Program-made: the position numbers and the translations under genes | Shown: positions 1 to 64,000 of the stretch, piece by piece | How positions within the stretch are numbered: position 1 is the stretch's first letter | Layout: every line of letters begins with the position of its first letter | Notes under the pieces: generated by a model | What the model saw: the letters and a program-made list of their open reading frames with translations, nothing else | Database searches by the model: none | What the model was told of the DNA's origin: nothing | Virus record (IMG/VR): IMGVR_UViG_3300043603_000010 | Location: 1 to 64,000 of that record | Strand: one strand, 5' to 3' | Source of the DNA: a virus | Taxonomy: Duplodnaviria > Caudoviricetes | DNA: 64,000 nt

Positions 1-92
1 CCGTCTGCGGGCCACGCGCCGGACTCACCCGCGACAGCCCGGCGCCCGCGCTGGCAGCGGTCCGGGCCGCACCGAGGATCGCCACCGCCAAG

Positions 93-692
93 GTGCAGTC
101 CTCCAGTGCTGCCTCCGTCGCGGTGGCGTTCGTCAGGGCCCGGGTCGGCGGCAGCTACCGCTACGGCGGCAACGGCCCGGCCTACGACTGCTCCGGCCTG
201 ACCCAGGCGGCCTGGGCGGCGGCCGGAGTGGACATCCCGCGCACCAGCCAGGAGCAGCTGGCCTCGCTGCCCCGGGTCAGCCTGTCCGCGCTCCAGCCCG
301 GTGACATCGTGGGCTACTTCGGCGGCAGCCACGTCACGGTCTACGTGGGCGGCGGCATGGTCGTCGGAGCAGAGAACCCGGTCACCGGGATCGCCCTGAT
401 CCCGCTCAGCTGGGGCCACCAGGTGCCGTACACCGCCGTCCGGCCGTCCGGCGGGGTCGTCACCCGCACCGTCAACGTCCCGGCCACCCGGGCGCAGGGC
501 GCCCCCCAGGCAGCCCTGCCGCACAAGGCCCTGGCCAAGGGCACCCACACAGTCCGCTCCGGCGAGTGGCTGTCCTCCATCGCCCGGGAGTACCACGTGG
601 CCGGGGGCTGGCAGAAGCTCTACCAGCTGAACAAGGGCGTGGTGGGGGGCAACGCAGACCTGATCTACCCTGGGCAGGTGCTCACGCTGTAG
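93..692 (+). CDS. NlpC/P60 peptidoglycan endopeptidase with C-terminal LysM (true start may lie upstream)
   Basis: YRYGGNGPAYDCSGL and SHVTVYVGGG NlpC/P60 motifs; HTVRSGEWLSSIA...LIYPGQVL LysM. Confidence 0.9.
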   Translation: MQSSSAASVAVAFVRARVGGSYRYGGNGPAYDCSGLTQAAWAAAGVDIPRTSQEQLASLPRVSLSALQPGDIVGYFGGSHVTVYVGGGMVVGAENPVTGIALIPLSWGHQVPYTAVRPSGGVVTRTVNVPATRAQGAPQAALPHKALAKGTHTVRSGEWLSSIAREYHVAGGWQKLYQLNKGVVGGNADLIYPGQVLTL

Positions 693-774
693 CGCGGCAT
701 CAGGCCAGGGACCGGCGGTCATAGGGCTTGTCCGGTGTAACCCGGTCACCGGTCGGACTTCCCAGGAGGCAGTG

Positions 775-897
775 ATGATCCACCGCAGCACGTACGGCGT
801 GGTCGGCAGCAACGGCACCGTGGTCCGCACCGAGCGCGCCACCTGGCTCCAGCTCTTCGGCCGGGTTCCGCTCTGCCGGACCGTCACGGTAGCCTGA
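775..897 (+). CDS. Small hypothetical protein, 40 aa
   Basis: GGAGG RBS at about 765-769; MIHRSTYGVVG...TVA; not in the ORF track. Confidence 0.5.
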   Translation: MIHRSTYGVVGSNGTVVRTERATWLQLFGRVPLCRTVTVA

Positions 898-929
898 CCC
901 CGGTTCCTTACTCTCGGTTCCCCGCACAA

Positions 930-966
930 CAGGACCGGGCCCTTCCAGCGACAGGGTCCGGTCCTG
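930..966 (+). terminator. GC-rich hairpin, probable terminator
   Basis: CAGGACCGGGCCCT...AGGGTCCGGTCCTG inverted repeat. Confidence 0.55.
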
Positions 967-993
967 CTGCACGTCAGGGGCTACCGTGGACGA

Positions 994-1596
994 ATGAGCC
1001 GACCCACCGCAGCACGCCACCGCCGCACCCCTTGGAAGCGCCGCGCCATGGCCGGTGTGCTGCTGGCTTCCGCTGCCGGGGGCGTGTCCCTGGCGTCGTT
1101 CGGCCCGTCGTCCGCCCCGCCGGACCACCCGCTGGACGCCACGGTGTACCCCGCCCTGCCCCCTATCGGCGGAGGCACCGTCCTGTGGACGCCCCGTGCA
1201 TCGAGCCCGCAGCGGACGGCCGGAGCCGGGGTCGCCATGGCAGCGGGGAGCAGCCCCCTGTCGTCCCTGTCGCCGTCCGCGTCCGCGTCCGCGTCCGGCA
1301 GCAGCGGACCGCCGTCCTCCTCCGCAGCCGTCACAGCGCCGTACACAGCTGCGACCAGATCGAGCAGCGCGGCGCAGACGCAGGAGAGTCCGGCAAGTCC
1401 TTCGGCCGATCGGACCCATGTCCGACACCGGCCGACGGCCAGTCCCAGCGCTCCGCCGTTCCTGTCCGCGCCCCCGAGCAGCACGGCGTCCACCACTACT
1501 ACATCTACGGCCACGACTGCTACGGCCGACCCGGTGCCGACCTGGTGCGTGCTCGGCATCTGCCTGCCGTGGTCGACGCATCACGCCGGAGGCTAA
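994..1596 (+). CDS. Ser/Pro/Thr-rich secreted or membrane-anchored protein
   Basis: Basic N-terminus, then a hydrophobic segment and a long low-complexity S/A/T/P body. Confidence 0.65.
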   Translation: MSRPTAARHRRTPWKRRAMAGVLLASAAGGVSLASFGPSSAPPDHPLDATVYPALPPIGGGTVLWTPRASSPQRTAGAGVAMAAGSSPLSSLSPSASASASGSSGPPSSSAAVTAPYTAATRSSSAAQTQESPASPSADRTHVRHRPTASPSAPPFLSAPPSSTASTTTTSTATTATADPVPTWCVLGICLPWSTHHAGG

Positions 1597-1605
1597 CCTG
1601 TTGGC

Positions 1606-1782
1606 ATGGCGCACATGGGAATGGTCGTAGTCGAGTGCCCGGCGTGCGGGGATCCGATCGTCCTGACCGCGAGTGCGTCACTCGGAGAGCCGGACGGCGA
1701 CGGGCAGGTCGTCTCCCTTGTCGACGTCGACAAGACACCGATCGCAGACCATTTCGAGCAGCACGTAAGGGATGTCCAGTGA
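1606..1782 (+). CDS. Small CxxC hypothetical protein
   Basis: MAHMGMVVVECPACGDPI...; stop overlaps the next start. Confidence 0.55.
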   Translation: MAHMGMVVVECPACGDPIVLTASASLGEPDGDGQVVSLVDVDKTPIADHFEQHVRDVQ

Positions 1783-2114
1783 CCGTGACCCGCGCCAAGT
1801 TCCGCTGCCTCAGCGTCAAGACCTTCTCCTCCGGAGCGATCCAGGGAACCCGCTGGACGCCCGACGGCACCACGGAGATCGTGTCCAGCTACCCCCGGGA
1901 GGTCGTCTTCAGCGCTGTCGCGGACAACGACACCCTGGAGAACCTGCGGTTCGCGCAGTTCACCCCGGCCGGGACGCTGACCATGACCGTGGACAACCCG
2001 GCAGTGGAGATCGTGCCGGGGCTGGAGTACTACCTGGACATCAGCCCGGTTCCCACCGGCGACGTGACGGCGGACGCCGGAGTCGCGCAGGGTACGGGCG
2101 GGGCGCTGATGTGA
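1779..2114 (+). CDS. Conserved phage hypothetical protein (TRAKFRC type)
   Basis: VTRAKFRCLSV...FAQFTPAGTLTMTVDNPAV...YYLDI; translationally coupled to both neighbours. Confidence 0.7.
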   Translation: MTVTRAKFRCLSVKTFSSGAIQGTRWTPDGTTEIVSSYPREVVFSAVADNDTLENLRFAQFTPAGTLTMTVDNPAVEIVPGLEYYLDISPVPTGDVTADAGVAQGTGGALM

Positions 2115-2329
2115 TGGCGCACACGCCTCGGCTGATCGTGGTCGGCTACCTGGCGGAGACGCAACCGCCCGACGGCACGCCGGTGACGGAGCTGCTGCGC
2201 TGCGGTGACTGCGGCGCGCTGGTGTGCGTCGGCGAGAGCCAGCGGATGCACCTGTCCTGGCACCGGTCCCACGACAACAACGGCCCCGGCGACGCCTCCG
2301 CCCTGCCGGTCGGTCGCAGGGCCTGGTGA
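2114..2329 (+). CDS. Small zinc-binding hypothetical protein
   Basis: CGDCGALV...HLSWH; TGATG coupling. Confidence 0.6.
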   Translation: MAHTPRLIVVGYLAETQPPDGTPVTELLRCGDCGALVCVGESQRMHLSWHRSHDNNGPGDASALPVGRRAW

Positions 2330-2441
2330 TCTGCCCGTACTGCCGGGGCTCCCGGCTCAACCCGTTCCACCTGCTGGTCCGGATGATGTTCGGCCCGTGC
2401 GGCGGGCGGTAGGGGTAACCGGGTCGCTGTAGTCTGCGGCC

Positions 2442-3338
2442 ATGAGCCTCTACCAGCACCTGGAGCGCGACGTCGAGCGCGTCTTCCACCGGTTCGAGCC
2501 GACGGACAGCCGCCTGGGGCGGCACGTCAACCACGACAGCCGCAACTACGGCTACGCCCTGCCCGTCCTGCCGAAGTCCGCAATCCAGACCGTGCACTGG
2601 AAGCGCGCCATCCCGATCCTGGACCAGGGCCAGCTGGGCAGCTGCACCGGCAACGCCGGGACCGGGTTCCTCGGGACCGCCAACGCGGCCGGGTCCGGAC
2701 TCACCTCGGTCGTCATCACGGCAGCGGCGGCCAAGGCCAGCCACGGCCACTTCACCGCCGGGACCTGGTTCCTGGACGAAGCGTTCGCCGTCAAGCTCTA
2801 CGGCCTGGCCACGGCGATCGACCCCTACCCGGGCACCTACCCGCCCACCGACACCGGGTCCGACGGCCCGTCCGTCGGCGCTGCGCTGAAGCTGCTGGGG
2901 CTGGCCGCCAGCTACTCCCACGCCTTCTCCCTCGCGGCGCTGAAGACCGCGATCCAGACCGGCCCGGCCATGTGGGGCACCGAGTGGCTGGAGTCGATGT
3001 TCGACCCGGACCCGTCCGGCACCCTGACGGTGGACCCGTCCTCCGGCGTGGCAGGCGGCCACGAACTGGTGATCTCCGGGTTCGACGTGTCCGCCGGGCT
3101 GTGGACCGTGGACAACTCCTGGAACACCAGCTGGGGACTGCTCGGATCCTGCCTCGTCACCGACAGCGACATGGCGTACCTGCTCACGCAGCAGGGCGAC
3201 GTCACCGTGCCGTCCCTGGTGCTGCCGGTGCCTCCGGCTCCGCCCGTGCCGCCCACCCCGGTCCCCACCGGCGCCACGGCGCAGCAGCTCTGGGACGCGC
3301 AGAAGGTCGTCGCCCTGGGCATGGGGGTCGCGGTCTGA
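2442..3338 (+). CDS. Papain-like cysteine peptidase (C1-like)
   Basis: DQGQLGSCTGNA (Gln/Cys), GGHELV (His), VDNSW (Asn). Confidence 0.85.
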   Translation: MSLYQHLERDVERVFHRFEPTDSRLGRHVNHDSRNYGYALPVLPKSAIQTVHWKRAIPILDQGQLGSCTGNAGTGFLGTANAAGSGLTSVVITAAAAKASHGHFTAGTWFLDEAFAVKLYGLATAIDPYPGTYPPTDTGSDGPSVGAALKLLGLAASYSHAFSLAALKTAIQTGPAMWGTEWLESMFDPDPSGTLTVDPSSGVAGGHELVISGFDVSAGLWTVDNSWNTSWGLLGSCLVTDSDMAYLLTQQGDVTVPSLVLPVPPAPPVPPTPVPTGATAQQLWDAQKVVALGMGVAV

Positions 3339-3562
3339 TGCAGCCCACTGTCGGCAGAATCGTGCACTACGTCAGCTACGGCACCCCGGGCGGCGAGTAC
3401 ACCTCGCAGTGCCGGGCCGCTGTCGTCACGGAGGTCAACCCGGACGGAGCCGTGGGACTCGCGGTTCTCAATCCCACCGGGATGTTCTTCAACCAGGGCG
3501 TCATGGCCGACTTCACCGAGAACCAGGGCGGCACCTGGCACTGGCCGGAGCAGGTGGACTGA
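3338..3562 (+). CDS. Conserved small phage protein (PTVGRIVHY type)
   Basis: MQPTVGRIVHYV...CRAAVVTEV...GTWHWPE; coupled. Confidence 0.75.
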   Translation: MQPTVGRIVHYVSYGTPGGEYTSQCRAAVVTEVNPDGAVGLAVLNPTGMFFNQGVMADFTENQGGTWHWPEQVD

Positions 3563-4953
3563 TGTCCGTCCAGGTACCGTTCCGGGGCTTCATTCTGGAC
3601 CAATCGACCATCGACGCTGTTCTCCTGATGGAACGGCTCCTGGGCTACCCGGTCCGGATCATGCAGGGCTCCTGGTCCAATGTGTCTGCCTCCGCCGGGA
3701 CGCATTCCGCAGGCGGGGCGGTCGACGTCAGTATCGAGGACGCCAACGGCAACCTGCTCCCGTTGGCACAGCAGATCGACATCGTTCATGCAGGGCGTGC
3801 CGCCGGATTCGCAATGGAGCGGCGCACCCCGGCAGAGGGCTTCGTCTACCACGCACACGGGATCCTGCGCGGAGATCTGCTGGTCTCCCTGTCGGCGGCC
3901 GAGCAGCTGGTGCAGTGGGATGCTGGGCTCAACGGTCTGGCCGACCACGGACCGGACGACGATCCTGTCGACGTCGCTGCCGGACGACCTCCGGTCTACC
4001 CCCGGGGAGCACCTGTGGCACTCGTTCTGGACATCGCCTGGGACCGTCCCACCACCGCGCAGATCAAGGCGACTGGTGCCGTCGGCGTGGTGAGGTATTT
4101 CTCCCCGGATGCGACCAAGAACATCACGGCGGCGGAGGTCACGGATTACATCGCCAACGGCATCTCTGTGGGCACGGTGTACGAGTCCACCGCCGGGCGC
4201 GCCACCGCCGGACAGGCGGCCGGAGCGGCGGACGCGCACCTGGCGGAGGAGCAGCGCGTCAAGGTCGGCCTGCCGAACACGCACCGCCACCACTTCGCCG
4301 TGGACTCCGACGTGCCCTGGTCCTCGGTGCAGGCGTACTTCGCCGGAGCCGCGTCCGTGGTCGGGCTGGTCCGTGTCGGCACGTACGGCAGTTTCCGGGT
4401 GATCGAGGGAGCCTACGGCTACGGCATCCGCAAGCTCTGGCAGACCCTCGCCTGGTCCGGCGGCCAGGTCTCCTCCCACGCCACCCTGTACCAGTCCGGC
4501 GGCACCCTGCTGGGCGGCCAGGCGGACATCAACCGGACCCTGGCCACGGACTGGGGCCAGACACCACGACCAGGAGCTGTAGACATGCCCCTCACCCAGA
4601 CGGACGCGGACCTGGTGGCGAACACGCTGCTGGCCAAGCTGAACAACACGACGATCGCCACGGCGGTAGTCGGCAAGATGGAGTCCGGCAAGACCGGCAC
4701 GGCTTTCGACCGGGACCTCCTGGCCGGACCCGCCTTCTGGTGGCTGCGGCTGCTGGCGGACCCCACGCTCCCGCTGCCCACCGGGCCCGACCTGCCCCCG
4801 ATCGTGTCCTACGTGGCGGAGATCCGCGCCGCGCTGGCCGGGGACACGGCCGTGGTGCTCACCCCGGCGCAGGTGCAGGCCATCGCCGACCAGGTGGGAG
4901 CGGCGCTGGGAGCCCAGGTGGCCGACGTGCTGGCCGCCCGGCTGGCGACGTGA
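3562..4953 (+). CDS. Endolysin: N-terminal Zn-peptidase-like domain plus DUF1906/GH25-like glycoside hydrolase
   Basis: SAGTHSAGGAVD...HAH metallopeptidase-like motif; LDIAW...VVRYFS...VYE...HFAVDSD...GTYGS...WQTLAWSGG DUF1906-like; start at ATG 3562. Confidence 0.8.
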   Translation: MSVQVPFRGFILDQSTIDAVLLMERLLGYPVRIMQGSWSNVSASAGTHSAGGAVDVSIEDANGNLLPLAQQIDIVHAGRAAGFAMERRTPAEGFVYHAHGILRGDLLVSLSAAEQLVQWDAGLNGLADHGPDDDPVDVAAGRPPVYPRGAPVALVLDIAWDRPTTAQIKATGAVGVVRYFSPDATKNITAAEVTDYIANGISVGTVYESTAGRATAGQAAGAADAHLAEEQRVKVGLPNTHRHHFAVDSDVPWSSVQAYFAGAASVVGLVRVGTYGSFRVIEGAYGYGIRKLWQTLAWSGGQVSSHATLYQSGGTLLGGQADINRTLATDWGQTPRPGAVDMPLTQTDADLVANTLLAKLNNTTIATAVVGKMESGKTGTAFDRDLLAGPAFWWLRLLADPTLPLPTGPDLPPIVSYVAEIRAALAGDTAVVLTPAQVQAIADQVGAALGAQVADVLAARLAT

Positions 4954-5128
4954 CCGGCGACGTCCGCAGGTCGGTGTACCTGCGCAACCGCTCCGTACTC
5001 ACCCCGCGCCAGCGCCGTCGGATCCGGCACAAAGTCAACCGCTCGCTGCGCCCGCTATCCTGAGCGCACCTCGCCACGTCACCGCACGACCGCGTCCGGA
5101 AACCGCGCACCGTGCGGGCGAGCGGGCA

Positions 5129-5165
5129 CAGAACCCCTGCCTCCCCGTCATCGGCAGGGGTTCTG
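5129..5165 (+). terminator. Hairpin between lysin region and terminase
   Basis: CAGAACCCCTGCC...GGCAGGGGTTCTG 13-bp stem. Confidence 0.55.
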
Positions 5166-5189
5166 CTGCGTCCGGGGCAGACTGATCGT

Positions 5190-6548
5190 GTGAGCCAGGA
5201 CGCCCAGAAGGTTGCAGCCAGGGCCGCAGCCCTGCTGGGTGAGCGGATTGCTCTGCTGCGCCAGCCCGGATGGCAGCCGCTGCCGCACCAGACGCCTCCC
5301 CCTGGCAGCTGGTACGGCTGGTTGCTGCTGGCCGGGCGAGGCGCGGGCAAGACGGACGCCTGCGCGCACTACGTGGCGGAGCACGTGAAGGGGCCGCCGT
5401 GCATTCCCGGGCCGGTCCCGCACTGGATCGGGATCATTGCTCCGACCCTCGGGGACGCGGCTACGTCCTGCGTCAACGGCCCGTCCGGGATCAAGGCGCA
5501 CAGTCCTGATGCCCGGATGGTGAACCGGCCCGGCGGCCTGTCCGTGGTCTGGCCCAACGGCAGCGAGGCGAAGCTGTTCGGAGCCAACACGGAGGAGGAC
5601 ACGGAACGCCTGAGGTCCGGTGGCAACCGGTGCCTCGCGTGGCTGGAGGAGCTGGCCGCGTGGCGCTGGCAGGACGCGGCGTGGGCGCAGATGCGGTTCG
5701 GCCTGCGCCTCGGGGTGCGCCCGCACTGGATCGGGTCGACCACTCCGAAGCCGCGCCCGCTGATCAAGCGCCTGGCCAAGCACGAGATCAACGACGTCAC
5801 CCTGTCCCGGGCGTCGATGTACGACAACCCGCACCTGCCGCTGCACATCCGCCAGGCGCTGGAAGACGAGTACTCCGGCACGCAGCTGGGCCGCCAGGAG
5901 CTGATGGCGGAGCTGATCGATCAGGACGAGAACGCGCTGTGGACCCATGAGCGGATCGACTTGGCCCGGTGGCAGTACGCGGACCTGCCGGACCTGAAGC
6001 GGATCACTGTCGGCGTGGACCCGTCCGGCGGAGCCGGGGAGCAGGGCATCGTCGTGTCCGGCCGGGCGCAGCTGCCGCGCAACGACACCGACCGGCGGCT
6101 GCTGCACCACGGGTTCGTGCTGGCGGACCGGACCGTCCACCTGTCCCCGGACCAGTGGGCGCGGCGCGCTGTGCAGGCGGCTGTCGACTACGAGGCCAAC
6201 GACATCTGCGTAGAGATCAACTACGGCGGAGACATGGCGGTGTCGACCATCCGGTCCGCTGCCGACGACATGGGTGTGCCGATCCCGATCCGGATCGTCC
6301 GGGCTACCCGGGGCAAGGCGATCCGCGCGGAACCGGTGGCCGCGCTGACGGAGCAGCTCCGCTGGCACCATGCCGGGCAGTTCCCCGAGCTGGAGGACCA
6401 GCTCTGCACCTGGCACCCCGATCTGGACTGGAGCCCGGACCGGCTGGACGGGATGGTCTGGACCGCGTGGCACAACAAGGTCGTCCACCTGCCCCCGGGA
6501 CTGGCGGGCAAGGGGCTGGGCCGGGTGCCGTCGCGGCAGATCGGGTGA
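5190..6548 (+). CDS. terL: Terminase large subunit
   Basis: Walker A LAGRGAGKT, Walker B WLEELAAW, motif STTP, nuclease VGVDPSG, SPDRLD; likely GTG start at 5190. Confidence 0.93.
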   Translation: MSQDAQKVAARAAALLGERIALLRQPGWQPLPHQTPPPGSWYGWLLLAGRGAGKTDACAHYVAEHVKGPPCIPGPVPHWIGIIAPTLGDAATSCVNGPSGIKAHSPDARMVNRPGGLSVVWPNGSEAKLFGANTEEDTERLRSGGNRCLAWLEELAAWRWQDAAWAQMRFGLRLGVRPHWIGSTTPKPRPLIKRLAKHEINDVTLSRASMYDNPHLPLHIRQALEDEYSGTQLGRQELMAELIDQDENALWTHERIDLARWQYADLPDLKRITVGVDPSGGAGEQGIVVSGRAQLPRNDTDRRLLHHGFVLADRTVHLSPDQWARRAVQAAVDYEANDICVEINYGGDMAVSTIRSAADDMGVPIPIRIVRATRGKAIRAEPVAALTEQLRWHHAGQFPELEDQLCTWHPDLDWSPDRLDGMVWTAWHNKVVHLPPGLAGKGLGRVPSRQIG

Positions 6549-6672
6549 CCGCACGTAGGATGGGACCGCCTTGAGGCGGGGCCGCTCGCCCACGGAGGAA
6601 CTGAGGGCGCCTCTCCAGAACCCCGGCCGCCGTGCCGGGGTTCCGTGCGACCGGCGGGCTATATTCGCCGGT

Positions 6673-6870
6673 GTGACCACTGCCGTATGGTTCGTCATTC
6701 TCGGCCTGGCGCTCATCGCGTCCAAGGGCCGCAAGGTGTGGGCGCTCTGCCTGCTCTCCCTGGTTCTGGGCCTGTACTTCGGCCACTCGCCCCTGCACAG
6801 CTGGGCACTGACTGTCATGCACTGGTTCGGGAACGTGGGAGCCTGGGTGAGGGCGAACACGACCGGATAA
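6673..6870 (+). CDS. Small membrane protein
   Basis: Two hydrophobic segments; start uncertain (track starts at 6571). Confidence 0.55.
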   Translation: MTTAVWFVILGLALIASKGRKVWALCLLSLVLGLYFGHSPLHSWALTVMHWFGNVGAWVRANTTG

Positions 6871-6939
6871 GCCCAGGCTCTTTAGTCCGTCCGGTCGTGC
6901 GATACTCCCTGTGAGATCCCCGACCTAGGAGCGTCCTGC

Positions 6940-7281
6940 ATGAACACCCCCTCCGAACCGATGCTCATCGGTGCCCTGCTGTCGTCCGTCCTCGGACTTC
7001 TGGTCATGCTCGGAGTCTTCGGCCTGACCACCGACCAGGCAACCGCGATCACCGCAGCCGCGTCCGCACTCTTCATGGTGGTTGCGGGCATGTTCACCCG
7101 GCCGGTCTCGCCCGGTCTGTGGACTGCTGCGGTCACCGCCATGGCGGATCTCGCAGCCACGTTCGGCGTGCACTGGTCCGTGGGGACCGTCGCGGCCGTG
7201 AACCTCGTGGTCGTCAGTTTCCTGGCCGCCGTGTTCCGGGGCCACGTGACCCCCACCACGACTCGCGGGAAGGCTGTGTAA
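6940..7281 (+). CDS. Holin-like membrane protein
   Basis: 113 aa, about 4 TM segments, internal duplication (TAIT/TAAVT), basic C-terminus. Confidence 0.6.
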   Translation: MNTPSEPMLIGALLSSVLGLLVMLGVFGLTTDQATAITAAASALFMVVAGMFTRPVSPGLWTAAVTAMADLAATFGVHWSVGTVAAVNLVVVSFLAAVFRGHVTPTTTRGKAV

Positions 7282-7470
7282 GTGCCGGGAACATCAGGGA
7301 AGCTGTGGCGCTTCCTAGTCCGGCGGACTGCTGCGGAGCAGTCCGCTCCGAGCATGGACGCCGACGGGTGGACGCGCCAGAGCATGACCCGCCAGGAGTA
7401 CCCCGGCCCGGATCCGTTCCGGGGGCTCACCGAGTCGGACCCGGTGTTCGGCTGGAGGCGCGAGCACTGA
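7282..7470 (+). CDS. Hypothetical protein
   Basis: 62-aa ORF abutting both neighbours. Confidence 0.5.
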   Translation: MPGTSGKLWRFLVRRTAAEQSAPSMDADGWTRQSMTRQEYPGPDPFRGLTESDPVFGWRREH

Positions 7471-7865
7471 TGCCGATCTGGCTGCTCCTGCTGCTCATGG
7501 TCCTGGCCGTCTACCGGTTCACCCGGCTGGTGGTCAAGGACACCTTCCCGCCCGTGCTCCGGGTCCGGGACAGGCTGGCCGGAGGCTGGCGTCCGGCCAC
7601 AGGGGAGGAGATGCGCGACACAGATCTGCCTGTGTCGCAGCTGGACCTGGGCCATGGCACCGTGTCTGCGGTCTACAACAAGCGCTCCTCTCGGTCCCCG
7701 TACTGGCTGGCGGAGCTGCTGTCCTGTTCCTGGTGCGCGTCCGGCTGGGTGTCCGGAGCGGTCACGGCCGCCGTGGCGCTCACGGTCGGCCTGCCGTCCC
7801 CGTGGCTGGCCGGTCCCGCTGTCTGGGGCGCGGCGGCCCTGCTGGCGTCCCGGAGCTGGGCATGA
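7470..7865 (+). CDS. DUF1360-like membrane protein
   Basis: LAVYRFTRLVVKDTFPP...RDRL...ELLSCSWCASGWV. Confidence 0.75.
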   Translation: MPIWLLLLLMVLAVYRFTRLVVKDTFPPVLRVRDRLAGGWRPATGEEMRDTDLPVSQLDLGHGTVSAVYNKRSSRSPYWLAELLSCSWCASGWVSGAVTAAVALTVGLPSPWLAGPAVWGAAALLASRSWA

Positions 7866-8176
7866 GGGCCCGCTGGCCGCGCGCCCTGAACTGCGTGACC
7901 GCCACGGCGTCCATCGCCGCGCTGGCGCTGCTGGCCGCGTGCTCATCCGGGTCCGCGTCCTCCCCGCTCGAACCGGATCCGGCGGGCACCGCCGCGTGCA
8001 GTACGGCTCTGCACCAGCTGTACGACACGTACTCCGCCACCGGGACCACGCCTCCGCTGACGTCCGCTCCGCCGCAGTGCAGGGGCGTTAGCACGGCCGA
8101 CCTGAACACGATCGTGGACCAGATCATCGCGAGCGCCTTCGCCAGTGCCTTCCCGGAAGGGAGCGCGACACCGTGA
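7862..8176 (+). CDS. Putative lipoprotein
   Basis: Signal peptide with LLAAC lipobox. Confidence 0.65.
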   Translation: MRARWPRALNCVTATASIAALALLAACSSGSASSPLEPDPAGTAACSTALHQLYDTYSATGTTPPLTSAPPQCRGVSTADLNTIVDQIIASAFASAFPEGSATP

Positions 8177-8706
8177 CGTACGAACCGCAGCCCGGGGACA
8201 TCGGGCTCACTCAGATCCACGGAGGCGTGGGACTGGGGATCAGGATCGGCCAGTGGCTCAACGGTGACGGGTTCGCCGACTACGAACACGCGTTCGTCGT
8301 GGTCGGTGAGGTGGACGGGTATGACGGTCCGCAGCTGATCGAGGCGGAGCCCGGTGGCGCCCGGCAGATGCCGCTGGTGACGTACGACGCGGACCGGGTG
8401 GCCTATCTGCACTGCCCGGAATCCGACCGGGACGCGGTAGCAGCCGCTGCGCTGGAGCTGATCGGCACGCCGTACTCCTTCCTGGACTACGGATCGCTCG
8501 CGCTGCACCGGCTGCACATCCCGGCTCCGCTGCTCCGGCGGTACATCAGGTCCTCGGGGCACGAGATCTGCTCCCAGCTGGCGGACCTAGCAGCCTGCCG
8601 GGGCGGCTGGCACCTGTATACGGATGGGAGATGGCCTCAGGATGTCACACCAGGTGACTTGAGACTCCTCGTCAGGAAGCAGAATGCAGACTTGCTCAGT
8701 GACTGA
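8173..8706 (+). CDS. Permuted papain-like NlpC/P60 (YiiX/YaeF-like) protein
   Basis: PGDIGL...YEHAFVV...IEAEPGG...IGTPYSF...ICSQL (His before Cys). Confidence 0.8.
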   Translation: MTYEPQPGDIGLTQIHGGVGLGIRIGQWLNGDGFADYEHAFVVVGEVDGYDGPQLIEAEPGGARQMPLVTYDADRVAYLHCPESDRDAVAAAALELIGTPYSFLDYGSLALHRLHIPAPLLRRYIRSSGHEICSQLADLAACRGGWHLYTDGRWPQDVTPGDLRLLVRKQNADLLSD

Positions 8707-9265
8707 ATGTGCGAAACCAGCCGTGGCCAGGGGCTGGTGCGGGATGCATTACCAGCGGTGGTCCCGGAACCGAGACCCCCTTGTGACGCTGCCCCGGTCG
8801 GGGAACCGGACACTCCGGGTAATTCCTGAGATTCGTACCTGCCGCGTGTGTTCTTTTGTAGGGCCCCGGGACAAGTTCCGTCCGAAGAACAATATTTGCA
8901 AGCCTTGCTCAGATGCATACAAGGAACAGTGGAAGGCTCGGAACCCGGACAAAGTGGCTGCTTCTAAAGCGAGGCAGGCACCTGTCAGGCAGACGTACGA
9001 ACTACGTCGGCGAGCCTTGCGCGCGGGAGTTGATCCAGATGAATACGTCCGGATCCTAGCAAGCCACTCAGGTCTCTGCGATATTTGCGGTAGGGGTCCC
9101 GAAGCGGGAGGAAAACGTCGGTTGGCCATTGATCATGACCATTCGACAGGGCTGTTCAGGGGACTCCTTTGCGGCCCCTGCAACACTGCTCTGGGGTCTT
9201 TCGGAGATGATGCGGAACGGATGAAAGCGGCGATTGCTTATCTGGAGCAGGAGCGGTCCGCGTGA
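8684..9265 (+). CDS. Endonuclease VII-type HNH (homing-like) endonuclease
   Basis: CDICG...LAIDHDHSTGLFRGLLCGPCNTALG; N-terminal CSVTEC...GWCGMHYQRW; visibly lower GC. Confidence 0.88.
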   Translation: MQTCSVTECAKPAVARGWCGMHYQRWSRNRDPLVTLPRSGNRTLRVIPEIRTCRVCSFVGPRDKFRPKNNICKPCSDAYKEQWKARNPDKVAASKARQAPVRQTYELRRRALRAGVDPDEYVRILASHSGLCDICGRGPEAGGKRRLAIDHDHSTGLFRGLLCGPCNTALGSFGDDAERMKAAIAYLEQERSA

Positions 9266-9465
9266 CGGTCACGCGTATCCTCACCGGCATGGTCGGACCC
9301 CGGATGTACTGTCCGAGCTGCGGTGAGGTCCGCCATGCCGAGACCACCGGACCGCTGCGGATCCTGCCGCACTGGACCGGATCGTCCTCCGTGGAACCGG
9401 GGGAGAAGCTACGACGGCGCTGCTCCGGCGGACCCGTCGACCCGGAGGAGGACAGGGCACCGTGA
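9262..9465 (+). CDS. Small zinc-ribbon hypothetical protein
   Basis: CPSCG...H...C; coupled. Confidence 0.55.
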   Translation: MTVTRILTGMVGPRMYCPSCGEVRHAETTGPLRILPHWTGSSSVEPGEKLRRRCSGGPVDPEEDRAP

Positions 9466-9569
9466 ATACCTGGCTGTGGATCCTGGTCGTCGTCGGCGGT
9501 GTGCTGGCCGGGATGGGAATCGGCGTGTACCTGGTGCTCCGCACCTTCGGGAAGGGAATGAACTGGTGA
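9462..9569 (+). CDS. Small single-TM protein, 35 aa
   Basis: MNTWLWILVVVGGVLAGMGIGVYLVLRTFGKGMNW; GTGA overlaps at both ends. Confidence 0.55.
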   Translation: MNTWLWILVVVGGVLAGMGIGVYLVLRTFGKGMNW

Positions 9570-9826
9570 CCGTACCGCAGAACGGGTCCAGGCCCGTGCA
9601 GTCCCCGGTGGACCCGCTGAACCCGTTCATCGGCGAGTACCCGGCGCACCTGGTGAACGACGTGTACAACGGGCCGATCGGCCAGCGACTGATCATGACC
9701 ATGCGGGTGGGCAACGCCACAGTGACGGCGATGCTGGCCAAGGACGACGCGATCAAGTGGCGGGACCAGATCACCGAGTACATCGGCAAGATGAACGGCC
9801 TGATCCTGCCGCCGTCCGGTGGCTGA
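9566..9826 (+). CDS. Hypothetical protein
   Basis: GTG start overlapping previous stop; GC3-biased frame. Confidence 0.6.
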   Translation: MTVPQNGSRPVQSPVDPLNPFIGEYPAHLVNDVYNGPIGQRLIMTMRVGNATVTAMLAKDDAIKWRDQITEYIGKMNGLILPPSGG

Positions 9827-9849
9827 TTTAGTCCAACCGGTAATACGAA

Positions 9850-9878
9850 TTGACATCCGGGCCGACCGGTCCTAGCGT
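9850..9878 (+). promoter_or_regulatory. Sigma70/HrdB-type promoter for the Y-RNA/Ro60 cassette
   Basis: TTGACA (9850-55), 17 nt, TAGCGT (9873-78); predicted +1 near G9886, the first base of Y RNA unit 1. Confidence 0.8.
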
Positions 9879-9885
9879 GGACCCC

Positions 9886-10025
9886 GTCTAGGTGCGCAGG
9901 TGCTCGGTACTTCACCCAAACTGCGGGTCGCGGGTTCGAATCCCGCTGGCGGTCGGAAGACCGATGTAGCTCAGTGGATAGAGCAGCAGTCTCCAAGAGC
10001 CGATCACCGACTTTGATCTCCGGAC
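9886..10025 (+). ncRNA. YrlA-like Y RNA unit 1 (circularly permuted tRNA-like domain)
   Basis: T-arm GCGGG-TTCGAAT-CCCGC precedes an acceptor-like stem closed by GGAA, then D-arm GCTC-AGTGGATA-GAGC; ends pair into a long stem with GGTGCG / TTGATCT. Confidence 0.85.
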
Positions 10026-10035
10026 ACACAAGCTT

Positions 10036-10176
10036 CCCGCAGGTGCGACAGAAGATCCTTACTTCCCTCTGGAGGACGTGGTTGCGGGTTCGAGTCCCGC
10101 CAGCTGGCCCAACACGTCAGCTGTAGCTCAACTGGCAGAGCGCGTACGTCAGGATCATCGCCTTGACCTCTGCGGG
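10036..10176 (+). ncRNA. YrlA-like Y RNA unit 2
   Basis: T-arm GCGGG-TTCGAGT-CCCGC, stem CAGCTGG/TCAGCTG, D-arm GCTC-AACTGGCA-GAGC; closing CCCGCAG/CTGCGGG and GATCCT/AGGATC. Confidence 0.85.
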
Positions 10177-10194
10177 TCACAACTGAATACGCAC

Positions 10195-10267
10195 CTCCCG
10201 GTGCGAAGGCAAATCGGGTACGTCTCGGTAAAAGAAACCCCCGGACCGCCGTTACTGATCTCGGGAG
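10195..10267 (+). ncRNA. Short Y-RNA-like unit 3 (no tRNA-like domain)
   Basis: CTCCCG/CGGGAG closing stem with the same GGTGCG and ACTGATCT motifs. Confidence 0.65.
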
Positions 10268-10281
10268 GCCACAGCATCGGT

Positions 10282-10383
10282 ACCTGGTGCGCAGTGGACG
10301 GTTCCTTCGGTTCGAATCCGGAGCACTCTCCCCGAAAGGGTCGGGGTGTTCGGCGTAAACCGTCCGCGCTACTGATCTCGGGT
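10282..10383 (+). ncRNA. Y-RNA-like unit 4 (T-loop present, D-arm absent)
   Basis: GGTGCG 5' motif, GGACGGTT/AACCGTCC stem, GG-TTCGAAT-CC, CCC-GAAA-GGG, ACTGATCT 3' motif. Confidence 0.7.
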
Positions 10384-10424
10384 CCACTGCTCAGCCTCCC
10401 TCCGACCGAGTGGAGGCTTTTCCC

Positions 10425-12044
10425 TTGTCCAAGTTCAACAGCCCGACGGCGCGCCCGACGGCGCGCCAGCCCGTGACCACGACCGGGCCCGCCACCACGT
10501 ACGAGGGCGGAGCGGGGTTCGCCCGCGATACCCGGTCCGACCTGGTTCTGCTCGCCGTGACCAACATGGTCGGTGAGCAGACCTTCTACGAGAGCGGCAG
10601 CGACCGGGACACCAGGTACGCCGGTCTGGTCCGCGCCTGCGCGGTCAGCGACCCGCAGTGGACCCTGGACTTCCTGCGCTGGCTGCGCGGTGAGGCCAAC
10701 ATGCGCTCCGCCTCCCTGGTCGGCGCGGCGGAGTTCGTCAAGGGCCGCCTGGAGGCCGTGGCCGCCGGGGACCTGGTGCCCGACATCAGGGCGGAGAACA
10801 CCCAGGTCGGGGGCTGGAACCGCAAGGCGGTGGACGCGGTGCTCCAGCGGGCCGACGAGCCCGGCGAGTTCCTCGCCTACTGGACGTCGCACTACGGCCG
10901 CAGGCTGCCCCAGCCGGTCAAGCGCGGTGTGGCGGACGCGGTCCGGCGACTGTACACGGAGCGGTCCCTGCTGAAGTACGACACGGCCAGTCACGGCTAC
11001 CGCTTCGCCGACGTGATCGACCTGGTGCACCCGGGTCCGGCGTCCGAAAAGCCGTACCAGGGCGACCTGTTCGTCCACGCCCTGGACCGACGTCACGGCC
11101 ACGCCGACAGCATCCCGGAGCGCCTGCTCAAGATCCGAGCCAACGCGTCGCTGCGCAGCTCGGACAACCTGTCGGCATGGTTGAACCCGCAGACACTGGA
11201 CGCCGCAGGGATGACCTGGGAGGACGCCCTGTCCGCCGTCGGGTCCAAGGTCGACAAGGCCGCGCTGTGGTCCGCCATGATCCCGTCCATGGGGATCATG
11301 GCGCTGATCCGCAACCTGCGGAACTTCGATGAGTCCGGAGTCACGGACGCGGTGGCCACCAAGGTCTGCGCCCGGCTGATGGACCCTGCGGAGATCGCCC
11401 GGTCCCGCCAGTTCCCGTTCCGGTTCCTGTCGGCGTACCGCGCCGCTCCGTCGCTGCGCTGGGGCTACGCCCTGGACACCGCGCTCACCCTGGCGACGTC
11501 CAACATCCCGGCGCTGCCCGGCCGCACCCTGGTCATGGTCGACACGTCCGCGTCGATGCAGGGCGCCGTGTCCGCCAAGAGCACGATCCGGCACGTGGAC
11601 GTCGGCGCGCTGTTCGGCGTGGCGCTGGCGGCCCGGGGCAGCCAGGTGGACCTGGTGGGGTTCGCCGACGGGGTGTTCCCCCACCCGCTGCGGAAGGGTG
11701 GTTCGGTGCTCGCGCAGACCGAGGCGTTCACCCGGCGGGTCGGGGAGGTCGGCCACGGCACCAACACAGTCGGCGCTCTCCGGGCCGCGTACAGCGGCCA
11801 CGACCGGGTGGTGATCCTGCACGACGGGCAGTACGGCAGCTTCGCTCTCAACTGGCCGCAGCTGTCCACCGTGCTGGCGCCGGGCGTCCCGCTGTTCAGC
11901 ATCGACACGACCGGCTACCAGGCCGCGCCGGTGGATGCCTCGCAGCCGAACCGGTACGAGATCGGCGGGTTCTCGGACAAGCTGTTCACGATGGTGAGTC
12001 TGCTCAGCCGGGGACGGGACGCCGGTTGGCCGTGGGAGGGGTAG
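10425..12044 (+). CDS. rsr: Ro60/TROVE-domain RNA-binding protein with C-terminal vWA domain
   Basis: SKFN...TTYEGGAGF...LAVTNMVGEQTFYE...EANMRS...MGIMALIRNLRN...QFPFRFLSAY...LVMVDTSASM (MIDAS); TTG start after GGAGG. Confidence 0.93.
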   Translation: MSKFNSPTARPTARQPVTTTGPATTYEGGAGFARDTRSDLVLLAVTNMVGEQTFYESGSDRDTRYAGLVRACAVSDPQWTLDFLRWLRGEANMRSASLVGAAEFVKGRLEAVAAGDLVPDIRAENTQVGGWNRKAVDAVLQRADEPGEFLAYWTSHYGRRLPQPVKRGVADAVRRLYTERSLLKYDTASHGYRFADVIDLVHPGPASEKPYQGDLFVHALDRRHGHADSIPERLLKIRANASLRSSDNLSAWLNPQTLDAAGMTWEDALSAVGSKVDKAALWSAMIPSMGIMALIRNLRNFDESGVTDAVATKVCARLMDPAEIARSRQFPFRFLSAYRAAPSLRWGYALDTALTLATSNIPALPGRTLVMVDTSASMQGAVSAKSTIRHVDVGALFGVALAARGSQVDLVGFADGVFPHPLRKGGSVLAQTEAFTRRVGEVGHGTNTVGALRAAYSGHDRVVILHDGQYGSFALNWPQLSTVLAPGVPLFSIDTTGYQAAPVDASQPNRYEIGGFSDKLFTMVSLLSRGRDAGWPWEG

Positions 12045-12069
12045 TCTGACCCCTGCTGAGTGAGACACG

Positions 12070-12101
12070 AGCCCCGGCCGTTCTGCAAAGGGCCGGGGCT
12101 T
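12070..12101 (+). terminator. Terminator after Ro60
   Basis: AGCCCCGGCC...GGCCGGGGCT stem followed by TCT. Confidence 0.7.
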
Positions 12102-12172
12102 CTCGCTGTCCGGAAGGTGCTGGGGAAGATCCGCGCTACGCTGCCCCCATCGACCGGACGGAGGGCCGGAGT

Positions 12173-14014
12173 ATGCCGTGGTACAGCGCATTCGGCTTCG
12201 GGCCCCGCGCTCCGGCCCGCAAGGAACTGCCGGACATGGCCGCGCTGGTGGCCGCTGTCGCCCCGGTGCGTGCTCCGCAGGGCCAGTTCATGCGGCACCC
12301 GGACCGCTGGCAGAACCAGGTCTGGGGCTATTTCGACACGCTGGGGGAGTACAACTACGGCGTCCAGTGGCTGGCGTCGATGCTCTCCCGGGTCCGGCTG
12401 CGCGCGGCGAAGATGACGCCCGGCTCCGACGAACCGGAGATCATCGATGTGGGCCCGGCTGCCGAGATCATGGCCAAGCTGGGCCGGGGCGTCGGCGGCC
12501 AGAGCGAACTCATGCGCCGGATGTCCGTCCAGCTGTCCGTCCCCGGCGAGTGCTACCTGATCGGTGAGGAGCGCTTCGGGGAGGAGATCTGGTCGGTCCG
12601 GTCCATCGACGAAGTGCGGGCCAGCGCGAGCGGGGCCACGCTGGAGAACGGCGGCGGCTGGGAGGTCACCGACGAATCCAACCCGAACCTGGGGCAGATC
12701 TGGCGTCCGCTTGAGGCGGACTCGATCCCGGTCCGGATCTGGCGTCCGCACGACCGCTGGTACCACCTGGCGGACAGCCCGTCGCGGTCCGCTCTGGAGA
12801 TCCTGCGTGAGCTGGAGCTGGTCAACCGGCACATCCTCGCCCAGTACCTCAGCCGCCTGGCGTCGGCCGGAGTGCTGCTGCTCCCGGAAGAGGTCAGCTT
12901 CCCGGCGAAGGAGGAGTACGCCGACAGCGCGGACCCCTTCGTCGAAGAGTGGATCGACATCGCCGCACAGGCGATCAAGAACCCCGGGGATGCGTCGTCG
13001 ATCATCCCGATCATCCTCAGGCTGCCCTCCGACTACATTGCCGCCGTCAAGCACCTGGACTTCACCCTCAAGATCGATGATCACATCATCGACAAGCGCA
13101 ACAGCGTGCTGAAGCGGCTTGCGACCAAGCTGGACCTGCCGTCCTCGGTGCTGTTGGGCCTGGAGGACATGAACCACTGGAACGCCTTCGCCGACCAGGA
13201 GTCCGGTACCCGTGAGCACGTCGCTCCGGCAGCGGAGACGATCTGCGACGCGCTGACGCACGGCTACCTGAAGCCCCGGCTGGAGGCCAGCGGAGAGGAT
13301 CCTGCCGGTTGGGTCGCCTGGTACGACTTGTCCGAGCTGGAGATCAAGCCGGACCGCTCGCAGAACGCCGAAGCTGCGTACGACCGGATGGAGCTGTCCG
13401 GAGAGGCGTACCGCCGGGAGAACGGGTTCAACGAGACCGACGCGCCCACCGACGAAGAACTGAAGACCATCCTGCTGAAGAACCTGGTGCGGACCGCGCA
13501 CGGCGCGGCGCCGGGTGCGGTGGACATCCTGGTCGGGACCGAACTGCTCACTCCGGCCACCCAGGGCCCCGGTGCCTCGGACAGTCAGGTGGGTATCGTC
13601 CCGGAGCCCGGCCAGCACCTCCCGGAAGGAGAGCAGGCGCCGGTCGCCCCCGCCGCGCCTCCGGACAAGACCGCTCCGGCCGGGCCTCCGCAGAAGGCAG
13701 AGGCCAGCGCAGAGGACGTGCTGCGCAGGCACCAGCAGGCGACCACGCAGCACGTCCTGGTGTTCCGCGCCGGAGAGCAGTGGGACCTGCGGCATCCGGA
13801 CGTCTGCGGGGACCACGCTTACGCATGCCCGTTCACCGAAGCGGTGGCCGGGGGCGGACTGGCTGTCCGGCCGGGGACACCCGGGTCCTACATGTGCCGT
13901 CTGGACGCGTTCGGACGGCTGCGCATCGACGGTCCCGCGCTGTACACCGACTTGTCCGGCATGGCGTCCACCCTGCTCACTCCGGCGGGTGCGAACGGGA
14001 GGAGCCGTGGCTGA
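12173..14014 (+). CDS. Portal protein
   Basis: Actinophage portal-like WQNQVWGYFDTLGEYNYGVQWLASMLSRVRL...RLASAGVLLLP...NHWNA; position before head genes. Confidence 0.82.
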   Translation: MPWYSAFGFGPRAPARKELPDMAALVAAVAPVRAPQGQFMRHPDRWQNQVWGYFDTLGEYNYGVQWLASMLSRVRLRAAKMTPGSDEPEIIDVGPAAEIMAKLGRGVGGQSELMRRMSVQLSVPGECYLIGEERFGEEIWSVRSIDEVRASASGATLENGGGWEVTDESNPNLGQIWRPLEADSIPVRIWRPHDRWYHLADSPSRSALEILRELELVNRHILAQYLSRLASAGVLLLPEEVSFPAKEEYADSADPFVEEWIDIAAQAIKNPGDASSIIPIILRLPSDYIAAVKHLDFTLKIDDHIIDKRNSVLKRLATKLDLPSSVLLGLEDMNHWNAFADQESGTREHVAPAAETICDALTHGYLKPRLEASGEDPAGWVAWYDLSELEIKPDRSQNAEAAYDRMELSGEAYRRENGFNETDAPTDEELKTILLKNLVRTAHGAAPGAVDILVGTELLTPATQGPGASDSQVGIVPEPGQHLPEGEQAPVAPAAPPDKTAPAGPPQKAEASAEDVLRRHQQATTQHVLVFRAGEQWDLRHPDVCGDHAYACPFTEAVAGGGLAVRPGTPGSYMCRLDAFGRLRIDGPALYTDLSGMASTLLTPAGANGRSRG

Positions 14015-17000
14015 GGACGCGTACTTGTCGAGGATCGGACCGTCTGAGCAGACCCTGGCGGAATGGCAGGAGTCACTCAGGGAGAGCACTGAGCAGCGGT
14101 CTTCTCTGTACGCTAGGGGCGGTGTCCTCCCTTCTGGAGTGATCATTACGTACAACGGCACTAGTTTTCCGGAAGAAGTCCGTCCGGTCAGGGTCCGCGA
14201 CTCCTGGCGCGAGGCGCTGCGCCAGCGCGGCCACCGGGCCGCCGTTGAGTACGCGGTGAACTTCGACGTCTCCTCCGACGCGCACAGCGGCTGCATGGTC
14301 GCCCTGATGCCGACGGCGGCCGACGCGGAACGCCTCGCTCTGCCTGATGGCGAAGCTGCTGACCAGCTGCACTGCACGCTGCTGTTCCTGGGAGGCGATG
14401 CGTCGGCGTGGCCGGACGCGCAGCGCGAAGGTCTGATCGAATCCGTGCGGCAGTGCTTCGCAGGCGCGCCCGTCCTGTCCGGGAACATCTTCGGAGCCGC
14501 CCACTGGAACGGCGACGGCGACGCGCCCTGCTGGGTGTGGAACGTCGGCGGCGGGGACGTGGACCTGGCCCACGGAGCTGCGCAGGAAGCCCTGTACGAG
14601 TGCGGGTCCCAGACGGCTCCCGACCAGCACGCTCCGTGGGCCGCGCACATCTGTGCCGTGTACACCGGGAACTTGTCCCCGCTTCCGGACCTGGAGGAGC
14701 GGCTGGGTCCGGTGGAGTTCGACCGGGTCCGGATCTCCTTCGGCGACACCGACACGGACATCCTGCTCGGGGACTCCCCGGTGACCGCTGCGGCCCGGGT
14801 CGATCCGGCCAACGGCGTCTTCCGCCGCAGGCTCACGCCGGTGGAACTGGCCAGCAAGTTCGACTTCGCCGGGCACCAGCGCAGCTGGCAGGACGCGCGC
14901 GCGGCAGCGCTGCACGACTGGGGCCCGGTGGCGTCCGACTGGCGGAACCAGATCAGTGCGCAGCTGGTGGCGGGGACCGATCCGGACCAGCTCACGCTGA
15001 CCACGACGGCCGGTGCGGACGTCCTGTACCGGCGCATGCTGGACGCGGCCGGTGCGGCGGCCCGTGCCCAGCAGCGCGCGGCGGAGCAGCAGGGCGTGAC
15101 GGTCCCGGAGTGGTCGCTGGAGGGCGACGGGGTGACGGCGGCCCTGTCCGGCCTCACACTGCTCCGGAAGATGGCGCAGACCACGTCCCGAGTGATCAGC
15201 TTGTCCCTGCTCACCTCCGCTCAGCGCAAGGCGCTCCGGCTGCTCGGCACCTTCTCCGGGATCCGGCTGGCGTCGGAGGTGGACGCGTTCCTCCAGGGGC
15301 TCACCGACAAGGTGGCCAAGGACAACATCGGTACCGCGATCACCGCTGCGCAGGCGTACGGCCAGCAGCTGGTCCTGGACGTGGCTCCGCAGGCCACCTA
15401 CTACGCGAGCGAAGTCCTGGACGACCGGTGCTGCCAGCCGTGCCGGGAGATCGACGGCAAAGCATTCTCCAACCTGGGCGATGCGGAAGCCACCTATCCG
15501 GGCGGCTGCTACGAGTCCTGTGACGGCGGCGGGAGCTGCCGTGGAACGATCGACACCGTATGGGGCGACGTGACAGCATCGGGCGCACCTGAGGAGGGCG
15601 CAGTGACCACAGCCGAAGAACTGGGGACCAGGCCGAACAAGGGCACCTCGAAGGACAGGCGGCTCAAGGAGAACCAGACGGCTTCGGACGCCCCGTGCGC
15701 AGAGTGCCCGGGGGATGCGGAGCACTTCGACCTCCGGGTGACCCCGGTGGCACAGCAGAGCGAGACCTTCGTCTGGGACGGGTCCGCGTCCCGGTTCACC
15801 GACCCGCAGTACCAGAAGGCCGCAGCAGCCTGCGACCCCGGGGACGGCACGGTCAAGGACCGCTGCTTCCTGCCGCACCACGATCCGGACGGCACGCTCA
15901 ACCGGGACGGACTGGCGGCAGCGGCCGGGCGCTTCTCCGGTCTGAGCGGCCACAGCGCGGCTGCGGTCGCCAAGGCGCGCTCCCACCTGGCCGCGCACTA
16001 CCGCTCGATCGGAGAAGACGTGCCCCCGAACCTGGAGACGGCCGCGCACACGCACAGCCTGGCGGTCGACTGCCCGCCCGGATGGAAGCCGGACACGGCC
16101 AGCGACGGGTGCGTGCCCGCAGACTGGCAGCCCGGGGACAGCGCGCCAGACTGCCCGGACGGCATGGTGCGCGACCCCGACGGAGACGGCTGCGTATCCG
16201 CGCCGGTGCAGGCCGCAGCCGTGCAGACGCAGGAGCCGGTGGTCGAACCGTCCGGCGGTCCCACCGCTCCGTGGGAGGGTGTGCTGGCGGTGGAGGGCGT
16301 GCCCACCGGCGACGGCCGCCAGTTCGCTCCGGACGCGCTGGACTGGCGGGACCTCCCGCTGCCGCTGCGCTGGAACCGGGTGGACAGCCACGGTGGAGAA
16401 GTGCGCACCGAGGCGGTCAACGTGGGCCGGATCGACTCGATCGAGCGAGTGGGCAACCAGCTGCGCGCCAAGGGAGTGTTCGACCTGAGCACCCCGGACG
16501 GCCAGACCGTGCACGACAAGGTCAAGGGCAAGTTCCTGCGGGGCGTCTCCATCGACGCGGACAACATCCAGAACGCGGACGTCGAACTGGTCTTCCCGGA
16601 CTCTGCGGAGATGGATGATGACGACCCGCTGGCCGCGCTCTTCGGTCCTCCGCCGGACATGGTCGTGTACCACGGCGGCCGGATCTCCGGCGCCACGATG
16701 TGCGACATCCCGGCCTTCCCGGAAGCGTTCATCGCCCTGACCGACGCGGACGGCGCGATGGTCGCCGGAGGCGCGCTCACCGGGGAGGAGTGGGACTTCC
16801 TCCAGCAGGCGGCCGACCGGGCGCGCACGGAGCGCCGGACCACGGTGTCCGCGATCCCGGAGCAGCCCCCGGCCGCCTGGTTCGAGAACCCCGGACTGTC
16901 CCAGGTCACCGGTATCACGGTGACCCACGACGGGCGGGTGTACGGCCACGCGGCGCAGTGGGGCAGCTGCCACATCGGGCAGGCCGGGTGTGTGCAGCCG

Positions 17001-17507
17001 CCTCGCGAGGACTACCACGCGCACTTCCTGACCGGTGAGGTGGTCTGCTCGGAGGGCAGCACCGTCAGCGTCGGGCAGATCACCGTCGGCATGGGCCACG
17101 CGTCGATGAACGCCAACGCGCAGGCGGCAGTCGAGCACTACGACGACACGTCGTGCGCTGTGGTGGACGTGGCCGTGGGCAACGACGTACACGGTATCTG
17201 GGTGGCCGGAGCAGTACGACCGGACGCGGACCCGGCGAAGGTCCGGGCCCTGCGTGCGGCCGGGCGCGTCTCCGGCGACTGGCGGCGCATCGGCGGCAAG
17301 CTCCGGCTGGTCGGCCTGCTCGCCATCAACGTGGCCGGATTCGCCCTGGAGACCCGTACCCGGGCCCGGGTGGCGTCGGGCGCACCGATGGCGCTGGTTG
17401 CCGCCGGTATGATCGACACGTCCGACAGCTACACCGAAGCAGAGATCGACCGGATGGCCATGCGCAGGGTGATGGACATCCTGGCCCGTCAGAACGAAGG
17501 AGAATGA
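14007..17507 (+). CDS. Head multidomain fusion: 2H phosphoesterase, MuF-like minor head domain, prohead maturation protease
   Basis: QLHCTLLFLG and PWAAHICAVY 2H motifs; DDRCCQPCREIDG...CDGGGSCRGT MuF-like; WEGVLAVEGVPTGDGR and DGRVYGHAAQWGSCHIG protease-like; GGAG RBS and GTG at 14007. Confidence 0.75.
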   Translation: MAEDAYLSRIGPSEQTLAEWQESLRESTEQRSSLYARGGVLPSGVIITYNGTSFPEEVRPVRVRDSWREALRQRGHRAAVEYAVNFDVSSDAHSGCMVALMPTAADAERLALPDGEAADQLHCTLLFLGGDASAWPDAQREGLIESVRQCFAGAPVLSGNIFGAAHWNGDGDAPCWVWNVGGGDVDLAHGAAQEALYECGSQTAPDQHAPWAAHICAVYTGNLSPLPDLEERLGPVEFDRVRISFGDTDTDILLGDSPVTAAARVDPANGVFRRRLTPVELASKFDFAGHQRSWQDARAAALHDWGPVASDWRNQISAQLVAGTDPDQLTLTTTAGADVLYRRMLDAAGAAARAQQRAAEQQGVTVPEWSLEGDGVTAALSGLTLLRKMAQTTSRVISLSLLTSAQRKALRLLGTFSGIRLASEVDAFLQGLTDKVAKDNIGTAITAAQAYGQQLVLDVAPQATYYASEVLDDRCCQPCREIDGKAFSNLGDAEATYPGGCYESCDGGGSCRGTIDTVWGDVTASGAPEEGAVTTAEELGTRPNKGTSKDRRLKENQTASDAPCAECPGDAEHFDLRVTPVAQQSETFVWDGSASRFTDPQYQKAAAACDPGDGTVKDRCFLPHHDPDGTLNRDGLAAAAGRFSGLSGHSAAAVAKARSHLAAHYRSIGEDVPPNLETAAHTHSLAVDCPPGWKPDTASDGCVPADWQPGDSAPDCPDGMVRDPDGDGCVSAPVQAAAVQTQEPVVEPSGGPTAPWEGVLAVEGVPTGDGRQFAPDALDWRDLPLPLRWNRVDSHGGEVRTEAVNVGRIDSIERVGNQLRAKGVFDLSTPDGQTVHDKVKGKFLRGVSIDADNIQNADVELVFPDSAEMDDDDPLAALFGPPPDMVVYHGGRISGATMCDIPAFPEAFIALTDADGAMVAGGALTGEEWDFLQQAADRARTERRTTVSAIPEQPPAAWFENPGLSQVTGITVTHDGRVYGHAAQWGSCHIGQAGCVQPPREDYHAHFLTGEVVCSEGSTVSVGQITVGMGHASMNANAQAAVEHYDDTSCAVVDVAVGNDVHGIWVAGAVRPDADPAKVRALRAAGRVSGDWRRIGGKLRLVGLLAINVAGFALETRTRARVASGAPMALVAAGMIDTSDSYTEAEIDRMAMRRVMDILARQNEGE

Positions 17508-17509
17508 CC

Positions 17510-17620
17510 ATGTGCGGCTGCACTCCCCAGGTTGCGCCCCCTCCGCCCCCTCCGCCTGTCGAGACGCCCGCTCCGCCGGTGGAGCAGGCAGGACTCCTGG
17601 AGACTGCTCCGGCGGAGTAG
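17510..17620 (+). CDS. Small Pro-rich MCGC peptide
   Basis: MCGCTPQVAPPPPPPPV; follows GAAGGAGA RBS. Confidence 0.5.
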   Translation: MCGCTPQVAPPPPPPPVETPAPPVEQAGLLETAPAE

Positions 17621-17635
17621 TCCAGGATCGAAAGT

Positions 17636-17674
17636 CATTAGCCCCATCGGTTCGACGAATCGATGGGGCTAATG
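17636..17674 (+). terminator. Hairpin upstream of capsid gene
   Basis: CATTAGCCCCATCG...CGATGGGGCTAATG 14-bp stem; AT-rich tract with TATGGT downstream may be a promoter. Confidence 0.6.
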
Positions 17675-17765
17675 CACGTTCTTTTGTGTTTCCAAGGTCG
17701 ACTGCTATGGTTCGCCCAAACGCGTGATCAAATATCGTGCCCCGTGCGCTCCTTGGAGGCCACCC

Positions 17766-19550
17766 GTGGCGGAGGAACTGTTCACCTGCCCCCCGGATCT
17801 CACGCTTGTGAGCGACGGGGACCTGTCGGCCCTCCAGACGAGGGCCACAGCTGAGTTCGACCGCGTCCACGGTCTGGACGACCCGTCCGCGAAGGACATG
17901 TCCTACGCGATCACCCTCGCCCAGGACCTGGACAAGATCAAGGCCGAGCTGAAGGTCCGCGACGTCCGCGCGGCGGAGAACGCCCGGCTGTCCAAGGACT
18001 CCATCTCGCAGACCATGGCTCGGCTGAACGAGCAGGTGCACGGCGAGCAGGAAGTACGCCCGGAGCAGAGCACCGGGATGGACGCCGACGCTATCGCGGC
18101 AGCCGCTGCGAAGGGTGTCACCGAGGGCCTGATGGCCGTCTTCGCCGACCGGCGCGGCGGCTCCCTGGACACCACCGCACGGCAGGTGGCCAGCCTGCGC
18201 GAGACCGCGCGCCGCGCGCCGGACCCGAAGGTCCCCGAGGCGCAGCCCGCCGTAGTCGTCGCGGCCGTGGACATCCCGGACCGCCAGGTCCACTCCGGCG
18301 GCACGATCCCGGACATCGAGGCACTGGCGGACGCGTTCATCACGCGGGCAAAGTCCCTCCCGGCGACCCACGTCGGCCAGGCGTCCCCGCGCCACATGGT
18401 GGCGTCGGTGCGCAACAACTTCGATCACGTGATCGACGACCGTACTCCGGTCTCCGACGTGGAACGCCTGTTCAAGGAGCTGACCAGCGGAGAGCGGCAG
18501 CGCGCCCTGGTCGCAGGCGGCGGATGGTGCGCCCCCTCCGAACTGCGCTACGAGCTGTTCAACATCGCCGACGCGCCGTCTGGCACCATCGACCTGCCGA
18601 CCGTGGGCGTCAGCCGGGGCGGCATCCGCTTCCCCACCAGCCCCAGCATCGCGGACTCGTTCTTCACTGCCGGAGGCAGCAACGCCGCATCCGGCATGGG
18701 CGGGTTCAAGTACGCCTTCAGCAACGCCACGGACCCCTGGCTGTGGTCCGAGACCGACGACATCCTCACCGTCACCGGCTCGGTCAACAAGCCGACCCTG
18801 CGCGTCCCGTGCGCCGCGTTCAACGACGTCCGCCTTGAGGCCTACGGCCTCACCCTGACGGCGGGCAACCTGACCGACTCCGCCTACCCCGAAGCCACGC
18901 AGAACTTCCTGCGGCTGCTCCGGGCCGCGTACGCCCACGCGATCAACGCACGCCTGATCGGCCTCATGGCCACCGCGTCCACGGTCACCGCTGCCATCGG
19001 CGCGGCGAGCATGCCCGCGTTCCAGACCCTGCTGGACGGTGTCGAGATGGGAGCGGTCGACTACCGCGCCCGGTTCGGCATGTCGGACGAAGCGGTCCTC
19101 GAAGTGGTCATGCCCTCCTGGGCGCGCGCCTTGATCCGGGCCGACCTGGCGTGGCGCGTCTACGGTGACAGCTCGCTGCTCTCGGTCTCCAACCAGCAGC
19201 TGATGAGTTACTTCGCCGACCGTGGCGTCCGGATCCAGTTCGTCAGCGACTGGCAGGTGCGCACCTCCGGCAAGCCCGGCGACCCGGCGACCCCGGTCCT
19301 CGCGCAGCAGACCAGCGTCCAGTTCATGATGTACGCGGCCGGGACCTTCATCCACGGGACCGGGCTCACCCTGGACCTCGGGATCGTCCGCGACTCCGTC
19401 TTGAACAGTGAGAACGACTTCACCGCCGCGTGGGCGGAGGAGGCGCACCTGATCGCCAAGGTGGGTCACGAGTCCCGGCTGTACACGGCCACCCTCGCGG
19501 TCAACGGCACTGGCGCACTCGGACAGGCTGCGAACGGAACCTACGTCTAG
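17766..19550 (+). CDS. Major capsid protein with N-terminal scaffold-like domain
   Basis: Coiled-coil N-terminus; ALVAGGGWCAPSELRYELF...DLPTVGVSRGGIRF...RDSVLNSENDF motifs typical of actinophage capsids; GGAGG RBS and GTG at 17766. Confidence 0.85.
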   Translation: MAEELFTCPPDLTLVSDGDLSALQTRATAEFDRVHGLDDPSAKDMSYAITLAQDLDKIKAELKVRDVRAAENARLSKDSISQTMARLNEQVHGEQEVRPEQSTGMDADAIAAAAAKGVTEGLMAVFADRRGGSLDTTARQVASLRETARRAPDPKVPEAQPAVVVAAVDIPDRQVHSGGTIPDIEALADAFITRAKSLPATHVGQASPRHMVASVRNNFDHVIDDRTPVSDVERLFKELTSGERQRALVAGGGWCAPSELRYELFNIADAPSGTIDLPTVGVSRGGIRFPTSPSIADSFFTAGGSNAASGMGGFKYAFSNATDPWLWSETDDILTVTGSVNKPTLRVPCAAFNDVRLEAYGLTLTAGNLTDSAYPEATQNFLRLLRAAYAHAINARLIGLMATASTVTAAIGAASMPAFQTLLDGVEMGAVDYRARFGMSDEAVLEVVMPSWARALIRADLAWRVYGDSSLLSVSNQQLMSYFADRGVRIQFVSDWQVRTSGKPGDPATPVLAQQTSVQFMMYAAGTFIHGTGLTLDLGIVRDSVLNSENDFTAAWAEEAHLIAKVGHESRLYTATLAVNGTGALGQAANGTYV

Positions 19551-19583
19551 CCAAGCCGGAACGCTGAACGGAGGTGAATCCGC

Positions 19584-19871
19584 GTGTCCACGTTCTTCGG
19601 TGGGGAATTGTCCGTCCCGACTTCCAGTGCGACCCTGGTCGTCGCTTCTGCCGACCTGGCGCGCAGGGTTCATCTCCGGGACATCTCCGGAGGGCCAATT
19701 CTGATCAGCTACGACAGCACGTCCGTGCTGACGGGTGTGCACGTAGCTGATCTGGCTTCGGACGTGGGTGTACTCGATTTCGTGCTCCCCTGTGGACAGG
19801 AACTCTGGGCTTTCCAGGCCAGTGGTAGCGCGAAGACCCTTGCCGTACTCGTCAGCGCGGCAAGGGGGTAG
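19584..19871 (+). CDS. Small virion-associated hypothetical protein
   Basis: GGAGG RBS; located between capsid genes. Confidence 0.6.
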   Translation: MSTFFGGELSVPTSSATLVVASADLARRVHLRDISGGPILISYDSTSVLTGVHVADLASDVGVLDFVLPCGQELWAFQASGSAKTLAVLVSAARG

Positions 19872-19874
19872 GTC

Positions 19875-20792
19875 ATGGCCGGTGCTCGGCAAGTAGTCGA
19901 CGGTCCCGACTTCACCATGCTCCCGTACGGGCTGTGGGACGCGCTGGAGAAGCGCACTCCGAACGACCCGCACTGGCAGAACGGCGTGACCTGGCAGGAG
20001 TACTGCCCTACGGCAGCCAACCAGACGTTCTACGACGCCTGCCTTGCGGTCACCGGGACCGGCGGCTCCCCGCCGTCCATGTCCTCTCCGAAGCTGACCG
20101 GCAACGTCGTCAGCACCAACCGGGGCGCGACCGTCTTCCAGGTCTATGCGGAGTTCGACTGCTCCCCGGTCGGCCTGGACCAGATCAACGCGGCGGCCGA
20201 CGTAGCGCTGAAGAAGGTCGAGAACAGGGACGTCGAAGCTGCGTTCTGGACCGGGGTCGCCGGAGGCCAGACCGTGGTCTGGCCGCACCTGGCAGCGAAC
20301 GCCGCCCTGAACGATCCCCAGGGGATCACGCTCCAGATGGCAGCCACCCCCCTGGTCACCGGCGGAGTGAACGCCGCGTCCGCGCTCGGTGCCCTGGAGA
20401 ACCAGCTGGCCAGCTGCTACGCCGGACGCGGGTACATCCACGTGCCCCGGACCGCGCTGGCCACACTGGCGGCGAACAAGCTGCTCGACTGCTCCCAGCA
20501 GGACCAGGGGGAGCTGTACACCTGGGCCGGGAACCGGGTCGTGGTCGGCGGCGGATACACCGGCAGCTCCCCGTCAGGGGGCGCTCCGGCCACCGGGACT
20601 TCGTGGATCTACGCCACCGGGCAGGTCTTCGGCTACCGGTCGGACATCTTCGTCCAGCAGATGCCGGGGACGTTCGACCGGACGGAGAACACCGTCCACA
20701 TGATCGCCACGAGGAACTACGTCATCGGCTTCGGCTGCTGCCTGACCGGCGCTCTGGTCAACCTGGGCGTCCCTTCCAATACGTCCACGTAG
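19875..20792 (+). CDS. Minor capsid/decoration-like structural protein
   Basis: PYGLW...HWQNGVTW...ALGALE...YIHVP...TWAGNRVVVGGGY...ATRNYV; synteny. Confidence 0.6.
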   Translation: MAGARQVVDGPDFTMLPYGLWDALEKRTPNDPHWQNGVTWQEYCPTAANQTFYDACLAVTGTGGSPPSMSSPKLTGNVVSTNRGATVFQVYAEFDCSPVGLDQINAAADVALKKVENRDVEAAFWTGVAGGQTVVWPHLAANAALNDPQGITLQMAATPLVTGGVNAASALGALENQLASCYAGRGYIHVPRTALATLAANKLLDCSQQDQGELYTWAGNRVVVGGGYTGSSPSGGAPATGTSWIYATGQVFGYRSDIFVQQMPGTFDRTENTVHMIATRNYVIGFGCCLTGALVNLGVPSNTST

Positions 20793-20804
20793 GGATGTGA
20801 ACAG

Positions 20805-21497
20805 ATGTCCGCCACAGCGTCCTGCGCCGTCCCGATCAAGGGCAGCGTCTACCGCCTTGTCCAGCTCAACTCCTGTGGGAACCCTGTCACGGGCACCTCG
20901 GGGATGCAGGTCGTGAGCAAGTCCTTCGTCCAGGTGGCCATGGCGCCCCAGTACGAGGACGGGGTGGAGTTCTTCGACCGTACGGCCGACGGCACGCCCT
21001 GCGTCAACCAGAAGGACGACCCCGTACTGAAGCGCATGGTCAACACCGTTGACCTCTGCGAGATCAACCAGACCGGGCAGTCCTACATGATGTCCGCGCG
21101 GGAGTTGGCGACCGGCGCGCCCGCCACCGGGTCCGGCTTCGCCATGGGCGAGGGTATCGCGTCCAACCGCTTCTCGTTCGAGGTCTGGCAGCAGGTGGCC
21201 GGATCCGGCGCGTGCGACCCTGTCACCGGGTTGCAGCGGTACATCTACAACGCCTGGCCGAACTGCGGCGCGGCGCAGCTGGGCACGTACACGATCGCCA
21301 ACGCGACCACGAACATGCAGATCATCGTGGAGACCAGGGCTGTCTCCATCTCCTCCACGCTGGGCTGGTACGCCAAGAACGGCAGCGCCACCTGGCTCCA
21401 GTCCGGGTTCGCGCCGGTGGCCACCGATCACTGGTACTGGAACATCACCACGACGCCCCCGCCCGCCCCGCAGTGCAACCCGCTGGCGGCGCTGTAG
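20805..21497 (+). CDS. Probable major tail (tube) protein
   Basis: IKGSVYRLVQLNSCG...PQYEDGVEF...FSFEVW...YNAWP; synteny. Confidence 0.65.
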   Translation: MSATASCAVPIKGSVYRLVQLNSCGNPVTGTSGMQVVSKSFVQVAMAPQYEDGVEFFDRTADGTPCVNQKDDPVLKRMVNTVDLCEINQTGQSYMMSARELATGAPATGSGFAMGEGIASNRFSFEVWQQVAGSGACDPVTGLQRYIYNAWPNCGAAQLGTYTIANATTNMQIIVETRAVSISSTLGWYAKNGSATWLQSGFAPVATDHWYWNITTTPPPAPQCNPLAAL

Positions 21498-21499
21498 CC

Positions 21500-21805
21500 A
21501 TGACCGTGCTCCTGGAACCGCCGGTGCAGCGGTGGGTATGCCCCAACTGCAACGCGACCGACACCACCCGGGGCATGCCCAACCGGTTCCACCCGTGCCC
21601 CGGGATCGGCGGCCTCACCGCGCCGCTGGTCCTGGCTGGAACGGACTGCCGGGTGGTCGCCGTCATGCGGGAGGACTACGTGGGCGGTGAGCTGGTGCAG
21701 GTGGACGACCGGAACCGCCCGGTGATGGCTGTTCTCACCCTGCGCCCCGACGGCAGCAACGACGTACTGGTGAACGCGCCCACAGCGCGGGGAACGGGAG
21801 CCTGA
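21500..21805 (+). CDS. Small CxxC protein
   Basis: RWVCPNC...FHPC; clean frame. Confidence 0.6.
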   Translation: MTVLLEPPVQRWVCPNCNATDTTRGMPNRFHPCPGIGGLTAPLVLAGTDCRVVAVMREDYVGGELVQVDDRNRPVMAVLTLRPDGSNDVLVNAPTARGTGA

Positions 21806-21806
21806 G

Positions 21807-22298
21807 ATGGCCTGGACAGACAGCAGGATCTTCCAGGCATGGGTGGTCCAGCCCATGCTCCGGCAGGGCACTGCACCGACCGGCGGCACCGGCGAGATCG
21901 TCACCAACGACACGGTGACCGCTGCGCTGTTCAACAACACCGGGACCCCGGACCGGACCGTGGCTGTGGGCTCCACCGGCTACAACACCGGCCAGTGGGT
22001 GACGGCCAACGAAGTGACCGGCGCGTCCGAATGGGTGGCCGGGGGCCGGAACCTGGCGTCCAAGACCATCACTCCGTCGGCGGGTGTCGTCACCTTCACA
22101 GCCGCGAACCTGGCCGGGTCGGCGACCGTGACCATGGCCAACATCTACGGAACGCTGGTCTACGACAACACGGTGACTGGTGGAACCGTCGCCGACCAGG
22201 GCATCTGCTACAACTACTTCGGTGGGTCGCAGTCGGTTACGGCAGGGACATTCAGTGTAAATTGGTCTGGATCGGGCATTTTCTCGTTCACGGTCTGA
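21807..22298 (+). CDS. Virion structural protein
   Basis: Thr/Gly-rich beta protein ending FSVNWSGSGIFSFTV. Confidence 0.6.
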   Translation: MAWTDSRIFQAWVVQPMLRQGTAPTGGTGEIVTNDTVTAALFNNTGTPDRTVAVGSTGYNTGQWVTANEVTGASEWVAGGRNLASKTITPSAGVVTFTAANLAGSATVTMANIYGTLVYDNTVTGGTVADQGICYNYFGGSQSVTAGTFSVNWSGSGIFSFTV

Positions 22299-22312
22299 GA
22301 CGGCGGTGAACG

Positions 22313-23020
22313 GTGGCGATCTCCGAGGACACCTCGAACCAGCCCGTCCCCGTGCACGTGACCGCCACCACCGCCACCACCGCCAGCTTCTCGCCGCAGG
22401 CGGGCACGCTCCTGGTGGCGTTGATCGGGGCACTGGGACCGAACTTCGCCACCACGACCGTGACGGTGACCGACTCCCTGTCCGGGAAGTGGTCCCTGCT
22501 GAAGCGGCAGAACACGAACACGACCGGGATCGGCGGGTCCTCGGAGATCTGGTACAGGTACCTGGACACCGCGCCCGGGTCGCTGACCGTCAACGCCGTC
22601 TGGACCCCCAACGGTGACCCCGGCGGGAACCTGGTCGTGCGCAGCCTGCTCGGTGCTGCTACTCCGTCCGGGGCAGCGGGTGGGACCGGCGGGGCGTCGG
22701 TCGCCCCGACAGCGACACTGACGCCGATCCAGCTGGGTTCGTGGGTCTACGGCGCATGCGTGGACTGGACCACGAACCCGGTCATGGTCGCCAACGCCAA
22801 CACGACGATCATCGACCAGTTCAACGACACGACCAACGGCGACACGTACGCGATCTTCAAGGGTGCCGCTTCCACAGCGTCCCTGGTGTCCACGGCCTAC
22901 GGGTTCACCAATGCCAACGCCGGGTTCAACACAGCGGCAGTGGAGATCCTCCCCGCCGGTTCCGGAAACCCGATCCCGCTGGACGTCAGCCAAGCCGTCA
23001 AGCGTGCAGCCACCTGGTAG
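22313..23020 (+). CDS. Virion structural/fibre-like protein
   Basis: Thr/Gly-rich beta composition within the structural operon. Confidence 0.6.
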   Translation: MAISEDTSNQPVPVHVTATTATTASFSPQAGTLLVALIGALGPNFATTTVTVTDSLSGKWSLLKRQNTNTTGIGGSSEIWYRYLDTAPGSLTVNAVWTPNGDPGGNLVVRSLLGAATPSGAAGGTGGASVAPTATLTPIQLGSWVYGACVDWTTNPVMVANANTTIIDQFNDTTNGDTYAIFKGAASTASLVSTAYGFTNANAGFNTAAVEILPAGSGNPIPLDVSQAVKRAATW

Positions 23021-23029
23021 GAGAACTCC

Positions 23030-23293
23030 ATGGCAGCTCTTCCCGCACAGCAGTTCCCGATGCGCTTCCTGTCCGGAGACAGCGACCGGTGGGCGGTGTT
23101 CACCGTGCTGAACACCAGCGCCGGGGACACGATCGACGTCGGGGCGTACTTCACCATCGTCAAGCGCGCGACCCTGCTCGGGGTGACCGTGGCAGCCGCT
23201 GTCTCCGCTGCGGTCAGCGGGACCGTCGTCACCATCCCGGCCGGAGCGGCGAACGACGCGGCGATCCTCACCGTGTACGGCTGCGCGATCTGA
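23030..23293 (+). CDS. Small virion protein
   Basis: GGAGA RBS; 87 aa. Confidence 0.6.
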   Translation: MAALPAQQFPMRFLSGDSDRWAVFTVLNTSAGDTIDVGAYFTIVKRATLLGVTVAAAVSAAVSGTVVTIPAGAANDAAILTVYGCAI

Positions 23294-23796
23294 TGGCCGC
23301 GCAGTTCGTTGCCTACAACTGTGCGATCGACTCCACCACAGGAGTGATGGCCGGGACCAGCTACACTACCGGGGCGAAGTGCGGGATCCAGCTGGTCCCT
23401 GCGTCCGGTTCAGCGATCCTGGTCGTAGAGATCGGGATCAGCTTCTCCGGAACCACGGCCGGAACCCCGTCGATCGTCACCCTGGCCGACGCCGGAGCGG
23501 CGGCTACCGGGCTGGTCGCGCACAGCACGTCCACCATCATGGCCACCGGGTCCACGTCCAAGACGAGCACGCTCCAGATGGGGACCGCCCTGTCCGGGTA
23601 CGGTGCGGTCGCCATCGTCACCAACACCACCGCCCGGCAGTACTGGGGCGCGCAGGTCGGCACGACGACCCAGTACGAGAAGCAGTACCCGCTGGGCCGG
23701 GAACCCTTCCTGCCATCGGGAGGATTCCTCCAGATGCGCATCAACACGGCTGCCACACTGACGGCTATCGGATACATCGTCCTCGAAGAGGTCTGA
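23293..23796 (+). CDS. Virion structural protein
   Basis: TGATG coupling at 23293; MAAQFVAYN...QYEKQYPLGREP. Confidence 0.6.
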   Translation: MAAQFVAYNCAIDSTTGVMAGTSYTTGAKCGIQLVPASGSAILVVEIGISFSGTTAGTPSIVTLADAGAAATGLVAHSTSTIMATGSTSKTSTLQMGTALSGYGAVAIVTNTTARQYWGAQVGTTTQYEKQYPLGREPFLPSGGFLQMRINTAATLTAIGYIVLEEV

Positions 23797-23812
23797 CCGG
23801 GAGGGGTGGGCT

Positions 23813-25594
23813 GTGGCACGGTTCGGGCGCAGCTACCCCATCGGCACAGCCACGCGTGTCTACACCGGGACGGCCACCGGCGGGTCCAGCACAACCGCTA
23901 CAGCCGGACTCGCAGCCTCCACCGGGACCGCGTACAGTGCAGGTCCTGCCCTGGCAGCACTGCCTGCCGACGCGTCCGGAACCGGCACGGCGTACACGCC
24001 CACCGCTGCTCCGGCAGCCCTGCCCGGGACCGCTGCGGCCACCGGTACGGCCTACGCTCCCGGCAACTCCGTCGCCGTGCAGGGGACCGGGTCCGCAGCT
24101 TCCACCGGAACCGCGTACGGCGCTTCCGCCTCCGGGTCCGTCGCGGTCACAGCCGGGCTCGCGTCCGGCACCGGAACCGCGTACACAGCCGTCCCGGGCC
24201 CCGGTGCGGCTCCCGGGACCGCCGCAGCGACCGGGAGCGCCTACGCCCCGTTCGCTTCCCCGTGGACCGCTGCCGCGACCGGCACTGCCTATGCTCCGTC
24301 GGCCGCTGTCGCCGTCCAGGGGGCAGGAACTGCTACTGCTACCGGTACGGCGTACAACGCCGCTGGAGCGCCCGCTGTCACCGCAACCGCCGGGCTCGCC
24401 GCAGCCACCGGCACGGCGTACACCGCGCTACCGGCCGTCACTGCTGCGGGGACCGGGCTCGCATCCGCGACCGGCCGGGCCTACGGGCCCGACACCTCCC
24501 CGGGAACCGCTGCCGCGACCGGCACGGCGTTCGCGCCGTCGGCCGCTGTCACCGTAACCGCAGGGCTCGCGTCCGGAACCGGCCGGGCCTACGGGCCCGA
24601 CACTTCTCCGGGAACCGCGTCGGCCACCGGCACGGCGTCCGCGCCGTCGGCCGCTGTTACCGTCCAGGGGGCCGGAACCGGCGCAGCCACCGGAACGGCG
24701 TACGGAGCGACAGCCAGTACGTCCAGTTCGGTCGTCGCCGCAGCGACGACCGCTGCCGCGACCGGCGCCGCGTACGCTCCGGGGACCGCTCTGGCAATCC
24801 AGGGGACCGGGAGTGCACAGGCCACCGGTACGGCTCCGGGCCCCACCGCTGCTCCGGCTGCCCTGGCCGGGAGGGCGCCCGCCACCGGGACCGCCACCAC
24901 GGCTGCCGCCGGGACCGCAGCTGCCGCCGGAGCAGCATCCGCCACCGGGACCGCTCTCCAGCCAGTTCCCGGGGCAGCGGCCCTGCCGGGGGACGCGGCT
25001 GCTGCCGGGACGGCCTACGCTCCGTCGTCGGGGCAGTCGGTCAGCGTGACCGCCGGGCTGGCTGCCGGAACCGGCACCGCGTACGCGCCGTCGGCCGGGC
25101 AGGGGATCACGGCTACTGCTGGAGCCGCGCCCGCCAGCGGAGCCGCCTACGCGCCGTCGGCAGCGCTGGCCTCCGGCCCCGGTGCCGCGTCCGGGTCCGG
25201 CACCGCCTACGCTCCGGCGACCACGCCCGGCGTCACCGCAACAGCCGGGACCGCAGCCGCGACCGGGCACGCCTACACGGCTGCCCCCGGACCGGGGGCC
25301 GCACCGTCGGCCGCCGCTGCCACCGGGCGGGCACTGGACGCGGCGTTCACCGCGATCCTGGTCCACGCCGGACTCGCACGCGGGTTCGGGGACGCGTTCG
25401 GCGTGGCCACCCGCTTCCCGGTCACGGACGCCCGGTCGAACGCCAGCGGGCGCGAGCCGCCCACCGCCGCGTCCGGACGTGAGCCGTGGTCCGCGTCCCA
25501 CGGCAGCGAGCCCGGACCGGCGTCCGGCCGGGAACCGGTATCGTCAGCCACGGGCCGCGAACCCGTGACCTCGGTGTCCGGGAGGGAACCGTGA
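23813..25594 (+). CDS. Ala/Thr/Gly repeat protein (TGxAY repeats) with C-terminal GREP repeats
   Basis: About 20 copies of an (A/S)TG(T/S/R/A)AY motif; six xxGREP-like repeats at the C-terminus. Confidence 0.75.
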   Translation: MARFGRSYPIGTATRVYTGTATGGSSTTATAGLAASTGTAYSAGPALAALPADASGTGTAYTPTAAPAALPGTAAATGTAYAPGNSVAVQGTGSAASTGTAYGASASGSVAVTAGLASGTGTAYTAVPGPGAAPGTAAATGSAYAPFASPWTAAATGTAYAPSAAVAVQGAGTATATGTAYNAAGAPAVTATAGLAAATGTAYTALPAVTAAGTGLASATGRAYGPDTSPGTAAATGTAFAPSAAVTVTAGLASGTGRAYGPDTSPGTASATGTASAPSAAVTVQGAGTGAATGTAYGATASTSSSVVAAATTAAATGAAYAPGTALAIQGTGSAQATGTAPGPTAAPAALAGRAPATGTATTAAAGTAAAAGAASATGTALQPVPGAAALPGDAAAAGTAYAPSSGQSVSVTAGLAAGTGTAYAPSAGQGITATAGAAPASGAAYAPSAALASGPGAASGSGTAYAPATTPGVTATAGTAAATGHAYTAAPGPGAAPSAAAATGRALDAAFTAILVHAGLARGFGDAFGVATRFPVTDARSNASGREPPTAASGREPWSASHGSEPGPASGREPVSSATGREPVTSVSGREP

Positions 25595-25920
25595 GCATCA
25601 ACATCGGGACCTATGTGATCGGGGAGATCCCTCCGCCGTTCACCTACCAGTTCCTGGACAGCTCCGGGGCGCCCATCGACCTGACGAACTACACGGCACA
25701 GTTCGCCTGCCAGGAGTTCTACGGCGCCCCGTTCACCGGGACCGCGTCGGTGAGCGACGCGGTCAACGGGAAGGCCACGTACGTGTGGGCCGGTGGCGAA
25801 TTCTCCACCGCTGGCCAGTACCGGGCTACCTTCACTGTGGGCGACCACACGAACCGGTTCACATCCGAGTCCATCGTCTTCACCGCGCAGCTGCCTGTCG
25901 GCGCTGTGCCGAGCATCTGA
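25591..25920 (+). CDS. BppU-like/Ig-fold small tail protein
   Basis: FLDSSGAPIDLTNYT...SDAVNGKATYVWAGGEFSTAGQYRATF. Confidence 0.55.
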   Translation: MSINIGTYVIGEIPPPFTYQFLDSSGAPIDLTNYTAQFACQEFYGAPFTGTASVSDAVNGKATYVWAGGEFSTAGQYRATFTVGDHTNRFTSESIVFTAQLPVGAVPSI

Positions 25921-25930
25921 GGAGGCGGCG

Positions 25931-26728
25931 ATGACCCTGGAGAACGGACCCTGCCAGGACTGGACTCCGGTCTGGACCTGCGACATCTCCACCTTCTCGC
26001 CGACCGTCACCGGGTCGGCCGTGAGCCTGGCCACGCAACTGCTGTGGGGTCTGTCCGGCAGGCAGTTCGGGCTGTGCGAAGCCACGCTGCGGCCGTGCCG
26101 CCGGGAGTGCTACGAGAGCTTCCCCGCACAGTCGTACGCCGCGCCGTGGTCCGTCTTCGGCGCGGCGGCCACCGCCGGATGGGATTCCAGCTACTGGTTC
26201 GCCTCCTCCTGCGGGCGGTGCCGGGACAACTGCTCCTGCGGGGAGGTGCCCGAAGTCCTGCTTCCGGCGCGGGTCAACAGCGTGGTCCAGATCAAGGTGG
26301 ACGGTGCTCCGCTGGTGACCGGCTCCTACCGGCTGGACAACAACCGGATCGTGGTGCGCACCGATGGCCAGCGCTGGCCGCGCTGCAACAACCTGGTCCT
26401 TGACGACACTCATGCGGGGACCTGGTCGATCACCGCGCTGTGGGGGCTGGACGTACCGGCGGCGGCAGGCCCAGCCGTCGGCCAGATGGCGTGCGAGATC
26501 GCCCGCGCGATGATGGGGCAGGACTGCCAGCTCCCGGCCAACGTCACCCAGCTGGTCCGGCAGGGTGTCACGATCACCATGCCGAACATTCAGGACCTGC
26601 TGGCAGAAGGCCGGACCGGGCTCAACCTGGTGGACTGGTTCCTGGCGGCGGTCAATCCGAACAGCCTCACCCAGCGGGCCCGGACGTACAGCGTCGACCA
26701 CCGCCCCGTGCGCAGGGCCGGATCATGA
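25931..26728 (+). CDS. Head-to-tail adaptor-like protein
   Basis: Cys-rich; ATQLLWGLSGRQFG...CQLPANVTQLVRQGVTI...GLNLVDWFLAAVNP. Confidence 0.7.
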   Translation: MTLENGPCQDWTPVWTCDISTFSPTVTGSAVSLATQLLWGLSGRQFGLCEATLRPCRRECYESFPAQSYAAPWSVFGAAATAGWDSSYWFASSCGRCRDNCSCGEVPEVLLPARVNSVVQIKVDGAPLVTGSYRLDNNRIVVRTDGQRWPRCNNLVLDDTHAGTWSITALWGLDVPAAAGPAVGQMACEIARAMMGQDCQLPANVTQLVRQGVTITMPNIQDLLAEGRTGLNLVDWFLAAVNPNSLTQRARTYSVDHRPVRRAGS

Positions 26729-26871
26729 GGGCCGCCTGGAAGCGCTGGCGTTACCGGCGGGCGCAGTGCAGCTGGGAGGTCTTCCTCTTCAACTACGGCA
26801 CGATCGGGAAGTGGATCCAGGTCCGGGACCTGAACAGCATGACCGGCGTCTGGAAGAAGTGGCCGCTGTGA
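26725..26871 (+). CDS. Small Trp-rich hypothetical protein
   Basis: ATGA/GTGA overlaps on both sides. Confidence 0.5.
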   Translation: MRAAWKRWRYRRAQCSWEVFLFNYGTIGKWIQVRDLNSMTGVWKKWPL

Positions 26872-27377
26872 CGACACCGCTCCGGGGACCGCTGAAGTGG
26901 TACACCGTCATGGCGTGGATCAGGGATGCGGTGAACGCGGCCCTGGTCCCGGCTGTGCCGTCGGCAACGGTCGTCCCCGGCGCCATCGCCTGGGACAGCG
27001 CGGACTGCGGGGCGCTGTACGTGTCGGCAGTCCGCTACTACCACAGCAACGAGTTCCCCGACATCGTGGCCTTGCCGACAGGCAACTGCGACGCCAGCTG
27101 GGATGCGGCGGAGATCGTGGTCCAGGTGGTGCGCTGCGTCAACGGGCCGGACGGCTCGCAGTCGATCGCTCCACCCCGAGGCGCGCTGGACGGTGCGGCA
27201 CAGCAGATCGCGTCGGACGCCTGGTACATGATGACGTCGGTCACCGCTCTGCTGTGCCAGCTGGAGGAACAGGGAACAATCGGGTACTACCTGCTCGGGG
27301 AGACGATCCCGCTCGGGCCGACCGGAGCCAACGGCGGCACGGACCTGCGCGTGGTTATTGGAATCTCCCGTGGGTAG
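26868..27377 (+). CDS. Tail terminator/completion-like protein
   Basis: Synteny; PGAIAWDSADCGALYV...VQVVRC. Confidence 0.55.
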   Translation: MTTPLRGPLKWYTVMAWIRDAVNAALVPAVPSATVVPGAIAWDSADCGALYVSAVRYYHSNEFPDIVALPTGNCDASWDAAEIVVQVVRCVNGPDGSQSIAPPRGALDGAAQQIASDAWYMMTSVTALLCQLEEQGTIGYYLLGETIPLGPTGANGGTDLRVVIGISRG

Positions 27378-27753
27378 CGTCACGCAGATCAAGATTGACC
27401 AGGTGGCGGTCCGCAACATGTTCCGCAGTCCGACCGGCATGGTCGGCAGGCGGCTCATCGCGCAGGGCAAGGAGATCGAGCGGCTGGCTTCCGAGAAGGC
27501 GGCGAAGCACAACATGCGGGACTGGGTGCACTCCACCCCGCTGCCGTCGCTGTACGGAGTTAACGTCCTGATCTACTGCGACCACCCGGCGGCCGTCTAC
27601 GTCCTGGGCGGCACGCGTCCCCATGACATCCACTACACGAAGCCCCAGGCTCTTCAGTTCAAGGTCGGTTGGCGCACGGTGACCGTGGTCCACCACCCCG
27701 GGTACCGTGGCGATAATTTTCTCAAGACAGCGATGGAGGAGGCCCGGATCTGA
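27370..27753 (+). CDS. HK97 gp10-like tail completion protein
   Basis: AVYVLGGTRPHDI...VHHPGYRGDNFLKTAM. Confidence 0.65.
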   Translation: MGSVTQIKIDQVAVRNMFRSPTGMVGRRLIAQGKEIERLASEKAAKHNMRDWVHSTPLPSLYGVNVLIYCDHPAAVYVLGGTRPHDIHYTKPQALQFKVGWRTVTVVHHPGYRGDNFLKTAMEEARI

Positions 27754-27795
27754 CTCCGGACGGATCTTGGTAGGAGCACGTCTAGCCTGGCCCGT

Positions 27796-28227
27796 ATGGC
27801 GAAGAAGGATTTCAGTAAGAAGCGTGAGCGGATCAGTTTCGAGATCGACGGTGAGGACTTCGAAGCTGCGGAAGCGATCCCGGCCGACGACCTGGCGCGC
27901 GTGGTGACCATGCTGAACAGCGTCGATCCCAACGTGGCCACACCTACCGAGCAGGTGGAGGCCTTCAAGTCGTTCATGGAGACATGCCTGTTCCCGGAGT
28001 CGTACGAGCGGTTCGCCTACCGGATGGGCAACAAGGCCAACCCGATCGACCTGGACCAGGTGAACGACATCTCCACTTGGATAGTCGAGCAGTACGGGAT
28101 GCGCCCTACCAAGCCGTCTGCCGACTCGTCCAGTGGGCCACCCAGCCTGGCGTCTGGCATGTCCTCGACGGTAGAACCGCAGGTCGTAGTGTCGACTTCG
28201 GAGCCCTCCCTTTCGACCGCTTCCTGA
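27796..28227 (+). CDS. Tail assembly chaperone (G-like)
   Basis: FEIDGEDF...PIDLDQVNDISTWIVEQYGMRPT plus Ser-rich tail; directly upstream of the tape measure. Confidence 0.8.
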   Translation: MAKKDFSKKRERISFEIDGEDFEAAEAIPADDLARVVTMLNSVDPNVATPTEQVEAFKSFMETCLFPESYERFAYRMGNKANPIDLDQVNDISTWIVEQYGMRPTKPSADSSSGPPSLASGMSSTVEPQVVVSTSEPSLSTAS

Positions 28228-28454
28228 ACTTCGTCTACGCGGAAATGCTGGAAGGCCTTCAGGCCAAAGAGGGCCAGACCATGGAGGACGCGGTGCGCCA
28301 GTTCGACGCAGAGCTGCTGGTCTCCTCCTGGCGCGTCTTCCCCGGCCAGGATGAGCCGGACACTGGGGACCGGGACCCGAACGCCCCGTACTGGTGGACG
28401 TCGGACGAAGACGCGTCCGCCAGCTTCCTCGCGGCCGTGGGCCAGGTGCTCTGA
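28104..28454 (+). CDS. Tail assembly chaperone frameshift extension (T-like, -1 frame)
   Basis: The -1 frame reads PYQAVCRLVQW...LDG...LPFDRFLNFVYAEM and ends at the TMP start. Confidence 0.7.
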   Translation, partial: PYQAVCRLVQWATQPGVWHVLDGRTAGRSVDFGALPFDRFLNFVYAEMLEGLQAKEGQTMEDAVRQFDAELLVSSWRVFPGQDEPDTGDRDPNAPYWWTSDEDASASFLAAVGQVL

Positions 28455-31400
28455 TGATCAGCCTGGGGCGCGGGACGCTGCTCGGGATGGGCTACATCCG
28501 GATCTCCGCAGACACCTCTGCGGCGGAGGGGTCGCTGGGCCTGCTCAGCAAGGCCGCTGCCGGGACCGTGCTGGCTGTCGCGGCTATCGGGATAACCACC
28601 ACGGTCATGGCAGCGAACTTCAACAAGGACATGTTGAAGATCAGCACGCAGGCGGGCGGCACGTCCCAGGACGTGAAGACCCTGTCCAAGGACGTTCTGA
28701 ACATGAAGAACGTCCAGCAGGGGCCGGACCAGCTGGCCGAATCGCTGTACCACCTCAAGTCGATCGGGCTGGGCAACGCCGACGCGATGAAGGACCTCCG
28801 GGTCGCCTCCGACCTGGCGGCCGTCGGCGGCTCGAACCTGGAGGCGACCACCAACGCGCTGGGCGGCGCGTGGCGCTCCGGTATCAAGGGCGCCGCCACC
28901 TTCGCCCAGTCGGCCGCCACGGTGAATGCGATCATCGGCGCGGGCAACATGCGGATGGAGGACTTCGTTGCGGCCATCGGCACCGGCATCCTCCCAGCCG
29001 CGAAGACGTTCGGCGTCTCGCTGTCCTCCATGGGCAGCGCTCTCGCGCTGATGACGGACGAAGGCATCCCGGCCACCGACGCGGCCACCCGGCTGAAGAT
29101 GTCGCTCTCCCTGCTCGCGGCTCCCAGCAACGTAGCGAGCAAGCAGCTTGCGAAGATCGGTCTGACCGGTCTCCAGCTGGCGAACGAGATGCGTTCCCCG
29201 GCCGGGCTGGTCGGCGCCATCGGACTGCTGAAGAGCCACCTGGACGCGTCCGGCATGAGCCTGTCCGAACAGGCCATTTTGCTGAGCCACGCGTTCGGCG
29301 GCGGCCGGTCGTCGTCGGCCATCCTGACAATGATCAACAATTACGACGTCCTGGTGAAGAAGCAGAGCCAGATCAACAACTCGCTGGGGAACTTCTCGGC
29401 AGCCGTGGCCGCGCAGCGGGCCACCGTGTCGGCGCAGCTGAAGATCCTGGAGTCCAGCTTGGAGGCGACCGGGATAAAGATCGGTGAGTTCCTGATCCCG
29501 CCGGTCACCAAGTTCATGACCTTCCTGAACTCGACCGCCATCCCCGGGATCGAGAAGTTCAGCGGCTACCTGTTCCATCTGGTACCGGTCGACCGGATCA
29601 AGTCCGACTTCGGCACGGTGTCCGGGATCATCGGCCAGTTCTACGACGGACTGGTAGGGAAGAAGCAAGCGGCGTCCAAGCAGGCCGGGCCGACCATCCT
29701 GCCCTGGTCCACGATGGGGACCGGACTGGCGTCCGGCGGTGTCGGGTCTCTCGCGCAGCAGCTGATGGGTTCCCAGGTACCGAAGTTCCTGGGGAACGCC
29801 ACCTCTTCCGGCCGGAGCAACAGTCAGCTGCTGAACAGCCAGCTCCCCAGCGCGCTGTCCGCCGGGTATGCGGTGTCCGCCGGACCGAAGTCGGCTGCGG
29901 CCGGGCAGTCGATGGTGGCTCAGGTCCCCGGGTCGAAGTACATCCCAGCGGTAGCGGCCAAGCCGCCGGACCCGTCCGTCTGGGTCAAGTTCGGCATCGC
30001 CATCGCCGGGGCCGGACTCCAGATCCTGGGCCTGGCCAAGTCCCTCGCCGTCTCACTGCTGCCCCCGATCACGAAGATCGTCGTCCTCATCGCGACCGAC
30101 TTCCTCCCGGTCGTGATCAAGCTTGCCCTGATGGCGCTCCCCTACCTGGTCACCGCGTTGAAGGGGGTCGGTATCGCACTGGGCGCCGTACTGGGCTTCC
30201 TGGTCAACATAGGCCCCTGGTTCCAGTCGCTGGGCGGCTGGGGCGCCCTGCTGATCGCTGTCGCCACTCCGCTGGCTCTCCTGGTCGGGACACTGGGAAC
30301 GTTCAAGCTCCTGGCCATGGGCCTGTCACTGGCGGAGAGGGGAGTGGAGCTGGCCACGCTCGCCTGGGGCAAGGCGCAGATGCTGTTGAACATCGTCACC
30401 GAGGCGAACCCGTTCGTCCTGGTGGCCACTGCTGTGATCGCGCTCGGTCTGGCCTTCTACTACGCGTACACGCACAGTAAGACCTTCCGCGACATCGTCC
30501 AGGACACGTTCCACGGGATCAAGACCGTAGCCCTGGACGTCTTCGGCTTCCTGACCCACGGGCTCGGCCAGTTCACTTTGCTGCTGCTCGGACCGATCGG
30601 CGTGCTCCTGCTGCTGGCCGTCCACTGGCGCGGCACCTGGACTGTGATGAAGGACACCGCGCTGGCCGTCGCCGGATGGTTCGCGGGCCCCTTCGTCGGC
30701 TTCTTCCTGTCCATCGGACGCTGGTTCACCGGCCCCTTCGTCGGCTTCTTCCTGTCCATCGGACGCTGGTTCACCGGCCCCTTCGTCGGCTTCTTCATGA
30801 CCATCGGATCATGGTTCAGCGGCCCCTTCGTCGGCTTCTTCATGACCATCGGACGCTGGTTCAGCGGCCCCTTCGTCGGCTTCTTCATGACCATCGGACG
30901 CTGGTTCAGCGGCCCCTTCGTCGGCTTCTTCATGACCATCGGACGCTGGTTCAGCGGCCCCTTCGTCGGCTTCTTCCAGTCCATGTGGAACGTGATCCAG
31001 GGCGTACTCCGGTTCCTGGTCAACGGCTTCCTGTCGATGGCGTCCACGGTCATCCATGCAGCGGCTGACATGTTCGGCTGGGTGCCCGGGATCGGCGGCA
31101 AGCTGAAGTCCGCTGCGAAGCAGTTCGACATCTTCCGGGACAGCGTCAACGCGGCCCTGGGCGGGGTCAACGGGAAGAACGTCCAGGTCAACGTGGGCTT
31201 CACGGCAGGCCAGGTGCACGGCAAGGCTGTAGCGGTCTTCGCCACCGGCGGTCCGGTCTTCGGCGCGGGCACTACTACGTCGGACTCCATTCCGGCCCGG
31301 TTGTCCAACGATGAGCACGTGTGGACGTCGGCGGAGGTGCACGGCGCGGGCGGGCACGGCGCGGTCACCGCCATGCGCAGGCAGGCGCTCGGGTACGCCA

Positions 31401-32128
31401 GGGGCGGCCCGGTGGGGATCTCCGTCGGCGGTTCGCGCACCACGCCGTCCGCTGTCGGGGCAGCGGTGTCCCAGAGCATCACCGACCTGGTGGCAGCCAA
31501 CATCAACGCCCTGGCCAAGGCAGTCAAGGACGCTACTGCCGCCGCAGCGGCAGCCGCTGCGGCAGCGTCCGGTTCGGCCGCCCTGAACAACTCCGGCGGC
31601 TTCTCCGGCGCTGCTGTCGGCGCGGCGCAGCAGTACGCGCAGTCCCTGCTGGGTCGGTTCTTCTGGAGCGGCGACCAGATGGGGCCGCTGATCAAGCTCT
31701 GGAACCAGGAGTCCGGCTGGAACCCGTACGCGGTCAACCCGTCATCGGGCGCCTACGGGATTCCGCAGGCGCTGGGGCACGGCCACCCCTACAACCTGGG
31801 GGACTACAAAGCGCAGATCCTCTGGGGGCTCCAGTACATCGCGGGCCGGTACGGCTCCCCGGGCGCGGCCTGGCAGCACGAGATGGCGAACAACTGGTAC
31901 GACACCGGCGGCTGGCTGCCGACCGGGACCAGCATTGCCCACAACGGCACCGGGCGCCCGGAACGGGTGGTCGGACCCGGCGGTGCGGGAGCAGGCGGGG
32001 ACGTCCACATCCACGTGCACAACCACGGAGTGATCGGCAGCCAGCGCGAGACGGAGAACTGGCTGGTGGCCTCCCTGGTCGGTGCCAAGCGCAACGGCCG
32101 CCTGCGCACGATCATCCCGGGGACGTGA
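28454..32128 (+). CDS. Tape measure protein with C-terminal lytic transglycosylase domain
   Basis: About 1220 aa, Ala/Gly-rich helical; FATGG motif; WNQESGWNPYAVNPSSGAYGIPQAL SLT-like motif. Confidence 0.92.
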   Translation: MISLGRGTLLGMGYIRISADTSAAEGSLGLLSKAAAGTVLAVAAIGITTTVMAANFNKDMLKISTQAGGTSQDVKTLSKDVLNMKNVQQGPDQLAESLYHLKSIGLGNADAMKDLRVASDLAAVGGSNLEATTNALGGAWRSGIKGAATFAQSAATVNAIIGAGNMRMEDFVAAIGTGILPAAKTFGVSLSSMGSALALMTDEGIPATDAATRLKMSLSLLAAPSNVASKQLAKIGLTGLQLANEMRSPAGLVGAIGLLKSHLDASGMSLSEQAILLSHAFGGGRSSSAILTMINNYDVLVKKQSQINNSLGNFSAAVAAQRATVSAQLKILESSLEATGIKIGEFLIPPVTKFMTFLNSTAIPGIEKFSGYLFHLVPVDRIKSDFGTVSGIIGQFYDGLVGKKQAASKQAGPTILPWSTMGTGLASGGVGSLAQQLMGSQVPKFLGNATSSGRSNSQLLNSQLPSALSAGYAVSAGPKSAAAGQSMVAQVPGSKYIPAVAAKPPDPSVWVKFGIAIAGAGLQILGLAKSLAVSLLPPITKIVVLIATDFLPVVIKLALMALPYLVTALKGVGIALGAVLGFLVNIGPWFQSLGGWGALLIAVATPLALLVGTLGTFKLLAMGLSLAERGVELATLAWGKAQMLLNIVTEANPFVLVATAVIALGLAFYYAYTHSKTFRDIVQDTFHGIKTVALDVFGFLTHGLGQFTLLLLGPIGVLLLLAVHWRGTWTVMKDTALAVAGWFAGPFVGFFLSIGRWFTGPFVGFFLSIGRWFTGPFVGFFMTIGSWFSGPFVGFFMTIGRWFSGPFVGFFMTIGRWFSGPFVGFFMTIGRWFSGPFVGFFQSMWNVIQGVLRFLVNGFLSMASTVIHAAADMFGWVPGIGGKLKSAAKQFDIFRDSVNAALGGVNGKNVQVNVGFTAGQVHGKAVAVFATGGPVFGAGTTTSDSIPARLSNDEHVWTSAEVHGAGGHGAVTAMRRQALGYARGGPVGISVGGSRTTPSAVGAAVSQSITDLVAANINALAKAVKDATAAAAAAAAAASGSAALNNSGGFSGAAVGAAQQYAQSLLGRFFWSGDQMGPLIKLWNQESGWNPYAVNPSSGAYGIPQALGHGHPYNLGDYKAQILWGLQYIAGRYGSPGAAWQHEMANNWYDTGGWLPTGTSIAHNGTGRPERVVGPGGAGAGGDVHIHVHNHGVIGSQRETENWLVASLVGAKRNGRLRTIIPGT
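30677..30976 (+). repeat. 45-bp (15-aa) tandem repeat within TMP, 7 copies
   Basis: WF(A/T/S)GPFVGFF(L/M)(S/T)IG(R/S). Confidence 0.95.
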
Positions 32129-32131
32129 GCC

Positions 32132-34993
32132 GTGGCCATCGGAGTCCGCAGTTCGCCCGCCACCGGGACCAACACCGGCGGCGGTGCTGTCGCTGTGCCG
32201 ACCCCGCCGTCCTTCGCGGCCGGGGACCTCCTGGTCATGGTCCTGCTCCAGGACGGCAACAGCAACGAGACCGCTCCGTCCGGGTGGACCCGGCGGGCCC
32301 GGGACAACGCGGGGTCCTCCGGCGGTCCGGTCGCCTCTCCGCACGCCGTGGTCTACACGAAGATCGCAACCGGGTCCGAGGGGGCTTCGGTCTCCGTCAC
32401 CTACTCCAGCGCGTCCTGGCCGTCCGGCAACGCGAACGTGCTCGGATTCATGTGCGGCTACACCGGGACCAACACGTCATCCCCGGTGGAAGTGGTCGCC
32501 ACCGACAGCGACTCGGCACCGGCGAGCGCGGCGCAGGTGCACCCGCAGCTGACTACGTCGGTGGCCAATGACTGGCTGATCACCGTCCGGTTCGGCTCCG
32601 GGTCCGGCACGCCGACCACCACCTGCTCCGTGGGTACCGACGTCGAACGCAAGGACGCCACCTTCAGCGAGCTGAACCTGGCCTACTACGACAGCAACAC
32701 CGCGCTGTCGGCCGGGACCCAGACCCAGCGCACCACGACCACCAGCGCCCCGAACGACGACGGCGCGGTCATGTTCTCCCTGGCGATCAAGCCCGCCACC
32801 GGGGCGGCTGCGGCCACCGCGTTCCCGTCCACAGCGGCAGCCACCGGTACCGCGTCCGGTGCTTCGTCCGCCACCGTGGCCGGAGGCTGGTCCACGGTCT
32901 GCGGCACCGGGTCCGCGCCGTTCTACACCTGGGCGGTGGACTGGGCGCAGTCCGGCATGACTGCGGCCGGGAAGATCCTGAGCACCAACGGCTACCTGGA
33001 CAGCGGGGACCTCACCGGATGGGCCGCGTCCAACTCCGTGGTGTCCTACGCCTACGTCCCGGTCGGCCAGCGGCTGCTGCGCACCTTCACCGTGGTCCCT
33101 AACGGGTCCTCCGCCTCCGGCGGGGTCAACGACAGCGCGCCCGCGCCCGGGGTCACCGCCGGGAACTCCTATATCGCGGACTGCTGGGTCTACTCCGCAC
33201 AGGGCTGGTCCGACGTGCGCGCCTGTGTCGACTGGTACACCGCCGGAGGCGTCTTCGTCAGCTCCGGACTCGGGTCGGCCACCGTGCTGTCCGCCGGAGT
33301 GTGGACGCACCTGCGGCAGACCCTGGTGGCTCCGGCGACAGCCTCGCAGAGCCTGGTGCGCTTCCGCTGGGGCAGCACTCCGCCGTCGTCCACGGTCTTC
33401 TCCGTGTGGGGCGTCCTGCTGATGGACCCCACCCTGACGGAGACCCGGATGACCCCGGACGCCACCGCCGTGGTCCAGGGGGACATCCTGGACGGGGGCG
33501 CCGCCGGATCGGTCACCGCCACGTGGGGCCGGGACCAGTTCCGGCCGCTGTCCCCGGCCGCGCTGGGCACCGGCGCCACCGCGCTGACCAACAAGGACCG
33601 GGTGTACTCGCCGGACTGGCCCACGTCCCCGCTGGCGGGCGACCAGGACGCGGCCCGCCCGGTGCAGGGGCAGGTCGTCTTCAACGGCACCGTCTACCCG
33701 CTGTTCTTCGGCTACCTGGACGACTACACCGTGACGGTGTCCCGCAGCAACCGCTCGGTGGCGCTGTCCTTCCAGGACGGCCTGTCGCGGGCCCAGAACA
33801 CGGCGGTGTCCACTGCGCTCTACCAGGGCATCCGGACCGGGGACGCGGTCAACGTGATCCTGGACGCCATCCACTGGCCGGGGCCGCGCGACATCGACCC
33901 CGGCGGCACGGTGATGCCGTACTGGTGGCTGGAGAACACCCTGGTCCCCACAGCGCTGGACGACCTGGTCCGGTCCGAGGGGACGCCCGCCATCGCCTAC
34001 CCGGCGCCGGACGGGACGTTCGTCTTCCGCGACCGGCACCACCGGCTGCTGCGCCCGCAGTCGCTGGTCGTCCAGGAATCCTACGCAGCCGGGGAGCTGG
34101 GCGTCTGCGGTACGACCCCACCGGCAGGACTGTCCTTCTCGGAGCCGTTCACCTACGCCCACGGCTGGAAGGACATCGTCAACAGCGTGTCCTTCAGCGT
34201 CGGCGAGCGGGCTCCCAGTGCGGACGTCTCCGCTGTCTGGACGTCGAACACGCCGGTGTCGGTGCAGGCCGGGCAGACCGTCCTGGTCCAGGTGTCGGCT
34301 TCGGACCCGTTCATCGACCCGCTGGTCCCGGTGGCCGGGACCGACTTCACCGTTACGGCGGGCGGCACGGTCAACGCCGGTCTGACCAGCGTCAACGCGC
34401 AGTCCGCGACGATCACTCTCCAGGCGGTGGGCAGCGACGCCACCGTGTCCGGGCTCCAGCTGCGTGCCACCGCCGTCCCGGTGGCCAGCACGGTGACCAT
34501 CAGCGCACAGGACACCGCGTCGATCTCCCAGCACGGGCAGCAGAACTACCCGAACACCGTGCCGTGGGCGGGCTACGCCGACGCGCAGGCCGTGGCGCAG
34601 CTGATCATCAACAGGTACGCGCAGCGGCGCCCCACGGTCCAGCTCACGGTGGAGTCCTCGGACCCGCAGCATTTCGCCGCTGTGGTCGGCACCGAGATCT
34701 CCGACCTGGTCAACATCGAGCATGACGAGATGGGTCTGGACAGCCCGTTCTATGTCGAGCACATCGCCCACGCGGTGAGCCGGATGAACCCCCCGGGGCA
34801 GCCCCCGGTGCACCTGGTGACCCTGGGCTGTGAGGAGCAGGGCGGCGCGACCGGGAACCCCTTCACCTTCGACCAGCGCGGTGCCGGGTTCGACGACGGC
34901 GAGTTCGGCAGCGGTGCCGACACACCGGATACAGTCTTCATATTCGATGATCCGGTCCAGGGCCGGTTCGATTACGGATTGCTGGGGACGTGA
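32132..34993 (+). CDS. Large minor tail protein (carbohydrate-binding-like domain plus tail hub)
   Basis: 953 aa after TMP; TPPSFAAGDLLVMV, CBM-like middle region, LTNKDRVYSP...PLFFGY hub-like C-terminus. Confidence 0.75.
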   Translation: MAIGVRSSPATGTNTGGGAVAVPTPPSFAAGDLLVMVLLQDGNSNETAPSGWTRRARDNAGSSGGPVASPHAVVYTKIATGSEGASVSVTYSSASWPSGNANVLGFMCGYTGTNTSSPVEVVATDSDSAPASAAQVHPQLTTSVANDWLITVRFGSGSGTPTTTCSVGTDVERKDATFSELNLAYYDSNTALSAGTQTQRTTTTSAPNDDGAVMFSLAIKPATGAAAATAFPSTAAATGTASGASSATVAGGWSTVCGTGSAPFYTWAVDWAQSGMTAAGKILSTNGYLDSGDLTGWAASNSVVSYAYVPVGQRLLRTFTVVPNGSSASGGVNDSAPAPGVTAGNSYIADCWVYSAQGWSDVRACVDWYTAGGVFVSSGLGSATVLSAGVWTHLRQTLVAPATASQSLVRFRWGSTPPSSTVFSVWGVLLMDPTLTETRMTPDATAVVQGDILDGGAAGSVTATWGRDQFRPLSPAALGTGATALTNKDRVYSPDWPTSPLAGDQDAARPVQGQVVFNGTVYPLFFGYLDDYTVTVSRSNRSVALSFQDGLSRAQNTAVSTALYQGIRTGDAVNVILDAIHWPGPRDIDPGGTVMPYWWLENTLVPTALDDLVRSEGTPAIAYPAPDGTFVFRDRHHRLLRPQSLVVQESYAAGELGVCGTTPPAGLSFSEPFTYAHGWKDIVNSVSFSVGERAPSADVSAVWTSNTPVSVQAGQTVLVQVSASDPFIDPLVPVAGTDFTVTAGGTVNAGLTSVNAQSATITLQAVGSDATVSGLQLRATAVPVASTVTISAQDTASISQHGQQNYPNTVPWAGYADAQAVAQLIINRYAQRRPTVQLTVESSDPQHFAAVVGTEISDLVNIEHDEMGLDSPFYVEHIAHAVSRMNPPGQPPVHLVTLGCEEQGGATGNPFTFDQRGAGFDDGEFGSGADTPDTVFIFDDPVQGRFDYGLLGT

Positions 34994-35364
34994 GCATGAG
35001 CAGCCAGGCGCGAGCGTACGTCTACGGCGGTGACTGGGTCGCCGACTGCCCTTATCCCTTCTGCTACAGCACGGACTTCCTGTTCGCCCTGCGGCACCCG
35101 GGACGCCCGCACGGGCCGAACAACCCGCGCGAGGCACGCAAAACCGTCTTCCTGTGCTCGAACTGCCAGCAGCTGGCGGAGATCGACTGGCCTCCGGACT
35201 CGGTGATGGGCGGGATCATGTCGGTCCTGGCGCTGCGGCCGGTGCCCGGGACGCGCAACTGGTACCCGAAGGACCACGACGTGGCCGTCCGCTTCCATGT
35301 CGAGCACGGGCAGACTGTGGAAGAGTTGCGCGAGGAGAACGAAGCCCACGGAGTAGCGGTCTGA
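34990..35364 (+). CDS. Cys-containing hypothetical protein
   Basis: WVADCPYPFC...CSNC...RNWYP. Confidence 0.65.
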   Translation: MSMSSQARAYVYGGDWVADCPYPFCYSTDFLFALRHPGRPHGPNNPREARKTVFLCSNCQQLAEIDWPPDSVMGGIMSVLALRPVPGTRNWYPKDHDVAVRFHVEHGQTVEELREENEAHGVAV

Positions 35365-35666
35365 TGGAGCTGATCAACCACGGGCTGCTCCAGTACGGAG
35401 CTGTCGGCATCCTGGCCATCGTGGGCGGCCTGGTCTCGAAGATGCTGTTCGAGAGGTGGAGCAAGGCGCAGGCGGCGGAGGTGGAGCGGATGGTCCAGGC
35501 GCTGGACCGGGAGACCAAGCGGGCTGACCGGCTGGAAACAGAACTGGGACGACTCAACGAGGCGGTACGTGGTGGCTACGTGGACGCGATCACCCGGGCT
35601 ACGCAGGCGACCACTGAGGCGGCCAATGCCGTTGCTCTCGCCCTGGCCACGGTCCGCCGGAGCTGA
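35364..35666 (+). CDS. Membrane protein, TM plus coiled coil (holin/antiholin-like)
   Basis: LLQYGAVGILAIVGGL then coiled coil; coupled. Confidence 0.65.
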   Translation: MELINHGLLQYGAVGILAIVGGLVSKMLFERWSKAQAAEVERMVQALDRETKRADRLETELGRLNEAVRGGYVDAITRATQATTEAANAVALALATVRRS

Positions 35667-35670
35667 TCAC

Positions 35671-35886
35671 ATGTCGAACCGGCCCAGCCCGGTGGATCGC
35701 ATGGTTGCGGAGTCCGAGCGGCTCCGGCGGGAACTGGCGCGGCTGCGCGATGAGCTGCTGCGCACGGCCGACTCGCTGACCACCGAGGCGGCCCGGCTGC
35801 GGGTGGAAGCGGAAGCAGTCCGTGAAGCGCAGGGTGCCGGTGAAGAGGAGGGTGAGGACGGTGACGGAACCGGTCGGGGGGCCTGA
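35671..35886 (+). CDS. Coiled-coil hypothetical protein
   Basis: Heptad Leu pattern. Confidence 0.55.
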   Translation: MSNRPSPVDRMVAESERLRRELARLRDELLRTADSLTTEAARLRVEAEAVREAQGAGEEEGEDGDGTGRGA

Positions 35887-36349
35887 ACCGGAGACGGCTG
35901 AGCAGCGCAGTATCCGACTGGCGGCTGCGGCGACAGCTCTGGTTGCCGAACTGGAGGAGTTCAGCGACGACGCGGGAGTCCAGTTCGTCACTCTGGCCAA
36001 GCGGGCACAGCAGAACCGGGTGCTGATCTGGATCGGTCTGGTCTTGGTCGCTCTGGGCATTGGTTTGTCGGTGGTGGTAGGGCTGACCGTGCTCCAGGTC
36101 CAGGACAACAGCCGGACGAACAGCGAACTCACACACCGGCTGGACGTCAGTCAGACCGTCACCCGGAAGAACACGCTGTGCCCGCTGTACATCCTGCTGC
36201 GGGCCGGAGACACCAAGGCCGCGCGCGACGCCTCCAAGGACAAGGCTGCGTTCGACAAGTCGTACATGGTGATCAACCAGGGGTACGCGGCCCTGAACTG
36301 CCAGGAGTTCACACCCTCACCGGTTCCCTCTCCCACCGCCGCGCCGTAG
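35861..36349 (+). CDS. Single-TM membrane protein (spanin-like possible)
   Basis: TM VLIWIGLVLVALGIGLSVVVGL; CPLY...C. Confidence 0.6.
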   Translation: MTEPVGGPEPETAEQRSIRLAAAATALVAELEEFSDDAGVQFVTLAKRAQQNRVLIWIGLVLVALGIGLSVVVGLTVLQVQDNSRTNSELTHRLDVSQTVTRKNTLCPLYILLRAGDTKAARDASKDKAAFDKSYMVINQGYAALNCQEFTPSPVPSPTAAP

Positions 36350-36416
36350 CTCCGGCAGGGGGTGCGCCGTCCGGGTGGCACGATGGGCGGCAACGGACTC
36401 CCGGAGGAGCGGACCC

Positions 36417-36611
36417 ATGTCCCAGCTGGCGGCATCACTCGAACAGACCATCGCGGCGGCCCGTGCAGCGGCCAAGGAGCACGTGGACGCGGCCACGGCG
36501 GGACTGGTGGCGCGGATCGAGGAACTGGAAGCCAAAGTGGACCAGCTGCTGGTCCCGGACAAGGCACCGGCGGCCCGGTCCGCACGCGCCAAGAGCGCCC
36601 CCACCCCCTGA
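36417..36611 (+). CDS. Small coiled-coil protein
   Basis: GGAGGAG RBS; ATG 36417. Confidence 0.55.
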   Translation: MSQLAASLEQTIAAARAAAKEHVDAATAGLVARIEELEAKVDQLLVPDKAPAARSARAKSAPTP

Positions 36612-36636
36612 CTGACCCGGCGCAGCCAGAGAGGGC

Positions 36637-37170
36637 GTGGTCCGTGTGACCTGGAGCCCGCCGTTCACAGCGGTGGCGGGGAGCGTGTTCACCGCTGCCC
36701 AATTCAATCAGTACGTGAGGGACAACCTCAACGAGACCGGACCGGCGATCGTAACGGCGGCCGGGCAGTACCTGGTCTCCGACGCGGCGAACTCGCTCGC
36801 GGCCCGCTCCCCGTCCCGTGCTTCGGTCAACACCAGCCAGACCACGACCGCCACGTCCTACGGGGACCTGGCCACCGTCGGCCCGGTCGTGACCGTGGTC
36901 ACCGGCACGTCCGCCCTGGTGACCATCGGGTCCGCGCTCCAGAACTCGGGTACCGCCAACTCCCTGATGGGGTGGGCCGTCTCCGGGGCGTCCACCATCG
37001 CGGTCACGGACGACGTCGGCGGGGCGTACGGCACCACCGGCGCCACGGTCACCGGGACCTTCCTCCAGACCGGGCTCACCCCGGGTTCGAACGTCTTCAC
37101 TGCCAAGTACCAGGTCTCCGCCGGTACCGGGACCTTCACCTTCCGGAACATCACGGTGCTTCCGTTTTGA
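36637..37170 (+). CDS. Minor tail/fibre protein
   Basis: TWSPPFTAVAGSVFTAAQFNQYVRDNLNET N-terminus typical of actinophage minor tail proteins. Confidence 0.7.
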   Translation: MVRVTWSPPFTAVAGSVFTAAQFNQYVRDNLNETGPAIVTAAGQYLVSDAANSLAARSPSRASVNTSQTTTATSYGDLATVGPVVTVVTGTSALVTIGSALQNSGTANSLMGWAVSGASTIAVTDDVGGAYGTTGATVTGTFLQTGLTPGSNVFTAKYQVSAGTGTFTFRNITVLPF

Positions 37171-37430
37171 CCACCGTCAAGCAGTACGTGCAAGCGATCC
37201 GGCCGGTGGCCCGGAAAGTCGGCCAGGCCATGGGAGCGGACGTCGGGATCCAGTCGGAGGAGCAGCGCATCACGCTCAACCTGATTATGGGCATGGTGTG
37301 CGTCCTGATCAAACTCCTGGTGGACGCCGGACTGATCACCGACGCACAGGTGACCGTGGCGTTCCAGACGTTCCTCAGCACGCCGAACGACTATCCGGAC
37401 GTGCCGCCGCAACCGCCGTACGGCAACTGA
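37167..37430 (+). CDS. Hypothetical protein
   Basis: TTGA overlap; GC3-biased frame. Confidence 0.55.
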   Translation: MTTVKQYVQAIRPVARKVGQAMGADVGIQSEEQRITLNLIMGMVCVLIKLLVDAGLITDAQVTVAFQTFLSTPNDYPDVPPQPPYGN

Positions 37431-37443
37431 CCGAGAGGGTTCC

Positions 37444-38526
37444 ATGCGCATCACGGTCTACCCGGCGGACACCGCCGGTTGCGGCAGCTACCGGTTGCGG
37501 TGGCCCGCGCAGGCGCTCATCGCGCAGGAGAGCGGCCACACGATCCGGGTCCTGGACCCCGAGCAGCGCGACATCGAGCTGAAGATCAAGGACAACGCGG
37601 TGGAGCGCCTGGTCCTGCCGAAGGAACCGCCGGACCTGGTGGTCATGCAGCGGCTCACCCACCCGTGGATGGCTGCTGCCGTCCCGTTTCTGCGCGCTGC
37701 GGGGATCGCCGTGGTGGTCGACGTCGACGACGACCTGTCCGCGATCCACCCCCGTAATCCTGCGTACATGAGCATGCACCCGCGACCGGCCCGGCTCGCG
37801 CAGCAGTACCGGGGGGAGATCCGGCACTCCTGGCAGAACCTGGTGTCCGCCTGTCAGGACGCGACCCTGGTCACCTGCTCGACTCCCGGACTGATGCCGG
37901 TCTACGCCCCGCACGGGCGCGGCGCCGTGGTGCGCAACTGCGTACCGGAGCGGTACCTGAAGGTGGAGCACCAAGACAGCGACGTGATCGGCTGGCCCGC
38001 CGCGCTGGTCTCCCACCCCGACGATCCCGGCGTGGTCGGCGGAGCGGTCGCCCGCATCGTCGGCGAAGGCGCGCAGTTCTGTACTGTCGGCCCGGCCACG
38101 GGGACCGGCGCGGCGTTCGGCCTGCTGCGCGACCCGGCCGGAGCGGAGATCGAGGACCTGTACGCGTGGCCGGACGCGGTGGCCGAGCTGGGCATCGGCA
38201 TCGCCCCGCTGGCCGACACCCGGTTCAACCGGTCCAAGTCGGCGCTGAAGCCGCTGGAGCTGTCTGCTGTCGGCGTGCCGTGGGTCGGCTCGCCCCGGCC
38301 GGAGTACGCACGGCTGAACGCGCAGGGCTGCGGTGTGCTCGCCGACACGCCCCGGCGCTGGTACAAGGAGCTGAAGAAGCTCCACAACGACGAAAAAGCC
38401 CGCACCGACCTCTCTGCCGGTGGCAGGGAAGCGGTGCGGGCGATGACGATCGAGGGAAACGCGTGGCGCTGGCTGGAGCTGTGGGAACTGGCCGTGAAGA
38501 TGCAGCGCGGTCAGGCGCCGGGATAG
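37444..38526 (+). CDS. Glycosyltransferase (GT-B/GT4-like)
   Basis: GCGSYRLRWP...VVMQR...VDVDDDL...GIGIAPLADTRFNRSKSALKPLELSAVGVPWVGS. Confidence 0.85.
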   Translation: MRITVYPADTAGCGSYRLRWPAQALIAQESGHTIRVLDPEQRDIELKIKDNAVERLVLPKEPPDLVVMQRLTHPWMAAAVPFLRAAGIAVVVDVDDDLSAIHPRNPAYMSMHPRPARLAQQYRGEIRHSWQNLVSACQDATLVTCSTPGLMPVYAPHGRGAVVRNCVPERYLKVEHQDSDVIGWPAALVSHPDDPGVVGGAVARIVGEGAQFCTVGPATGTGAAFGLLRDPAGAEIEDLYAWPDAVAELGIGIAPLADTRFNRSKSALKPLELSAVGVPWVGSPRPEYARLNAQGCGVLADTPRRWYKELKKLHNDEKARTDLSAGGREAVRAMTIEGNAWRWLELWELAVKMQRGQAPG

Positions 38527-38873
38527 CCGATATCCCTGGCAAGCTTCATGTAGTAGTCCACGAGGCTGACCGGTTCACCGGCCCGCACGGGCACGGGGTC
38601 GTCCCCGAAATAGATGGTCTGGTGGTCCTTGCGGGCGTTCGCGGTGACCGGCGGCTGCGGTCGGAAGAACGCGACGACCAGGTCCGTCCATTCGCCGTGC
38701 ACCAGTTCGCCCTGGCCCGGGACGGTGTCCCACGCCGTGGTGGCCGTCCACTCGTCACCGGTCCAGGTGTAGGTGATGACCAGGTCCCCGGCCCAGTCGT
38801 TCTGACTGTCCTCCAGGTGGACCCGGGTCATAACCGGTCCGGCCGTTGTCTCCAGATGTGTCGAACGGATCAT
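38511..38873 (-). CDS. Hypothetical protein
   Basis: AAGGAG RBS; convergent overlap with the glycosyltransferase. Confidence 0.6.
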   Translation of the reverse strand: MIRSTHLETTAGPVMTRVHLEDSQNDWAGDLVITYTWTGDEWTATTAWDTVPGQGELVHGEWTDLVVAFFRPQPPVTANARKDHQTIYFGDDPVPVRAGEPVSLVDYYMKLARDIGYPGA

Positions 38874-38887
38874 TCTGCTCTCCTTGG

Positions 38888-39763
38888 TCAGTCGGCCGTC
38901 TCCTGGAGCATCCCCCGGAGCATTTCGAAGTCGAACAGGGGCTTCATCCCGAACGCCGCGCGCACCCGGTCCTCCCAGTCCTGGGCGGTGAGATCCAGCA
39001 CCGACAGCCCGTCACCGAACCGGTGGCCGGTCCAGCAGTCGGGGCGCATCTCCCGCAGGCCGGTGTCGCTGTTCCGAAGTTCGATCATGCACAGCGCCCA
39101 CTGCTCGGACGCGGGCAGTTCATCGAACCAGTCATCGTCCTCCTCCGTACGACCGAGCATCTTCCGGTTCGGGAAGCTCTCCGTCACGGAGTAGGACATC
39201 ACTACGGGTTCGTCGTCCCGGGCCCGCAGGAGTGTGATGACGTCCTCCCAGCCCAGCGGAGCCTGCTTCAACGGAGCCCCGGGCCGGGGCTGGTAGCGCA
39301 GCGTCTTCCGGAAGATCCTCAGATCAAGACCTTCCTGCACGATGTCGGCGAGCCAGGCCCGGTTCGGACCGTCGACCCAGCCGTGGATCTCGTTCTGCCC
39401 CGCGATCCGGGCCGCCAGTCGGACTACGTCGTTCCCCATCACCAGTGCGGTGTTGAGCGCGAGCGTCAGCGGGTGCAGTTCGCGGCCCTGGTAGCGCATG
39501 AGTGCTCCGGCTCCGCCGGAGTCGGTCCGGAACGCGGTGCCGAAGTCGCGAGTCCAGTTCCGCGTGTTGGGGTTCTGGTAGGCGCCGTGCTTCAGGTAGT
39601 GCTCCGGCGGTACCAGGACGTACAGGTGGTCGGTGCCCGGGGACGTCCCGTCCAGGTTGAGCATGCCCACCGCGAGGTCGTAGACGAAGCCCCTCAGGTG
39701 GGCTCCCTCGGCTCCGAGCAGTTCGGCGTCCCCGGAGGGGGAGTTGAAGTAGATGCGGGACAC
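38888..39763 (-). CDS. Hypothetical protein, 291 aa
   Basis: AAGGA RBS; clean long frame. Confidence 0.7.
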   Translation of the reverse strand: MSRIYFNSPSGDAELLGAEGAHLRGFVYDLAVGMLNLDGTSPGTDHLYVLVPPEHYLKHGAYQNPNTRNWTRDFGTAFRTDSGGAGALMRYQGRELHPLTLALNTALVMGNDVVRLAARIAGQNEIHGWVDGPNRAWLADIVQEGLDLRIFRKTLRYQPRPGAPLKQAPLGWEDVITLLRARDDEPVVMSYSVTESFPNRKMLGRTEEDDDWFDELPASEQWALCMIELRNSDTGLREMRPDCWTGHRFGDGLSVLDLTAQDWEDRVRAAFGMKPLFDFEMLRGMLQETAD

Positions 39764-39776
39764 AGGAGTCCTTTCC

Positions 39777-39968
39777 TCAGTCGGTCGGTACGGTCAGTGC
39801 GGGGAGCGACAGCGTGATCTCGTCCACCCGGTGCTCCATGGCGGTGATCTGCGCATTGATGTAGAGCGCGTACTTCGGGTCCATCCCGGCCAGCTCGGAC
39901 CGCTTCTCCTCCAGCCGGGACCGGAGGCGCTCGCAGTGCTCACTCATGTCCTGCGGGGACATCGCCAT
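39777..39968 (-). CDS. Small coiled-coil protein
   Basis: 63-aa ORF abutting neighbours. Confidence 0.55.
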   Translation of the reverse strand: MAMSPQDMSEHCERLRSRLEEKRSELAGMDPKYALYINAQITAMEHRVDEITLSLPALTVPTD

Positions 39969-39969
39969 C

Positions 39970-40482
39970 TCAGACCGCCTCCGGCAGGTGGACCGTATCC
40001 ACTGCTCGGCTGCGGCCCTTGACGGCGATCCGTTTCGGTCCGACAGCCACGCTCCGTGGTAGCAGGGCCGATTCCGGGATCCGGTCGGTGAGCCACGAGT
40101 GCCCGCAGGACAGGCAGACCTGGTGCAGGTTCTCGATGCCGTCGGTCCCGGGCGCGTCCAGGACGGTGTCCACGGACCGGCACACCGGGCACTTGGCCCG
40201 GGACCGGCGCCGTCGGATGGCCGACCTGTTCGCCGTCGTGGTCCCGGCCCAGTTTCCCTCCAGCCGGTGCTCGATCGCGTAGGACAGGCACTCCGGCCGC
40301 ACGGTGCAGTGGCTGCACAGGCGGATGATCATTTCGTCGACCCGGGCGTCCTCGTTCGCCGGGAAGATCAGATCGTCTAGCTCCTCCGGTCCGAGTTCCT
40401 TGACCAGCCCTCGGCAGAACGCGTCCTTGCTCCACTCCGGAGCCCGTGGCAGCGGCTCCCGGTTCACTGCGTATCCGCTCAT
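39970..40482 (-). CDS. whiB: WhiB-family transcription regulator with extra C-terminal Zn ribbon
   Basis: WSKDAFC...LIFP...CSHCTVRPECLSYA...GNWAGTT; CPVC...CLSC. Confidence 0.85.
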   Translation of the reverse strand: MSGYAVNREPLPRAPEWSKDAFCRGLVKELGPEELDDLIFPANEDARVDEMIIRLCSHCTVRPECLSYAIEHRLEGNWAGTTTANRSAIRRRRSRAKCPVCRSVDTVLDAPGTDGIENLHQVCLSCGHSWLTDRIPESALLPRSVAVGPKRIAVKGRSRAVDTVHLPEAV

Positions 40483-40566
40483 TCCTCTGTCCCTGTCCCC
40501 AGCGGTGTTTTCTCCAGAATGGGGCCGGACCGGATCCGTGGACCCGGTCCGGTCGTACCAATACGG

Positions 40567-40746
40567 CTACCGCAGCACGACGGCGCGCGGCGTACGCCTG
40601 CGCACCCGGTCCGGCTGCGGCCGGTCGTCCTCGATCGTCAGCGCGATGATCTCGCGCAGGGTCTTGGACCTCTGCTCCCGGGGTGCCCGCTCCCTGCGCA
40701 GCTGCGCACGGAGACCGCTGATCCGGGCCGCGTTCCTGGTAGCCAT
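40567..40746 (-). CDS. Small basic protein
   Basis: AAGGAGAGAACG-ATG leader; MATRNAARISG...; 59 aa; not in the track. Confidence 0.55.
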   Translation of the reverse strand: MATRNAARISGLRAQLRRERAPREQRSKTLREIIALTIEDDRPQPDRVRRRTPRAVVLR

Positions 40747-41064
40747 CGTTCTCTCCTTGGTCGTGTACGGGATCCTTGCGCGCCCGCCGCTCCCTCACGG
40801 GGTACGCCGGTCCGGTACGGACCACGGCGGCGGGCTCTCCTCACTCAGTTCCAGCGGGCCCCACGGTGCATGTCCGCCACCGACGCCTTGACGTCGGCCA
40901 GCAGGCTGAACCCGGCCGGGCAGGGGGCGGCCCCGTACCCGATGTGCGCGCACTGCGCGCAGCCGTCCCGGTGGTCCTCCCACCGGCCCAGGTCCCAGCT
41001 GTACGGCAGGACCCGGGTGACCGGGTCCCCGACCACGGGCACCGTGACGAAGTCGTCCACCGGG

Positions 41065-41412
41065 TCACCTCCGCTTCTCGGTGAGGGACGTTCCGCCCTC
41101 CACCGGCCGCAGCGCTCCGGGGCAGCGTCGGGCCCCGTCCCGGGACTGCCAGACATGGCCGTCGTGGTCGTACGGCTCCAGGCAGTCGTCCACCGGTTCC
41201 CCGTGCACGCTGTACCTGCGGATGAGCCGGTTGTCCTCCCGGACATAGTCCATCAGCAGCCAGACGGACCGGGTCCCGGATCCGATGATGATCCGCTTCG
41301 GTCCTTCCCGGGTGTATTCGACAGCCAGGAAGTTCTCACCCCCGGCCGCCAGATCGTTCAGGGCGTCGGCGATCCGCAGGCCCAGAAGGGCGCGCTGCTC
41401 ACTGCTGATCAC
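41065..41412 (-). CDS. Hypothetical protein
   Basis: Coupled to thyX. Confidence 0.6.
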   Translation of the reverse strand: MISSEQRALLGLRIADALNDLAAGGENFLAVEYTREGPKRIIIGSGTRSVWLLMDYVREDNRLIRRYSVHGEPVDDCLEPYDHDGHVWQSRDGARRCPGALRPVEGGTSLTEKRR

Positions 41413-42143
41413 GGTGCGGTCCTTCCGTAGTCGTCGAACAGCTCCAGGGCCACCGGGACGATCCGGCGCGCCTGCTGCTCCATCAGCTCCGCCACCATCT
41501 CGATCTCCTTCAGGGGGAAGGTGGGGACCGTGGTGGCGCCGGTCACCCGCCGCAGCGACAGGAAGTTCATCAGGCTGCGCAGGTTGATCGTCAGGATCCA
41601 GGACGTGTAGATGTTGACCGGCAGCACCATCCGGGCCACTTCGCGGGCGATCCCGGCGTCCAGCATCTCCCGGTAGCGCTGGTAGGACTCGGTGCTGTTC
41701 TCCATGATCAGGTTCCGCGCCCGGTGGTACTGCTGGTCCCGGCCGGGGCCGAACACGTAGGCACCCGGCTTGCCGGTCTGCACCATCGGCCGGTCGCCCC
41801 GGGGCAGGTAGAACACCGGCTCCAGCTCCCGGTACCGGGCCGACGTCTCGTTGATCGAAGCGATCCGGTGCCGATGCGCCTCACGGGCCACGAACACCGG
41901 GGCGTCGATGAAGAACCGGAAGACCACCGACTCCCAGGGGGTGCCGTGCCGGTCCCGCATCAGCATGTTCAGCAGACCCCGGTCGGACTTCGTCAGTCCT
42001 CCGCCCTTGCGGTCCGCCCGGCTGCCGAGGTACGGCGCCACCCGGGCGGTGTCGCAGACAACGGTGTCGTCGCCCATGCTGTCGAGCAGCTTCACCGACA
42101 TGTCACTGCGGAACCGGGTGTCCTGCTGCGGGGCGGTCACCAC
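41409..42143 (-). CDS. thyX: FAD-dependent thymidylate synthase
   Basis: RHGTPWE...AREAHRHRIASINETSARY (RHRx7S motif)...NLRSLMNFLSLR. Confidence 0.95.
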   Translation of the reverse strand: MVTAPQQDTRFRSDMSVKLLDSMGDDTVVCDTARVAPYLGSRADRKGGGLTKSDRGLLNMLMRDRHGTPWESVVFRFFIDAPVFVAREAHRHRIASINETSARYRELEPVFYLPRGDRPMVQTGKPGAYVFGPGRDQQYHRARNLIMENSTESYQRYREMLDAGIAREVARMVLPVNIYTSWILTINLRSLMNFLSLRRVTGATTVPTFPLKEIEMVAELMEQQARRIVPVALELFDDYGRTAP

Positions 42144-42478
42144 GGATTCCCCGGGCAGTAGCGCGTCTCCTGGGCGGAGACGCCCTGAGCCCAGTAGTGG
42201 CTGCCGTGGTCACCGAGCAAATGGCAGACGCGGACCGGGACCGGCTCCACCAGCAGCGGAGCCGCTGCGGCCGGGTTGAGGGCCGCTTCACGGCGAATCG
42301 CGTCCACGGCCCGGTCCACTCCTGTCTGGACGGTGTCCAGGGCCGCGTCCACGCCCGCGCGGAACCAGCGCAGGCCGTCCGCGTGCGCCGGGTCGTCCAC
42401 CGGCTGGAGGGAGGACGGGACGGCGACGCCCTTGTAGCGGCCGGAGCGCAGTTTCCGCTCTGTCTCGGTCAGCTTCAC
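42137..42478 (-). CDS. Hypothetical protein
   Basis: GTG start overlapping upstream stop. Confidence 0.5.
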   Translation of the reverse strand: MKLTETERKLRSGRYKGVAVPSSLQPVDDPAHADGLRWFRAGVDAALDTVQTGVDRAVDAIRREAALNPAAAAPLLVEPVPVRVCHLLGDHGSHYWAQGVSAQETRYCPGNPW

Positions 42479-42675
42479 GTCTGTGCCTCCGCCCATGTCA
42501 CGATTGCCGCGTACTGGTCGGCGATCTGCTGTGCGTGCTCGACCTGACGGTCCAGCGTCTCCTTGTCGAGCAGGGAGAACGGGCCGTCCCTGTCGGATTC
42601 GTACTGCGCCAGCGCCAGGTCCGCCTGTGCGAGGGAGTAGCGCAGCTCCGCCAGGACCACACCGTCGATCTTCAT
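42475..42675 (-). CDS. Small hypothetical protein
   Basis: Coupled; MKIDGVVLAELRY resembles 43430-43810 MKISELVLADLRM. Confidence 0.55.
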   Translation of the reverse strand: MKIDGVVLAELRYSLAQADLALAQYESDRDGPFSLLDKETLDRQVEHAQQIADQYAAIVTWAEAQT

Positions 42676-42863
42676 CGACGCCCCTCCTTCCAGCAGTCGG
42701 AGCAGATGTCCCTGCCGTTCTTCGTCCGGTGCCAGCCCGCCCGACGCGCCTGACGTCGTGCCTCGGCTTTGGTTCCGGCATCCGGGATCGACCCGGAGTC
42801 AAACGGACCCTCGTCATGCTCGGGTACGTCGCAGAACAGGAACGCTCGTAGATAGACCGTCAC
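42672..42863 (-). CDS. Small Zn-binding protein, paralog A
   Basis: FCD...GWHRTKNGRDICSDCWKEGRR. Confidence 0.6.
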   Translation of the reverse strand: MTVYLRAFLFCDVPEHDEGPFDSGSIPDAGTKAEARRQARRAGWHRTKNGRDICSDCWKEGRR

Positions 42864-43054
42864 CGCTGCCCCTCCTTCCAGCAGTCGGGGCAGATGTCCC
42901 GGCCGTTCTTCGTCCGATGCCAGCCCTGCCGCCGGAGTCCCTTGCGAGCAGACGTGGCCGTCGGCCGGGGACCGAGAGGGGAGTCCCAGGCATCGCACCG
43001 CGCTCCAGTGTCCTGGTCGACTCCGTCACATTCGATATACGCTCTCGCGGTCAC
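42860..43054 (-). CDS. Small Zn-binding protein, paralog B
   Basis: IECDG...C...GWHRTKNGRDICPDCWKEGQR. Confidence 0.6.
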   Translation of the reverse strand: MTARAYIECDGVDQDTGARCDAWDSPLGPRPTATSARKGLRRQGWHRTKNGRDICPDCWKEGQR

Positions 43055-43437
43055 GAGTTCACCTCCGTCATGCAGTGCCGCTCCCAGGCGCGGGAGACGT
43101 CGTCCAGCGTGGCCTCGGATGTGCTGCCGGAAGCCGAGGACAGCAGCGCCTTGCCGCACTGGCAGTGCGGTGCGATCTCCGGCGGCAGCGTCGGCGGGCA
43201 GTGCGCGAGCCACTGCGCGAGCACGGGTAGCCACGGCTTGTCGGGCCGTAGCGGGATCGGAGTGAAGTCGCGCCCGCACTGGCACCGGAAGTAGAACTCC
43301 ACGTCCCCGTACTCGATCACCAGGGCGTGGCCGGAGGCGTGCTCCAGGACCAGCGCGTGGCCTCCGGCCACCGTCTCGCGGAAGTCGGGGTCCGGCGGAT
43401 CGGCAGCCAGGGGCTGGTAGAATGCGCGCTCAGGCAC
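43051..43437 (-). CDS. Protein with two CQCG motifs
   Basis: FRCQCG...WLAHC and HCQCG...WERHC internal duplication. Confidence 0.6.
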   Translation of the reverse strand: MPERAFYQPLAADPPDPDFRETVAGGHALVLEHASGHALVIEYGDVEFYFRCQCGRDFTPIPLRPDKPWLPVLAQWLAHCPPTLPPEIAPHCQCGKALLSSASGSTSEATLDDVSRAWERHCMTEVNS

Positions 43438-43810
43438 GGGGAGTCTCTTCCGGCGCAGTCTCCCGGTACAGCCGGAGGATCATCCGGATCTCGCTGGTGG
43501 TCAGGTAGGCCGTGACTCCGCTATCGGTCCAACCCGACTCCTCCCGGTCGCATTTCTCCAGCAGCCGTGCGACGCGGACCGGCAGCGGACCGGCAGCCTC
43601 ACCCGGGTCGGCGTTGTGCGCCTGTGCCAGGCTGATCAGGACGGCGTACTCCTCCGCTCGGCTGTCGGCCTTGGCGGACCGTCGCGCATGCTCTTCCTGA
43701 CCGAGAGGGCCGATTGACGCACGCTCCTTCTCCCGGTAGGCAGCTGCGTACCGGACATACGTGGCATGCTCCATGCGCAGGTCCGCCAGGACCAGCTCAC
43801 TGATTTTCAT
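43430..43810 (-). CDS. Hypothetical protein
   Basis: GAGGAGAACG-ATG leader. Confidence 0.6.
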   Translation of the reverse strand: MKISELVLADLRMEHATYVRYAAAYREKERASIGPLGQEEHARRSAKADSRAEEYAVLISLAQAHNADPGEAAGPLPVRVARLLEKCDREESGWTDSGVTAYLTTSEIRMILRLYRETAPEETPRA

Positions 43811-44186
43811 CGTTCTCCTCTGTCATGCCTTTCAGGGTGCTGACCTTGGCGAACAACTGCTTGGCCGCGTCGGATTCCAGCAGGGTGGCTGCCTCCTCCT
43901 TCGCCATCGACGTACGCCCGACCAGATCGGCGGGTACGCGGAAAGAAGAACCGTCGTCCCGGACAACGCCCCTACGGATCATCTCCGCAGTGAACCGGCC
44001 CTGGTCCGGATTGCCGTCCCGGAAGCTGAGCGACTCCGCCACCCGGGCGTCATGCTCGCGCTGGTCGGCGCGGACAGCTTCCTCGAACTCGGTCACCCCG
44101 TCCTGGAGCGAGTGCGCCGGGATCTCTGCGTCGATCCCTGACCGCAGAGCGGCCAGAGCCGTCTCGTAGGTGTCGTACGTGCTCAC
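43797..44186 (-). CDS. Hypothetical protein
   Basis: GGAGGAG RBS. Confidence 0.6.
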   Translation of the reverse strand: MSTYDTYETALAALRSGIDAEIPAHSLQDGVTEFEEAVRADQREHDARVAESLSFRDGNPDQGRFTAEMIRRGVVRDDGSSFRVPADLVGRTSMAKEEAATLLESDAAKQLFAKVSTLKGMTEENDENQ

Positions 44187-44331
44187 TTCGACTCCTCCCG
44201 GAGGACTTCGCTGATCTCCTGCACCAGCTTCGCCGCCCGGCGCTTGCGCGTCAGGAAGTTAACAGCGGCGCCCCAGACGACCGACCACATGCCTCCGACA
44301 GCGGCTCCGGCGATGAACTCCCAGGACATGC

Positions 44332-44757
44332 TCATCCCTCCGTCCTCTCGATCTGTGCGCTTCCGAGGTTCCAGCAGGGCGAGGTACCGAGGGTTACGGC
44401 GGTCACGCGCCAGCTGGTGAACTCCAGGCCAGGACTGCCGTTACCCGTATTGCCGTAGTGGATCAGGGCGGAGTCGGGGATGTCGTCCACGTCCAGTTCC
44501 ATCCACACGGCACCCTGCGCAAGCGCGTCGGCGATGTCCGGGTCCGTGAGCGTGCCGGACGCGGTCAGGATTCCGTCCCGGATCTCCAGAGCGTCTATCG
44601 TGCCCCCGTAGCTGGCCAGTTCGTCGTAGCCGCCCCGGACCGGCAGCGGGAAGGCGTGGTGCCGTACGGTGCCGTCGGCAGGCGCGCGCAGCATGCGGCC
44701 GTCGTGCGTCCAGGTGTCGAGCAGGGCGATCGGGGCTGTGAAACGGATCGTCTTCAC
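44332..44757 (-). CDS. Hypothetical protein resembling the N-terminal part of the prohead protease fold
   Basis: APIALLDTWTHDGRML...LPV...GTIDALEIRDGILTASG...ELDVDD...VTAVTL. Confidence 0.5.
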   Translation of the reverse strand: MKTIRFTAPIALLDTWTHDGRMLRAPADGTVRHHAFPLPVRGGYDELASYGGTIDALEIRDGILTASGTLTDPDIADALAQGAVWMELDVDDIPDSALIHYGNTGNGSPGLEFTSWRVTAVTLGTSPCWNLGSAQIERTEG

Positions 44758-44953
44758 CGCACACCGCCCCTCAGCCGAGCGAGCAGGATCCGCGCCGTCT
44801 CGCCGGTGAACGCGTCGTCTAGTTCGTCCGCCGTGAGCGCCAGCACGGCACCCATGGGAGGGATGTCGGCCCGCGTCCAGCCGTCGGGCGCGGTCGGGTC
44901 CAGTACCGCCCAGCGGCCGGACACCTGTTCCGGCGTGCTCTCGGTCTTGTCCG

Positions 44954-45301
44954 TCATCTCTCCTCATTCCTTGTCGGGTCTGAAAGGTTCTGCTCGCGCC
45001 AGTGCGCGATTCCGGACGCGTTCGCCCGGCGGCACTTGGGGCACGGAGGTTCACCGTTGCGCAGGTGCCTCCGGTAGGCGGTGCGGTCACCGCAGTCCTC
45101 GTACCAGCCGATCAGTCCGTGCAGCACGGCCAGGTGGACCGCGTGCACGGTGCTCCTGGCGTCCAGCTTCCGGATGGCCCGGTGCACGGCCATCCGGGTT
45201 CCCGCCTCGGTGGTTCCGAGCCGCTTGGCGGCCTGGTGGTTGGTGTCCCCGAGCGCCATGCGCTGGAGCGCGTCCGTCTCCCGCCGTGTCAGCGGTTTCA
45301 C
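44954..45301 (-). CDS. LuxR-type HTH protein with C-terminal Cys/His motif
   Basis: LTRRETDALQRMALGDTNHQAAKRLG...AIRKLDARS; CGDRTAYRRHLRNGEPPCPKCR. Confidence 0.75.
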   Translation of the reverse strand: MKPLTRRETDALQRMALGDTNHQAAKRLGTTEAGTRMAVHRAIRKLDARSTVHAVHLAVLHGLIGWYEDCGDRTAYRRHLRNGEPPCPKCRRANASGIAHWREQNLSDPTRNEER

Positions 45302-45837
45302 CGGACCGGGCCGGTCATCGTGTACGCGTCCGGGTGGAGTGGGCACCCGACGTGCCGGTCGGCGTGCATGTGCCGACGGCCGTCCGCCGCGCAGTGCGGA
45401 GAAGCGGGGCAGGTCGGCGAGCAGCGGCAGACCGCTCCGGCCGGGGGCTCGCGCCAGCCGGTCCATCCATGGTCGTCCTTGTCGGCGGTCCAGGCGGCCA
45501 GCGCGGCGGTGTCCGCTGCGCTCAGCGTCCCGATACCTCTGCCGCCTGACGCCGACTTCCAGCCGACCGAGACCGAGACGGTACCGGGGAACGGCGACCG
45601 CAGCCGGGCATAGTGCAGAGGGGTCTTGAACACCAGCTCCCGCAGGTGGTCAGTGCCCAGCCAGGTGCGCAGCTCGGTGAACTGCTCCCGCTCCAGCAGG
45701 AACGACGCCCCGCCCCCGATGGTCCGGTGGAACACACGCAGATCCGTGGTGCGGTCCAGCGGCTTCCGGTACCGGGGTCCGAGTTCGACCACCGTGCGAC
45801 CGTCGGCACAGCGTGCCTGGAATCCATCGATCTTCAT
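45298..45837 (-). CDS. Hypothetical protein
   Basis: GAGGAGAGAACG-ATG leader. Confidence 0.55.
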   Translation of the reverse strand: MKIDGFQARCADGRTVVELGPRYRKPLDRTTDLRVFHRTIGGGASFLLEREQFTELRTWLGTDHLRELVFKTPLHYARLRSPFPGTVSVSVGWKSASGGRGIGTLSAADTAALAAWTADKDDHGWTGWREPPAGAVCRCSPTCPASPHCAADGRRHMHADRHVGCPLHPDAYTMTGPVR

Positions 45838-45867
45838 CGTTCTCTCCTCGATCAAGTGGTGCTCGTG

Positions 45868-45940
45868 AGCCCCGAGCAGGTCTCGAACCTGCTGCCTGCT
45901 GATTACGAATCAGCTGCTCTACCGGATGAGCTACCGGGGC
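45868..45940 (-). tRNA. tRNA-Thr(CGT)
   Basis: GCCCCGG/TCGGGGC acceptor, GCTC/GAGC D-stem, GCTGA-TTCGTAA-TCAGC, GCAGG-TTCGAGA-CCTGC; no encoded CCA. Confidence 0.9.
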
Positions 45941-46010
45941 GGGAGGAGCTTTCTTCCAGAAGGACCGTCGCCGGGTATCTGGCCCGGCGGGGTACTCCCC
46001 GCCTTCTTCG

Positions 46011-46082
46011 CTCCCGCTCCGGGGCTCGAACCCGGCCAGCCGACGCCATGGACGCCTGCTGTCCTCCGGCAGTGGTGCGGGA
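46011..46082 (-). pseudogene. Degenerate tRNA-like element (CAT in loop)
   Basis: Good T-arm CCGGG-TTCGAGC-CCCGG, partial acceptor, weak D and anticodon arms, C33. Confidence 0.5.
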
Positions 46083-46112
46083 AGGTGCCCGGCCGGAGCC
46101 GGGCCGTACGGG

Positions 46113-46310
46113 TCAGACCTGGTCCTCCACCATGTGCTTCAGGTGCGCCTGGTCGGCGTCCCAGGCAGCGGCGTACTGGAGCGCCTCGCCCTCGCGGCAC
46201 ACGGCCACCGGGACGACGTCCCCGGTGCTCTCGTCCAGCTTGGCGGTACACCCGGTGTGCTCCACCAGGTGGCTCTCGAACTCGCGCTGGGTGCTCGGGT
46301 CTCCGAACAT
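46113..46310 (-). CDS. Small hypothetical protein
   Basis: AAGGAGAGAAGGA leader; MFGDPSTQREF. Confidence 0.55.
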   Translation of the reverse strand: MFGDPSTQREFESHLVEHTGCTAKLDESTGDVVPVAVCREGEALQYAAAWDADQAHLKHMVEDQV

Positions 46311-46345
46311 AGTGTCCTTCTCTCCTTTGTCGGGTGGTGCGTGCA

Positions 46346-46430
46346 GTGGCGGGCGGCGATTCGAACGCCGCACCCCTCGCCGGTCGCTCCTCTCCGGAGC
46401 TACTGGGTTCGGCTCTGCTCATGATCCGCC
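46346..46430 (-). ncRNA. tRNA-like element with T-arm and acceptor-like ends but atypical core
   Basis: GCGGCG-TTCGAAT-CGCCGC; GGCGG/CCGCC ends; no canonical anticodon arm. Confidence 0.4.
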
Positions 46431-46477
46431 AGTACAGATGCCTCTGTACTTCCAGCTGCCGGTGCGCACCGGCCGCG

Positions 46478-46549
46478 CTCCTCGCCGTGGATTCGAACCA
46501 CGATCAGCCACTCCAGGGGCGGCTGTCCTGCCGGTTGGACGAACGGGGA
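46478..46549 (-). tRNA. tRNA-Gln(CTG)-like, non-canonical (C33, acceptor mismatch)
   Basis: TCCCCGT/GCGAGGA, GTCC/GGAC, GCCGC-CCCTGGA-GTGGC, CGTGG-TTCGAAT-CCACG. Confidence 0.7.
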
Positions 46550-46619
46550 AGGTGTCCGGCCGGAGCCGGACCGTTCTTCGATCTCTTTCGCTCTTTTCCA
46601 TCTTACTGCGCACTTACGG

Positions 46620-46691
46620 TGGACGCAACGCGGGTCGAACGCGCATCCCGCCTCTTTTAAGGAGGCTGCTCTTCCGTTGAGCTATGCGCCC
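46620..46691 (-). tRNA. tRNA with UAA anticodon (nominally Leu, reads UUA) on a short-variable-loop body
   Basis: GGGCGCA/TGCGTCC-A73, GCTC-AACGGAA-GAGC, GCCTC-CTTAAAA-GAGGC, variable GGGAT, GCGCG-TTCGACC-CGCGT. Confidence 0.8.
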
Positions 46692-46697
46692 CCGGGG

Positions 46698-47405
46698 TCA
46701 GTCCTCCGGGACCTGTACAGGGGTGGCGAAGACACGGGTGTACGTGTTGATCGTGGGGTACTCCTCACTGCGGCCGTACACCTCCCAGCGCCGGGCCCTG
46801 GTCGCTTCTGCGACGGTACGCGCGAAGCCGGGGCCGATGCACACGGGTTCCCCGCCGTCGTCCGGCAGCACGCAGCGGCCGTTCTTCGTGAACGGTGCTC
46901 CGTCGACGTGGACGGAGACGACCACGCCACGACGGGCGGTGCCGCTGTCCGTCCAGCCGACCCACGATCCGGCCTCGAACGGCGCGGTGGCCGGACGCGG
47001 AACCGACCGCTTCTTGCGGGACCGCCTGACGTCGCGCACGACCGCTTCCGTCTCACCGGGGAAACTGGCCCGCAGCCGGGCGTACGCGCCGTCCTGGGGA
47101 CGCGCCTTCGGTCCGGTAAGGGCCAATTCGGCGTCCAGGTACCGGAGGCGTGCCTCACGCTCCTCCGCCTTCAGCACAGAGCGGGCTTCCAGGTCGACTC
47201 CGGGGCCGTAACCGGGATCCCGGGCCATTGCGGCGTAGTACTCCTCCTTGGCGTCGTCGCGGACCTTCTCCAGCCCGGCCAGGACGCCCGTGTAGCCGTC
47301 GCGCACGGCGGCGGTGACCGTCTTCGTGTGCGCGGCCTGCGTGCCTGATGTGGTGACTACGGTCTCCGCTCCAGCGAAGTGCAGCCTGGTGGTGTGCTCG
47401 GTCAT
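46698..47405 (-). CDS. Hypothetical protein
   Basis: GGAGGACGAC-ATG; SH3/KOW-like WVGW...RGVVV segment. Confidence 0.6.
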   Translation of the reverse strand: MTEHTTRLHFAGAETVVTTSGTQAAHTKTVTAAVRDGYTGVLAGLEKVRDDAKEEYYAAMARDPGYGPGVDLEARSVLKAEEREARLRYLDAELALTGPKARPQDGAYARLRASFPGETEAVVRDVRRSRKKRSVPRPATAPFEAGSWVGWTDSGTARRGVVVSVHVDGAPFTKNGRCVLPDDGGEPVCIGPGFARTVAEATRARRWEVYGRSEEYPTINTYTRVFATPVQVPED

Positions 47406-47860
47406 GTCGTCCTCCGTGCGGTGTGGTTGTACCAGGACACCGAGCGCGAGCAGGACCCGCAGCGGATCCACCGGCGCTTCGTCTGGGTGTTCTCGAACGA
47501 GACCGGCTGCGCGGGGTGCACCTCACGGGACCGCTGGAGGCAGTCCTGGCAGTCGTTGGCCTGCTCGTTGGGGCCCCGCAGCAGGAACGGCACGCCGTGC
47601 CCGCAGACGGCCGCCTGGGGGATGTCCCCGAACAGTCCGGGGAACTGCGCCCGGCCCGGGAACGCGGCACGGGCCGCCATCACGACGCCCTTGTAGCGGA
47701 ACCCGTCCAGGCCGTCGGCCAGGGCGCGGACGCGTTCCAGCGCGTCCAGCTCCCACTCCAGTTCCAGCCGTTCGAGCAGGACGCGCAGGGAGTCCTGCGT
47801 CTTCGGGTGCATGCCGTCCGCGAAGGACAGCAGGTCGTCACGTGCGGACATGGCTTTCAT
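47402..47860 (-). CDS. Hypothetical protein with Cys motifs
   Basis: GAGAGGAG RBS. Confidence 0.55.
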   Translation of the reverse strand: MKAMSARDDLLSFADGMHPKTQDSLRVLLERLELEWELDALERVRALADGLDGFRYKGVVMAARAAFPGRAQFPGLFGDIPQAAVCGHGVPFLLRGPNEQANDCQDCLQRSREVHPAQPVSFENTQTKRRWIRCGSCSRSVSWYNHTARRTT

Positions 47861-48419
47861 CTCCTCTCTCGGGGTGGGGCGCTCCGCACCCGTTGCAGGT
47901 GCAGCGCCCGGTGTCCTTGTCGCGGCACTTCGGGCAGCGGCAGTAGCAGAGCAGGAACCCGCGAGCGGGCCCGCAGTAGCTGGCGTGCTCCGGGGACAGC
48001 GGCGGGTGCTTGCGTGCGCCCTGCTCCACCAGGTCGACCAGCAGAGACGCCCGCCGCGCGGCGGTCCCCGGGTCCAGGCCTGCGTCCAGGTACGCCCGCA
48101 CCAGGTGGTCCACCACTGTGCGCCGCGCCGCTCGGCTGTCCTCCATGGCCTTCCTCCATCTGAGCATCCGCTGGTAGTCGTTCAGGGCGCGTCGGCAGCG
48201 TCGGCAGGGCGGGGTCCGCTCGCGCCGGTGGATCATCCATCCGGCGTAGCTGCCGCACTTCCCGCTGGTGCAGGCGGCTCGTGCCCGCAGGCAGTCCCCG
48301 CAGGGACGCTCGTTGCGGCGCCGGTGCCGCAGCCACCCGTCGTTGCTGCCGCAGTCCTTCAGGCCGATCCCCAGCATGCGGCGCTGGTCCTCCGTCCAGA
48401 CGACTCCGTGCCCGTTCAT
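47838..48419 (-). CDS. Protein with repeated CG-x-H-x-PC-x-C Zn motifs
   Basis: CGSNDGWLRH...PCGDC and CGSYAGWMIH...PCRRC; same motif as the 44954-45301 C-terminus. Confidence 0.65.
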   Translation of the reverse strand: MNGHGVVWTEDQRRMLGIGLKDCGSNDGWLRHRRRNERPCGDCLRARAACTSGKCGSYAGWMIHRRERTPPCRRCRRALNDYQRMLRWRKAMEDSRAARRTVVDHLVRAYLDAGLDPGTAARRASLLVDLVEQGARKHPPLSPEHASYCGPARGFLLCYCRCPKCRDKDTGRCTCNGCGAPHPERGDESHVRT

Positions 48420-48497
48420 TCGGCCTTCTCTCCTCGATCTGTTCAGGCGTACAGGACCGGGGTAGGCGTCCGGCAGTCAGCGCATCGGAGGTGCCCC

Positions 48498-48566
48498 GTG
48501 CTGGAGACCGTCCTGATCATCGTGCTCATCGTCGCCATCGTCCTGTTCGTCCTGCGACGGTTGTAG
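48498..48566 (+). CDS. 22-aa hydrophobic peptide on the opposite strand
   Basis: GGAGGT RBS; MLETVLIIVLIVAIVLFVLRRL. Confidence 0.6.
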   Translation: MLETVLIIVLIVAIVLFVLRRL

Positions 48567-48581
48567 CCGGTCGTCCCTGCG

Positions 48582-48653
48582 CACTCGCAGCCGGTCATGA
48601 TCCGGCATCTCCGCCTTGAAAGGGCGGCGGGCATCCGATTACCCCATGCGAGC
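48582..48653 (-). tRNA. tRNA-Glu(TTC)-like with atypical T-loop
   Basis: GCTCGCA/TGCGAGT-G73, GGGT/GCCC, CCGCC-CTTTCAA-GGCGG, GCCGG-ATCATGA-CCGGC. Confidence 0.7.
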
Positions 48654-48683
48654 GGGTGCCCGGCCGGAGCCGGGCGGGTGGTG

Positions 48684-49286
48684 CTACTTCTTGTGTGCGG
48701 AGAAGCTGAACGACGGTGCTCCGACCAGCTGGACCGACTTCGTGGCCGCGTCCCACTTGGCCGGGCCGAACACGGTCTGCACCGGACCCTCCCAGTAGTC
48801 GGCGTAGGGCTTGCCGTCGGCACCGACGCAGATCACGTAGGTCCCGGCGGAGTCGCCGGAGTAGACGCCGGTCGGGTCCATCTGCCCGACCGTGATGTTG
48901 CCGCCGTTCGACTCGCTGTGCCCGACCACCTGTTGCGGGTTGGTCAGCTGGTCGGTGGACGGGATCGGCGCACCGATCGACGGGCAGACCTGGATCGGCG
49001 CGTACCCGGCGGACCCGGAAGCGCCCATCGGGAAGAAGAACGTGGTGGTCTCGACACCCTGTGCCTGCGCGTTCTCCAGCTCGATCAGGTTCTGCCGGAG
49101 CTGGCTGTACGTGTAGCCCGGGATGCCCTGGTTGTTGATCAGAGTCCCGGAGTCGGTGGCCTGCTTGGACGACTCGACGTTGTTGGCGCTCGGCTTGCTG
49201 CTGCCGAAGCAGGCGGTCAACCCGAATGTGGCCAGCACGGCGACCGAGACGGCCACGGCGATACGCGACCCGGCGATGTTCCTCAT
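48684..49286 (-). CDS. Lipoprotein
   Basis: Signal peptide with LTAC lipobox. Confidence 0.75.
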   Translation of the reverse strand: MRNIAGSRIAVAVSVAVLATFGLTACFGSSKPSANNVESSKQATDSGTLINNQGIPGYTYSQLRQNLIELENAQAQGVETTTFFFPMGASGSAGYAPIQVCPSIGAPIPSTDQLTNPQQVVGHSESNGGNITVGQMDPTGVYSGDSAGTYVICVGADGKPYADYWEGPVQTVFGPAKWDAATKSVQLVGAPSFSFSAHKK

Positions 49287-49300
49287 GCGGCGGTTCCCCT

Positions 49301-49684
49301 TCACTTGGCGGACCCTGCGGAGCAGTGGTCAGCGACGTACGCGGCCTGGTCGGTCGGCAGCGGATCGCCGGTGACCTGGTCCGCGTCCTGGCAGACGATG
49401 TTGACGAGTGCCTTCTGCTGCGCCTTCAGCGCTGCCGTCTCCGCTGCGTCCCCGGAGACCTCGGTGATCTGCGTCCCGATGGCCTGCGCGTCAGCGATCT
49501 TGTTCGTGATCTGCTCGCGCAGGGTCTGCTGGTTGCTGTAGCCGTTGCGGACCAGGTGCGCGTCCCGGGCGGCGTTCTGACCGGCGAACCACCATCCGGC
49601 CTGCCAGCCCCCCAGGACGATCCCGGTGACGATGGCAGCGGCCAGCAGGACGCCGAGGACACCTCTGGTCATTGCTGTGAACAC
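49301..49684 (-). CDS. Single-TM protein with coiled coil
   Basis: GAGAGGAGAGCAT-GTG leader; N-terminal TM. Confidence 0.65.
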   Translation of the reverse strand: MFTAMTRGVLGVLLAAAIVTGIVLGGWQAGWWFAGQNAARDAHLVRNGYSNQQTLREQITNKIADAQAIGTQITEVSGDAAETAALKAQQKALVNIVCQDADQVTGDPLPTDQAAYVADHCSAGSAK

Positions 49685-49711
49685 ATGCTCTCCTCTCACT
49701 CGGTGTGTGCG

Positions 49712-49784
49712 TGCGCCCGGCAGGGGTCGAACCTGCGCGCTCCGGGGCTTCACTCCGGTGCTCTGCCAGCTGAGCTACGGACGC
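49712..49784 (-). tRNA. tRNA-Phe(GAA)-like
   Basis: GCGTCCG/CGGGCGC-A, GCTC-AGCTGGCA-GAGC, CCGGA-GTGAAGC-CCCGG (A-C mismatch, G32), GCAGG-TTCGACC-CCTGC. Confidence 0.75.
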
Positions 49785-49811
49785 GGGCGCCCCGGCGGTC
49801 CGGGGCCGTTC

Positions 49812-50240
49812 TCAGAACTCCGGCAGCGGCTGCACCGGCGGCAGCCAGGCGACCTCCACTCCGTCGGACTTGCGGACCCAGCGTTTGCCGGGGCCCTGCG
49901 ACCGGTACGGGTCAACGCTGTCGGCCAGGTGCGCCCGTGCGGGGTTGGCCACCAGGTCGGACCTGGGGCTCACCCGCAGCTCCTGCGCCACGGCGTGCCG
50001 GGTCAGTTCGTCGGCCCGCTTCAGCCGGACGGACAGTTCGGTGGCCACGGTGCAGGCGGTGGACGTCGCGTTGTTGACGTACGGCATCACCATCCGCGCG
50101 TCCTCCGCTCCCTTCTCCAACCACTGGCAGGCCTGGTTGACCGCCCGGCGCAGCTCGGTCGGTGTGGCCGCCTTGACGAAGGCTCTCAACCGATCCTCGA
50201 ACGCGTCGATATCGCCGATCCGTACGCTAGGTGCGTTCAT
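49812..50240 (-). CDS. Hypothetical protein
   Basis: GAGAGGAGAGCACG-ATG leader. Confidence 0.65.
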   Translation of the reverse strand: MNAPSVRIGDIDAFEDRLRAFVKAATPTELRRAVNQACQWLEKGAEDARMVMPYVNNATSTACTVATELSVRLKRADELTRHAVAQELRVSPRSDLVANPARAHLADSVDPYRSQGPGKRWVRKSDGVEVAWLPPVQPLPEF

Positions 50241-50252
50241 CGTGCTCTCCTC

Positions 50253-50525
50253 TCACTTCGGGTTCTGCCGGGCCACGCGCTGCATGAAGTCGATCGCGTT
50301 GACCAGGCTGACGCGCTGCTCCGGGGTGTCGGTCCCGGTGATGTGCGTCACGTGCGGCACCCTGGCCATGTCGGTGTGGACCCGCCAGAACGGCCCTGCG
50401 CTCCCGTCGCGGAAGACGTCCGGGTAGTCGTAGACCAAGTGCGTCCGTGCGGCTTCGTGGACGCAGTCGGCATGGACGAACCCGGCTTGCGCCGCAGCCG
50501 CGTCCAGCATCTTCAGACTGGCCAT
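50253..50525 (-). CDS. Hypothetical protein
   Basis: GAGAGGAGAGCACG-ATG leader. Confidence 0.65.
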   Translation of the reverse strand: MASLKMLDAAAAQAGFVHADCVHEAARTHLVYDYPDVFRDGSAGPFWRVHTDMARVPHVTHITGTDTPEQRVSLVNAIDFMQRVARQNPK

Positions 50526-50553
50526 CGTGCTCTCCTCTCGATCGGTGTATGCG

Positions 50554-50636
50554 TGCGCCCGGCCGGACTCGAACCAGCACTGTCACCGACTGCCCTTACA
50601 GGCGTCGGCTGCCTCTGCCTATTGGGCTACGGACGC
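50554..50636 (-). tRNA. tRNA-like element (GTA/Tyr in loop) with extended anticodon arm
   Basis: Same acceptor as 49712-49784; D-arm GCCCAATAGGCAGAGGC; GCCGA-CGCCTGTAAGGGCAG-TCGGT; GCTGG-TTCGAGT-CCGGC. Confidence 0.6.
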
Positions 50637-50663
50637 GGGTGCCCGGCCGGAGCCGGGCCGTTC

Positions 50664-51101
50664 TCAGGACCGGCCGATCCGCACCGTGTTGGGTGCCTGC
50701 GGCTTGACGTACAGGACGTTGATCCCGCTGACTTCCAGCTGGCCGTCCTTCATCTTCACCTCGAACCCCTCTGCCGGACCCGAGTCCGCGTCCCGGAACT
50801 CCACCGTGACACCGTGGCCCAGAGGGCGGACATCCTTGCCCGGGTCGTCACCCCAGCCCCCGTCACTGACGGCGGAGGTGGACAGCCACAGGAAGGTGTC
50901 GCTGTCGGCGGGTCCCTCGTTCAGCAGGGCACGGGCCGCGTCCACCTCTTCGGCCGCCTTCTCCGCAGTGCGGAGCCTGGACGCCTCTGCACTGCGGAGC
51001 CGGACGTCCAGGACGGCAACCAGCTGCTGCACCCATGCAGGCTGCTTGGCCAGCCTGGGGTCCTTGGCCTTCTCGTGCAGCTGCTCGTTGGTCATCGTCA
51101 T
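50664..51101 (-). CDS. Hypothetical protein
   Basis: GAGAGGAGAGCACG-ATG leader. Confidence 0.65.
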   Translation of the reverse strand: MTMTNEQLHEKAKDPRLAKQPAWVQQLVAVLDVRLRSAEASRLRTAEKAAEEVDAARALLNEGPADSDTFLWLSTSAVSDGGWGDDPGKDVRPLGHGVTVEFRDADSGPAEGFEVKMKDGQLEVSGINVLYVKPQAPNTVRIGRS

Positions 51102-51128
51102 CGTGCTCTCCTCTCGGTCGGTCGTGCG

Positions 51129-51199
51129 CACCCCCGGCCGGTCATGATCCGGCACTTCCGCCTTGAGGGGGCGGCGAGCATCCGTTACTCAACGGGGGC
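51129..51199 (-). tRNA. tRNA-Glu(CTC)-like, C33 and atypical T-loop
   Basis: GCCCCCG/CGGGGGT-G, GAGT/GCTC, CCGCC-CCCTCAA-GGCGG, GCCGG-ATCATGA-CCGGC. Confidence 0.65.
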
Positions 51200-51230
51200 G
51201 GGTGCCCGGCCAGGCCGGGCTGTTCGGTGG

Positions 51231-51452
51231 TCACGGCTCCAGGCACTCCTCCGAGACCTCGAATGCGGAGAAGGCGACCACGTGCAGGTCCGCCGGATAG
51301 ACGCCCTTCTCCTTGGCCCATTCCTGGAGCATGAGCCTCTCAGTCTGGTCCTCGGAGAAGACGTCGACCGCGTCCCCGGTGATCGTCCACTTGCCGGAGA
51401 CGAGACCGAAGGAGTGTGCTTCCACCAGGGCGACGTACGCGTACCTGGCCAC
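51231..51452 (-). CDS. Small hypothetical protein
   Basis: 73-aa ORF with GAAGGG RBS. Confidence 0.55.
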   Translation of the reverse strand: MARYAYVALVEAHSFGLVSGKWTITGDAVDVFSEDQTERLMLQEWAKEKGVYPADLHVVAFSAFEVSEECLEP

Positions 51453-51454
51453 GG

Positions 51455-51700
51455 CTACCGCCCTTCCGGCTTCAGCAGGGACACCCGGACGTCCGTGTCC
51501 GTGCCGGGGTACGGCGCGAGCAGGGAATCCGTACGCAGATGGACACCGAGCCGGGCACCGGCAGCCATGCCCGGCAGGCTCAGCACTTCCCAGCGGGCCG
51601 CCTGCAACAGCGCGTTGCGGTTGTCGAGCGCGGTCAGCGTCAGGAACATGCGCTCTTCCTCGGTCGGCTCCGCCACCAGGTCGAACAGGGTCCTGGTCAT
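51455..51700 (-). CDS. Small hypothetical protein
   Basis: GAGGAGAGAACG-ATG leader. Confidence 0.6.
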   Translation of the reverse strand: MTRTLFDLVAEPTEEERMFLTLTALDNRNALLQAARWEVLSLPGMAAGARLGVHLRTDSLLAPYPGTDTDVRVSLLKPEGR

Positions 51701-51733
51701 CGTTCTCTCCTCGGTCGTCGGATCGTACGTGCG

Positions 51734-51816
51734 TTCCCCGCCGTGGACTCGAACCACGATCGCCGAAGCACCGGAACCAGCCGGGTACGGTCTGTCCGCC
51801 GGTCGGACAGCAGGGA
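51734..51816 (-). ncRNA. tRNA-like element with 8-nt anticodon-position loop and long variable arm
   Basis: TCCCTGC/GCGGGGA acceptor, TCC/GGA D-stem, GACCG-TACCCGGC-TGGTT, CGTGG-TTCGAGT-CCACG. Confidence 0.55.
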
Positions 51817-51862
51817 TGGTGCCAGCCGGGCAGGGTTCGTCACACCCCCTGCCCGGCCGGGT

Positions 51863-52063
51863 CTAGTGGAGGACCATCGCGAGAAGGAACGCCGTCATGA
51901 AACCGATGACGACGATGGCGGTCGGTAGGCCTGGATGGTCGGAGACGGACAGGAAGCCGTCCGTGATCTCGTCCAGGACGGACCGCCGTGGCTTCTCCGG
52001 TCCGACGCGCTTCGGGTCGTACCGACGGGATGGCCCGTTGCGGACGTACAGCCCGGCGTTCAC
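51863..52063 (-). CDS. Small C-terminal TM protein
   Basis: 66 aa with C-terminal hydrophobic helix. Confidence 0.5.
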   Translation of the reverse strand: MNAGLYVRNGPSRRYDPKRVGPEKPRRSVLDEITDGFLSVSDHPGLPTAIVVIGFMTAFLLAMVLH

Positions 52064-52196
52064 AGGCTCAGCAGCCAGAGCAGCAGGGGGTACATCATCG
52101 CGCAGATGATCAGGCTGAACGCCAGCTCCACCACGGTCTGCGCCGCGTTGGACCGGGAGGCGAACCTCCCGATTACGTCCACGATCCGCCCGGCGT

Positions 52197-52373
52197 TCAC
52201 CGCGCGTGGGTCAGGTCGTACCGGACCCGGCGGGGAGCGCCGGAGACGAACGCCAGGGCCCGCTCCTGCGCCCGTTGCGGGCTGACGTAGGAGGCGAAGA
52301 CCCGGCGGACCGGCCTGCCGTCACTGCCGGTGTAGGCCACCTGAACGCAGTGGCGGGTGTTGATCGTGCTCAT
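52197..52373 (-). CDS. Small hypothetical protein
   Basis: GAGAGGAGAACGGCC-ATG leader. Confidence 0.55.
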   Translation of the reverse strand: MSTINTRHCVQVAYTGSDGRPVRRVFASYVSPQRAQERALAFVSGAPRRVRYDLTHAR

Positions 52374-52449
52374 GGCCGTTCTCCTCTCGGTCGGACTGAG
52401 TGCCCGTGGCCGGGGAACGGACCGCAGTCCGCTTCCCGCCATGCTGTAC

Positions 52450-52845
52450 TCAGCTCCCTGCGCGGTACTTCTCGATCGCCTCGGCAACCGCCAGCACCAG
52501 TCCGCCATTGTCCAAGCGACCGGACAGCTGCTGCTGGAGCCCAGCCGCGTGGATAACCTCCCACGCCGCCTCTACACGCCGGTCGTACGCCAGCTGATCA
52601 CTGGTGAGCAGTTTCGGGGAGTACCCGACGTACCGGTTGCTCAGGTCGAAGTAGAGGCCCGTGGACAGTACGAACTGCCAGTCGAACGGGTACCGGCTGT
52701 CCCGGATCTCCGTCACGGTGGCGTACTTCCGTCCGATCTTGGTCACGGTCACCGGAACCGGCTCCGGAGCCTTACGGCCGGACTGTCCGGGCAGGACCAG
52801 CAGTTCCATGCCGACGGACAGCGTCGGCATCTCGGGTCGCTCCAT
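52450..52845 (-). CDS. Small beta-barrel (SH3-like) hypothetical protein
   Basis: LSVGMELLV...VTVTKIGRKYATV; AAGGAG RBS. Confidence 0.6.
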   Translation of the reverse strand: MERPEMPTLSVGMELLVLPGQSGRKAPEPVPVTVTKIGRKYATVTEIRDSRYPFDWQFVLSTGLYFDLSNRYVGYSPKLLTSDQLAYDRRVEAAWEVIHAAGLQQQLSGRLDNGGLVLAVAEAIEKYRAGS

Positions 52846-52975
52846 GATCTTCGTCCCTCTCCTTGGTCGTTGTTCAGCTGGGGTGGGCGGGTTTCTTTCA
52901 GCCGTACCTTCACCGGCACCACGGCCCCGTCTGGCGGGTACCGGCCGGTTTCTGAGTACCGCCCACGGCCTTCAC

Positions 52976-53025
52976 GTGCTCCCCGGTGCCTTGACGGCGT
53001 ACGGCGGATCCCGCCGGGGAGCTGG
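52976..53025 (-). repeat. About 50-bp structured intergenic repeat, copy 1 (others 56149-56198, 57724-57765)
   Basis: GTGCTCCCCGGTGCCTTGACGGCGTACGGCGGATCCCGCCGGGGA shared with 56149. Confidence 0.9.
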
Positions 53026-53029
53026 TGGA

Positions 53030-53488
53030 TCAGATCAGACGGGACAGCTGGTCGACGTCGGCCAGGGCGTCGTTGACCGCGTCCTCCAACTGGTGGCGGA
53101 CAGCCATCTGCTCGCCCTCATAGGAGACGAACCAGCTGCCGGTGCCGTCCTCCCACTCGGTCTCCGCCGCGTACGGCTCGCCCCGGTAGGTGAAGGTGTA
53201 CGCGCTGGGGAGCCCGTTGGCGCCGGTCTCCGCTGCGGTCAGCACGACCGTGCTGCCGTCGGGACGGAGGTGACCGAGAGTGCCAAGGGGAGCTTCGTCC
53301 GCCAGGATCTCCTCTGGACCGGCGTACTCGTTGCGCCCGTCGATCTCCGCGAACACTCCGGCGTTGTCCAGGGTGTCGAGGTCCCGGGCGATCTGCGCGT
53401 ACACGCCGATCTTCCCGTCGGCCGCGATCTGCCGCAGCCGGGCCAGTGCCTCGCTGACCGCCGGAGTGACGTCCATGGGCTGGATCAT
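53030..53488 (-). CDS. Hypothetical protein
   Basis: GAGAGGA RBS. Confidence 0.6.
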   Translation of the reverse strand: MIQPMDVTPAVSEALARLRQIAADGKIGVYAQIARDLDTLDNAGVFAEIDGRNEYAGPEEILADEAPLGTLGHLRPDGSTVVLTAAETGANGLPSAYTFTYRGEPYAAETEWEDGTGSWFVSYEGEQMAVRHQLEDAVNDALADVDQLSRLI

Positions 53489-53490
53489 GG

Positions 53491-53715
53491 TCAATTCCTC
53501 TCGTTCAGGGCGTGCAGGACGGAGCGTCCGGCGGGGGTGAGCCAGAGCGCCTGGGACTTCGTCCGGGACACCAGGCCCCGGTGCAGCAGCGGGTTGACGA
53601 CCGGACCGGCCGGGAGCCGGAGCGCCCCGGCCAGATCCACCTCAGTCAGCACGGCGTGCTGGTCGGCGGTGACGAACCGGCCGGGGTTCCTCAGGTACTG
53701 CTCCATCGTGGTCAC
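53491..53715 (-). CDS. Small winged-helix-like protein
   Basis: LLHRGLV...LWLTPAGRSVL. Confidence 0.55.
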   Translation of the reverse strand: MTTMEQYLRNPGRFVTADQHAVLTEVDLAGALRLPAGPVVNPLLHRGLVSRTKSQALWLTPAGRSVLHALNERN

Positions 53716-54050
53716 TTGTGACTTGCCTCCAGCCGCTCCGCATAGGACTCAGCAGCCGAACGGCTCATGATTCCGGAGCTGGCGAACGTGTTGGTCTCGG
53801 TGTCGACCACGCCGTACGACCGGCCGCAGTCGCGGACGGTGTAGCGCATGACCTTGATCTCGCACTCGCGGCCGGTGAAGCGGTAGCCGTCCGGGTCCCT
53901 GTCCTGTGCGAACTTCCACGGCTTGGGGTCGTGGCTGCCGCGCGGCAGGTAGGCCATCTCCCGGTTGACCCAGGGAGCGACGGAACAGACGACCTTGTTC
54001 TCTCCGCGACGGAACGCCTTGCGCAGTTCGCGGGTGAAGTTGCGTGCCAT
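53712..54050 (-). CDS. Hypothetical protein
   Basis: GAAGGA RBS. Confidence 0.6.
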   Translation of the reverse strand: MARNFTRELRKAFRRGENKVVCSVAPWVNREMAYLPRGSHDPKPWKFAQDRDPDGYRFTGRECEIKVMRYTVRDCGRSYGVVDTETNTFASSGIMSRSAAESYAERLEASHK

Positions 54051-54292
54051 GGCAGCATCCTTCTGTTCGGAGTGACGTGTGAGCGGCAGCAGCGGGCGTA
54101 CGCCGCATGGTGTCGGGAAACCCTCCCGCTGCTGCCGTGTGGCCCATCGGAGCCGGGCGCCCGGACGCTGCCGGACCTACGCGAACGCTCCCGTGTTCCC
54201 CGATGGGGCCTGCTGACGGACCGTGGGGTCCGCATGGTGCCCGGCCGGGGTACTCGATCCCCGGCGGGGCTGGTTGGTTGCACTGTTCAAAG

Positions 54293-54507
54293 GGGCGCTC
54301 ACCGGGTTCTCCGGCTCTCCCGCCCACCTCCCGCCTTAGCCTTCTCAGGGGCCTTATCTCGGGGGTGTCCGGTGGTCTGGCACCGGCACCTTGTTCTGTT
54401 GTTTCGCGTTCTTTGGTACATCTCTAATGTACTTCGCAGAGATGCGCTTGTCAAACTTTCCGCAACGCTCTGACGTGCAACGTTGAAGATTCTTTGAGAA
54501 AGTCTCC
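54293..54507 (-). promoter_or_regulatory. Repeated strong leftward promoter plus leader, copy 1
   Basis: Minus strand TTGACA (54454-49), 17 nt, TACATT (54431-26); TACAT-TAGAG-ATGTA palindrome. Confidence 0.85.
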
Positions 54508-54515
54508 CGTCAGCC

Positions 54516-54695
54516 CTACTGGCGGGTGCGCCATTCGGCGACCCATTCGGGATGGTGCTCGGGGCACCAGGCGTCCCCGTTCCGCTGGAGGAACCAGCCG
54601 TCGGCTCCCGCCCTGATGGCTCCCCAGCGGTGGACGGGGTACGTCTTCTCGCAGCCCTCACGGCTGCACTTCCGGTGGAGCGTCTTCGGCTTCAC
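54516..54695 (-). CDS. Small Zn-binding protein
   Basis: CSREGC...GWFLQRNGDAWCPEH. Confidence 0.55.
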   Translation of the reverse strand: MKPKTLHRKCSREGCEKTYPVHRWGAIRAGADGWFLQRNGDAWCPEHHPEWVAEWRTRQ

Positions 54696-54697
54696 GG

Positions 54698-55213
54698 TCA
54701 GCCCCCGTTGTCCTCGATCCAGGCGGCGGCCTGCTTGGCGCTGCGAGCCTGGTGAGCAGTGAGTCCGGTGTCCCGGTCCACCACCCAGAACGCCCCGTCG
54801 GCGCGGTTCAGGTAGTCGTCGGCGTGGTGGGTGAAGTACCGGCCCGCGTTGCCCTCCGCAGCCGTGCGGAGACGGTTCACCTGGACGTAGGGGCGTCCGT
54901 TGCTGGCGGTCCCCCGGTACCAGCCGGACAGCCCGTACGCAGCCGCGTACGCGTCCAGACGGTCCGCGTGGAAAGGACGGTCGGCCTCCGAAGAATGCAT
55001 TTCCGCTCCGGCCAGTGCCAGCATGACGTCCAGGTGCGGACGCCCCTGCCGCTGGTACAGCGCTGCCAGCCGGGCGCTGCCCCAGGCGGCACGGCGGTCC
55101 TGCGCTTCCAGGAGTGCGCTCATGGCAGTCATGGACCATGAGCTGACCTCCCGGTCGGGGACCGGCGGTGCGTCGGGCAGCGTGGCCATCAGGTCGGGCA
55201 CGTCGGTCGTCAT
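54698..55213 (-). CDS. Hypothetical protein
   Basis: GAGAGGAGGAACCG-ATG leader. Confidence 0.65.
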   Translation of the reverse strand: MTTDVPDLMATLPDAPPVPDREVSSWSMTAMSALLEAQDRRAAWGSARLAALYQRQGRPHLDVMLALAGAEMHSSEADRPFHADRLDAYAAAYGLSGWYRGTASNGRPYVQVNRLRTAAEGNAGRYFTHHADDYLNRADGAFWVVDRDTGLTAHQARSAKQAAAWIEDNGG

Positions 55214-55467
55214 CGGTTCCTCCTCTCAGTGCTTGACGTGGGTACGGTGCACGGCCGGGGCGCTGTGCCGGACCGGCGCCGGTGTGGAAGCGTGCCGGAC
55301 CGGGGTCGTCAGACCGCCCCTGGAGCCCAGCCAGACGGCCAGCAGCACCAGGAGGACCGCGACGGTACCGCTCAGCCAGGACGGCACGCTGACGCGGCTC
55401 CTGCGGCTCTCGCGGACGTACGTGCCCCGCCGGACCGGGCGCCCCTTGAGGCTGCTCCTGCGCCTGC

Positions 55468-55830
55468 TCACGATGTCCCTCCTTCCGCTGCCTGCGGCAG
55501 CAGTCCCAGCGCGGTGAACGCGCGTCGCAGCTCCTCCGTGCTGACCTTGACGTCCTGGTACCGGCCGTTCCCTGTCTGGAAGTAGAACCAGCCGTCCCGC
55601 GCCGCGCTGAACTCCAGCGCGAACGCGGGATCGAAGTAGTCCAGCGCGTAGCACATGTGCGTGAGCCGGTCCGGGACCCCTTCCAGATGCGGTCCGGAGA
55701 CCAGGCCGAACACGCGCTGCTTCGGGTCGTCGCCCGGTTCGCCGGAGACGCCCAGCAGGGCAGCGGGGTCGTGCCGGTCGCCGTAGTGCACCGTCGCCTG
55801 GACGGTGGCCGTGCACAGGTAGCGGTCCAT
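55468..55830 (-). CDS. Hypothetical protein
   Basis: GGAGG RBS, coupled. Confidence 0.55.
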   Translation of the reverse strand: MDRYLCTATVQATVHYGDRHDPAALLGVSGEPGDDPKQRVFGLVSGPHLEGVPDRLTHMCYALDYFDPAFALEFSAARDGWFYFQTGNGRYQDVKVSTEELRRAFTALGLLPQAAEGGTS

Positions 55831-56114
55831 CACGGCTTCGCCTCCTGGATCACGTTGTCGATGTAGCTGGAGCACTCGGTGTCGTTGAAGTCGAAGAAGC
55901 TGGTCACCCGGCCCTGCCGGTTGAGGACCAGCACGACGATCCGGGGCCAGCCGCCACGGCTGCGGATCCGGTACTTGACCGTGGTGTGGCCGATCAGGAG
56001 GGCGGCGCCCAGGCTGTGGTACGCCGTGTCCTGGCTCACCGGGTAGCCCTGGTACCCCGACAAGTCGGAGTAGACCCGTTCGACGTCCTTGTAGTTCTCT
56101 TCGGTGTACGGCAT
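55830..56114 (-). CDS. Hypothetical protein
   Basis: AAGGAGAGGACGC-ATG leader. Confidence 0.6.
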   Translation of the reverse strand: MPYTEENYKDVERVYSDLSGYQGYPVSQDTAYHSLGAALLIGHTTVKYRIRSRGGWPRIVVLVLNRQGRVTSFFDFNDTECSSYIDNVIQEAKP

Positions 56115-56418
56115 GCGTCCTCTCCTTGGTCGTCGGATCCGTGCTTGCGTGCTCCCCGGTGCCTTGACGGCGTACGGCGGATCCCGCCGGGGAACTGGAT
56201 TTCTCCTCAGTACTGGGGCGGGTTCTTCGGCCCGCTCGGGTTCGGTCGGGGAGGCCACTCGGAATGGTTCTTCGGCCGCTTCGGAGTGGGCGGCTTCGTC
56301 GGCCGCTTCGGCTTGTCGGGAGTTCCGGACACGTGCTCTCCTTTGTCGGTCCTGGTGTTCCTGCGTGCCCCCGGCCCGATTCGATCAGGCACCTCACGGC
56401 TGGTCGGGGGCTCCGTGC

Positions 56419-57666
56419 TCAGCGGTTGGTCAGCGTCATCAGCTGACGGTGCGCCTTCGTCTTCGTCTCGCCGTCGGTGTCCAGCAGCAGGGCGGAGGCG
56501 CGGGCGATCTCCTCCGTCATGGTCTTGCCGGGCCGCTTCGGGGCGACGTGGTCCAGGTAGTCCGTGATGGCCCGCTCCGCCGCGTAGGCGGTCCGGCCCA
56601 GGTTCCCGGCCTCGGTGCCGAACATCCCCATCAGGGTCTCGGTCCGCTTGGCCGCGATGGTCACCGCTGCCTTCTTCGTGGTGTCCTCCTCCGGCGTCCA
56701 CAGGGTGTCCAGCAGGGCCTGGAACTCGTTCAGCGCGATGTCGGTGTGCGCCAGCGCGGTCTCCTCAGCGGCGAACGCCTCGAAGTAGGTCACCGACATG
56801 CCGAGCGCCCGGCGGGCCTCCTTGACCCGGTCGGTGATCCCGGCGGTGTGGCGGATCTTCCAGATCCGCTGCGCGTCGCGGACCGCGAAGCCCTCGGTGT
56901 TCTTGCACAGCGGACGCCACGGAGTGGTCATCGCCTGGAAGGACCCGGTGCCGTCGTGGGTGTTGCGGACCATCACGAACGGAACGATCTCATCGTTGAT
57001 GCCCTCGGGGTCGATCGTGACCGTCTGCGGCAGCCGCAGCGAGACGAACACGCTCGCTCCGTTCCGCATGGTTCCGGCGGACTCGAAGGTCACCGACATG
57101 TCGCCCACCAGCTCCTGGAGGAACCCGAAGGCGTCGGTGTTCTGGGTCGGGGTGTAGCCCGCCCCGACGGCACCGAGCGGGGCGCCGGTGTCGGTGCGCA
57201 CGGTGACGAACCGGCCGGGGTGCTCGCGGGTCTCGCCGTCCCAGGTGAACGACGCGGGGATCTTGGCAACGGTGAAGTCGTTACCGGACAGCCTGAGTGC
57301 CTCTTCGATGTCCGAAGTGCCCTCGGGGATGACCTGGCCCAGCGCGTGCCATGCGGGCTTGCCCGCGAGGTAGAGCGCGGTGGACCCGTCGGCCAGTGTG
57401 TCCAGGCCGGTGTTGGCGGTGACCTCGATCAGTTCGCCGGTGGCCGCGTTGCGGTTGACCGTGAAGGTCTCTCCGGCATCCCAGCCCTCGGTGACGGTGT
57501 AGGTGTCGCCGCTGACGCGGGCCTTGCCGTCGGCGACCATCTTGTCCAGGCCCGCGATCCGGTCGGCGGCGGATGCGGCGCGCCGGATGTCGGCGGTCCG
57601 CTCGTTCTCCAGCTGGTTCACCTTGGCGGTGGCGAAACGGTCGTTGACGTCGATCGGTGCGGACAT
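56419..57666 (-). CDS. DUF932 / TIGR03299-like phage-plasmid protein
   Basis: PAWHALG...FVTVRTDT...LGAVG..YTPTQN..AF.FL...FESAG.MRNG..VF...NTHDGTGS...TPWRPLCKNT...IRHT. Confidence 0.85.
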   Translation of the reverse strand: MSAPIDVNDRFATAKVNQLENERTADIRRAASAADRIAGLDKMVADGKARVSGDTYTVTEGWDAGETFTVNRNAATGELIEVTANTGLDTLADGSTALYLAGKPAWHALGQVIPEGTSDIEEALRLSGNDFTVAKIPASFTWDGETREHPGRFVTVRTDTGAPLGAVGAGYTPTQNTDAFGFLQELVGDMSVTFESAGTMRNGASVFVSLRLPQTVTIDPEGINDEIVPFVMVRNTHDGTGSFQAMTTPWRPLCKNTEGFAVRDAQRIWKIRHTAGITDRVKEARRALGMSVTYFEAFAAEETALAHTDIALNEFQALLDTLWTPEEDTTKKAAVTIAAKRTETLMGMFGTEAGNLGRTAYAAERAITDYLDHVAPKRPGKTMTEEIARASALLLDTDGETKTKAHRQLMTLTNR

Positions 57667-57803
57667 GGTGTGCTCCTTGATCGGTCGTGAGGCTGCCGCA
57701 CCTCCCGGACGGGGGTGCGGGGCGTGCTCCCCGGTGCCTTGCGGCGTACGCCGACCCCTCGGGGTCGCGGCGGGTGCTGGTCGCGCTGTTCTCGGTGGAC
57801 GCC

Positions 57804-58008
57804 TGCCGGGTTCTCCGGCTCTCCCGTCCCTCCCGGTCTTAGCCTTCTCAGGGGCCCTATCTCCGGGATGTCCGACGGTCTGGCGTCGGCGCCTTTGCAG
57901 TTGTTTCGCGTTCTTTGGTACATCTCTAATGTACTGCGCATCTCTGCGCTTGTCAAACGTTACGCAGTTCTCTGACGTGCATCTTCGTAGATTCTTTTAG
58001 AGAATCTC
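57804..58008 (-). promoter_or_regulatory. Repeated leftward promoter plus leader, copy 2
   Basis: TTGACA (57956-51), 17 nt, TACATT (57933-28). Confidence 0.85.
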
Positions 58009-58010
58009 AC

Positions 58011-58042
58011 GTCCGGCCGGGGATCTCGGTCCCCGGCCGGAC
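58011..58042 (-). terminator. Hairpin terminator candidate
   Basis: GTCCGGCCGGGGA...TCCCCGGCCGGAC. Confidence 0.6.
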
Positions 58043-58048
58043 CGGCGG

Positions 58049-58399
58049 TCAGTGCTGCTCGGGCTTGTGGGCCCGCAGGGTGCCGTTACGGCCGACCTTG
58101 CCGTTCTTGCCGCAGTCGCGGCAGTCGTCGTAGATCCGGCGGCTTCCGGTGCGGACGGTGCCGGAGTTGGGGCACATCGCGTCGGCCTTGGCCGCTGCCT
58201 GCGCCTGTCCGGCTGCGACGTCCTCGGTGGTGCAGCAGTCGGCGCAGGGCGTCCAGTCCTGGACGTCTTCGGCCGGGATGGCGAAGGGGTCGCCGGTGGC
58301 GATCAGCCGGTGGGCGTTGGCGCAGTACCAGGAGGTGTGGCGGTGGGTGCCCTTGCCGGTGCGGTAGTAGACGGTCGCGGTGGCTGTGGTGGTGTTCAT
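58049..58399 (-). CDS. Small Cys/His-rich protein
   Basis: HRH...YC...PCADCC...CPNSG...CRDCG...RAH. Confidence 0.6.
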   Translation of the reverse strand: MNTTTATATVYYRTGKGTHRHTSWYCANAHRLIATGDPFAIPAEDVQDWTPCADCCTTEDVAAGQAQAAAKADAMCPNSGTVRTGSRRIYDDCRDCGKNGKVGRNGTLRAHKPEQH

Positions 58400-58482
58400 C
58401 TCAGGCTCCCTGGTCAGTGTCTTCGTTTCGTTCAGCTGTGCGAACAACAGAATCCGTGCGGAGTGCCCGGCCGGGCTGGCAC

Positions 58483-58737
58483 TCATACCGCGTCCAGTAC
58501 GGTCCGACCGGCGTCCGTGATGCGGTAGACCCTGGGGTGGTAGTCGCGGCCCTGGAAGTCCTGGAGAACTTCGCCCGACCGAACGGACTCGATCAGACCC
58601 CGGCGCTTCAGGGCGTCCAGGCCGTTGGCGGTGCAACCTCTGGCGTTCTGTTCCAGGGTTCCGACAGTCGTGACGGTTCCGACCGTGCTCAGGTTGACGA
58701 GGGTCTTCATCATGTTGGCGCTCAGTTTGGTGTTCAT
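58483..58737 (-). CDS. Small winged-helix protein
   Basis: LDALKRRGLIE...YRITDAGRTVL. Confidence 0.6.
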   Translation of the reverse strand: MNTKLSANMMKTLVNLSTVGTVTTVGTLEQNARGCTANGLDALKRRGLIESVRSGEVLQDFQGRDYHPRVYRITDAGRTVLDAV

Positions 58738-58901
58738 GGGGTGTCCCCTTGATCGGTTCAGATGATTGGCCGTGCGTAGCGCTCGGCAGCGGTACTTGAT
58801 CCGCTGCCGGGCCGGTCGTGCAGGTGGTTCGGTTCACCGTTCCTCAACCCGGTTCGACCGGGGAGGCCTTCGGCTCTGCGCTGTGTTCGGTTGTTCTGAA
58901 T

Positions 58902-59110
58902 GGGCGCCCACCGGGTTCTCCGGCTCTCCGCCCCTCCGAGTCTTAGCCTTCTCAGGGGCCTTATCTCTCGGATGTCCGGTGGTCTGGCACCGGCACCTTG
59001 TCCTGTTGTTTCGCGTTCTTTGGTACATCTCTAATGTACTGCGCAGAGATGCGCTTGTCAAACAGTACGGAGCTCTCTGACGTGCAGTTATAGAAATTAT
59101 TTGAGGAAGT
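58902..59110 (-). promoter_or_regulatory. Repeated leftward promoter plus leader, copy 3
   Basis: TTGACA (59061-56), 17 nt, TACATT (59038-33). Confidence 0.85.
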
Positions 59111-59132
59111 TTCCCGGATCGGAGACGCAGAA

Positions 59133-59160
59133 CAGCCCCCGGAGACTGCTCCGGGGGCTG
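59133..59160 (-). terminator. Terminator after the glycosylation cluster
   Basis: CAGCCCCCGGAG...CTCCGGGGGCTG. Confidence 0.7.
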
Positions 59161-59180
59161 CTTCGGTACGGCGCCGGTGA

Positions 59181-60059
59181 TCAGTCGGCGAAGGCGCGCC
59201 GGACTCCTTCGTCCAAGGAGACGGCCGGGGTCCAGTACTGCGCCATCAGCAGCGGGTCCCCCACCCGGCTGAGCACTCCGGCAGGGGCTGAGGGATCCCC
59301 GATGATCTCCGGTTCGTACCCGGCCTCGGTGCAGACCCGGCGGGCCAGCGCGTAGAAGCTGGTGCCGGAACCGGTGCAGATGTTGATCGGCCCGTCCGCT
59401 CCGGCGGAGACGGCCGCCAGCGTGCCGTTCACCACGTCGTCCACATGGACGAAGTCCCGGACGCAGTGGCCGCACCACAGCCGGAACGGGTCCTCCTTCT
59501 TCTTCGCCCGGTCCACGAACGCGCGGAACGGGTAGTCCGCGTCCTGGTCGGACCCGTAGCCGGAGAACGGCCGGACCACGGTGACCGGGACTCCGGCTTC
59601 GCGCAGCCGCTGGCACAGGATCTCACCCATGACCTTCGTCCAGCCGTACACCTGGTCCGGCTGCATCACGTCGTGCGGCAGGTAGACGTCGCCCTCCTTC
59701 AGGCGGGACCCGTGGTTGCGCTGGTAGGCCACCGGGTACGCGGCGCTGCTGGAGAGGTAGAGCACCCGGCCGGGCTCCGCCACGGCGGCCCAGCGCAGCA
59801 GCGCCGCGTCCAGTTCCAGGTTGACCGCCGTGGCCAGGGGGTCACCGTCGATGACCGCCCGTCCCCCGACCACGGCCGCACAGTGCACCACCAGGTCGAA
59901 CGGCTCCACCTTCGCGCCGGTGCCTCGCAGCCAGTCCCGGACGTCCTGGGACGGGGAGTGCCGGATGTCGATCCCGGTCACCGCGTACCCGCGCTGCTTC
60001 AGCTCTGCGGTGAAGTGCCGTCCCAGGAACCCGGCGTCGCCGGTGACCAGTGCACGCAT
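59181..60059 (-). CDS. NAD-dependent epimerase/dehydratase (extended SDR)
   Basis: ALVTGDAGFLG, LSSSAAY, YGWTK (YxxxK), RPFSGYG, RDFVHVDD. Confidence 0.92.
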   Translation of the reverse strand: MRALVTGDAGFLGRHFTAELKQRGYAVTGIDIRHSPSQDVRDWLRGTGAKVEPFDLVVHCAAVVGGRAVIDGDPLATAVNLELDAALLRWAAVAEPGRVLYLSSSAAYPVAYQRNHGSRLKEGDVYLPHDVMQPDQVYGWTKVMGEILCQRLREAGVPVTVVRPFSGYGSDQDADYPFRAFVDRAKKKEDPFRLWCGHCVRDFVHVDDVVNGTLAAVSAGADGPINICTGSGTSFYALARRVCTEAGYEPEIIGDPSAPAGVLSRVGDPLLMAQYWTPAVSLDEGVRRAFAD

Positions 60060-60127
60060 GGAAGAGCCCCTCACGCCGTGGATGCTCTCCGCAGCGTAAG
60101 GGGCGGGTACTCCGGGCTGTGCCCGGG

Positions 60128-60721
60128 TCACCAGCGTTCGGGCGACCCCGAAGTGTTGCCGGTCGATCCGGGTCCGTGGTTCCAGTACCAGGTGCGCCGG
60201 TTCAGATGGACGAACTGCGCGCCTTCGGCCAACATCGCCCGCCAGGCGCCCCAGTCCTCGTTCGGGTTGTCCGACGGCCCCAGCGGCTGGAAGCCCCCGA
60301 CGTCCCGCAGCAGGTCCGTGCGCACCAGGACGGTGACCGGGATGTAGTTGCGGCGCTCCAGTTCGGAGGCGCTGAACGGCTGACCCTCCATGTCACCGAA
60401 CGGGTCGAAGCCCCCGACCACGGTGAACCAGGGGTAGACCAGGTCGGCGCCGGTGGCGTTCTGGAGGGCGAACATGCGCTCCAGGTGCTCCGGGTCCCAC
60501 CAGTCGTCATCGTCCAGGAACGCGGTCCACCGGGTGTCGACCATGGCCAGTCCCCGGTTGCGAGTGGCCGCACCGCCCTCCCGTCCGTGGTCGGTCACGG
60601 TGACCAGCGCGTCCGGTCGCAGCGTCTGCATCAGGACGGAGTCGACCGCCCGGTGCAGCTCCTTGTCGGCGCGGGGCGGAATCGAGGGGATCACAGCGGT
60701 CACGCCGGGGCGCAGAGGCAT
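60128..60721 (-). CDS. Glycosyltransferase family 2
   Basis: VTAVIPS...RAVDSV...GGAATRNRGL...AFLDDDD...EDWGAW. Confidence 0.88.
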   Translation of the reverse strand: MPLRPGVTAVIPSIPPRADKELHRAVDSVLMQTLRPDALVTVTDHGREGGAATRNRGLAMVDTRWTAFLDDDDWWDPEHLERMFALQNATGADLVYPWFTVVGGFDPFGDMEGQPFSASELERRNYIPVTVLVRTDLLRDVGGFQPLGPSDNPNEDWGAWRAMLAEGAQFVHLNRRTWYWNHGPGSTGNTSGSPERW

Positions 60722-61335
60722 CAGTTCACCAGCCACATCTGTGTAGGGACCACGTCGGGGGTCAGGTACTCCGGTGTGAAGACCTGGTGCGCCACGGTGC
60801 GGGCGAATCCGGCCGCCGTGAGCATCGCGCCCACGGCAGGGGAGTCCCAGCCCCAGTAGTGCTCCGGGTTTCCGTGACCGGTCTCCCCTTCGGGAGTGGT
60901 CAGCACCAGGTACCGGGTGAGCGGCCGGAGCATCCGCAGGAAGGCGTCCGGATCGTCCAGGTGCTCCAGGGTCTCCGAGCAGACGAAGAGGCACTGCCCT
61001 TCACCCATCATCCTCAGCGTGCCCGGCAGGGAGCCGACCACGTCCAGGCCGAACCGGCTCGATTCCCCGTTGACGTCGCCCAGGAACGGGGGCTGCCCGG
61101 TACTGAGCCGGGCTGCCAGGGAGATCGTCAGCATTCCGTCCCCGCAGGACAGGTCCGCGATCCGGAAGACCGACGGCTGACCCCGGTCGGACGCCAGAGC
61201 CGCCACGGTGAATTCCACCGTGGCCTTCACCCGTTCTTCGTGGTCGGGCCACCAGGTGTGGTCGTAGCCGCTCGGGTAACGGTCGGTGTAGAACGCGGCG
61301 GTGTCGTCCACGGCGGGCCGCAGCCTGGTCCTCAT
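60721..61335 (-). CDS. Class I SAM-dependent methyltransferase
   Basis: IADLSCGDG; CSETLEHLDDP; LVLTTP; NPEHYWGWD. Confidence 0.85.
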   Translation of the reverse strand: MRTRLRPAVDDTAAFYTDRYPSGYDHTWWPDHEERVKATVEFTVAALASDRGQPSVFRIADLSCGDGMLTISLAARLSTGQPPFLGDVNGESSRFGLDVVGSLPGTLRMMGEGQCLFVCSETLEHLDDPDAFLRMLRPLTRYLVLTTPEGETGHGNPEHYWGWDSPAVGAMLTAAGFARTVAHQVFTPEYLTPDVVPTQMWLVN

Positions 61336-61979
61336 ACCGCCACCGCCGGACCGATGGCCTGGACGACCTGGAACAGGCCGACTTCCGCCTGCTCGGTGAG
61401 CTGCCATCCGGCACCGTTCAGCATGTCCCGGTACCCCTGCGCGTCCCAGGCCCAAGCGTGCTCCGGGCTGTGGCTGGCCGGGCTCTCGTTCCACGGGGAG
61501 GAGCAGACCAGCTGCTTCACCCCGCGCAGCAGCAGCCTCCGCAGCACACCGTGCGGGTCGGCCAGGTGCTCCAGCACCTCGGTCATCACCACGACGTCCC
61601 CCAGCGCGGTCTCGGACCAGTCGGCTCCGAAGACGTCGCGTGCGTACGCCTGCACCCCGCGCTCGGTCCATCCGGCAGCGTTCGCCGGGGCGAAGTCGTA
61701 GCCCCAGCACTGCCCCAGGTCCGGACTGCCCTTCAGCAGAGAGAGCAGCCCGCCGTCCCCGCAGCCCAGGTCGGAGACGGTCAGCGGGACGAAGTCGGTC
61801 ATGCGCCAGGCAGCGGCCTCCCGGTGGCTGCGGCCGAAGTCCCGGACGAACGCGGCGGCCTGCCGCAGCCGGGGGACGTGGAACTCCTGCTCCAGGTGCG
61901 GGGCGCGCTCCCGGTCGGCGTGGAACTCCGGCGTGCTGACGTACGGCACGTCCCCCTCGAACAGCCTGTACTCGGTCAC
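61332..61979 (-). CDS. Class I SAM-dependent methyltransferase
   Basis: SDLGCGDGG; WGYDF; TEVLEHLADP; SPEHAWAWD. Confidence 0.88.
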   Translation of the reverse strand: MTEYRLFEGDVPYVSTPEFHADRERAPHLEQEFHVPRLRQAAAFVRDFGRSHREAAAWRMTDFVPLTVSDLGCGDGGLLSLLKGSPDLGQCWGYDFAPANAAGWTERGVQAYARDVFGADWSETALGDVVVMTEVLEHLADPHGVLRRLLLRGVKQLVCSSPWNESPASHSPEHAWAWDAQGYRDMLNGAGWQLTEQAEVGLFQVVQAIGPAVAV

Positions 61980-62662
61980 AGCCCGTACTCCTCCTTCACC
62001 CGGTCCACGGCCCGCGCGAACCGGCCGTCCGAAACGAAAGCCTCCCATGCGGCACGGTCGGCGGTGTCCACGGAGGGCGCGTTCACTTCCGCGTACCGGT
62101 CGTCCCACGGCGCGGTTCCGCCCACCGGGTGCAAGTGCTCGATCACTACGTCCGGCAGGTGGACCAGACCGCCCAGAGCCTGCCCCAGGGCGAGCCAGAA
62201 GTTGTCGGCATACAGATGCGTGAGCACCGGCGGGGCGAAGAACCCCAGCGCGGTCACGACCCGGGACGGCATGAACACGGCCGTGGGCAGGTTCGCCCCC
62301 TGGATCCGGTCGTCGCCGTAGACCACGGCCGGGCCCTCGCGGTCCAGCGCGCTCTGGACGGCGGTGTCCCAGTGCTCGGTGCGCGGCAGGTGGTCATCCC
62401 CCATGAAGCCGATCCACGGGTACCGGTCGGCGTACTTCAGCGCCACCTGGTTCAGCGTGCCGACCAGCCGCAGCCGGGGGCCCATCGCCACCCGGTCCAG
62501 CCCGATCTCCAGGTAGCGGCCCCGCTCGGGGTCGTCGTCGTCCAGCGCGTACAAGAAATCGGCGCACCTGGAATGGGTCTCCAGGCGCGCCGTCTCCAGT
62601 CGCCGGACGTTATCCGGTCGCCCCCGGGTGGGAACGACAACGAGAATACGTCCTTTGCCCAT
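61976..62662 (-). CDS. Glycosyltransferase family 2-like
   Basis: ILVVVPTRGRP...LDDDD...FMGDDH...HLYADN...IEHLH. Confidence 0.85.
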   Translation of the reverse strand: MGKGRILVVVPTRGRPDNVRRLETARLETHSRCADFLYALDDDDPERGRYLEIGLDRVAMGPRLRLVGTLNQVALKYADRYPWIGFMGDDHLPRTEHWDTAVQSALDREGPAVVYGDDRIQGANLPTAVFMPSRVVTALGFFAPPVLTHLYADNFWLALGQALGGLVHLPDVVIEHLHPVGGTAPWDDRYAEVNAPSVDTADRAAWEAFVSDGRFARAVDRVKEEYGL

Positions 62663-62664
62663 GT

Positions 62665-63099
62665 TCAGTCCTTCTCCCTGTTGGACGGTGCCTTCCAGGC
62701 GGCAATTCCCAGCACCGCCACGATTCCGAGAGCCAGCACGGACCCGGCCATGGCCTGGAATCCGGCGACGACCGTCCCGAACAGCGCCATCGCCAGGAAG
62801 ACGACAGCTGCCACTGCTCCCAGCACGATAGCGACAGCTCCCGCAGCGAGCGGAATCCCGACGAATCCGAGAATGACCCACTGCCCGTGCTTGTCCAGCG
62901 GACCCGCTTCCTTTTCAGCGGGCGGAGCCTGTGGCGGGGCGGCGTGGTAGTGGACGTGCACGCTGGACCCGCCCGACGGCGGCACCCCGTGCGGGTACCT
63001 GCTCAGCGCAGCGGCTTCCCGGATGGCCCGGGACACCTGGTCCTGCGCGGGCAGGTCCGGGTCGTAGGGCTCGATCTCCCCGTACACCGGCTCAGGCAC
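62665..63099 (-). CDS. Membrane protein, SpdD-like (plasmid spreading) candidate
   Basis: Pro-rich N-terminus, VHVHYH, two C-terminal TM helices. Confidence 0.5.
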   Translation of the reverse strand: MPEPVYGEIEPYDPDLPAQDQVSRAIREAAALSRYPHGVPPSGGSSVHVHYHAAPPQAPPAEKEAGPLDKHGQWVILGFVGIPLAAGAVAIVLGAVAAVVFLAMALFGTVVAGFQAMAGSVLALGIVAVLGIAAWKAPSNREKD

Positions 63100-63376
63100 G
63101 GCGCCGCTCCTTCCGCAGTTCGGCCCAGGCGGTCACCAGGTAGATGCCCAGGCACAGCATCACGTCGGCCGCCAGCAGCATGACCTCCGCCTTGGCGAAC
63201 GCGTCCGTGCGCATCGGCGGGTTGTGCGCGCCGGTGTAGGACGCCAGCACCAGGAACGCGACGATGCCGAGCACCCAGTGCACCCCCCGGGCCGTCCGGG
63301 TGGCGAACCCCTTCCGGACGATGTCGTTCACGGTCCAGCGGGCCTGGTGTGCCGCCTTGCGGCGGATCTCCTTCAT
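63092..63376 (-). CDS. Two-TM membrane protein
   Basis: GAAGGAGGAACGATC-ATG; two hydrophobic helices. Confidence 0.65.
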   Translation of the reverse strand: MKEIRRKAAHQARWTVNDIVRKGFATRTARGVHWVLGIVAFLVLASYTGAHNPPMRTDAFAKAEVMLLAADVMLCLGIYLVTAWAELRKERRRA

Positions 63377-63449
63377 GATCGTTCCTCCTTCTTGTCACAT
63401 TCGTGTCGCACGCCGTCTGACGCGAGACCCTTCTTAAGGCCAGATGCCG

Positions 63450-63525
63450 TTTGACAGCTCCTGACACGCTCTGACAGACCCTGGACAGACACTGACAAAC
63501 AGGTCACGTCTGACAGGCTCTGACA
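63450..63525. repeat. Phased TGACA direct repeats (clt-like)
   Basis: TGACA at 63452, 63462, 63472, 63493, 63511, 63521; GGACA at 63483. Confidence 0.75.
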
Positions 63526-64000
63526 TCATCCGCCGTAGCCGTTGACCGACCGCAGCTGCGTCCGGATCCGGTACAGCGCCTTGCCGTCGCCCTCTTCCAG
63601 GACTCCGGTCTCCAGGAGGCGCTTCAGTTCGTCGTAGACCCAGGTGCGGCCCTTGCCGATCTCCGCCACCCAGTCCTTGAAGTCCGATCCCCGGACTTCA
63701 AGGACGCCATCGGCAGCCATCTCTTCGATCTTCATGGCCAGCGCTTCGCGTGCTTCGTCGGCGCCCACCACCTCCTCCGGTGCGGCCTGCGGCAGGTTGC
63801 CGATAGCTCGGACCGGCGGCAGTTCCTGAGTGATGTCCACAGGTCCGTCCTCCGTCTCCTTGACCAGTTCAGGTCCCTGAGTCTCTTCGTCGGCGTCTTC
63901 GTCGGTGCCGTCCGGCATGTCGACCGGGACCAGCGGCAGCCTCGCCGTGATCGCCTGGTCGGTCAGGCTCGGGATCCCGGCTCCGAGCCGCATCTTCGTG
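63526..64000 (-). CDS. C-terminus of a TraB/FtsK-like DNA translocase (partial, extends beyond window)
   Basis: Acidic linker then winged helix EVRGSDFKDW...GKGRTWVYDELKRLLETGVLEE...YRIR, resembling Streptomyces plasmid TraB C-termini. Confidence 0.55.
   Translation of the reverse strand, partial: TKMRLGAGIPSLTDQAITARLPLVPVDMPDGTDEDADEETQGPELVKETEDGPVDITQELPPVRAIGNLPQAAPEEVVGADEAREALAMKIEEMAADGVLEVRGSDFKDWVAEIGKGRTWVYDELKRLLETGVLEEGDGKALYRIRTQLRSVNGYGG

What the first reader, a model, noticed from the sequence alone, without database searches (positions are those of the whole stretch)
9850..12101. Self-contained phage cassette: promoter, four tandem Y-RNA-like ncRNAs, Ro60/TROVE, terminator
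Seen in sequence: a near-consensus TTGACA-17-TAGCGT promoter whose predicted +1 (about 9886) is the first base of unit 1. Four tandem units follow (9886-10025, 10036-10176, 10195-10267, 10282-10383). Each begins with GGTGCG, ends with (T/C)TGA(T/C)CT, has pairing termini and is followed by a short CAC-containing linker. Units 1 and 2 carry a circularly permuted tRNA domain (T-arm, loop-closed acceptor stem, D-arm) plus a shared TACTTC. Unit 4 keeps only the T-loop, and unit 3 has no tRNA domain. Established: Ro60 orthologues bind Y RNAs, YrlA-type Y RNAs are permuted tRNA mimics encoded beside Ro, and a Ro/YrlA pair has been described in a mycobacteriophage. Inference: a graded set of four structurally different Y RNAs cut from one transcript and inserted between terminase and portal is unusual. 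It could give several Ro RNPs, for example tethering PNPase, gating the Ro cavity, or acting as decoys for anticodon nucleases.
Basis: partly seen in the sequence, partly recalled or inferred. Interest (0 to 1): 0.92.

Follow-up and report, generated by a model that had tools for sequence, protein, structure and literature searches.

The report
Phage Ro60 gene with four Y RNAs
A soil phage of Streptomyces-like bacteria carries a copy of its hosts' Ro60 RNA-surveillance gene preceded by four small partner "Y RNA" genes, two of them tRNA mimics. The feature is real, but it is a phage copy of an arrangement that is standard in actinomycetes and their phages, not a new kind of system.

Summary
Between a host-type promoter (9850-9878) and a TROVE/vWA Ro60 gene (10425-12044) lie four tandem RNA units, each closed by its own terminal stem and each carrying the same handle (5' GGUGCG, 3' YUGAYCU).

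- **Units 1 and 2** are YrlA-type permuted tRNA mimics, with V region, T arm, closed acceptor stem and D arm.
- **Unit 3** is a plain hairpin.
- **Unit 4** keeps only a T arm.

A covariance model built from homologous units gives 92% paired cells against 35-45% in slid controls. 27 of 33 pairs show compensatory changes. The tRNA Levitt pair 15:48 covaries in 30 of 30 units.

The "unusual" part of the reading does not hold. The same units occur in arrays of 2-6 beside Ro in every related phage locus with flanking DNA. They occur in arrays of 1-4 directly upstream of chromosomal rsr in all 47 actinomycete genomes searched. On a Ro tree the phage protein nests among Streptomycetaceae Rsr, so this is a captured host-type rsr/Y-RNA operon.

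Processing into separate RNAs, Ro binding and function are inferred, not shown. Verdict: a new member of a known kind (Chen 2014; Thermus phage phiLo 2025). Earlier notes of this scan report tandem Y-like arrays beside Ro60-like genes in other phages.

The parts
9850..9878 (+). Host sigma-70/HrdB-type promoter candidate: TTGACA, 17-nt spacer, TAGCGT. The predicted start near G9886 coincides with the first paired base of unit 1.
   Evidence: Sequence. The pattern occurs 4 times in the window against 0.07 expected. Similar TTGAC(A/C)-16/18-TAG(T/G)(G/T)T boxes precede the first unit in L016 and L014. The start site is inferred.
9885..10025 (+). Unit 1: YrlA-type Y RNA. It has a terminal stem, the handle (GGUGCG / UUGAUCU), a second stem, GUACUUC, a V region, a T arm, a roughly 7-bp acceptor-like hairpin, a D arm and an anticodon-stem mimic. 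Levitt pair G15:C48.
   Evidence: R1 105.7 bits; Rfam YrlA 30.2 bits over model positions 23-85; covariation; Levitt pair.
10036..10176 (+). Unit 2: a second YrlA-type Y RNA with an 8-bp acceptor-like hairpin. Its loop starts C-CCA straight after the 7-nt 3' strand. Levitt pair A15:U48.
   Evidence: R1 120 bits; Rfam YrlA 39.1 bits. The ARAGORN 'tRNA-Gln' call at 10036-10111 is a composite of the unit's 5' part and its T arm, not a tRNA.
10194..10268 (+). Unit 3: short hairpin-type Y RNA with the same terminal stem and handle, an interrupted second stem and a roughly 21-nt loop. It has no tRNA-like part. The motif reads UACGUC here.
   Evidence: R1 29.8 bits through the terminal stem and handle. 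Class alignment A2: 97% paired against 25-56% in slid controls. Close relatives read U at 10222, which restores UACUUC.
10281..10384 (+). Unit 4: T-arm-only Y RNA. It has the terminal stem, handle, a long second stem, UUCCUUC running into a 5-bp T stem with a UUCGAAU loop, and then one extended hairpin. It has no D arm.
   Evidence: R1 41.4 bits; fold. Units of the same build are found in eight places: L005 (two units), L006, L007, L008, L014 and L025. They sit next to Ro in L005, L006 and L007.
10393..10424 (+). GC hairpin (AGCCUCC / GGAGGCU) followed by UUUU. It is terminator-like, and its 3' arm contains the GGAGG Shine-Dalgarno sequence (10412-10416) of the Ro gene.
   Evidence: -16.1 kcal/mol, z -2.5. 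A hairpin in the same position, with a different sequence, lies between the last unit and the Ro start in most relatives. Its function is inferred.
10425..12044 (+). Ro60/Rsr orthologue, 539 aa, TTG start. It has a TROVE HEAT-repeat ring and a vWA domain with the MIDAS motif DTSAS.
   Evidence: Pfam TROVE 61.4 bits (cut-off 23) and phrog_850. PDB phmmer hit to phiLo Ro60 at 1.4e-24. AF2 pLDDT 83, Foldseek TM 0.72 to 1yvp, plus 2nvo and 9kop. Homologues align from residue 1, and L021 also starts with TTG. D373, S375 and S377 are invariant.
12060..12107 (+). Strong GC hairpin that ends the cassette, 65 nt before the portal gene start.
   Evidence: Fold -37 kcal/mol, z -3.8. The portal gene is at 12173-14014.

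Best explanation
This is a phage-borne copy of the actinomycete rsr (Ro60) operon with its Y RNA genes.

Inferred: a host-type promoter starts transcription at about 9886. The first roughly 500 nt fold into four independently closed units, separated by 6-14-nt single-stranded linkers. Host endonucleases, and for the tRNA-like units possibly tRNA-processing enzymes, cut them into four RNAs of about 140, 140, 75 and 105 nt.

Shown by covariation and conservation: all four share one handle next to the terminal stem, a bulged helix of GGU(G)CG with UGA(UC)U. It matches 6 of 7 bases of the vertebrate Ro-binding sequence GGUCCGA.

Inferred: each RNA binds the outer face of the phage Ro60 ring through this handle. 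The variable modules (two full tRNA mimics, a pyrimidine-rich hairpin loop, a T-arm module) would then link Ro to different host partners, most likely PNPase and tRNA-recognising enzymes. This follows what is known for Deinococcus and Salmonella, and in vitro for phage phiLo.

Inferred: the hairpin at 10393-10418 stops most transcripts and hides the Ro ribosome-binding site, so Y RNAs outnumber Ro protein.

Supported by a tree: the cassette was taken from a Streptomycetaceae host lineage.
For: - Ro60 identity.
- Four units, and no others in the genome.
- Fold of the YrlA-type units: hand-drawn structure on 12 units gives 92.9% paired against 34-47% slid, with 21 of 33 pairs changed on both sides. 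On 30 units, 18 of which were not used to build the model, it gives 92% against 35-45%, with 27 of 33 pairs.
- Tertiary Levitt pair: G15:C48 in 19 units and A15:U48 in 11, 30 of 30, with A14 in all 30 and U8 in 28 of 30. Chen 2014 used this same feature to argue for tRNA mimicry.
- Short class: terminal stem and handle 97% paired against 25-56%.
- The YUAC(UUC) motif is present in 54 of 57 units. It corresponds to the conserved YUAY of YrlA.
- Linkage to Ro: units flank Ro in every phage locus with flanking DNA and in 47 of 47 bacterial rsr loci searched.
- Host origin: Ro is 50-62% identical to chromosomal Rsr. One such locus has housekeeping neighbours. The window's Ro sits in a 4-phage clade inside a 100%-supported clade with Embleya and Yinghuangia.
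- Precedents: M. smegmatis YrlA and YrlB come from one precursor upstream of rsr; Deinococcus Yrn2, tRNA-Asp and Yrn1 are polycistronic. PhiLo Ro60 binds two upstream Yrl RNAs and PNPase.
- Weak hint of co-transcription: a 190-nt contig from a soil RNA library, about 94% identical, spans the unit 2/3 and 3/4 junctions of a relative. DNA in that library is not excluded.
Against: - There is no direct RNA evidence for this phage: no 5' or 3' ends, no discrete species, no Ro binding.
- Neither YrlA-type unit reaches Rfam's gathering score (39.1 and 30.2 against 69). No unit in the 17 relatives' loci searched reaches it either.
- The published bacterial motif GNCGAAN0-1G is matched only loosely: the handle is U-G-CG-(A/C)-A-G.
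- Single-sequence folding energies are not exceptional for units 1, 3 and 4 (z 0.06, -0.5, -1.6).
- The alignment behind one search was fitted to the model.
- The phage has no RtcB or RNA ligase, so a repair role has no local support.
- The tree is a quick search with a midpoint root, so the direction of transfer is the parsimonious reading, not a proven one.
Confidence: 0.82

Rival explanations
1. The 500-nt region is not a set of separate RNAs. It is one structured leader that acts in cis on Ro expression, by attenuation and RBS masking, possibly sensed by Ro itself.
For: There is no terminator until the hairpin at 10393-10418, which overlaps the Shine-Dalgarno sequence. That hairpin is conserved in position. 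An RNA-library contig bridges unit junctions.
Against: Each unit closes on itself with its own covarying terminal stem. Unit number and order vary freely, from 1 to 6. In Arthrobacter phage Atuin the array lies downstream of Ro. In L016 true tRNAs are interleaved with the units. Homologous M. smegmatis RNAs are processed and bound by Rsr.
Confidence: 0.06
2. The tRNA-like units act without Ro. They would be decoys or sponges for host tRNA-targeting nucleases or tRNA-modifying enzymes, or processing punctuation like the tRNA-like elements elsewhere in this genome. Ro would be only a neighbour or a stabiliser.
For: Units 1 and 2 keep the full set of tRNA tertiary signatures. The phage carries many tRNA and tRNA-like elements (earlier notes). 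Unit 2 encodes C-CCA after a 7-bp acceptor-like stem.
Against: Units 3 and 4, which lack most or all of the tRNA-like parts, keep the same handle. The handle resembles the Ro-binding sequence of vertebrate Y RNAs. The units are found beside Ro in all 70-odd loci examined and nowhere else in this genome.
Confidence: 0.07
3. The cassette is a recently captured host fragment with no role in the phage (a passenger).
For: Nearest neighbours on the tree include bacterial Rsr. The flanks are not shared with most other Ro-carrying phages.
Against: The Ro ORF is intact, with invariant residues kept. The window groups with three other phage contigs in a clade with 95% support, and L005, L006 and L007 also carry arrays. 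Stems are kept through compensatory changes. The cassette has its own promoter and terminator. Phage lineages have taken up Ro at least 9 times, which argues for selection.
Confidence: 0.05

Closest known systems
Mycobacterium smegmatis rsr locus with YrlA and YrlB (Chen et al. 2014, PMC4201824)
   Same: - Actinobacterial Ro60 with several Y RNAs encoded directly upstream on the same strand and, in M. smegmatis, cut from one precursor.
- One RNA is a permuted tRNA mimic (T, acceptor-like and D arms, a YUAY motif, a 7-bp acceptor stem cleaved by RNase P).
- Another RNA carries only a possible T arm.
- The complements of the paper's published Northern probes contain CACUUC (YrlA) and GACUUC followed by GGUUCGA (YrlB). 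This is the same motif order as in units 1, 2 and 4 here.
   Different: - Four units instead of two, including two full YrlA paralogues with different Levitt pairs and acceptor stems.
- Carried by a phage.
- A hairpin masks the Ro ribosome-binding site.
- No experimental data.
Thermus phage phiLo Ro60 with Yrl1 and Yrl2 (NAR 2025, PMC12135203; PDB 9KOP, 9L5Y)
   Same: - A phage-encoded Ro60 with Y-RNA-like genes in the upstream non-coding region.
- It is the best sequence match among solved structures (1.4e-24).
- In vitro it binds both RNAs and forms complexes with host PNPase.
   Different: - About 25% protein identity.
- PhiLo has two RNAs, found through a CGAA motif, and no tRNA-like domain is reported in the text I read.
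- Here there are four units in three structural classes, with a clear host origin.
Rfam YrlA (RF02553) and Salmonella YrlA/YrlB in the rsr-yrlBA-rtcBA operon
   Same: The tRNA-like core has the same order and consensus: variable region, T arm, closed acceptor stem, GU, D arm, closing stem (alignment).
   Different: - Scores are 39 and 30 bits against a gathering score of 69.
- Only model positions 23-86 of 114 align.
- The handle and spacer differ.
- There is no RtcB or RtcA in the phage.
Deinococcus radiodurans Yrn1/Yrn2 and metazoan Y RNAs
   Same: - Terminal stem formed by the 5' and 3' ends, with a bulged Ro-binding helix. GGUGCGA here against GGUCCGA in vertebrates, with the 3' strand UGAUC against UGACU.
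- Several Y RNAs per genome.
- A polycistronic precursor with a tRNA in Deinococcus.
   Different: - Different effector modules.
- The pairing drawn here has a 2-nt bulge in the 3' strand of the helix, which I did not find described.
- Binding is untested.

Membership tests
Bacterial Y RNA, YrlA type (Chen 2014; Rfam RF02553) | Encoded within about 2 kb of a Ro60 orthologue, on the same strand | tested here: met
   Units lie at 9885-10384 and Ro at 10425-12044, both on the + strand.
Bacterial Y RNA, YrlA type (Chen 2014; Rfam RF02553) | 5' Ro-recognition motif GNCGAAN0-1G (related to vertebrate GGUCCGA) | tested here: inconclusive
   All four units have GGUGCG followed by CAG, ACAG or AAGG. 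This matches 6 of 7 bases of GGUCCGA. The strict bacterial pattern is not matched, because the base two before the C is U, not G. Binding was not tested.
Bacterial Y RNA, YrlA type (Chen 2014; Rfam RF02553) | 5' and 3' ends pair to form a long stem that carries the Ro site | tested here: met
   Helices 1 and 3 of the model (terminal stem and second stem) are 95% and 92.5% paired, each with 7 of 8 pairs changed on both sides. The short class agrees.
Bacterial Y RNA, YrlA type (Chen 2014; Rfam RF02553) | tRNA-like domain in the order V, T arm, acceptor-like stem-loop, D arm, with conserved YUAY before V | tested here: met
   Met for units 1 and 2. Unit 4 has only the T arm and unit 3 has none, so those two are Y RNAs of other types, not YrlA.
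Bacterial Y RNA, YrlA type (Chen 2014; Rfam RF02553) | tRNA tertiary pairs possible, with the Levitt 15:48 pair kept through compensatory change | tested here: met
   30 of 30 units have G:C or A:U. Unit 1 has G:C and unit 2 has A:U. A14 is invariant and U8 is kept in 28 of 30.
Bacterial Y RNA, YrlA type (Chen 2014; Rfam RF02553) | Score at or above Rfam's gathering threshold (69 bits) | tested here: not met
   39.1 and 30.2 bits, as local matches to the core only. There was no YrlA hit at the gathering score in 17 related loci.
Bacterial Y RNA, YrlA type (Chen 2014; Rfam RF02553) | Stable discrete RNA bound by Ro60 in vivo | not testable with these tools
   The only RNA evidence is one contig of a relative from an RNA library that bridges unit junctions.
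Ro60 / Rsr (TROVE + vWA) | TROVE domain above Pfam's threshold | tested here: met
   PF05731, 61.4 bits against a cut-off of 23; phrog_850 over the full length.
Ro60 / Rsr (TROVE + vWA) | HEAT-repeat ring plus C-terminal vWA domain with a MIDAS DxSxS motif | tested here: met
   AF2 model with pLDDT 83. Full-length Foldseek matches to Ro60 1yvp and 9nfa (TM 0.72), Rsr 2nvo and phiLo 9kop. D373, S375 and S377 are invariant in 15 homologues.
Canonical tRNA gene (for units 1 and 2) | Cloverleaf in the normal order with open acceptor ends and an anticodon arm | tested here: not met
   Rfam tRNA scores 26 bits (cut-off 29), and only by joining the D arm of unit 1 to the T arm of unit 2 across 75 nt. 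The ARAGORN call at 10036-10111 is a composite. The arm order is permuted and the acceptor stem is closed by a loop.

The most novel reading that the evidence does not exclude
Actinomycete phages repeatedly capture the host rsr/Y-RNA operon and then enlarge the Y RNA set: 4 units here and up to 6 in relatives, against mostly 1-3 in host chromosomes. The extra units would act as an adaptor library that redirects the Ro ring, phage or host, and host PNPase or tRNA enzymes toward several RNA targets during infection. Alternatively, the tRNA-mimic modules soak up host tRNA-directed defence nucleases. The T-arm-only build (unit 4) would then be a third functional class of Y RNA.
Probability: 0.2. 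Interest if true: 0.72.

Novelty: new member of a known kind. Interest (0 to 1): 0.42.

Why it matters
For this window it settles the annotation. About 500 bases that gene callers leave empty, or fill with a false tRNA, encode four Ro-partner RNAs.

More broadly, the covariance model built here shows that multi-unit Y RNA arrays are the rule beside Ro60 in actinomycetes and their phages. The current Rfam YrlA model misses them at its threshold. Several cultured phages carry them unannotated (GiJojo, Alone3, BRock, Quantum, VanLee, Neville, Atuin), and in some they are called tRNAs or tiny ORFs.

These phages grow on laboratory Streptomyces, Gordonia and Arthrobacter strains. The open question of what a phage gains from Ro60 and Y RNAs could therefore be tested directly with deletions.

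Tried and rejected
- Megablast of the locus against 50,697 phage records: no match. Relatives were found only at the protein level.
- Rfam at gathering thresholds: nothing at the locus.
- The generic promoter scan found none. It requires an E. coli-like -10 box, and TAGCGT fits the actinomycete TAnnnT form, so I tested the pattern directly.
- Single-sequence folding z-scores are unremarkable for units 1, 3 and 4, so the case rests on comparative evidence.
- Forcing the handle pairs as hard constraints in ViennaRNA dropped the isolated pairs. The handle pairing therefore rests on conservation and on analogy with vertebrate Y RNA, not on energy.
- A local hairpin after UACUUC that looks like an anticodon arm was considered as an alternative to the anticodon-stem mimic. 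It corresponds to the published V stem-loop, and both pairings show compensatory changes.
- Coding alternative: the three ORFs overlapping the array have no Pfam or PHROG match.
- RtcB and RNA ligase families are absent from the phage genome.
- Sequencing runs: only soil metagenomes hold the DNA. One RNA library has a short contig of a relative. Uncovered parts say nothing.
- The supplement of Chen 2014 and the 2020 Annual Review were not available. I therefore could not check whether Streptomyces-type arrays are already listed there.
Full report
**1. What is there**

The window is the first 64 kb of a 90.6-kb IMG/VR virus record rated complete. It was assembled from a soil metagenome.

On the + strand the order is:
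- large terminase, 5112-6548
- several small genes, including an endonuclease VII, 8684-9265
- an unknown 167-aa ORF ending at 9826
- the region in question
- portal gene, 12173-14014

The region opens with TTGACA (9850-9855), a 17-nt spacer and TAGCGT (9873-9878). This pattern (TTGACA, 16-18 nt, TAnnnT) occurs four times in the window against 0.07 expected.

From about 9885 four units follow. The motifs GGTGCG and YTGAYCT occur 58 and 14 times on this strand of the window. Four of each alternate strictly within 490 nt.

**2. The protein**

The ORF is best started at TTG 10425:
- Homologues align from its first residue.
- One relative (L021) also uses TTG.
- GGAGG lies 8 nt upstream.

It is a Ro60/Rsr orthologue on four lines of evidence:
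- Pfam TROVE above threshold, plus vWA.
- phrog_850 over the full length.
- The best PDB sequence match is the Ro60 of Thermus phage phiLo.
- An AlphaFold model (pLDDT 83) matches Xenopus and human Ro60, Deinococcus Rsr and phiLo Ro60 over the full length, with TM about 0.72 to the Xenopus and human structures.

The MIDAS residues D373, S375 and S377 are invariant in 15 homologues.

**3. The RNAs**

Rfam gives only sub-threshold local YrlA matches to the tRNA-like cores of units 1 and 2. I therefore collected Ro loci from IMG/VR and found the same unit plan upstream of Ro in many of them. The plan is:
- a 5-8-bp terminal stem of free sequence
- GGUGCG
- a second stem
- YUACUUC
- a variable module
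- the return strand of the second stem
- YUGAYCU
- the return strand of the terminal stem

Twelve YrlA-type units were aligned. On a hand-drawn structure 92.9% of cells pair, against 34-47% when partners are slid. 21 of 33 pairs change on both sides.

The covariance model R1 hits all four window units and nothing else in the genome. An alignment of 30 units, 18 of which were not used to build the model, gives 92% paired against 35-45%, with 27 of 33 pairs compensated. That alignment is fitted to the model, which favours it. The slid controls and the model-independent result argue that the signal is real.

The tertiary Levitt pair covaries in 30 of 30 units (19 G15:C48, 11 A15:U48). A14 is invariant and U8 is kept in 28 of 30. 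Within this window unit 1 has G:C and unit 2 has A:U. Chen et al. 2014 used exactly this feature to argue that YrlA mimics the tRNA L-shape, and their conserved YUAY before the V loop corresponds to the YUAC of the motif here.

The short class, which includes unit 3, keeps the terminal stem and handle (97% paired against 25-56%).

Unit 4 belongs to a recurrent T-arm-only build seen in eight units. These form a gradient of YrlA-like units that have lost the D arm.

Unit 3 reads UACGUC where 54 of 57 units have the ACUUC-type motif. Contigs of close relatives read U at 10222, which restores UACUUC.

**4. The handle**

By analogy with vertebrate Y RNA (5' GGUCCGA pairing with 3' UUGACU around a bulged C), the invariant bases here can pair as follows:
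- G-C and G-U at the base of the terminal stem
- then U-A
- a bulged G
- then C-G and G-U
- two unpaired bases (UC) on the 3' strand

All these bases are invariant in the close clade, so covariation cannot test the pairing. In more distant units the two strands change together: GAAGCG with UGGUACUC, and GAUGCG with UUUUCUA. This is the best candidate for the Ro-binding site, but it is an inference.

**5. How common it is**

R1 finds 2-6 full-length units beside Ro in every related phage locus that has flanking DNA. This includes cultured phages in which only the protein is annotated: GiJojo, Alone3, Quantum, VanLee, BRock, Neville and Atuin. Atuin has four units downstream of Ro.

The Ro protein is 50-62% identical to Rsr of more than 555 actinomycete genome stretches. 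R1 finds 1-4 units directly upstream of rsr in all 47 bacterial loci searched. About a dozen of these loci have three units and Planotetraspora has four. These are lower bounds, because the speed filters miss weak short units.

One Streptomyces locus has ordinary chromosomal neighbours (siderophore-interacting protein, 5'-3' exonuclease, short-chain dehydrogenase), so it is not a prophage.

On a quick maximum-likelihood tree of 97 Ro proteins the phage rows need at least nine separate placements among bacterial clades that otherwise follow taxonomy. The window's Ro groups with three other phage contigs (support 95), inside a clade (support 100) with Embleya, Yinghuangia and Streptodolium.

The flanks of the cassette are not shared with other Ro-carrying phages, except for a portal gene in L004.

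The simplest reading is repeated capture of the host operon by phages, here from a Streptomycetaceae lineage. The root and the direction of transfer are not proven.

**6. Expression logic**

A GC hairpin with a short U run (10393-10424) lies between unit 4 and the Ro start, and its 3' arm contains the Shine-Dalgarno sequence. A hairpin with a different sequence sits in the same place in most relatives. In the close clade it again overlaps a purine-rich stretch 5-9 nt before the start codon. In more distant phages it is a classical terminator followed by a separate ribosome-binding site.

I infer a leaky terminator and RBS mask that keeps Y RNAs in excess over Ro.

A 190-nt contig from a soil RNA library, about 94% identical, spans the unit 2/3 and 3/4 junctions. 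This fits a polycistronic precursor but does not prove transcription.

**7. Function**

Published work shows three things:
- Y RNA tethers Rsr to PNPase in Deinococcus and Salmonella.
- M. smegmatis YrlA and YrlB are cut from one precursor, and YrlA is cleaved by RNase P.
- PhiLo Ro60 binds two upstream Yrl RNAs and forms complexes with host PNPase in vitro.

I therefore expect four Ro RNPs that differ in their effector module. The phage has no RtcB or RNA ligase, so a self-contained repair system is unlikely. The decoy idea remains possible but has no specific support.

**8. Verdict**

It is a phage member of a known system, and its multi-unit array is normal for its host group. The useful by-products are a working model for an actinomycete and actinophage Y RNA family that Rfam's YrlA model does not reach, and a list of cultured phages in which the biology can be tested. 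Other notes of this scan report similar tandem arrays beside Ro60-like genes in unrelated phages. I did not test those.

Noticed in passing
L002:3762-3911 (GiJojo), L003:3767-3915 (Alone3), L023:2201-2341 (VanLee): Annotated tRNA-Arg(cct), tRNA-Ser(gct) and tRNA-Arg(tct) genes lie inside full-length R1 units. The GiJojo and VanLee ones are not recovered by Rfam's tRNA model at its threshold (Alone3 was not among the loci searched with Rfam). They are probably mis-called parts of Y RNAs, like ARAGORN's 'tRNA-Gln' at window 10036-10111.
   Followed up: partly
L026:2004-2377 (Gordonia phage Neville): Two R1 units overlap three tiny annotated hypothetical ORFs (gp88-gp90, 43-50 aa) just upstream of Ro. 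These ORFs are probably not genes.
   Followed up: no
L025:4246-4831 (Arthrobacter phage Atuin): Four tandem units lie downstream of Ro rather than upstream, inside a tRNA gene cluster. A fifth weak hit lies upstream (1944-2016).
   Followed up: no
L016:1660-2954: Six units are interleaved with three true tRNA genes (1953-2026, 2375-2449, 2582-2656). This recalls the Deinococcus Yrn2 / tRNA-Asp / Yrn1 precursor.
   Followed up: no
window 10101-10123: In unit 2 the acceptor-like 3' strand (7 nt) is followed directly by C-CCA in the loop. RNase P cleavage and 3' trimming could therefore leave a tRNA-like CCA end. Other units mostly have tetraloops here.
   Followed up: no
window 8173-8706; L002:7876-8349, L003:7770-8234, L024:5639-6103: The 177-aa protein two genes upstream of the cassette (weak Peptidase_C92 / phrog_1128 match) has 41% identical homologues, annotated 'peptidase', 1.5-2.3 kb downstream of Ro in the BE-cluster phages GiJojo, Alone3 and BRock. 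This may be a loosely linked neighbour.
   Followed up: no
window 10393-10427 and the same position in L005-L008, L011, L013, L020: The hairpin whose 3' arm holds the Ro Shine-Dalgarno sequence is conserved in position but not in sequence across the close clade.
   Followed up: partly
window 10222: Unit 3 has G where three metagenome contigs of close relatives (two DNA, one from an RNA library) have U. The window's UACGUC is therefore a single-base departure from the family's UACUUC.
   Followed up: partly

What the first reader, a model, noticed from the sequence alone, without database searches (positions are those of the whole stretch)
45868..51816. Ten dispersed tRNA or tRNA-like elements, mostly non-canonical, built as repeated hairpin-tRNA-leader-gene cassettes
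Seen: minus-strand cloverleaves or partial cloverleaves at 45868, 46011, 46346, 46478, 46620, 48582, 49712, 50554, 51129 and 51734. Only Thr(CGT) and the UAA one have fully canonical anticodon arms and T-loops; the others have C33, stem mismatches, odd T-loops or enlarged anticodon arms, and none encodes a full CCA. Six are immediately preceded by the same hairpin, GCCCGGC-TCCG-GCCGGGC-AC or variants (about 46085, 46552, 48656, 49787, 50639, 51202). Several are followed within about 30 nt by the GAGAGGAGAG leader of the next gene. Inference: they may serve as RNase P/Z processing punctuation or stabilisers of early mRNAs, as nuclease-resistant tRNAs, or as decoys against host anticodon nucleases or tRNA-sensing defences, rather than as ordinary codon supplements.
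Basis: partly seen in the sequence, partly recalled or inferred. Interest (0 to 1): 0.82.

Follow-up and report, generated by a model that had tools for sequence, protein, structure and literature searches.

The report
tRNA and tRNA-like punctuation array
A soil actinomycete phage carries ten tRNA-shaped elements between small genes, most just after a hairpin; about half look like working tRNAs and the rest have lost a usable anticodon arm, so they probably also mark where host tRNA-trimming enzymes cut the long phage message.

Summary
All ten elements are real, all lie on the minus strand at 45868-51816, and all keep an acceptor stem and T-arm. Chance gives about 0.9 such hits per genome. Six pass Rfam's tRNA threshold and ARAGORN calls seven.

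Seven elements sit 4-5 nt behind a GC hairpin. They lie 25-35 nt ahead of a strong ribosome-binding site. The same layout recurs, with different hairpin sequences, in about 27 of 32 tRNA-like elements of related phages.

These are not neutral pseudogenes. The Glu-type family pairs in 294 of 294 cells, with 10 of 21 pairs showing compensatory changes. Change is concentrated in the anticodon arm:
- U33/C33 differs among close relatives on two stem backgrounds.
- In two relatives the loop is closed into a stem.
- Two window elements are remodelled copies of the Phe and Gln cassettes.
- Complete relatives of 93-98 kb carry no ordinary tRNA set, only such tRNA-likes.

The missing CCA is normal for Streptomyces-type hosts.

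Best reading (about 0.5): a polycistronic transcript cut by RNase P and RNase Z at tRNA or tRNA-like marks. This would leave hairpin-capped upstream mRNAs, and the canonical members would also decode. No RNA data exist.

This scan has noted tRNA-mimic punctuation in other phages before. I class this as a new variant of a known kind.

The parts
51822..51860 (-). 14-bp hairpin that follows the stop codon of the upstream gene and ends 5 nt before the next element
   Evidence: RNAfold of the upstream 45 nt gives dG -33.4 kcal/mol; sequence
51734..51816 (-). 84-nt tRNA-like element. It is a remodelled paralogue of the Gln cassette, with 7/7 acceptor pairs, a canonical T-arm, an 8-nt 'anticodon' loop and an extra arm. 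Probably not a decoder
   Evidence: Found by ARAGORN only at a relaxed threshold and by the minihelix scan; no Rfam hit; alignment to the Gln module
51204..51220 (-). 7-bp all-GC hairpin followed by an ACCC spacer
51129..51199 (-). tRNA-Glu(CUC)-type element with C33 and a T-loop of AUCAUGA (A54, U58). Its acceptor and anticodon stems match those of host tRNA-Glu(CUC)
   Evidence: ARAGORN; the MFE fold is a cloverleaf, z -2.36; family covariation; host comparison
50641..50658 (-). 7-bp all-GC hairpin with a UCCG tetraloop, followed by an ACCC spacer
50554..50636 (-). tRNA-like paralogue of the Phe cassette. The anticodon arm is replaced by a stem of about 10 bp capped by a GUAA tetraloop, so there is no anticodon
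   Evidence: Rfam 35.1 bits; fold; module 75% identical to the Phe module, with near-identical flanks
49789..49806 (-). 7-bp all-GC hairpin followed by a GCCC spacer
49712..49784 (-). tRNA-Phe(GAA) with A31.C39 and G32, a trait shared with other actinophage tRNA-Phe genes
   Evidence: Rfam 54.7 bits; comparison with R4, Shady and Aegeus
48658..48675 (-). 7-bp all-GC hairpin with a UCCG tetraloop, followed by an ACCC spacer
48582..48653 (-). tRNA-Glu(UUC) with a canonical anticodon arm and the variant T-loop AUCAUGA
   Evidence: Rfam 50.8 bits; orthologue in L050 with compensatory changes
46620..46691 (-). Type I (short variable loop) tRNA with anticodon UAA. It carries G3.U70 and A73 and has no upstream GC hairpin
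   Evidence: Rfam 57.2 bits; ARAGORN structure; orthologue in L050 lacks G3.U70
46554..46571 (-). 7-bp hairpin with a UCCG tetraloop, followed by an ACCT spacer
46478..46549 (-). tRNA-Gln(CUG) with C33, one C.A acceptor mismatch, and U1-A72/G73 kept
   Evidence: Rfam 37.7 bits; ARAGORN; Shady tRNA-Gln has U33
46432..46450 (-). AT-richer hairpin that abuts the next element
46346..46431 (-). Degenerate tRNA-like element with a 6-bp acceptor stem and a perfect T-arm (loop TTCGAAT) but an irregular centre
   Evidence: Minihelix scan; fold; no ARAGORN or Rfam call
46087..46104 (-). 7-bp all-GC hairpin with a UCCG tetraloop, followed by an ACCT spacer
46011..46082 (-). Weak cloverleaf carrying CAU with C33; 6/7 acceptor pairs and a canonical T-arm. 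Its MFE fold is not a cloverleaf
   Evidence: Found by ARAGORN only at the ps80 threshold and by the minihelix scan; fold; no Rfam hit
45868..45940 (-). Canonical tRNA-Thr(CGU)
   Evidence: Rfam 62 bits; fold z -4.31
54426..54454 (-). Nearest upstream sigma-70-like promoter (TTGACA-17-TACATT). It is the likely start of the transcript that runs through the array
   Evidence: three such promoters at 59061, 57956 and 54454, and none between 54426 and 45700

Best explanation
The array mixes working phage tRNA genes with decoding-incompetent tRNA-like paralogues. The likely working genes are Thr-CGU, the UAA tRNA, Phe-GAA, Glu-UUC, Gln-CUG and perhaps Glu-CUC. The likely non-decoders are 50554, 51734, 46346 and probably 46011.

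All ten are embedded in one long leftward transcript, probably started at the promoter at 54454 or further upstream.

Proposed mechanism (inferred, not shown):
1. Host RNase P cuts at the 5' end of each tRNA-shaped unit.
2. RNase Z cuts after the discriminator base. Both enzymes need only the acceptor/T-arm/elbow.
3. The upstream mRNA then ends in a very stable hairpin plus a 4-5 nt tail. By my recollection of E. coli work, that tail is too short for 3' exonucleases to load.
4. The downstream mRNA starts 25-35 nt before a strong Shine-Dalgarno sequence.

Because processing does not need an anticodon, duplicated copies can lose or remodel the anticodon arm while the rest stays under selection. 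The repeated stop-hairpin-tRNA-leader modules probably also act as homologous linkers at which gene cassettes are gained and lost.
For: Shown:
- Ten minihelix-bearing elements lie on one strand within 6 kb, against 0.9 expected per genome.
- Seven of ten have a stable hairpin ending 4-5 nt upstream. So do about 27 of 32 tRNA-like elements in the wider phage group, including the tRNA-Phe of isolated phage R4 and (with a 2-nt spacer) the tRNA-Gln of Shady. The stem sequences differ, so the structure is what is kept.
- Six of the seven all-GC 7-bp tetraloop-type hairpins on the minus strand between 38 and 79 kb precede a tRNA-like element.
- The hairpins lack U-tracts, and no sigma-70-like promoter lies between 54426 and 45700. 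Downstream genes must therefore be read through the hairpins.
- The Glu-type family of 13 phage sequences plus the host gene pairs in 294/294 cells. Ten of 21 pairs carry double changes, 0 of 500 shuffles reach this, and slid controls pair in at most 50% of cells.
- Change is confined to the anticodon arm. U33/C33 differs among relatives on two different stem backgrounds. The loop is closed to an ACAC-capped stem in the copy on a Streptomyces sp. 92-kb contig, and shortened to 5 nt in L078 and L200, while the rest is unchanged or nearly so.
- In the window, 50554 is a copy of the Phe module with near-identical flanks and acceptor stem but a GNRA-capped stem in place of the anticodon arm. 51734 is a remodelled Gln module.
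- Complete relatives G008 (98 kb) and G009 (92.7 kb) have no ordinary tRNA set. Each has only the Glu-type element and two roughly 96-nt tRNA-likes with long arms.
- The genes flanking the conserved elements are not homologous between phages.
- Codon need is weak: TTA occurs once in 21,774 codons.

From the literature: tRNA-like t-elements are proposed cleavage signals for RNase P and/or RNase Z at plant mitochondrial mRNA ends (PMC1920247).
Against: - There are no RNA data of any kind. No RNA run is listed for this DNA, so co-transcription, cleavage and stabilisation are all inferred.
- Hairpins of the same sequence occur between genes without any tRNA in other actinophage contigs. The hairpin therefore does not need a tRNA to work, and the juxtaposition could simply reflect where a tRNA fits in a short intergenic region.
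- Two of the ten elements (Leu-UAA and Thr) lack the adjacent hairpin.
- The roughly 96-nt relatives have an invariant loop motif, which points to a trans-acting function rather than pure punctuation.
- Phage-specific promoters would escape a sigma-70 consensus scan.
- RNase Z cleavage would leave a 5'-monophosphate on the downstream mRNA, which could shorten its life rather than lengthen it.
Confidence: 0.5

Rival explanations
1. This is an ordinary phage tRNA gene cluster for translation (codon supplementation or replacement of host tRNAs) with a few decaying duplicate copies. The hairpins are leaky terminators or generic 3' stabilisers of the preceding genes, and the layout has no role of its own.
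For: - tRNAs interleaved with small ORFs are routine in isolated actinophages such as Aegeus and Shady.
- Six elements pass Rfam's tRNA threshold.
- The Glu, Gln and Phe elements keep identity marks: U13.G22 with a 4-nt variable loop for Glu, and U1-A72/G73 for Gln.
- GAA makes up 23% of Glu codons.
- The set Glu-UUC, Glu-CUC, UAA and Phe is shared with the distant relative L050.
- The same hairpin occurs without a tRNA elsewhere.
Against: - Neutral decay should hit all arms alike. Instead the acceptor, D and T arms and the flanks are kept and only the anticodon arm is remodelled, into perfect stems capped by tetraloops. This happened in at least four separate cases.
- Complete relatives keep only tRNA-likes and a tRNA for GAG, the more used of the two Glu codons in this phage (799 GAG against 240 GAA), which the host gene cluster I sampled serves with three gene copies.
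- TTA is used once in 21,774 codons.
- The hairpin-to-tRNA spacing is held at 4-5 nt across divergent phages.
Confidence: 0.22
2. The elements are an anti-defence device. They would be tRNAs made insensitive to host tRNA-cleaving toxins (through C33, altered loops and an altered T-loop), and/or uncleavable or sacrificial tRNA-shaped decoys that soak up host tRNA-targeting enzymes.
For: - The phage Glu-CUC and Gln-CUG differ from the host or related-phage versions at position 33, where U becomes C.
- U33/C33 differs among relatives on two different stem backgrounds.
- In the T-loop, four of seven positions differ from the host while U55, C56 and R57 are kept. This holds in every member found, across at least 12 phage contigs.
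- A published hypothesis holds that phage tRNAs escape anticodon nucleases through anticodon-loop mutations (PMC10264068).
Against: - No host nuclease aimed at tRNA-Glu or tRNA-Gln, or at the T-loop, is known to me or was found here.
- Copies without an anticodon cannot restore translation.
- An anticodon-nuclease decoy would need the loop that these copies have lost.
- This reading does not explain the fixed hairpin spacing or the position in front of ribosome-binding sites.
Confidence: 0.15
3. The anticodon-less members are trans-acting non-coding RNAs. They would use a tRNA body for processing, CCA addition and stability, and carry a new functional arm.
For: - The roughly 96-nt family in relatives keeps an invariant loop (CCUUGGUCGGUUCC) on a covarying stem.
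- A second 96-nt family in G008 and G009 stands apart from the hairpin/ribosome-binding-site layout.
- This phage also encodes Ro60 with YrlA-like tRNA mimics.
Against: - The arms of the window's own elements (50554, 51734) match no relative, and no target is evident.
- Ro/TROVE is absent from three complete relatives that keep the tRNA-likes.
Confidence: 0.1

Closest known systems
Phage-encoded tRNA gene clusters of actinobacteriophages (for example Mycobacterium phage Aegeus and Streptomyces phages Shady and R4)
   Same: Both have tRNA genes on one strand interleaved with small ORFs. The tRNA-Phe lineage with A31.C39 is shared. R4 tRNA-Phe (5-nt spacer) and Shady tRNA-Gln (2-nt spacer) are also preceded by a hairpin.
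   Different: Here four of the ten elements lack a usable anticodon arm. Complete relatives carry only tRNA-likes. The hairpin spacer is regular, and a variant T-loop (A54/U58) is fixed in a whole family.
t-elements of plant mitochondria and the mitochondrial tRNA-punctuation model (Forner et al. 2007, PMC1920247)
   Same: In both, tRNA-like folds at mRNA borders are proposed as cis signals for RNase P and/or RNase Z, and both real tRNAs and degenerate mimics are used.
   Different: This is a bacterial virus using host enzymes. The elements are full-length four-arm tRNA shapes rather than partial mimics. A stable hairpin is placed 4-5 nt upstream. Cleavage has not been shown here.
MALAT1/MEN-beta 3'-end formation by the tRNA-like mascRNA (from my own knowledge: Wilusz et al. 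2008)
   Same: Both have a stabilising RNA structure immediately upstream of a tRNA-like element. RNase P cleavage would create a protected 3' end.
   Different: MALAT1 is a eukaryotic nuclear lncRNA with a triple helix rather than a simple hairpin, and there is no downstream cistron. Rfam's mascRNA model gave only a chance-level hit elsewhere in the window.
Anticodon-loop-mutated phage tRNAs proposed to resist host anticodon nucleases (van den Berg et al. 2023, PMC10264068)
   Same: The phage tRNAs differ from the host's in the anticodon loop: U33 becomes C in Glu-CUC and Gln-CUG, and Phe has G32.
   Different: No matching host nuclease is known. The variation includes complete loss of the loop and a changed T-loop, which that model does not cover.
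Bacterial Y RNA-like YrlA tRNA mimics (Chen et al. 2014, PMC4201824; Rfam RF02553)
   Same: Both are tRNA-shaped non-decoding RNAs, and this same phage has Ro60 plus YrlA-like modules at 9922-10146.
   Different: The topology is opposite: YrlA has its ends in the Ro-binding stem, while these elements have them at the acceptor stem. There is no YrlA hit in the array, and Ro is absent from relatives that keep the elements.

Membership tests
tRNA (Rfam RF00005) | Cloverleaf scoring at or above the gathering score of 29 bits | tested here: inconclusive
   Met by 6 of 10 elements: 62, 57.2, 54.7, 50.8, 37.7 and 35.1 bits. Elements 51129, 51734, 46346 and 46011 are not reported. ARAGORN at default settings adds 51129.
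tRNA (functional decoder) | A 7-nt anticodon loop with U33 on a 5-bp stem | tested here: inconclusive
   Met by Thr, the UAA tRNA, Glu-UUC and Phe (the last with A31.C39). C33 is present in Glu-CUC, Gln-CUG and 46011. There is no such loop in 50554 (GNRA-capped stem), 51734 (8-nt loop) or 46346.
tRNA (functional decoder) | Canonical T-loop with U54, U55, C56, R57 and A58 | tested here: inconclusive
   Eight elements have TTCGANN. The two Glu elements have AUCAUGA, with A54 and U58. The host tRNA-Glu has TTCGAAT.
tRNA (functional decoder) | Aminoacylation and use on the ribosome | not testable with these tools
   This needs charging assays or tRNA-seq. The only indirect data are retained identity marks (U13.G22 and a 4-nt variable loop for Glu; U1-A72 for Gln) and G3.U70 on the UAA tRNA.
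tRNA punctuation / t-element-type processing signals | A tRNA-like fold placed between cistrons of one transcript | tested here: met
   Every element lies between a stop codon and the next Shine-Dalgarno sequence and start codon, or beside another element, on the coding strand. No sigma-70-like promoter or U-tract terminator lies inside the array. Co-transcription itself is inferred.
tRNA punctuation / t-element-type processing signals | The acceptor/T-arm (the part RNase P and RNase Z recognise) is conserved independently of the anticodon domain | tested here: met
   All ten elements keep the minihelix. Remodelling is confined to the anticodon arm in at least four cases.
tRNA punctuation / t-element-type processing signals | RNA ends generated at the element borders by RNase P and RNase Z | not testable with these tools
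   No RNA run is listed for this DNA. This needs end-mapping or in vitro cleavage.
Intrinsic (Rho-independent) terminator | A GC-rich hairpin followed by a U-tract | tested here: not met
   The seven hairpins are followed by ACCC, ACCT, GCCC or CACCA and then the tRNA. The consensus scan lists none of them.
YrlA / Y RNA-like (RF02553) | A match to the covariance model, with ends in a Ro-binding stem | tested here: not met
   There is no YrlA match in 45000-53000 at E up to 10. The sub-threshold YrlA hits lie at 9922-10146, next to the Ro gene.
Nuclease-resistant phage tRNAs (van den Berg 2023 hypothesis) | An anticodon-loop difference from the host tRNA at a known host tRNase cleavage or recognition site | tested here: inconclusive
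   The difference from the host is shown for Glu-CUC (U33C). For Gln it is shown only against another phage. No cognate host tRNase is known or was tested.

The most novel reading that the evidence does not exclude
A widespread group of 60-98 kb actinomycete phages has turned tRNA genes into dedicated mRNA punctuation marks. These would be full tRNA shapes that host RNase P and RNase Z cut out, each paired with an upstream hairpin that caps the released mRNA. The window would catch the transition in progress, running from working tRNA through a C33 variant to an anticodon-less copy. The fixed A54/U58 T-loop of the Glu-type family would mark a tRNA body that is kept for processing or for a non-ribosomal use rather than for decoding.
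Probability: 0.3. Interest if true: 0.75.

Novelty: new variant of a known kind. Interest (0 to 1): 0.6.

Why it matters
If it is confirmed, the array would show bacterial viruses using the host's tRNA-maturation enzymes to cut polycistronic messages into separately stabilised mRNAs. That is the logic known from mitochondria and from MALAT1. It would also explain why many phage 'tRNAs' look defective and why codon usage often fails to account for them.

It offers a natural, compact insulator design (hairpin, 4-5 nt, tRNA, leader with ribosome-binding site) for synthetic operons in Streptomyces.

The Glu-type family gives a concrete test case. It has a conserved swap of T-loop positions 54 and 58 and a labile anticodon loop, so it can be used to ask which parts of a tRNA are needed for which function.

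If the ordinary reading is right instead, the practical lesson is that tRNA annotators under-call and mis-call such elements in actinophage genomes.

Tried and rejected
- Near-identity search of the region against GenBank phages gave only a 40-nt chance-size hit. The distant mode gave only tRNA-level matches.
- The search for related loci with single proteins (the DUF7239 protein and the epimerase) found no relatives. A two-sequence profile of the conserved downstream gene added only one contig (G003), which has no tRNAs.
- The hairpin pattern scan found the same hairpin in three contigs without any tRNA.
Almost all were chance coding matches, and only L160 and L200 are real tRNA-likes.
- Rfam does not report 51129, 51734, 46346 or 46011 even in short-window searches. 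There is no YrlA hit in the array.
- The genes downstream of the Glu-type element in the window and in L061 are not homologous, so I dropped the idea of a conserved tRNA-gene pair.
- TROVE/Ro is absent from relatives G001, G002, G008 and G009, so I dropped the idea of a link between the array and Ro/Y RNA.
- The invariant loop motif of the relatives' 96-nt family is not present in the window.
- No RNA holder is listed for this DNA. The contigs laid on the region gave only DNA variants.
- The paper on the 54-58 reverse-Hoogsteen pair (PMC165963) is not held. A literature search found no paper that mentions U58 together with A54 in a tRNA T-loop.
- I considered and rejected three other readings. 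These are not integration (att) sites, because there are ten copies and no integrase beside them. They are not group I or archaeal-type introns in the enlarged arms, because the insertions are only 8-25 nt and form closed stems. They are not U-tract terminators.

Full report
**What the DNA is.** The window is bases 1-64000 of a 90,647-bp IMG/VR virus record rated complete, with about 69% G+C. Structural genes run rightward to about 38.5 kb. A long leftward block runs from about 78.8 kb down to 38.5 kb. No isolated phage is a close relative.

The host is probably Streptomyces or a near relative, on two grounds:
- A near-identical variant of one element lies on a 92-kb contig of a Streptomyces sp. 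assembly.
- The window's Glu-CUC element has the same acceptor and anticodon stems as Streptomyces tRNA-Glu(CUC).

**The observation.** ARAGORN at default settings calls seven minus-strand tRNAs between 45867 and 51199. The Rfam tRNA model passes six elements at its gathering score of 29 bits:

| Element | Bits |
|---|---|
| Thr | 62 |
| UAA | 57.2 |
| Phe | 54.7 |
| Glu-UUC | 50.8 |
| Gln | 37.7 |
| 84-nt element at 50554 | 35.1 |

Rfam does not report 51129, 51734, 46346 or 46011.

I wrote a scan for the part that RNase P, RNase Z and the CCA enzyme recognise. It looks for a 5-bp T-stem with G53-C61, a T-loop of the form [T/A]TC[G/A][A/T]NN, and an acceptor stem with at least 6 of 7 pairs. 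Markov shuffles of the genome give 0.9 hits on average. All ten elements are therefore real as tRNA-shaped units.

**Element by element.**
- Thr-CGU is canonical.
- The UAA tRNA is a clean type I cloverleaf with G3.U70 and A73.
- Phe-GAA has A31.C39 and G32.
- Glu-UUC has a normal anticodon arm, but its T-loop is AUCAUGA.
- Glu-CUC has the same T-loop plus C33.
- Gln-CUG has C33 and one acceptor mismatch.
- 50554 has, in place of an anticodon arm, a stem of about 10 bp capped by a GUAA tetraloop.
- 51734 has an 8-nt loop and an extra arm.
- 46346 and 46011 keep the acceptor and T-arm but have an irregular centre.

Twenty sampled Streptomyces tRNA genes also end 'N73-C, then not CA', so the missing CCA is the host's style. 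The A31.C39 arm of tRNA-Phe is shared by the tRNA-Phe genes of phages R4, Shady and Aegeus.

**The cassette layout.** Seven of the ten elements have a stable hairpin ending 4-5 nt before their first base. Six of these are perfect 7-bp GC stems, four of them with a UCCG tetraloop, and the seventh is a 14-bp stem. An eighth element (46346) abuts an AT-richer hairpin.

Of the seven all-GC 7-bp hairpins on the minus strand between 38 and 79 kb, six precede a tRNA-like element. None has a U-tract. The longer hairpins at 59160 and 58042, which precede promoters, look like real operon ends.

The spacer is ACCC, ACCT, GCCC or CACCA. After the discriminator comes a C, and 25-35 nt further on comes a strong Shine-Dalgarno sequence and a start codon. 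Three copies have exactly GAGAGGAGAG.

The only sigma-70-like promoters on this strand are at 59061, 57956 and 54454. None lies inside the array. The simplest reading is one transcript that reads through all the hairpins.

**Relatives.** An exact-pattern scan with the odd Glu T-arm found a distant relative. This is G001/G002, held as L050, with 40-58% protein identity in the few shared genes. In it the array occupies the same slot, between homologues of the genes at 53030 and 45298. The genes inside the slot are unrelated. The tRNA set partly recurs: Glu-CUC, Glu-UUC, UAA and Phe, plus a 91-nt element with a long arm instead of an anticodon arm.

Further scans found the Glu-type element in at least ten more phage contigs of 60-98 kb and in soil metagenome contigs. 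Everywhere the layout is the same: stop codon, hairpin, 4-5 nt, element, leader of 30-40 nt, Shine-Dalgarno sequence, start codon. The hairpin sequences differ while the stem is kept. About 27 of 32 elements have such a hairpin within 0-5 nt. This count includes the tRNA-Phe of isolated phage R4, with a 5-nt spacer.

**Selection.** I aligned 13 phage Glu-type sequences with the host gene. All 294 cells form standard pairs. Ten of 21 pairs show changes on both sides. None of 500 shuffles reaches these values, and slid controls pair in at most 50% of cells. These are not neutral pseudogenes.

The T-loop is AUCRUGA in every phage member and UUCGAAU in the host. Positions 54, 58, 59 and 60 differ, while U55, C56 and R57 are kept. 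I found no paper describing an A54/U58 tRNA T-loop.

What does vary is the anticodon loop:
- C33 and U33 each occur on both the CCGCC and the CCGGG stem backgrounds.
- In the copy on the Streptomyces sp. contig, the loop CCCUCAA has become CCACACGG, which closes into a 7-bp stem with an ACAC loop.
- In L078 and L200 the loop is 5 nt long.
- In all three, the rest of the molecule is identical or nearly so to its neighbours.

Inside the window the same pattern appears twice. The whole module of 50554, from stop codon to start codon, is 75% identical to the Phe module. The flanks and acceptor stem are near-identical, but the centre is replaced. 51734 is a remodelled Gln module.

The complete relatives G008 (98 kb) and G009 (92.7 kb) have no ordinary tRNA set at all. 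Each has the Glu-type element and two roughly 96-nt tRNA-likes with long arms. One family has an invariant loop on a covarying stem.

**Codon need.** In about 21,800 codons, TTA occurs once, in the primase-helicase gene. GAA makes up 23% of Glu codons. Supplementation could matter for Glu-UUC but hardly for the others. S. coelicolor LeuRS is reported to charge a type I tRNA-Leu (PMC6614811), so a short-armed UAA tRNA is not in itself aberrant. The G3.U70/A73 combination is not shared by the L050 orthologue.

**Mechanism.** The evidence fits a model in which the tRNA shape is a cis processing signal. What is conserved is the part that RNase P and RNase Z read. What is free to change is the part that only decoding and some synthetases need. 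The position is always intercistronic, and a stable hairpin sits as close upstream as a single-stranded leader for RNase P plausibly allows.

After RNase P cleavage, the upstream mRNA would end in a hairpin plus 4-5 nt. From my recollection of E. coli work, PNPase, RNase II and RNase R need longer single-stranded tails to engage. That step is inference from other organisms.

The canonical members probably still serve as tRNAs. None of this has been shown at the RNA level, and no RNA run is listed for this DNA.

Several points weigh against the model:
- The same hairpin occurs without a tRNA in other phages.
- Two elements lack the hairpin.
- The invariant loop of the relatives' 96-nt family suggests a trans-acting role for some members.

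**Cassette exchange.** The modules are similar to one another from stop codon to start codon, and the genes between them are not conserved between relatives. One low-depth soil contig, otherwise near-identical to the window, joins 50251 to 48682 through a 21-nt hairpin piece. It therefore lacks one gene and the whole Phe cassette. This is weak evidence (one contig, depth 2.4), but it fits the modules acting as recombination linkers.

**Comparison with what is known.**
- Phage tRNA clusters interleaved with ORFs are ordinary.
- Anticodon-loop variants of phage tRNAs have been proposed to resist host nucleases (PMC10264068).
- tRNA-like t-elements are proposed RNase P/Z signals at plant mitochondrial mRNA ends (PMC1920247).
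- MALAT1 uses a stabiliser followed by a tRNA-like element (my own knowledge).

What appears undescribed in print is this use in a bacterial virus, with full-length tRNA shapes, a fixed upstream hairpin, a family-wide 54/58 T-loop swap, and a visible series from working tRNA to anticodon-less copy.

Notes from this scan report tRNA-mimic punctuation in several other phages, including soil actinophages. They are unchecked AI notes and I do not count them as evidence.

**Verdict.** My confidences are:

| Reading | Confidence |
|---|---|
| tRNA/tRNA-like punctuation of a polycistronic message, with the canonical members also decoding | 0.5 |
| Plain tRNA cluster with decaying copies | 0.22 |
| Trans-acting RNAs | 0.1 |

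Noticed in passing
window 9860-12044 (+): A Ro60/TROVE gene lies at 10410-12044. It is 44% identical to 'Ro-like RNA binding protein' genes of Streptomyces phages and matches Pfam TROVE. It is preceded by at least two YrlA-like tRNA-mimic modules at 9922-9988 and 10076-10146 (30 and 39 bits, below the gathering score of 69). ARAGORN's 'tRNA-Gln' at 10036-10111 is part of this region and is not a tRNA.
   Followed up: partly
window 46620-46691 (-): The UAA-anticodon tRNA has G1-C72, G2-C71, G3.U70 and A73, which is the classical AlaRS identity set. The L050 orthologue lacks G3.U70. TTA occurs once in about 21,800 phage codons, in the primase-helicase gene at 79147-82149 of the genome.
   Followed up: partly
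window 48498-48566 (+): A small opposite-strand ORF of 22 strongly hydrophobic residues (VLETVLIIVLIVAIVLFVLRRL), with a GGAGG Shine-Dalgarno sequence 6 nt upstream of a GTG start. It lies in the 160-nt gap after tRNA-Glu(UUC), antisense to the leftward transcript. It looks like a type I toxin or a small membrane peptide.
   Followed up: no
window 59033-59061, 57928-57956, 54426-54454 (-): Three identical sigma-70-like promoters (TTGACA-17-TACATT). Each overlaps the same small hairpin GTACATTAGAGATGTAC and is followed by CCGGTG/CCGACG..CCAGAC stems. This looks like a repeated promoter-plus-leader-RNA unit upstream of the array.
   Followed up: partly
L061:4440-4535, L067:5770-5865 (-), L077:9404-9497 (-), L248:11635-11732: A family of tRNA-likes of about 96 nt in related phages. 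They have acceptor, D and T arms plus a long central arm whose loop CCUUGGUCGGUUCC is invariant while the stems covary. They are preceded by a hairpin and followed by a leader with a ribosome-binding site. The family is absent from the window.
   Followed up: partly
G008 51056-51151 (-), G009 42603-42698 (+): A second tRNA-like family of about 96 nt with a long arm. It is not in the hairpin/ribosome-binding-site layout and is followed by its own hairpin, so it may be a stand-alone ncRNA gene.
   Followed up: no
L058:250-330 (-) (brine metagenome contig): A tRNA-shaped element beside a tRNA cluster. It has the same T-arm (GCCGG-ATCATGA-CCGGC) and an anticodon arm closed by a 3-nt loop.
   Followed up: no
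window 48682-50251: One low-depth soil-metagenome contig, near-identical to the window, joins 50251 to 48682 through a 21-nt hairpin piece. It therefore lacks gene 49812-50240 and the Phe cassette with its two membrane/lipoprotein genes.
   Followed up: partly
genome 73376-76216 (-), beyond the window (L235:10376-13216): A ResIII/DEAD helicase gene with HINT/intein-splicing matches inside it, so it probably contains an intein.
   Followed up: no
window 48684-49286 and 49301-49672 (-): The two genes after tRNA-Phe encode a predicted lipoprotein (lipobox-like LTAC) and a membrane protein. No Pfam or PHROG family matches either.
   Followed up: no

Follow-up and report, generated by a model that had tools for sequence, protein, structure and literature searches.

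The window analysed here is the first 64 kb of the 90,647-bp record IMGVR_UViG_3300043603_000010, the genome of the phage under study (G000). On the minus strand at 46620..46691 lies a class I tRNA gene with the anticodon UAA, which scores 57.2 bits against the Rfam model RF00005 (gathering score 29, E=1e-9) and is labelled tRNA-Leu(taa) by ARAGORN. The tRNA is canonical in architecture and 72 nucleotides long, nucleotide 17 being absent in canonical numbering. Its acceptor stem is computed to pair as G1:C72, G2:C71, G3·U70, C4:G69, G5:C68, C6:G67 and A7:U66, with the 5′ half of the G3·U70 wobble at 46689 and the 3′ half at 46623 (both minus strand), followed by C71, C72 and the discriminator base A73 at 46622-46620, A73 itself being at 46620. 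The D-stem is an ordinary one of four base pairs (GCUC/GAGC with the loop AACGGAA; D-arm UAGCUCAACGGAAGAGC), the anticodon stem has five base pairs, the variable loop consists of the five nucleotides GGGAU, the loop of the T-arm is UUCGACC, and all four stems are fully paired. The anticodon U34 A35 A36 (46657..46659, minus strand), assigned by reading the sequence, lies within the loop C32 U33 U34 A35 A36 A37 A38 (46655-46661, minus strand). All tertiary positions are standard (U8-A14, A15-U48, G18 and G19, A21, A26-G44, G46, G53-C61, U54-A58, U55 and C56), and position 20 is A, not G. The flanking sequence CCG on the 3′ side means that C74 and C75 are encoded but the full CCA is not, as in many tRNA genes of the host. 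As in the bldA tRNA, A36-A37 follow U34-A35, so that the usual modification of A37 is plausible. Folded as bare sequence, the tRNA has a minimum-free-energy structure other than the cloverleaf, but this is common among tRNA transcripts and was not weighed against the gene. An earlier note, made from the sequence alone, had described a 72-nucleotide cloverleaf with a UAA anticodon, A73 and a five-nucleotide variable loop; these features are real, as RF00005, ARAGORN and the tertiary positions agree. The coordinates given there also stand, while the strand, which had been left unstated, is minus, and the G3·U70 pair had been missed.

The tRNA gene is part of an operon. The stop codon of a 235-aa gene with no assigned function (46698..47405, minus strand; identified by its open reading frame and GC3 frame) is located 6 nucleotides before base 1 of the tRNA. 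The 235-aa product had no Pfam or PHROG match and only one homologue (37% identity), whose contigs are without tRNA. No promoter-like or terminator-like sites were found within 45700-48600. Given the 6-nucleotide spacing and the lack of a promoter or terminator of its own, the tRNA(UAA) is expected to be co-transcribed and cut from the operon transcript. The next element downstream in the same operon, 70 nucleotides from tRNA(UAA), is an irregular tRNA-like Gln(CUG) element (46478..46549, minus strand; detected by ARAGORN, 37.7 bits with RF00005) that has C33, an anticodon stem of 6 bp and a C·A mismatch. A canonical tRNA-Thr(CGU) (45868..45940, minus strand; 62 bits with RF00005) also belongs to this operon. 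Elsewhere in the window (50554-50636, minus strand), a tRNA-like gene of 84 nt has a long variable arm, what seems to be a four-base anticodon (CCUG) and an acceptor stem identical to that of a nearby tRNA-Phe(GAA) (49712-49784, minus strand), of which it is apparently a paralogue that has diverged. Irregularities are also present in several other tRNAs of the operon, with C33, stem mismatches or T-loops that are not of the TΨC type; with so many irregular tRNA-like neighbours, the cluster may be evolving fast.

This arrangement bears on the question of whether the anticodon is used at all. The tRNA fold could instead be a processing signal, at which RNase P and 3′ nucleases would cut the polycistronic transcript, or a decoy or replacement against defences that target tRNA, the anticodon being non-coding in either case. 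A start so close behind the upstream stop codon with no separate promoter or terminator, in an operon studded with tRNA and tRNA-like elements of which several are irregular, is what such a role would predict. Unlike its irregular neighbours, however, the tRNA(UAA) keeps every feature needed for ribosomal function, and no nuclease defence specific for tRNA-Leu(UAA) was identified in this analysis. The homologues of the tRNA, described below, also bear on this alternative.

The G000 genome has 69% G+C, is complete according to CheckV, and encodes a portal, capsid protein, tape measure, terminase, WhiB-like regulators and a D5-type primase-helicase. It has no close cultured relative, as judged by portal and primase identities of no more than 40%. 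Capsid alignment identified more than 550 relatives in IMG/VR, and when named genomes alone are considered, the ten best capsid matches (49-57% identity) all come from Streptomyces isolates. The Ro60-like gene of G000 has its nearest matches in Streptomycetaceae. A Streptomyces host is well supported by these sequence relationships and by the WhiB-like genes, and with it the relevance of bldA that the earlier note had supposed. Three contigs of Streptomyces isolates that carry capsid relatives (L555, 95.7 kb; L556, 92.2 kb; L558, 92.7 kb) stand alone, and because their lengths of 92-96 kb approximate that of the phage, they may be plasmid-like prophages. The phage group may accordingly be maintained outside the chromosome, as prophages of the phage-plasmid kind. 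G000 itself would be a temperate Streptomyces phage of approximately 90 kb, possibly a phage-plasmid. The bldA tRNA is described in PMC2000904 as the only cellular decoder of UUA in Streptomyces. UUA is a regulatory codon in these bacteria, through which the bldA tRNA acts as a gate for aerial growth and for the production of antibiotics.

Searches with the tRNA itself were uninformative: a set of 50,697 phage records contained no megablast or blastn match to the gene and its flanking sequence, the exact anticodon-arm pattern found only chance hairpins in low-GC phages of IMG/VR, and nothing was found with the 5′ half of the tRNA in genomes or with the D-arm/T-arm pattern in metagenomes. Homologues were found among the relatives of the phage. 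A 91.4-kb phage (G005) with structural proteins 37-43% identical to those of G000 has a class I tRNA(UAA) with G3·U70, A73 and different stems, and a metagenome contig (L553) carries a tRNA that is nearly the same as that of G005 and likewise has G·U at 3:70. A 67-kb phage (G026) with a 52% identical capsid protein has a homologue with A3:U70 as its sole tRNA, which was found by a pattern that leaves the acceptor stem unconstrained. An 82-kb phage (G019) has a class I tRNA(UAA) with C3:G70 and the loop UUUAAAA, and its acceptor stem is that of tRNA-Phe(GAA) in a sister phage. A Streptomyces prophage (G008, on a contig of NPDC051320; L635:187-259, 1486-1558) contains a GC hairpin, the sequence CACCCA, a class I tRNA(UAA), a 370-aa gene and tRNA-Ile(UAU); the product of the 370-aa gene is 54% identical to the protein encoded at 56419-57666 in G000. 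The only acceptor register with six pairs in the prophage tRNA gives G3:C70, so that position 3:70 is ambiguous there, probably G:C. Between them, the two tRNAs of this prophage-like cassette in the chromosome of Streptomyces sp. NPDC051320 match two A-ending codons that are among the rarest in Streptomyces.

Among approximately 110 phage and host tRNAs, those of G000, G026 and G005 are mutual nearest neighbours. In an alignment of the six homologous sequences, 95% of stem cells are paired and 13 of the 21 pairs have changed on both sides; none of 500 shuffles reached the observed covariation and slid controls collapsed, although with six related sequences the shuffle, with which the slid control agrees, is indicative and does not give a probability. 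The segment U33-A38 of the anticodon loop is invariant in all six. Therefore, the fold and the anticodon are under selection, and an assembly error in the anticodon loop is unlikely because homologues in five other sequences share the U33-A38 loop. The distribution of the tRNA is nonetheless sparse. The CUUAAAA pattern was missing from 30 of the 31 long relative contigs scanned (of the more than 550 capsid relatives), a full tRNA survey added only G019, and no tRNA at all is encoded by G001, whose capsid protein is the most similar (61% identity). The absence of tRNA(UAA) from most relatives in the phage group counts against a selected function.

The conservation of the loop also bears on the proposal that the tRNA is a processing signal or a decoy. 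The G008 prophage, in which a GC hairpin and CACCCA precede the tRNA and its neighbouring gene, is consistent with such a role, but pure punctuation would not have spared U33-A38 from change in all six homologues when the stems vary. A non-decoding role is considered unlikely.

The same evidence can be set against a recent origin. The gene might be a drifting or recently mutated copy of tRNA-Val(UAC), through C36>A and C70>U, or of tRNA-Phe(GAA), through G34>U, left uncharged or charged with valine or phenylalanine to little consequence. The closest host body is indeed that of tRNA-Val(UAC), identical at 53 of 72 positions, with the same GGGCG start and a loop, CUUACAA, that is one base off; A35, A36 and A73, which a tRNA-Phe derivative would have, are present in the G000 tRNA; the G019 copy has a Phe-like body and the acceptor stem of a sister-phage tRNA-Phe(GAA); and two soil contigs have plain tRNA-Phe bodies with UAA. 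Yet the identity to host tRNA-Val is no higher than that to tRNA-Lys or tRNA-Ile, the body is no closer to tRNA-Phe than to tRNA-Val or tRNA-Lys, and the gene recurs, with covarying stems and an unchanged anticodon loop, in relatives that share no more than 40-55% protein identity, which speaks for selection over a long time and against a recent accident. A mutant copy of little consequence is considered very unlikely.

The soil metagenome contigs just mentioned (L539 and L548, approximately 70% G+C) have actinobacterial tRNA-Phe bodies (GGCCAGG/GGGCAGG...GGUACGAGC...) in which UAA arises by the single change G34>U. If phenylalanyl-tRNA synthetase still charges them, UUA and UUG would be read as phenylalanine.

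An origin from tRNA-Lys, suggested by the earlier note on the basis of a Lys-type body, was rejected. The tRNA-Lys(CUU) of the host is merely one of several tRNAs with approximately 53 of 72 identical positions, and the host tRNA-Lys acceptor stems are GCGCCGC (CUU) or begin with G1·U72 (UUU), compared with GGGCGCA in G000. Lysyl-tRNA synthetase requires U35, and position 35 of the G000 tRNA is A.

Which amino acid the tRNA carries is a question with two serious candidates. With the bldA tRNA-Leu(UAA), the tRNA shares the anticodon, the target codon and the host clade. The bldA tRNA belongs to class II, has 85 nucleotides in the Streptomyces genome examined, and has a long variable arm, the acceptor sequence GCCCGGA and the loop CUUAAAC, whereas the G000 tRNA is a class I tRNA of 72 nucleotides with an unrelated body and G3·U70. 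It has the UAA anticodon and A73 of the class II (bldA-type) tRNAs, but neither their variable arm of more than 10 nucleotides nor their 3-bp D-stem of the GGYAGAC type. The earlier note had taken the short variable loop as an argument against leucine, and this argument does not hold. The single leucyl-tRNA synthetase of S. coelicolor (ScoLeuRS) charges tRNA-Leu of both types, the type I form being a native tRNA-Leu(CAA) whose variable loop has five nucleotides (Fan et al. 2019, PMC6614811). On type I tRNA-Leu, A73 is dispensable to ScoLeuRS, and U8-A14, the five-nucleotide length of the loop and C74 matter (PMC6614811); the G000 tRNA has all three. Charging of the G000 tRNA with leucine is feasible because the Streptomyces enzyme accepts type I tRNA-Leu.

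Class I tRNAs with the UAA anticodon are also common, so that a short variable arm is by itself no anomaly. A scan for class I tRNAs with the loop CUUAAAA, G1-G3, C70-C72 and A73 (the G3:C70 pattern) found 87 viral and at least 120 cellular loci. Nearly all of the loci listed have the D-arm GUAGCCCAryGGyAGAGGC and the variable loop NCAGY, which are the same in the tRNA-Leu(CAA) of Streptomyces; the type I D-arm is distinguished by a 3-bp stem, a 13·22 mismatch and GYCC...AGAGRC. Members with UAA (73-75 nt, A73) are chromosomal in many metagenome-assembled genomes (MAGs) of Acidimicrobiales and Planctomycetota and occur in dozens of low-GC phages (loci L180-L346), and a Streptomyces example with the type I hallmarks is the tRNA-Leu(caa) of G004 (L146-L156). 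By these hallmarks, type I tRNA-Leu(UAA) forms a family of wide distribution, which takes in Acidimicrobiales, Planctomycetota and low-GC phages.

The G000 tRNA resembles this family in its class I size, five-nucleotide variable loop, U8-A14, A73 and leucine-box anticodon, but it has an ordinary GCUC/GAGC D-stem and the variable loop GGGAU in place of the hallmarks, which are present in 134 of the 136 class I UAA tRNAs with G3:C70. By D-arm and variable loop, it lies outside the type I tRNA-Leu(UAA) family. Its charging with leucine cannot be taken for granted, given that the hallmarks are absent and that ScoLeuRS refuses at least one type I tRNA-Leu, that of human mitochondria (PMC6614811).

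The acceptor end is of the alanine type. In the host reference set, which comprises the 66 tRNAs of one complete Streptomyces genome, the four tRNA-Ala genes all have G3·U70 together with G1:C72, G2:C71 and A73, and none of the 62 other tRNAs has G3·U70. The tRNA-Ala(CGC) of the host also has C4:G69, as in G000. Alanyl-tRNA synthetase (AlaRS) is stated to recognise G3:U70 and to ignore the anticodon (PMC8583063; 10.1101/2022.11.23.517754). Of the elements recognised by this enzyme, the G000 tRNA has G3·U70, A73, G2:C71 and G1:C72, and has A instead of G20. Because the acceptor end is of this type and AlaRS is blind to the anticodon, the tRNA should accept alanine, and alanine charging that is at least partial is predicted from sequence for the tRNAs of G000, G005 and the L553 contig. 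Engineered or natural anticodon variants of tRNA-Ala that mistranslate, for example those in 10.1101/2022.11.23.517754, have G1:C72, G2:C71, G3·U70 and A73 in common with it. The G000 tRNA differs from tRNA-Ala in that its body outside the acceptor end is not that of tRNA-Ala, it has A20, it is carried by a phage, and the determinant varies among its homologues. The suggestion in the earlier note that another amino acid might be charged was thus reasonable, but the signal is the alanine determinant, which had not been seen. The amino acid carried may be leucine, alanine or both, leucine being feasible and alanine predicted.

When U70 was substituted for C70 in the scan pattern, 2 viral and 13 cellular loci were found, of which approximately 8 are real tRNAs. 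Among distinct, well-folded class I UAA tRNAs that start with GGG, the ordinary D-arm is present in 6 of 7 with G3·U70 and in 2 of 136 with G3:C70 (Fisher p=2e-8), and this split indicates that the G3·U70 tRNAs are a separate body type and not sloppy type I tRNA-Leu genes. In an unbiased sample of 33 class I UAA tRNAs with standard bodies from viral and metagenome contigs, position 3:70 was C:G in 10, A:U in 7, G:C in 7, G·U in 6 and U:A in 3. G·U is therefore enriched relative to ordinary non-alanine tRNAs (6 of 33, compared with 0 of 62 in the host), yet it is a minority. Across the six homologues, 3:70 is G·U in three, A:U in one, C:G in one and ambiguous (probably G:C) in one, and so is not fixed. 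G3·U70 was considered as a hallmark of the G000 tRNA lineage and dropped after the control scans for G3:C70 and the discovery of homologues with A:U, C:G and G:C.

These data can be weighed for a more elaborate possibility, deliberate mistranslation, in which AlaRS would charge the tRNA through G3·U70, alanine would be inserted at UUA, the phage would avoid TTA, and the bldA regulon of the host (adpA and pathway regulators) would be reprogrammed or disabled, with effects on development and antibiotic production. G000 has the full AlaRS set of G1:C72, G2:C71, G3·U70 and A73, which G005 and L553 retain despite changes in the rest of the acceptor stem; G3·U70 tracks the ordinary body and is enriched as described above; and strong avoidance of TTA by the phage, documented below, would fit a codon that is misread. 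On the other hand, 3:70 is A:U in G026, C:G in G019 and probably G:C in the G008 prophage, and single transitions, the usual path of drift, are enough to lead from G:C through G·U to A:U. UUA is so nearly unused that mischarging would cost little and the phage may just put up with G·U, and the tRNA has A in place of G20. Deliberate recoding to alanine is possible but not favoured, and mistranslation aimed at the bldA regulon is judged unlikely. In a broader form, an AlaRS-charged phage tRNA that reads UUA might be either a tool for codon-specific mistranslation or a means of unlocking the TTA-gated developmental and antibiotic regulon of the host, with the phage shielded by its own avoidance of TTA; this is quite improbable. 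If alanine is inserted, the tRNA would be a natural viral case of sense-codon mistranslation.

TTA codons, which the earlier note had proposed to count, are nearly absent from the phage. With a gene caller that does not penalise codons ending in A or T, the counts were 1-2 in approximately 24,000 codons of G000, 2 in G005, 1 in G026 and 5 in G019. Most of them are located in antisense shadow frames or among the first codons of small orfs, where the start calls are probably wrong, so that the number of credible TTA codons is 0-2 per phage, with none in G026. TTA is the most avoided codon in all four phages; in G000 its count is roughly a tenth of that of other rare codons (CTA 33, ATA 12, AAA 25). 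The other tRNAs of G000 (Thr, Gln, Glu and Phe) match the abundant codons ACG, CAG, GAG, GAA and TTC, and the UAA tRNA does not. G000 thus resembles other large tailed phages in having the tRNA(UAA) within a tRNA cluster in an operon, but ordinary phage tRNAs usually match frequent phage codons, whereas this one matches a codon used 1-2 times in the genome. The scarcity of codons to decode would also suit a tRNA that serves as a processing signal or decoy.

The credible TTA codons are at L793 of the primase-helicase of G000 (genome position 81976) and at codon 804 of the homologous gene of G019. The last 150 or so codons of the D5-type primase-helicase of G000 (genome 81700-82149; L018:2701-3150) encode a tail that is acidic, rich in proline and serine, and disordered, with a GC3 of 0.62-0.76 compared with 0.94-0.99 upstream, and this tail contains the one credible TTA of G000. 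The credible sites lie where GC3 falls from about 0.97 to about 0.6. In G019, the TTA codon is within a linker of low GC3 where the primase-helicase gene is fused to the downstream gene. The residue inserted at UUA cannot be deduced from alignments because no TTA site falls in a conserved column, which leaves such a test powerless.

The explanation proposed here, with moderate confidence, is that the gene encodes a functional elongator tRNA, selected in a lineage of temperate Streptomyces phages as a decoder of UUA that is independent of bldA. The tRNA would be transcribed within the long leftward operon and freed by normal tRNA processing, and it would belong to a small lineage of class I tRNA(UAA) that recurs in related phages and prophages of Streptomyces. 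Its role would be to decode UUA, and perhaps UUG by wobble, without the developmentally limited bldA tRNA, allowing ribosomes to pass the very rare UUA codons of phage genes, one of them in the primase-helicase tail, and possibly of host genes. The primase-helicase of the phage itself is a plausible beneficiary, and G·U at 3:70 could be tolerated because any residue would do in its disordered tail. Of the bypass of bldA control suggested by the earlier note, the material parts are borne out, in that the tRNA is real, has an anticodon for UUA, recurs in relatives, is the sole tRNA of G026 and matches a codon that is barely used; the function would follow if the tRNA is expressed and charged as predicted, and UUA reading is probably made independent of bldA by it.

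Two observations sit uneasily with the proposed decoding of UUA. Avoidance of TTA is unexpected if a reliable Leu-tRNA(UAA) has long been available to these phages, and counts against it. G026 keeps the tRNA without a credible TTA codon, and therefore service to the phage's own codons is not the whole reason for its retention. The tRNA may affect TTA-containing genes of the host or be a form of insurance. While a phage infects its host or persists as a lysogen, a UUA decoder of its own could uncouple the bldA gate. Neither tRNA genes in phages nor tRNA-Leu of type I are new; the literature searched contained no description of a phage tRNA(UAA) in connection with bldA, and none of the mismatch with codon usage or the alanine-type acceptor stem in a tRNA(UAA) of Streptomyces phages.

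Class I UAA tRNAs with the ends of textbook tRNA-Ala also occur in cells. Three MAGs of Dehalococcoidia (L161:3761-3833, L164:128-200, L171:464-536) and one of Parcubacteria (L166:295-367) encode tRNAs of this kind (GGGGGCG...CGCCUCCA) with G3·U70, G4:C69 and A73, in genomes of 42-51% G+C in which UUA is presumably a common codon. These tRNAs may represent an ambiguity of leucine and alanine, a tRNA-Leu with an anti-determinant for AlaRS, or the cargo of mobile elements. A further gene resembling tRNA-Ala (GGGGUCA...UGGCUCCA), with the six-nucleotide loop UUAAAA, is found on a viral contig of 45% G+C that has 33 tRNAs and a tmRNA (L158:7773-7844). It adjoins a normal tRNA-Ala(UGC), and the same phage possesses a class II tRNA-Leu(UAA) and a suppressor tRNA with the anticodon UUA.
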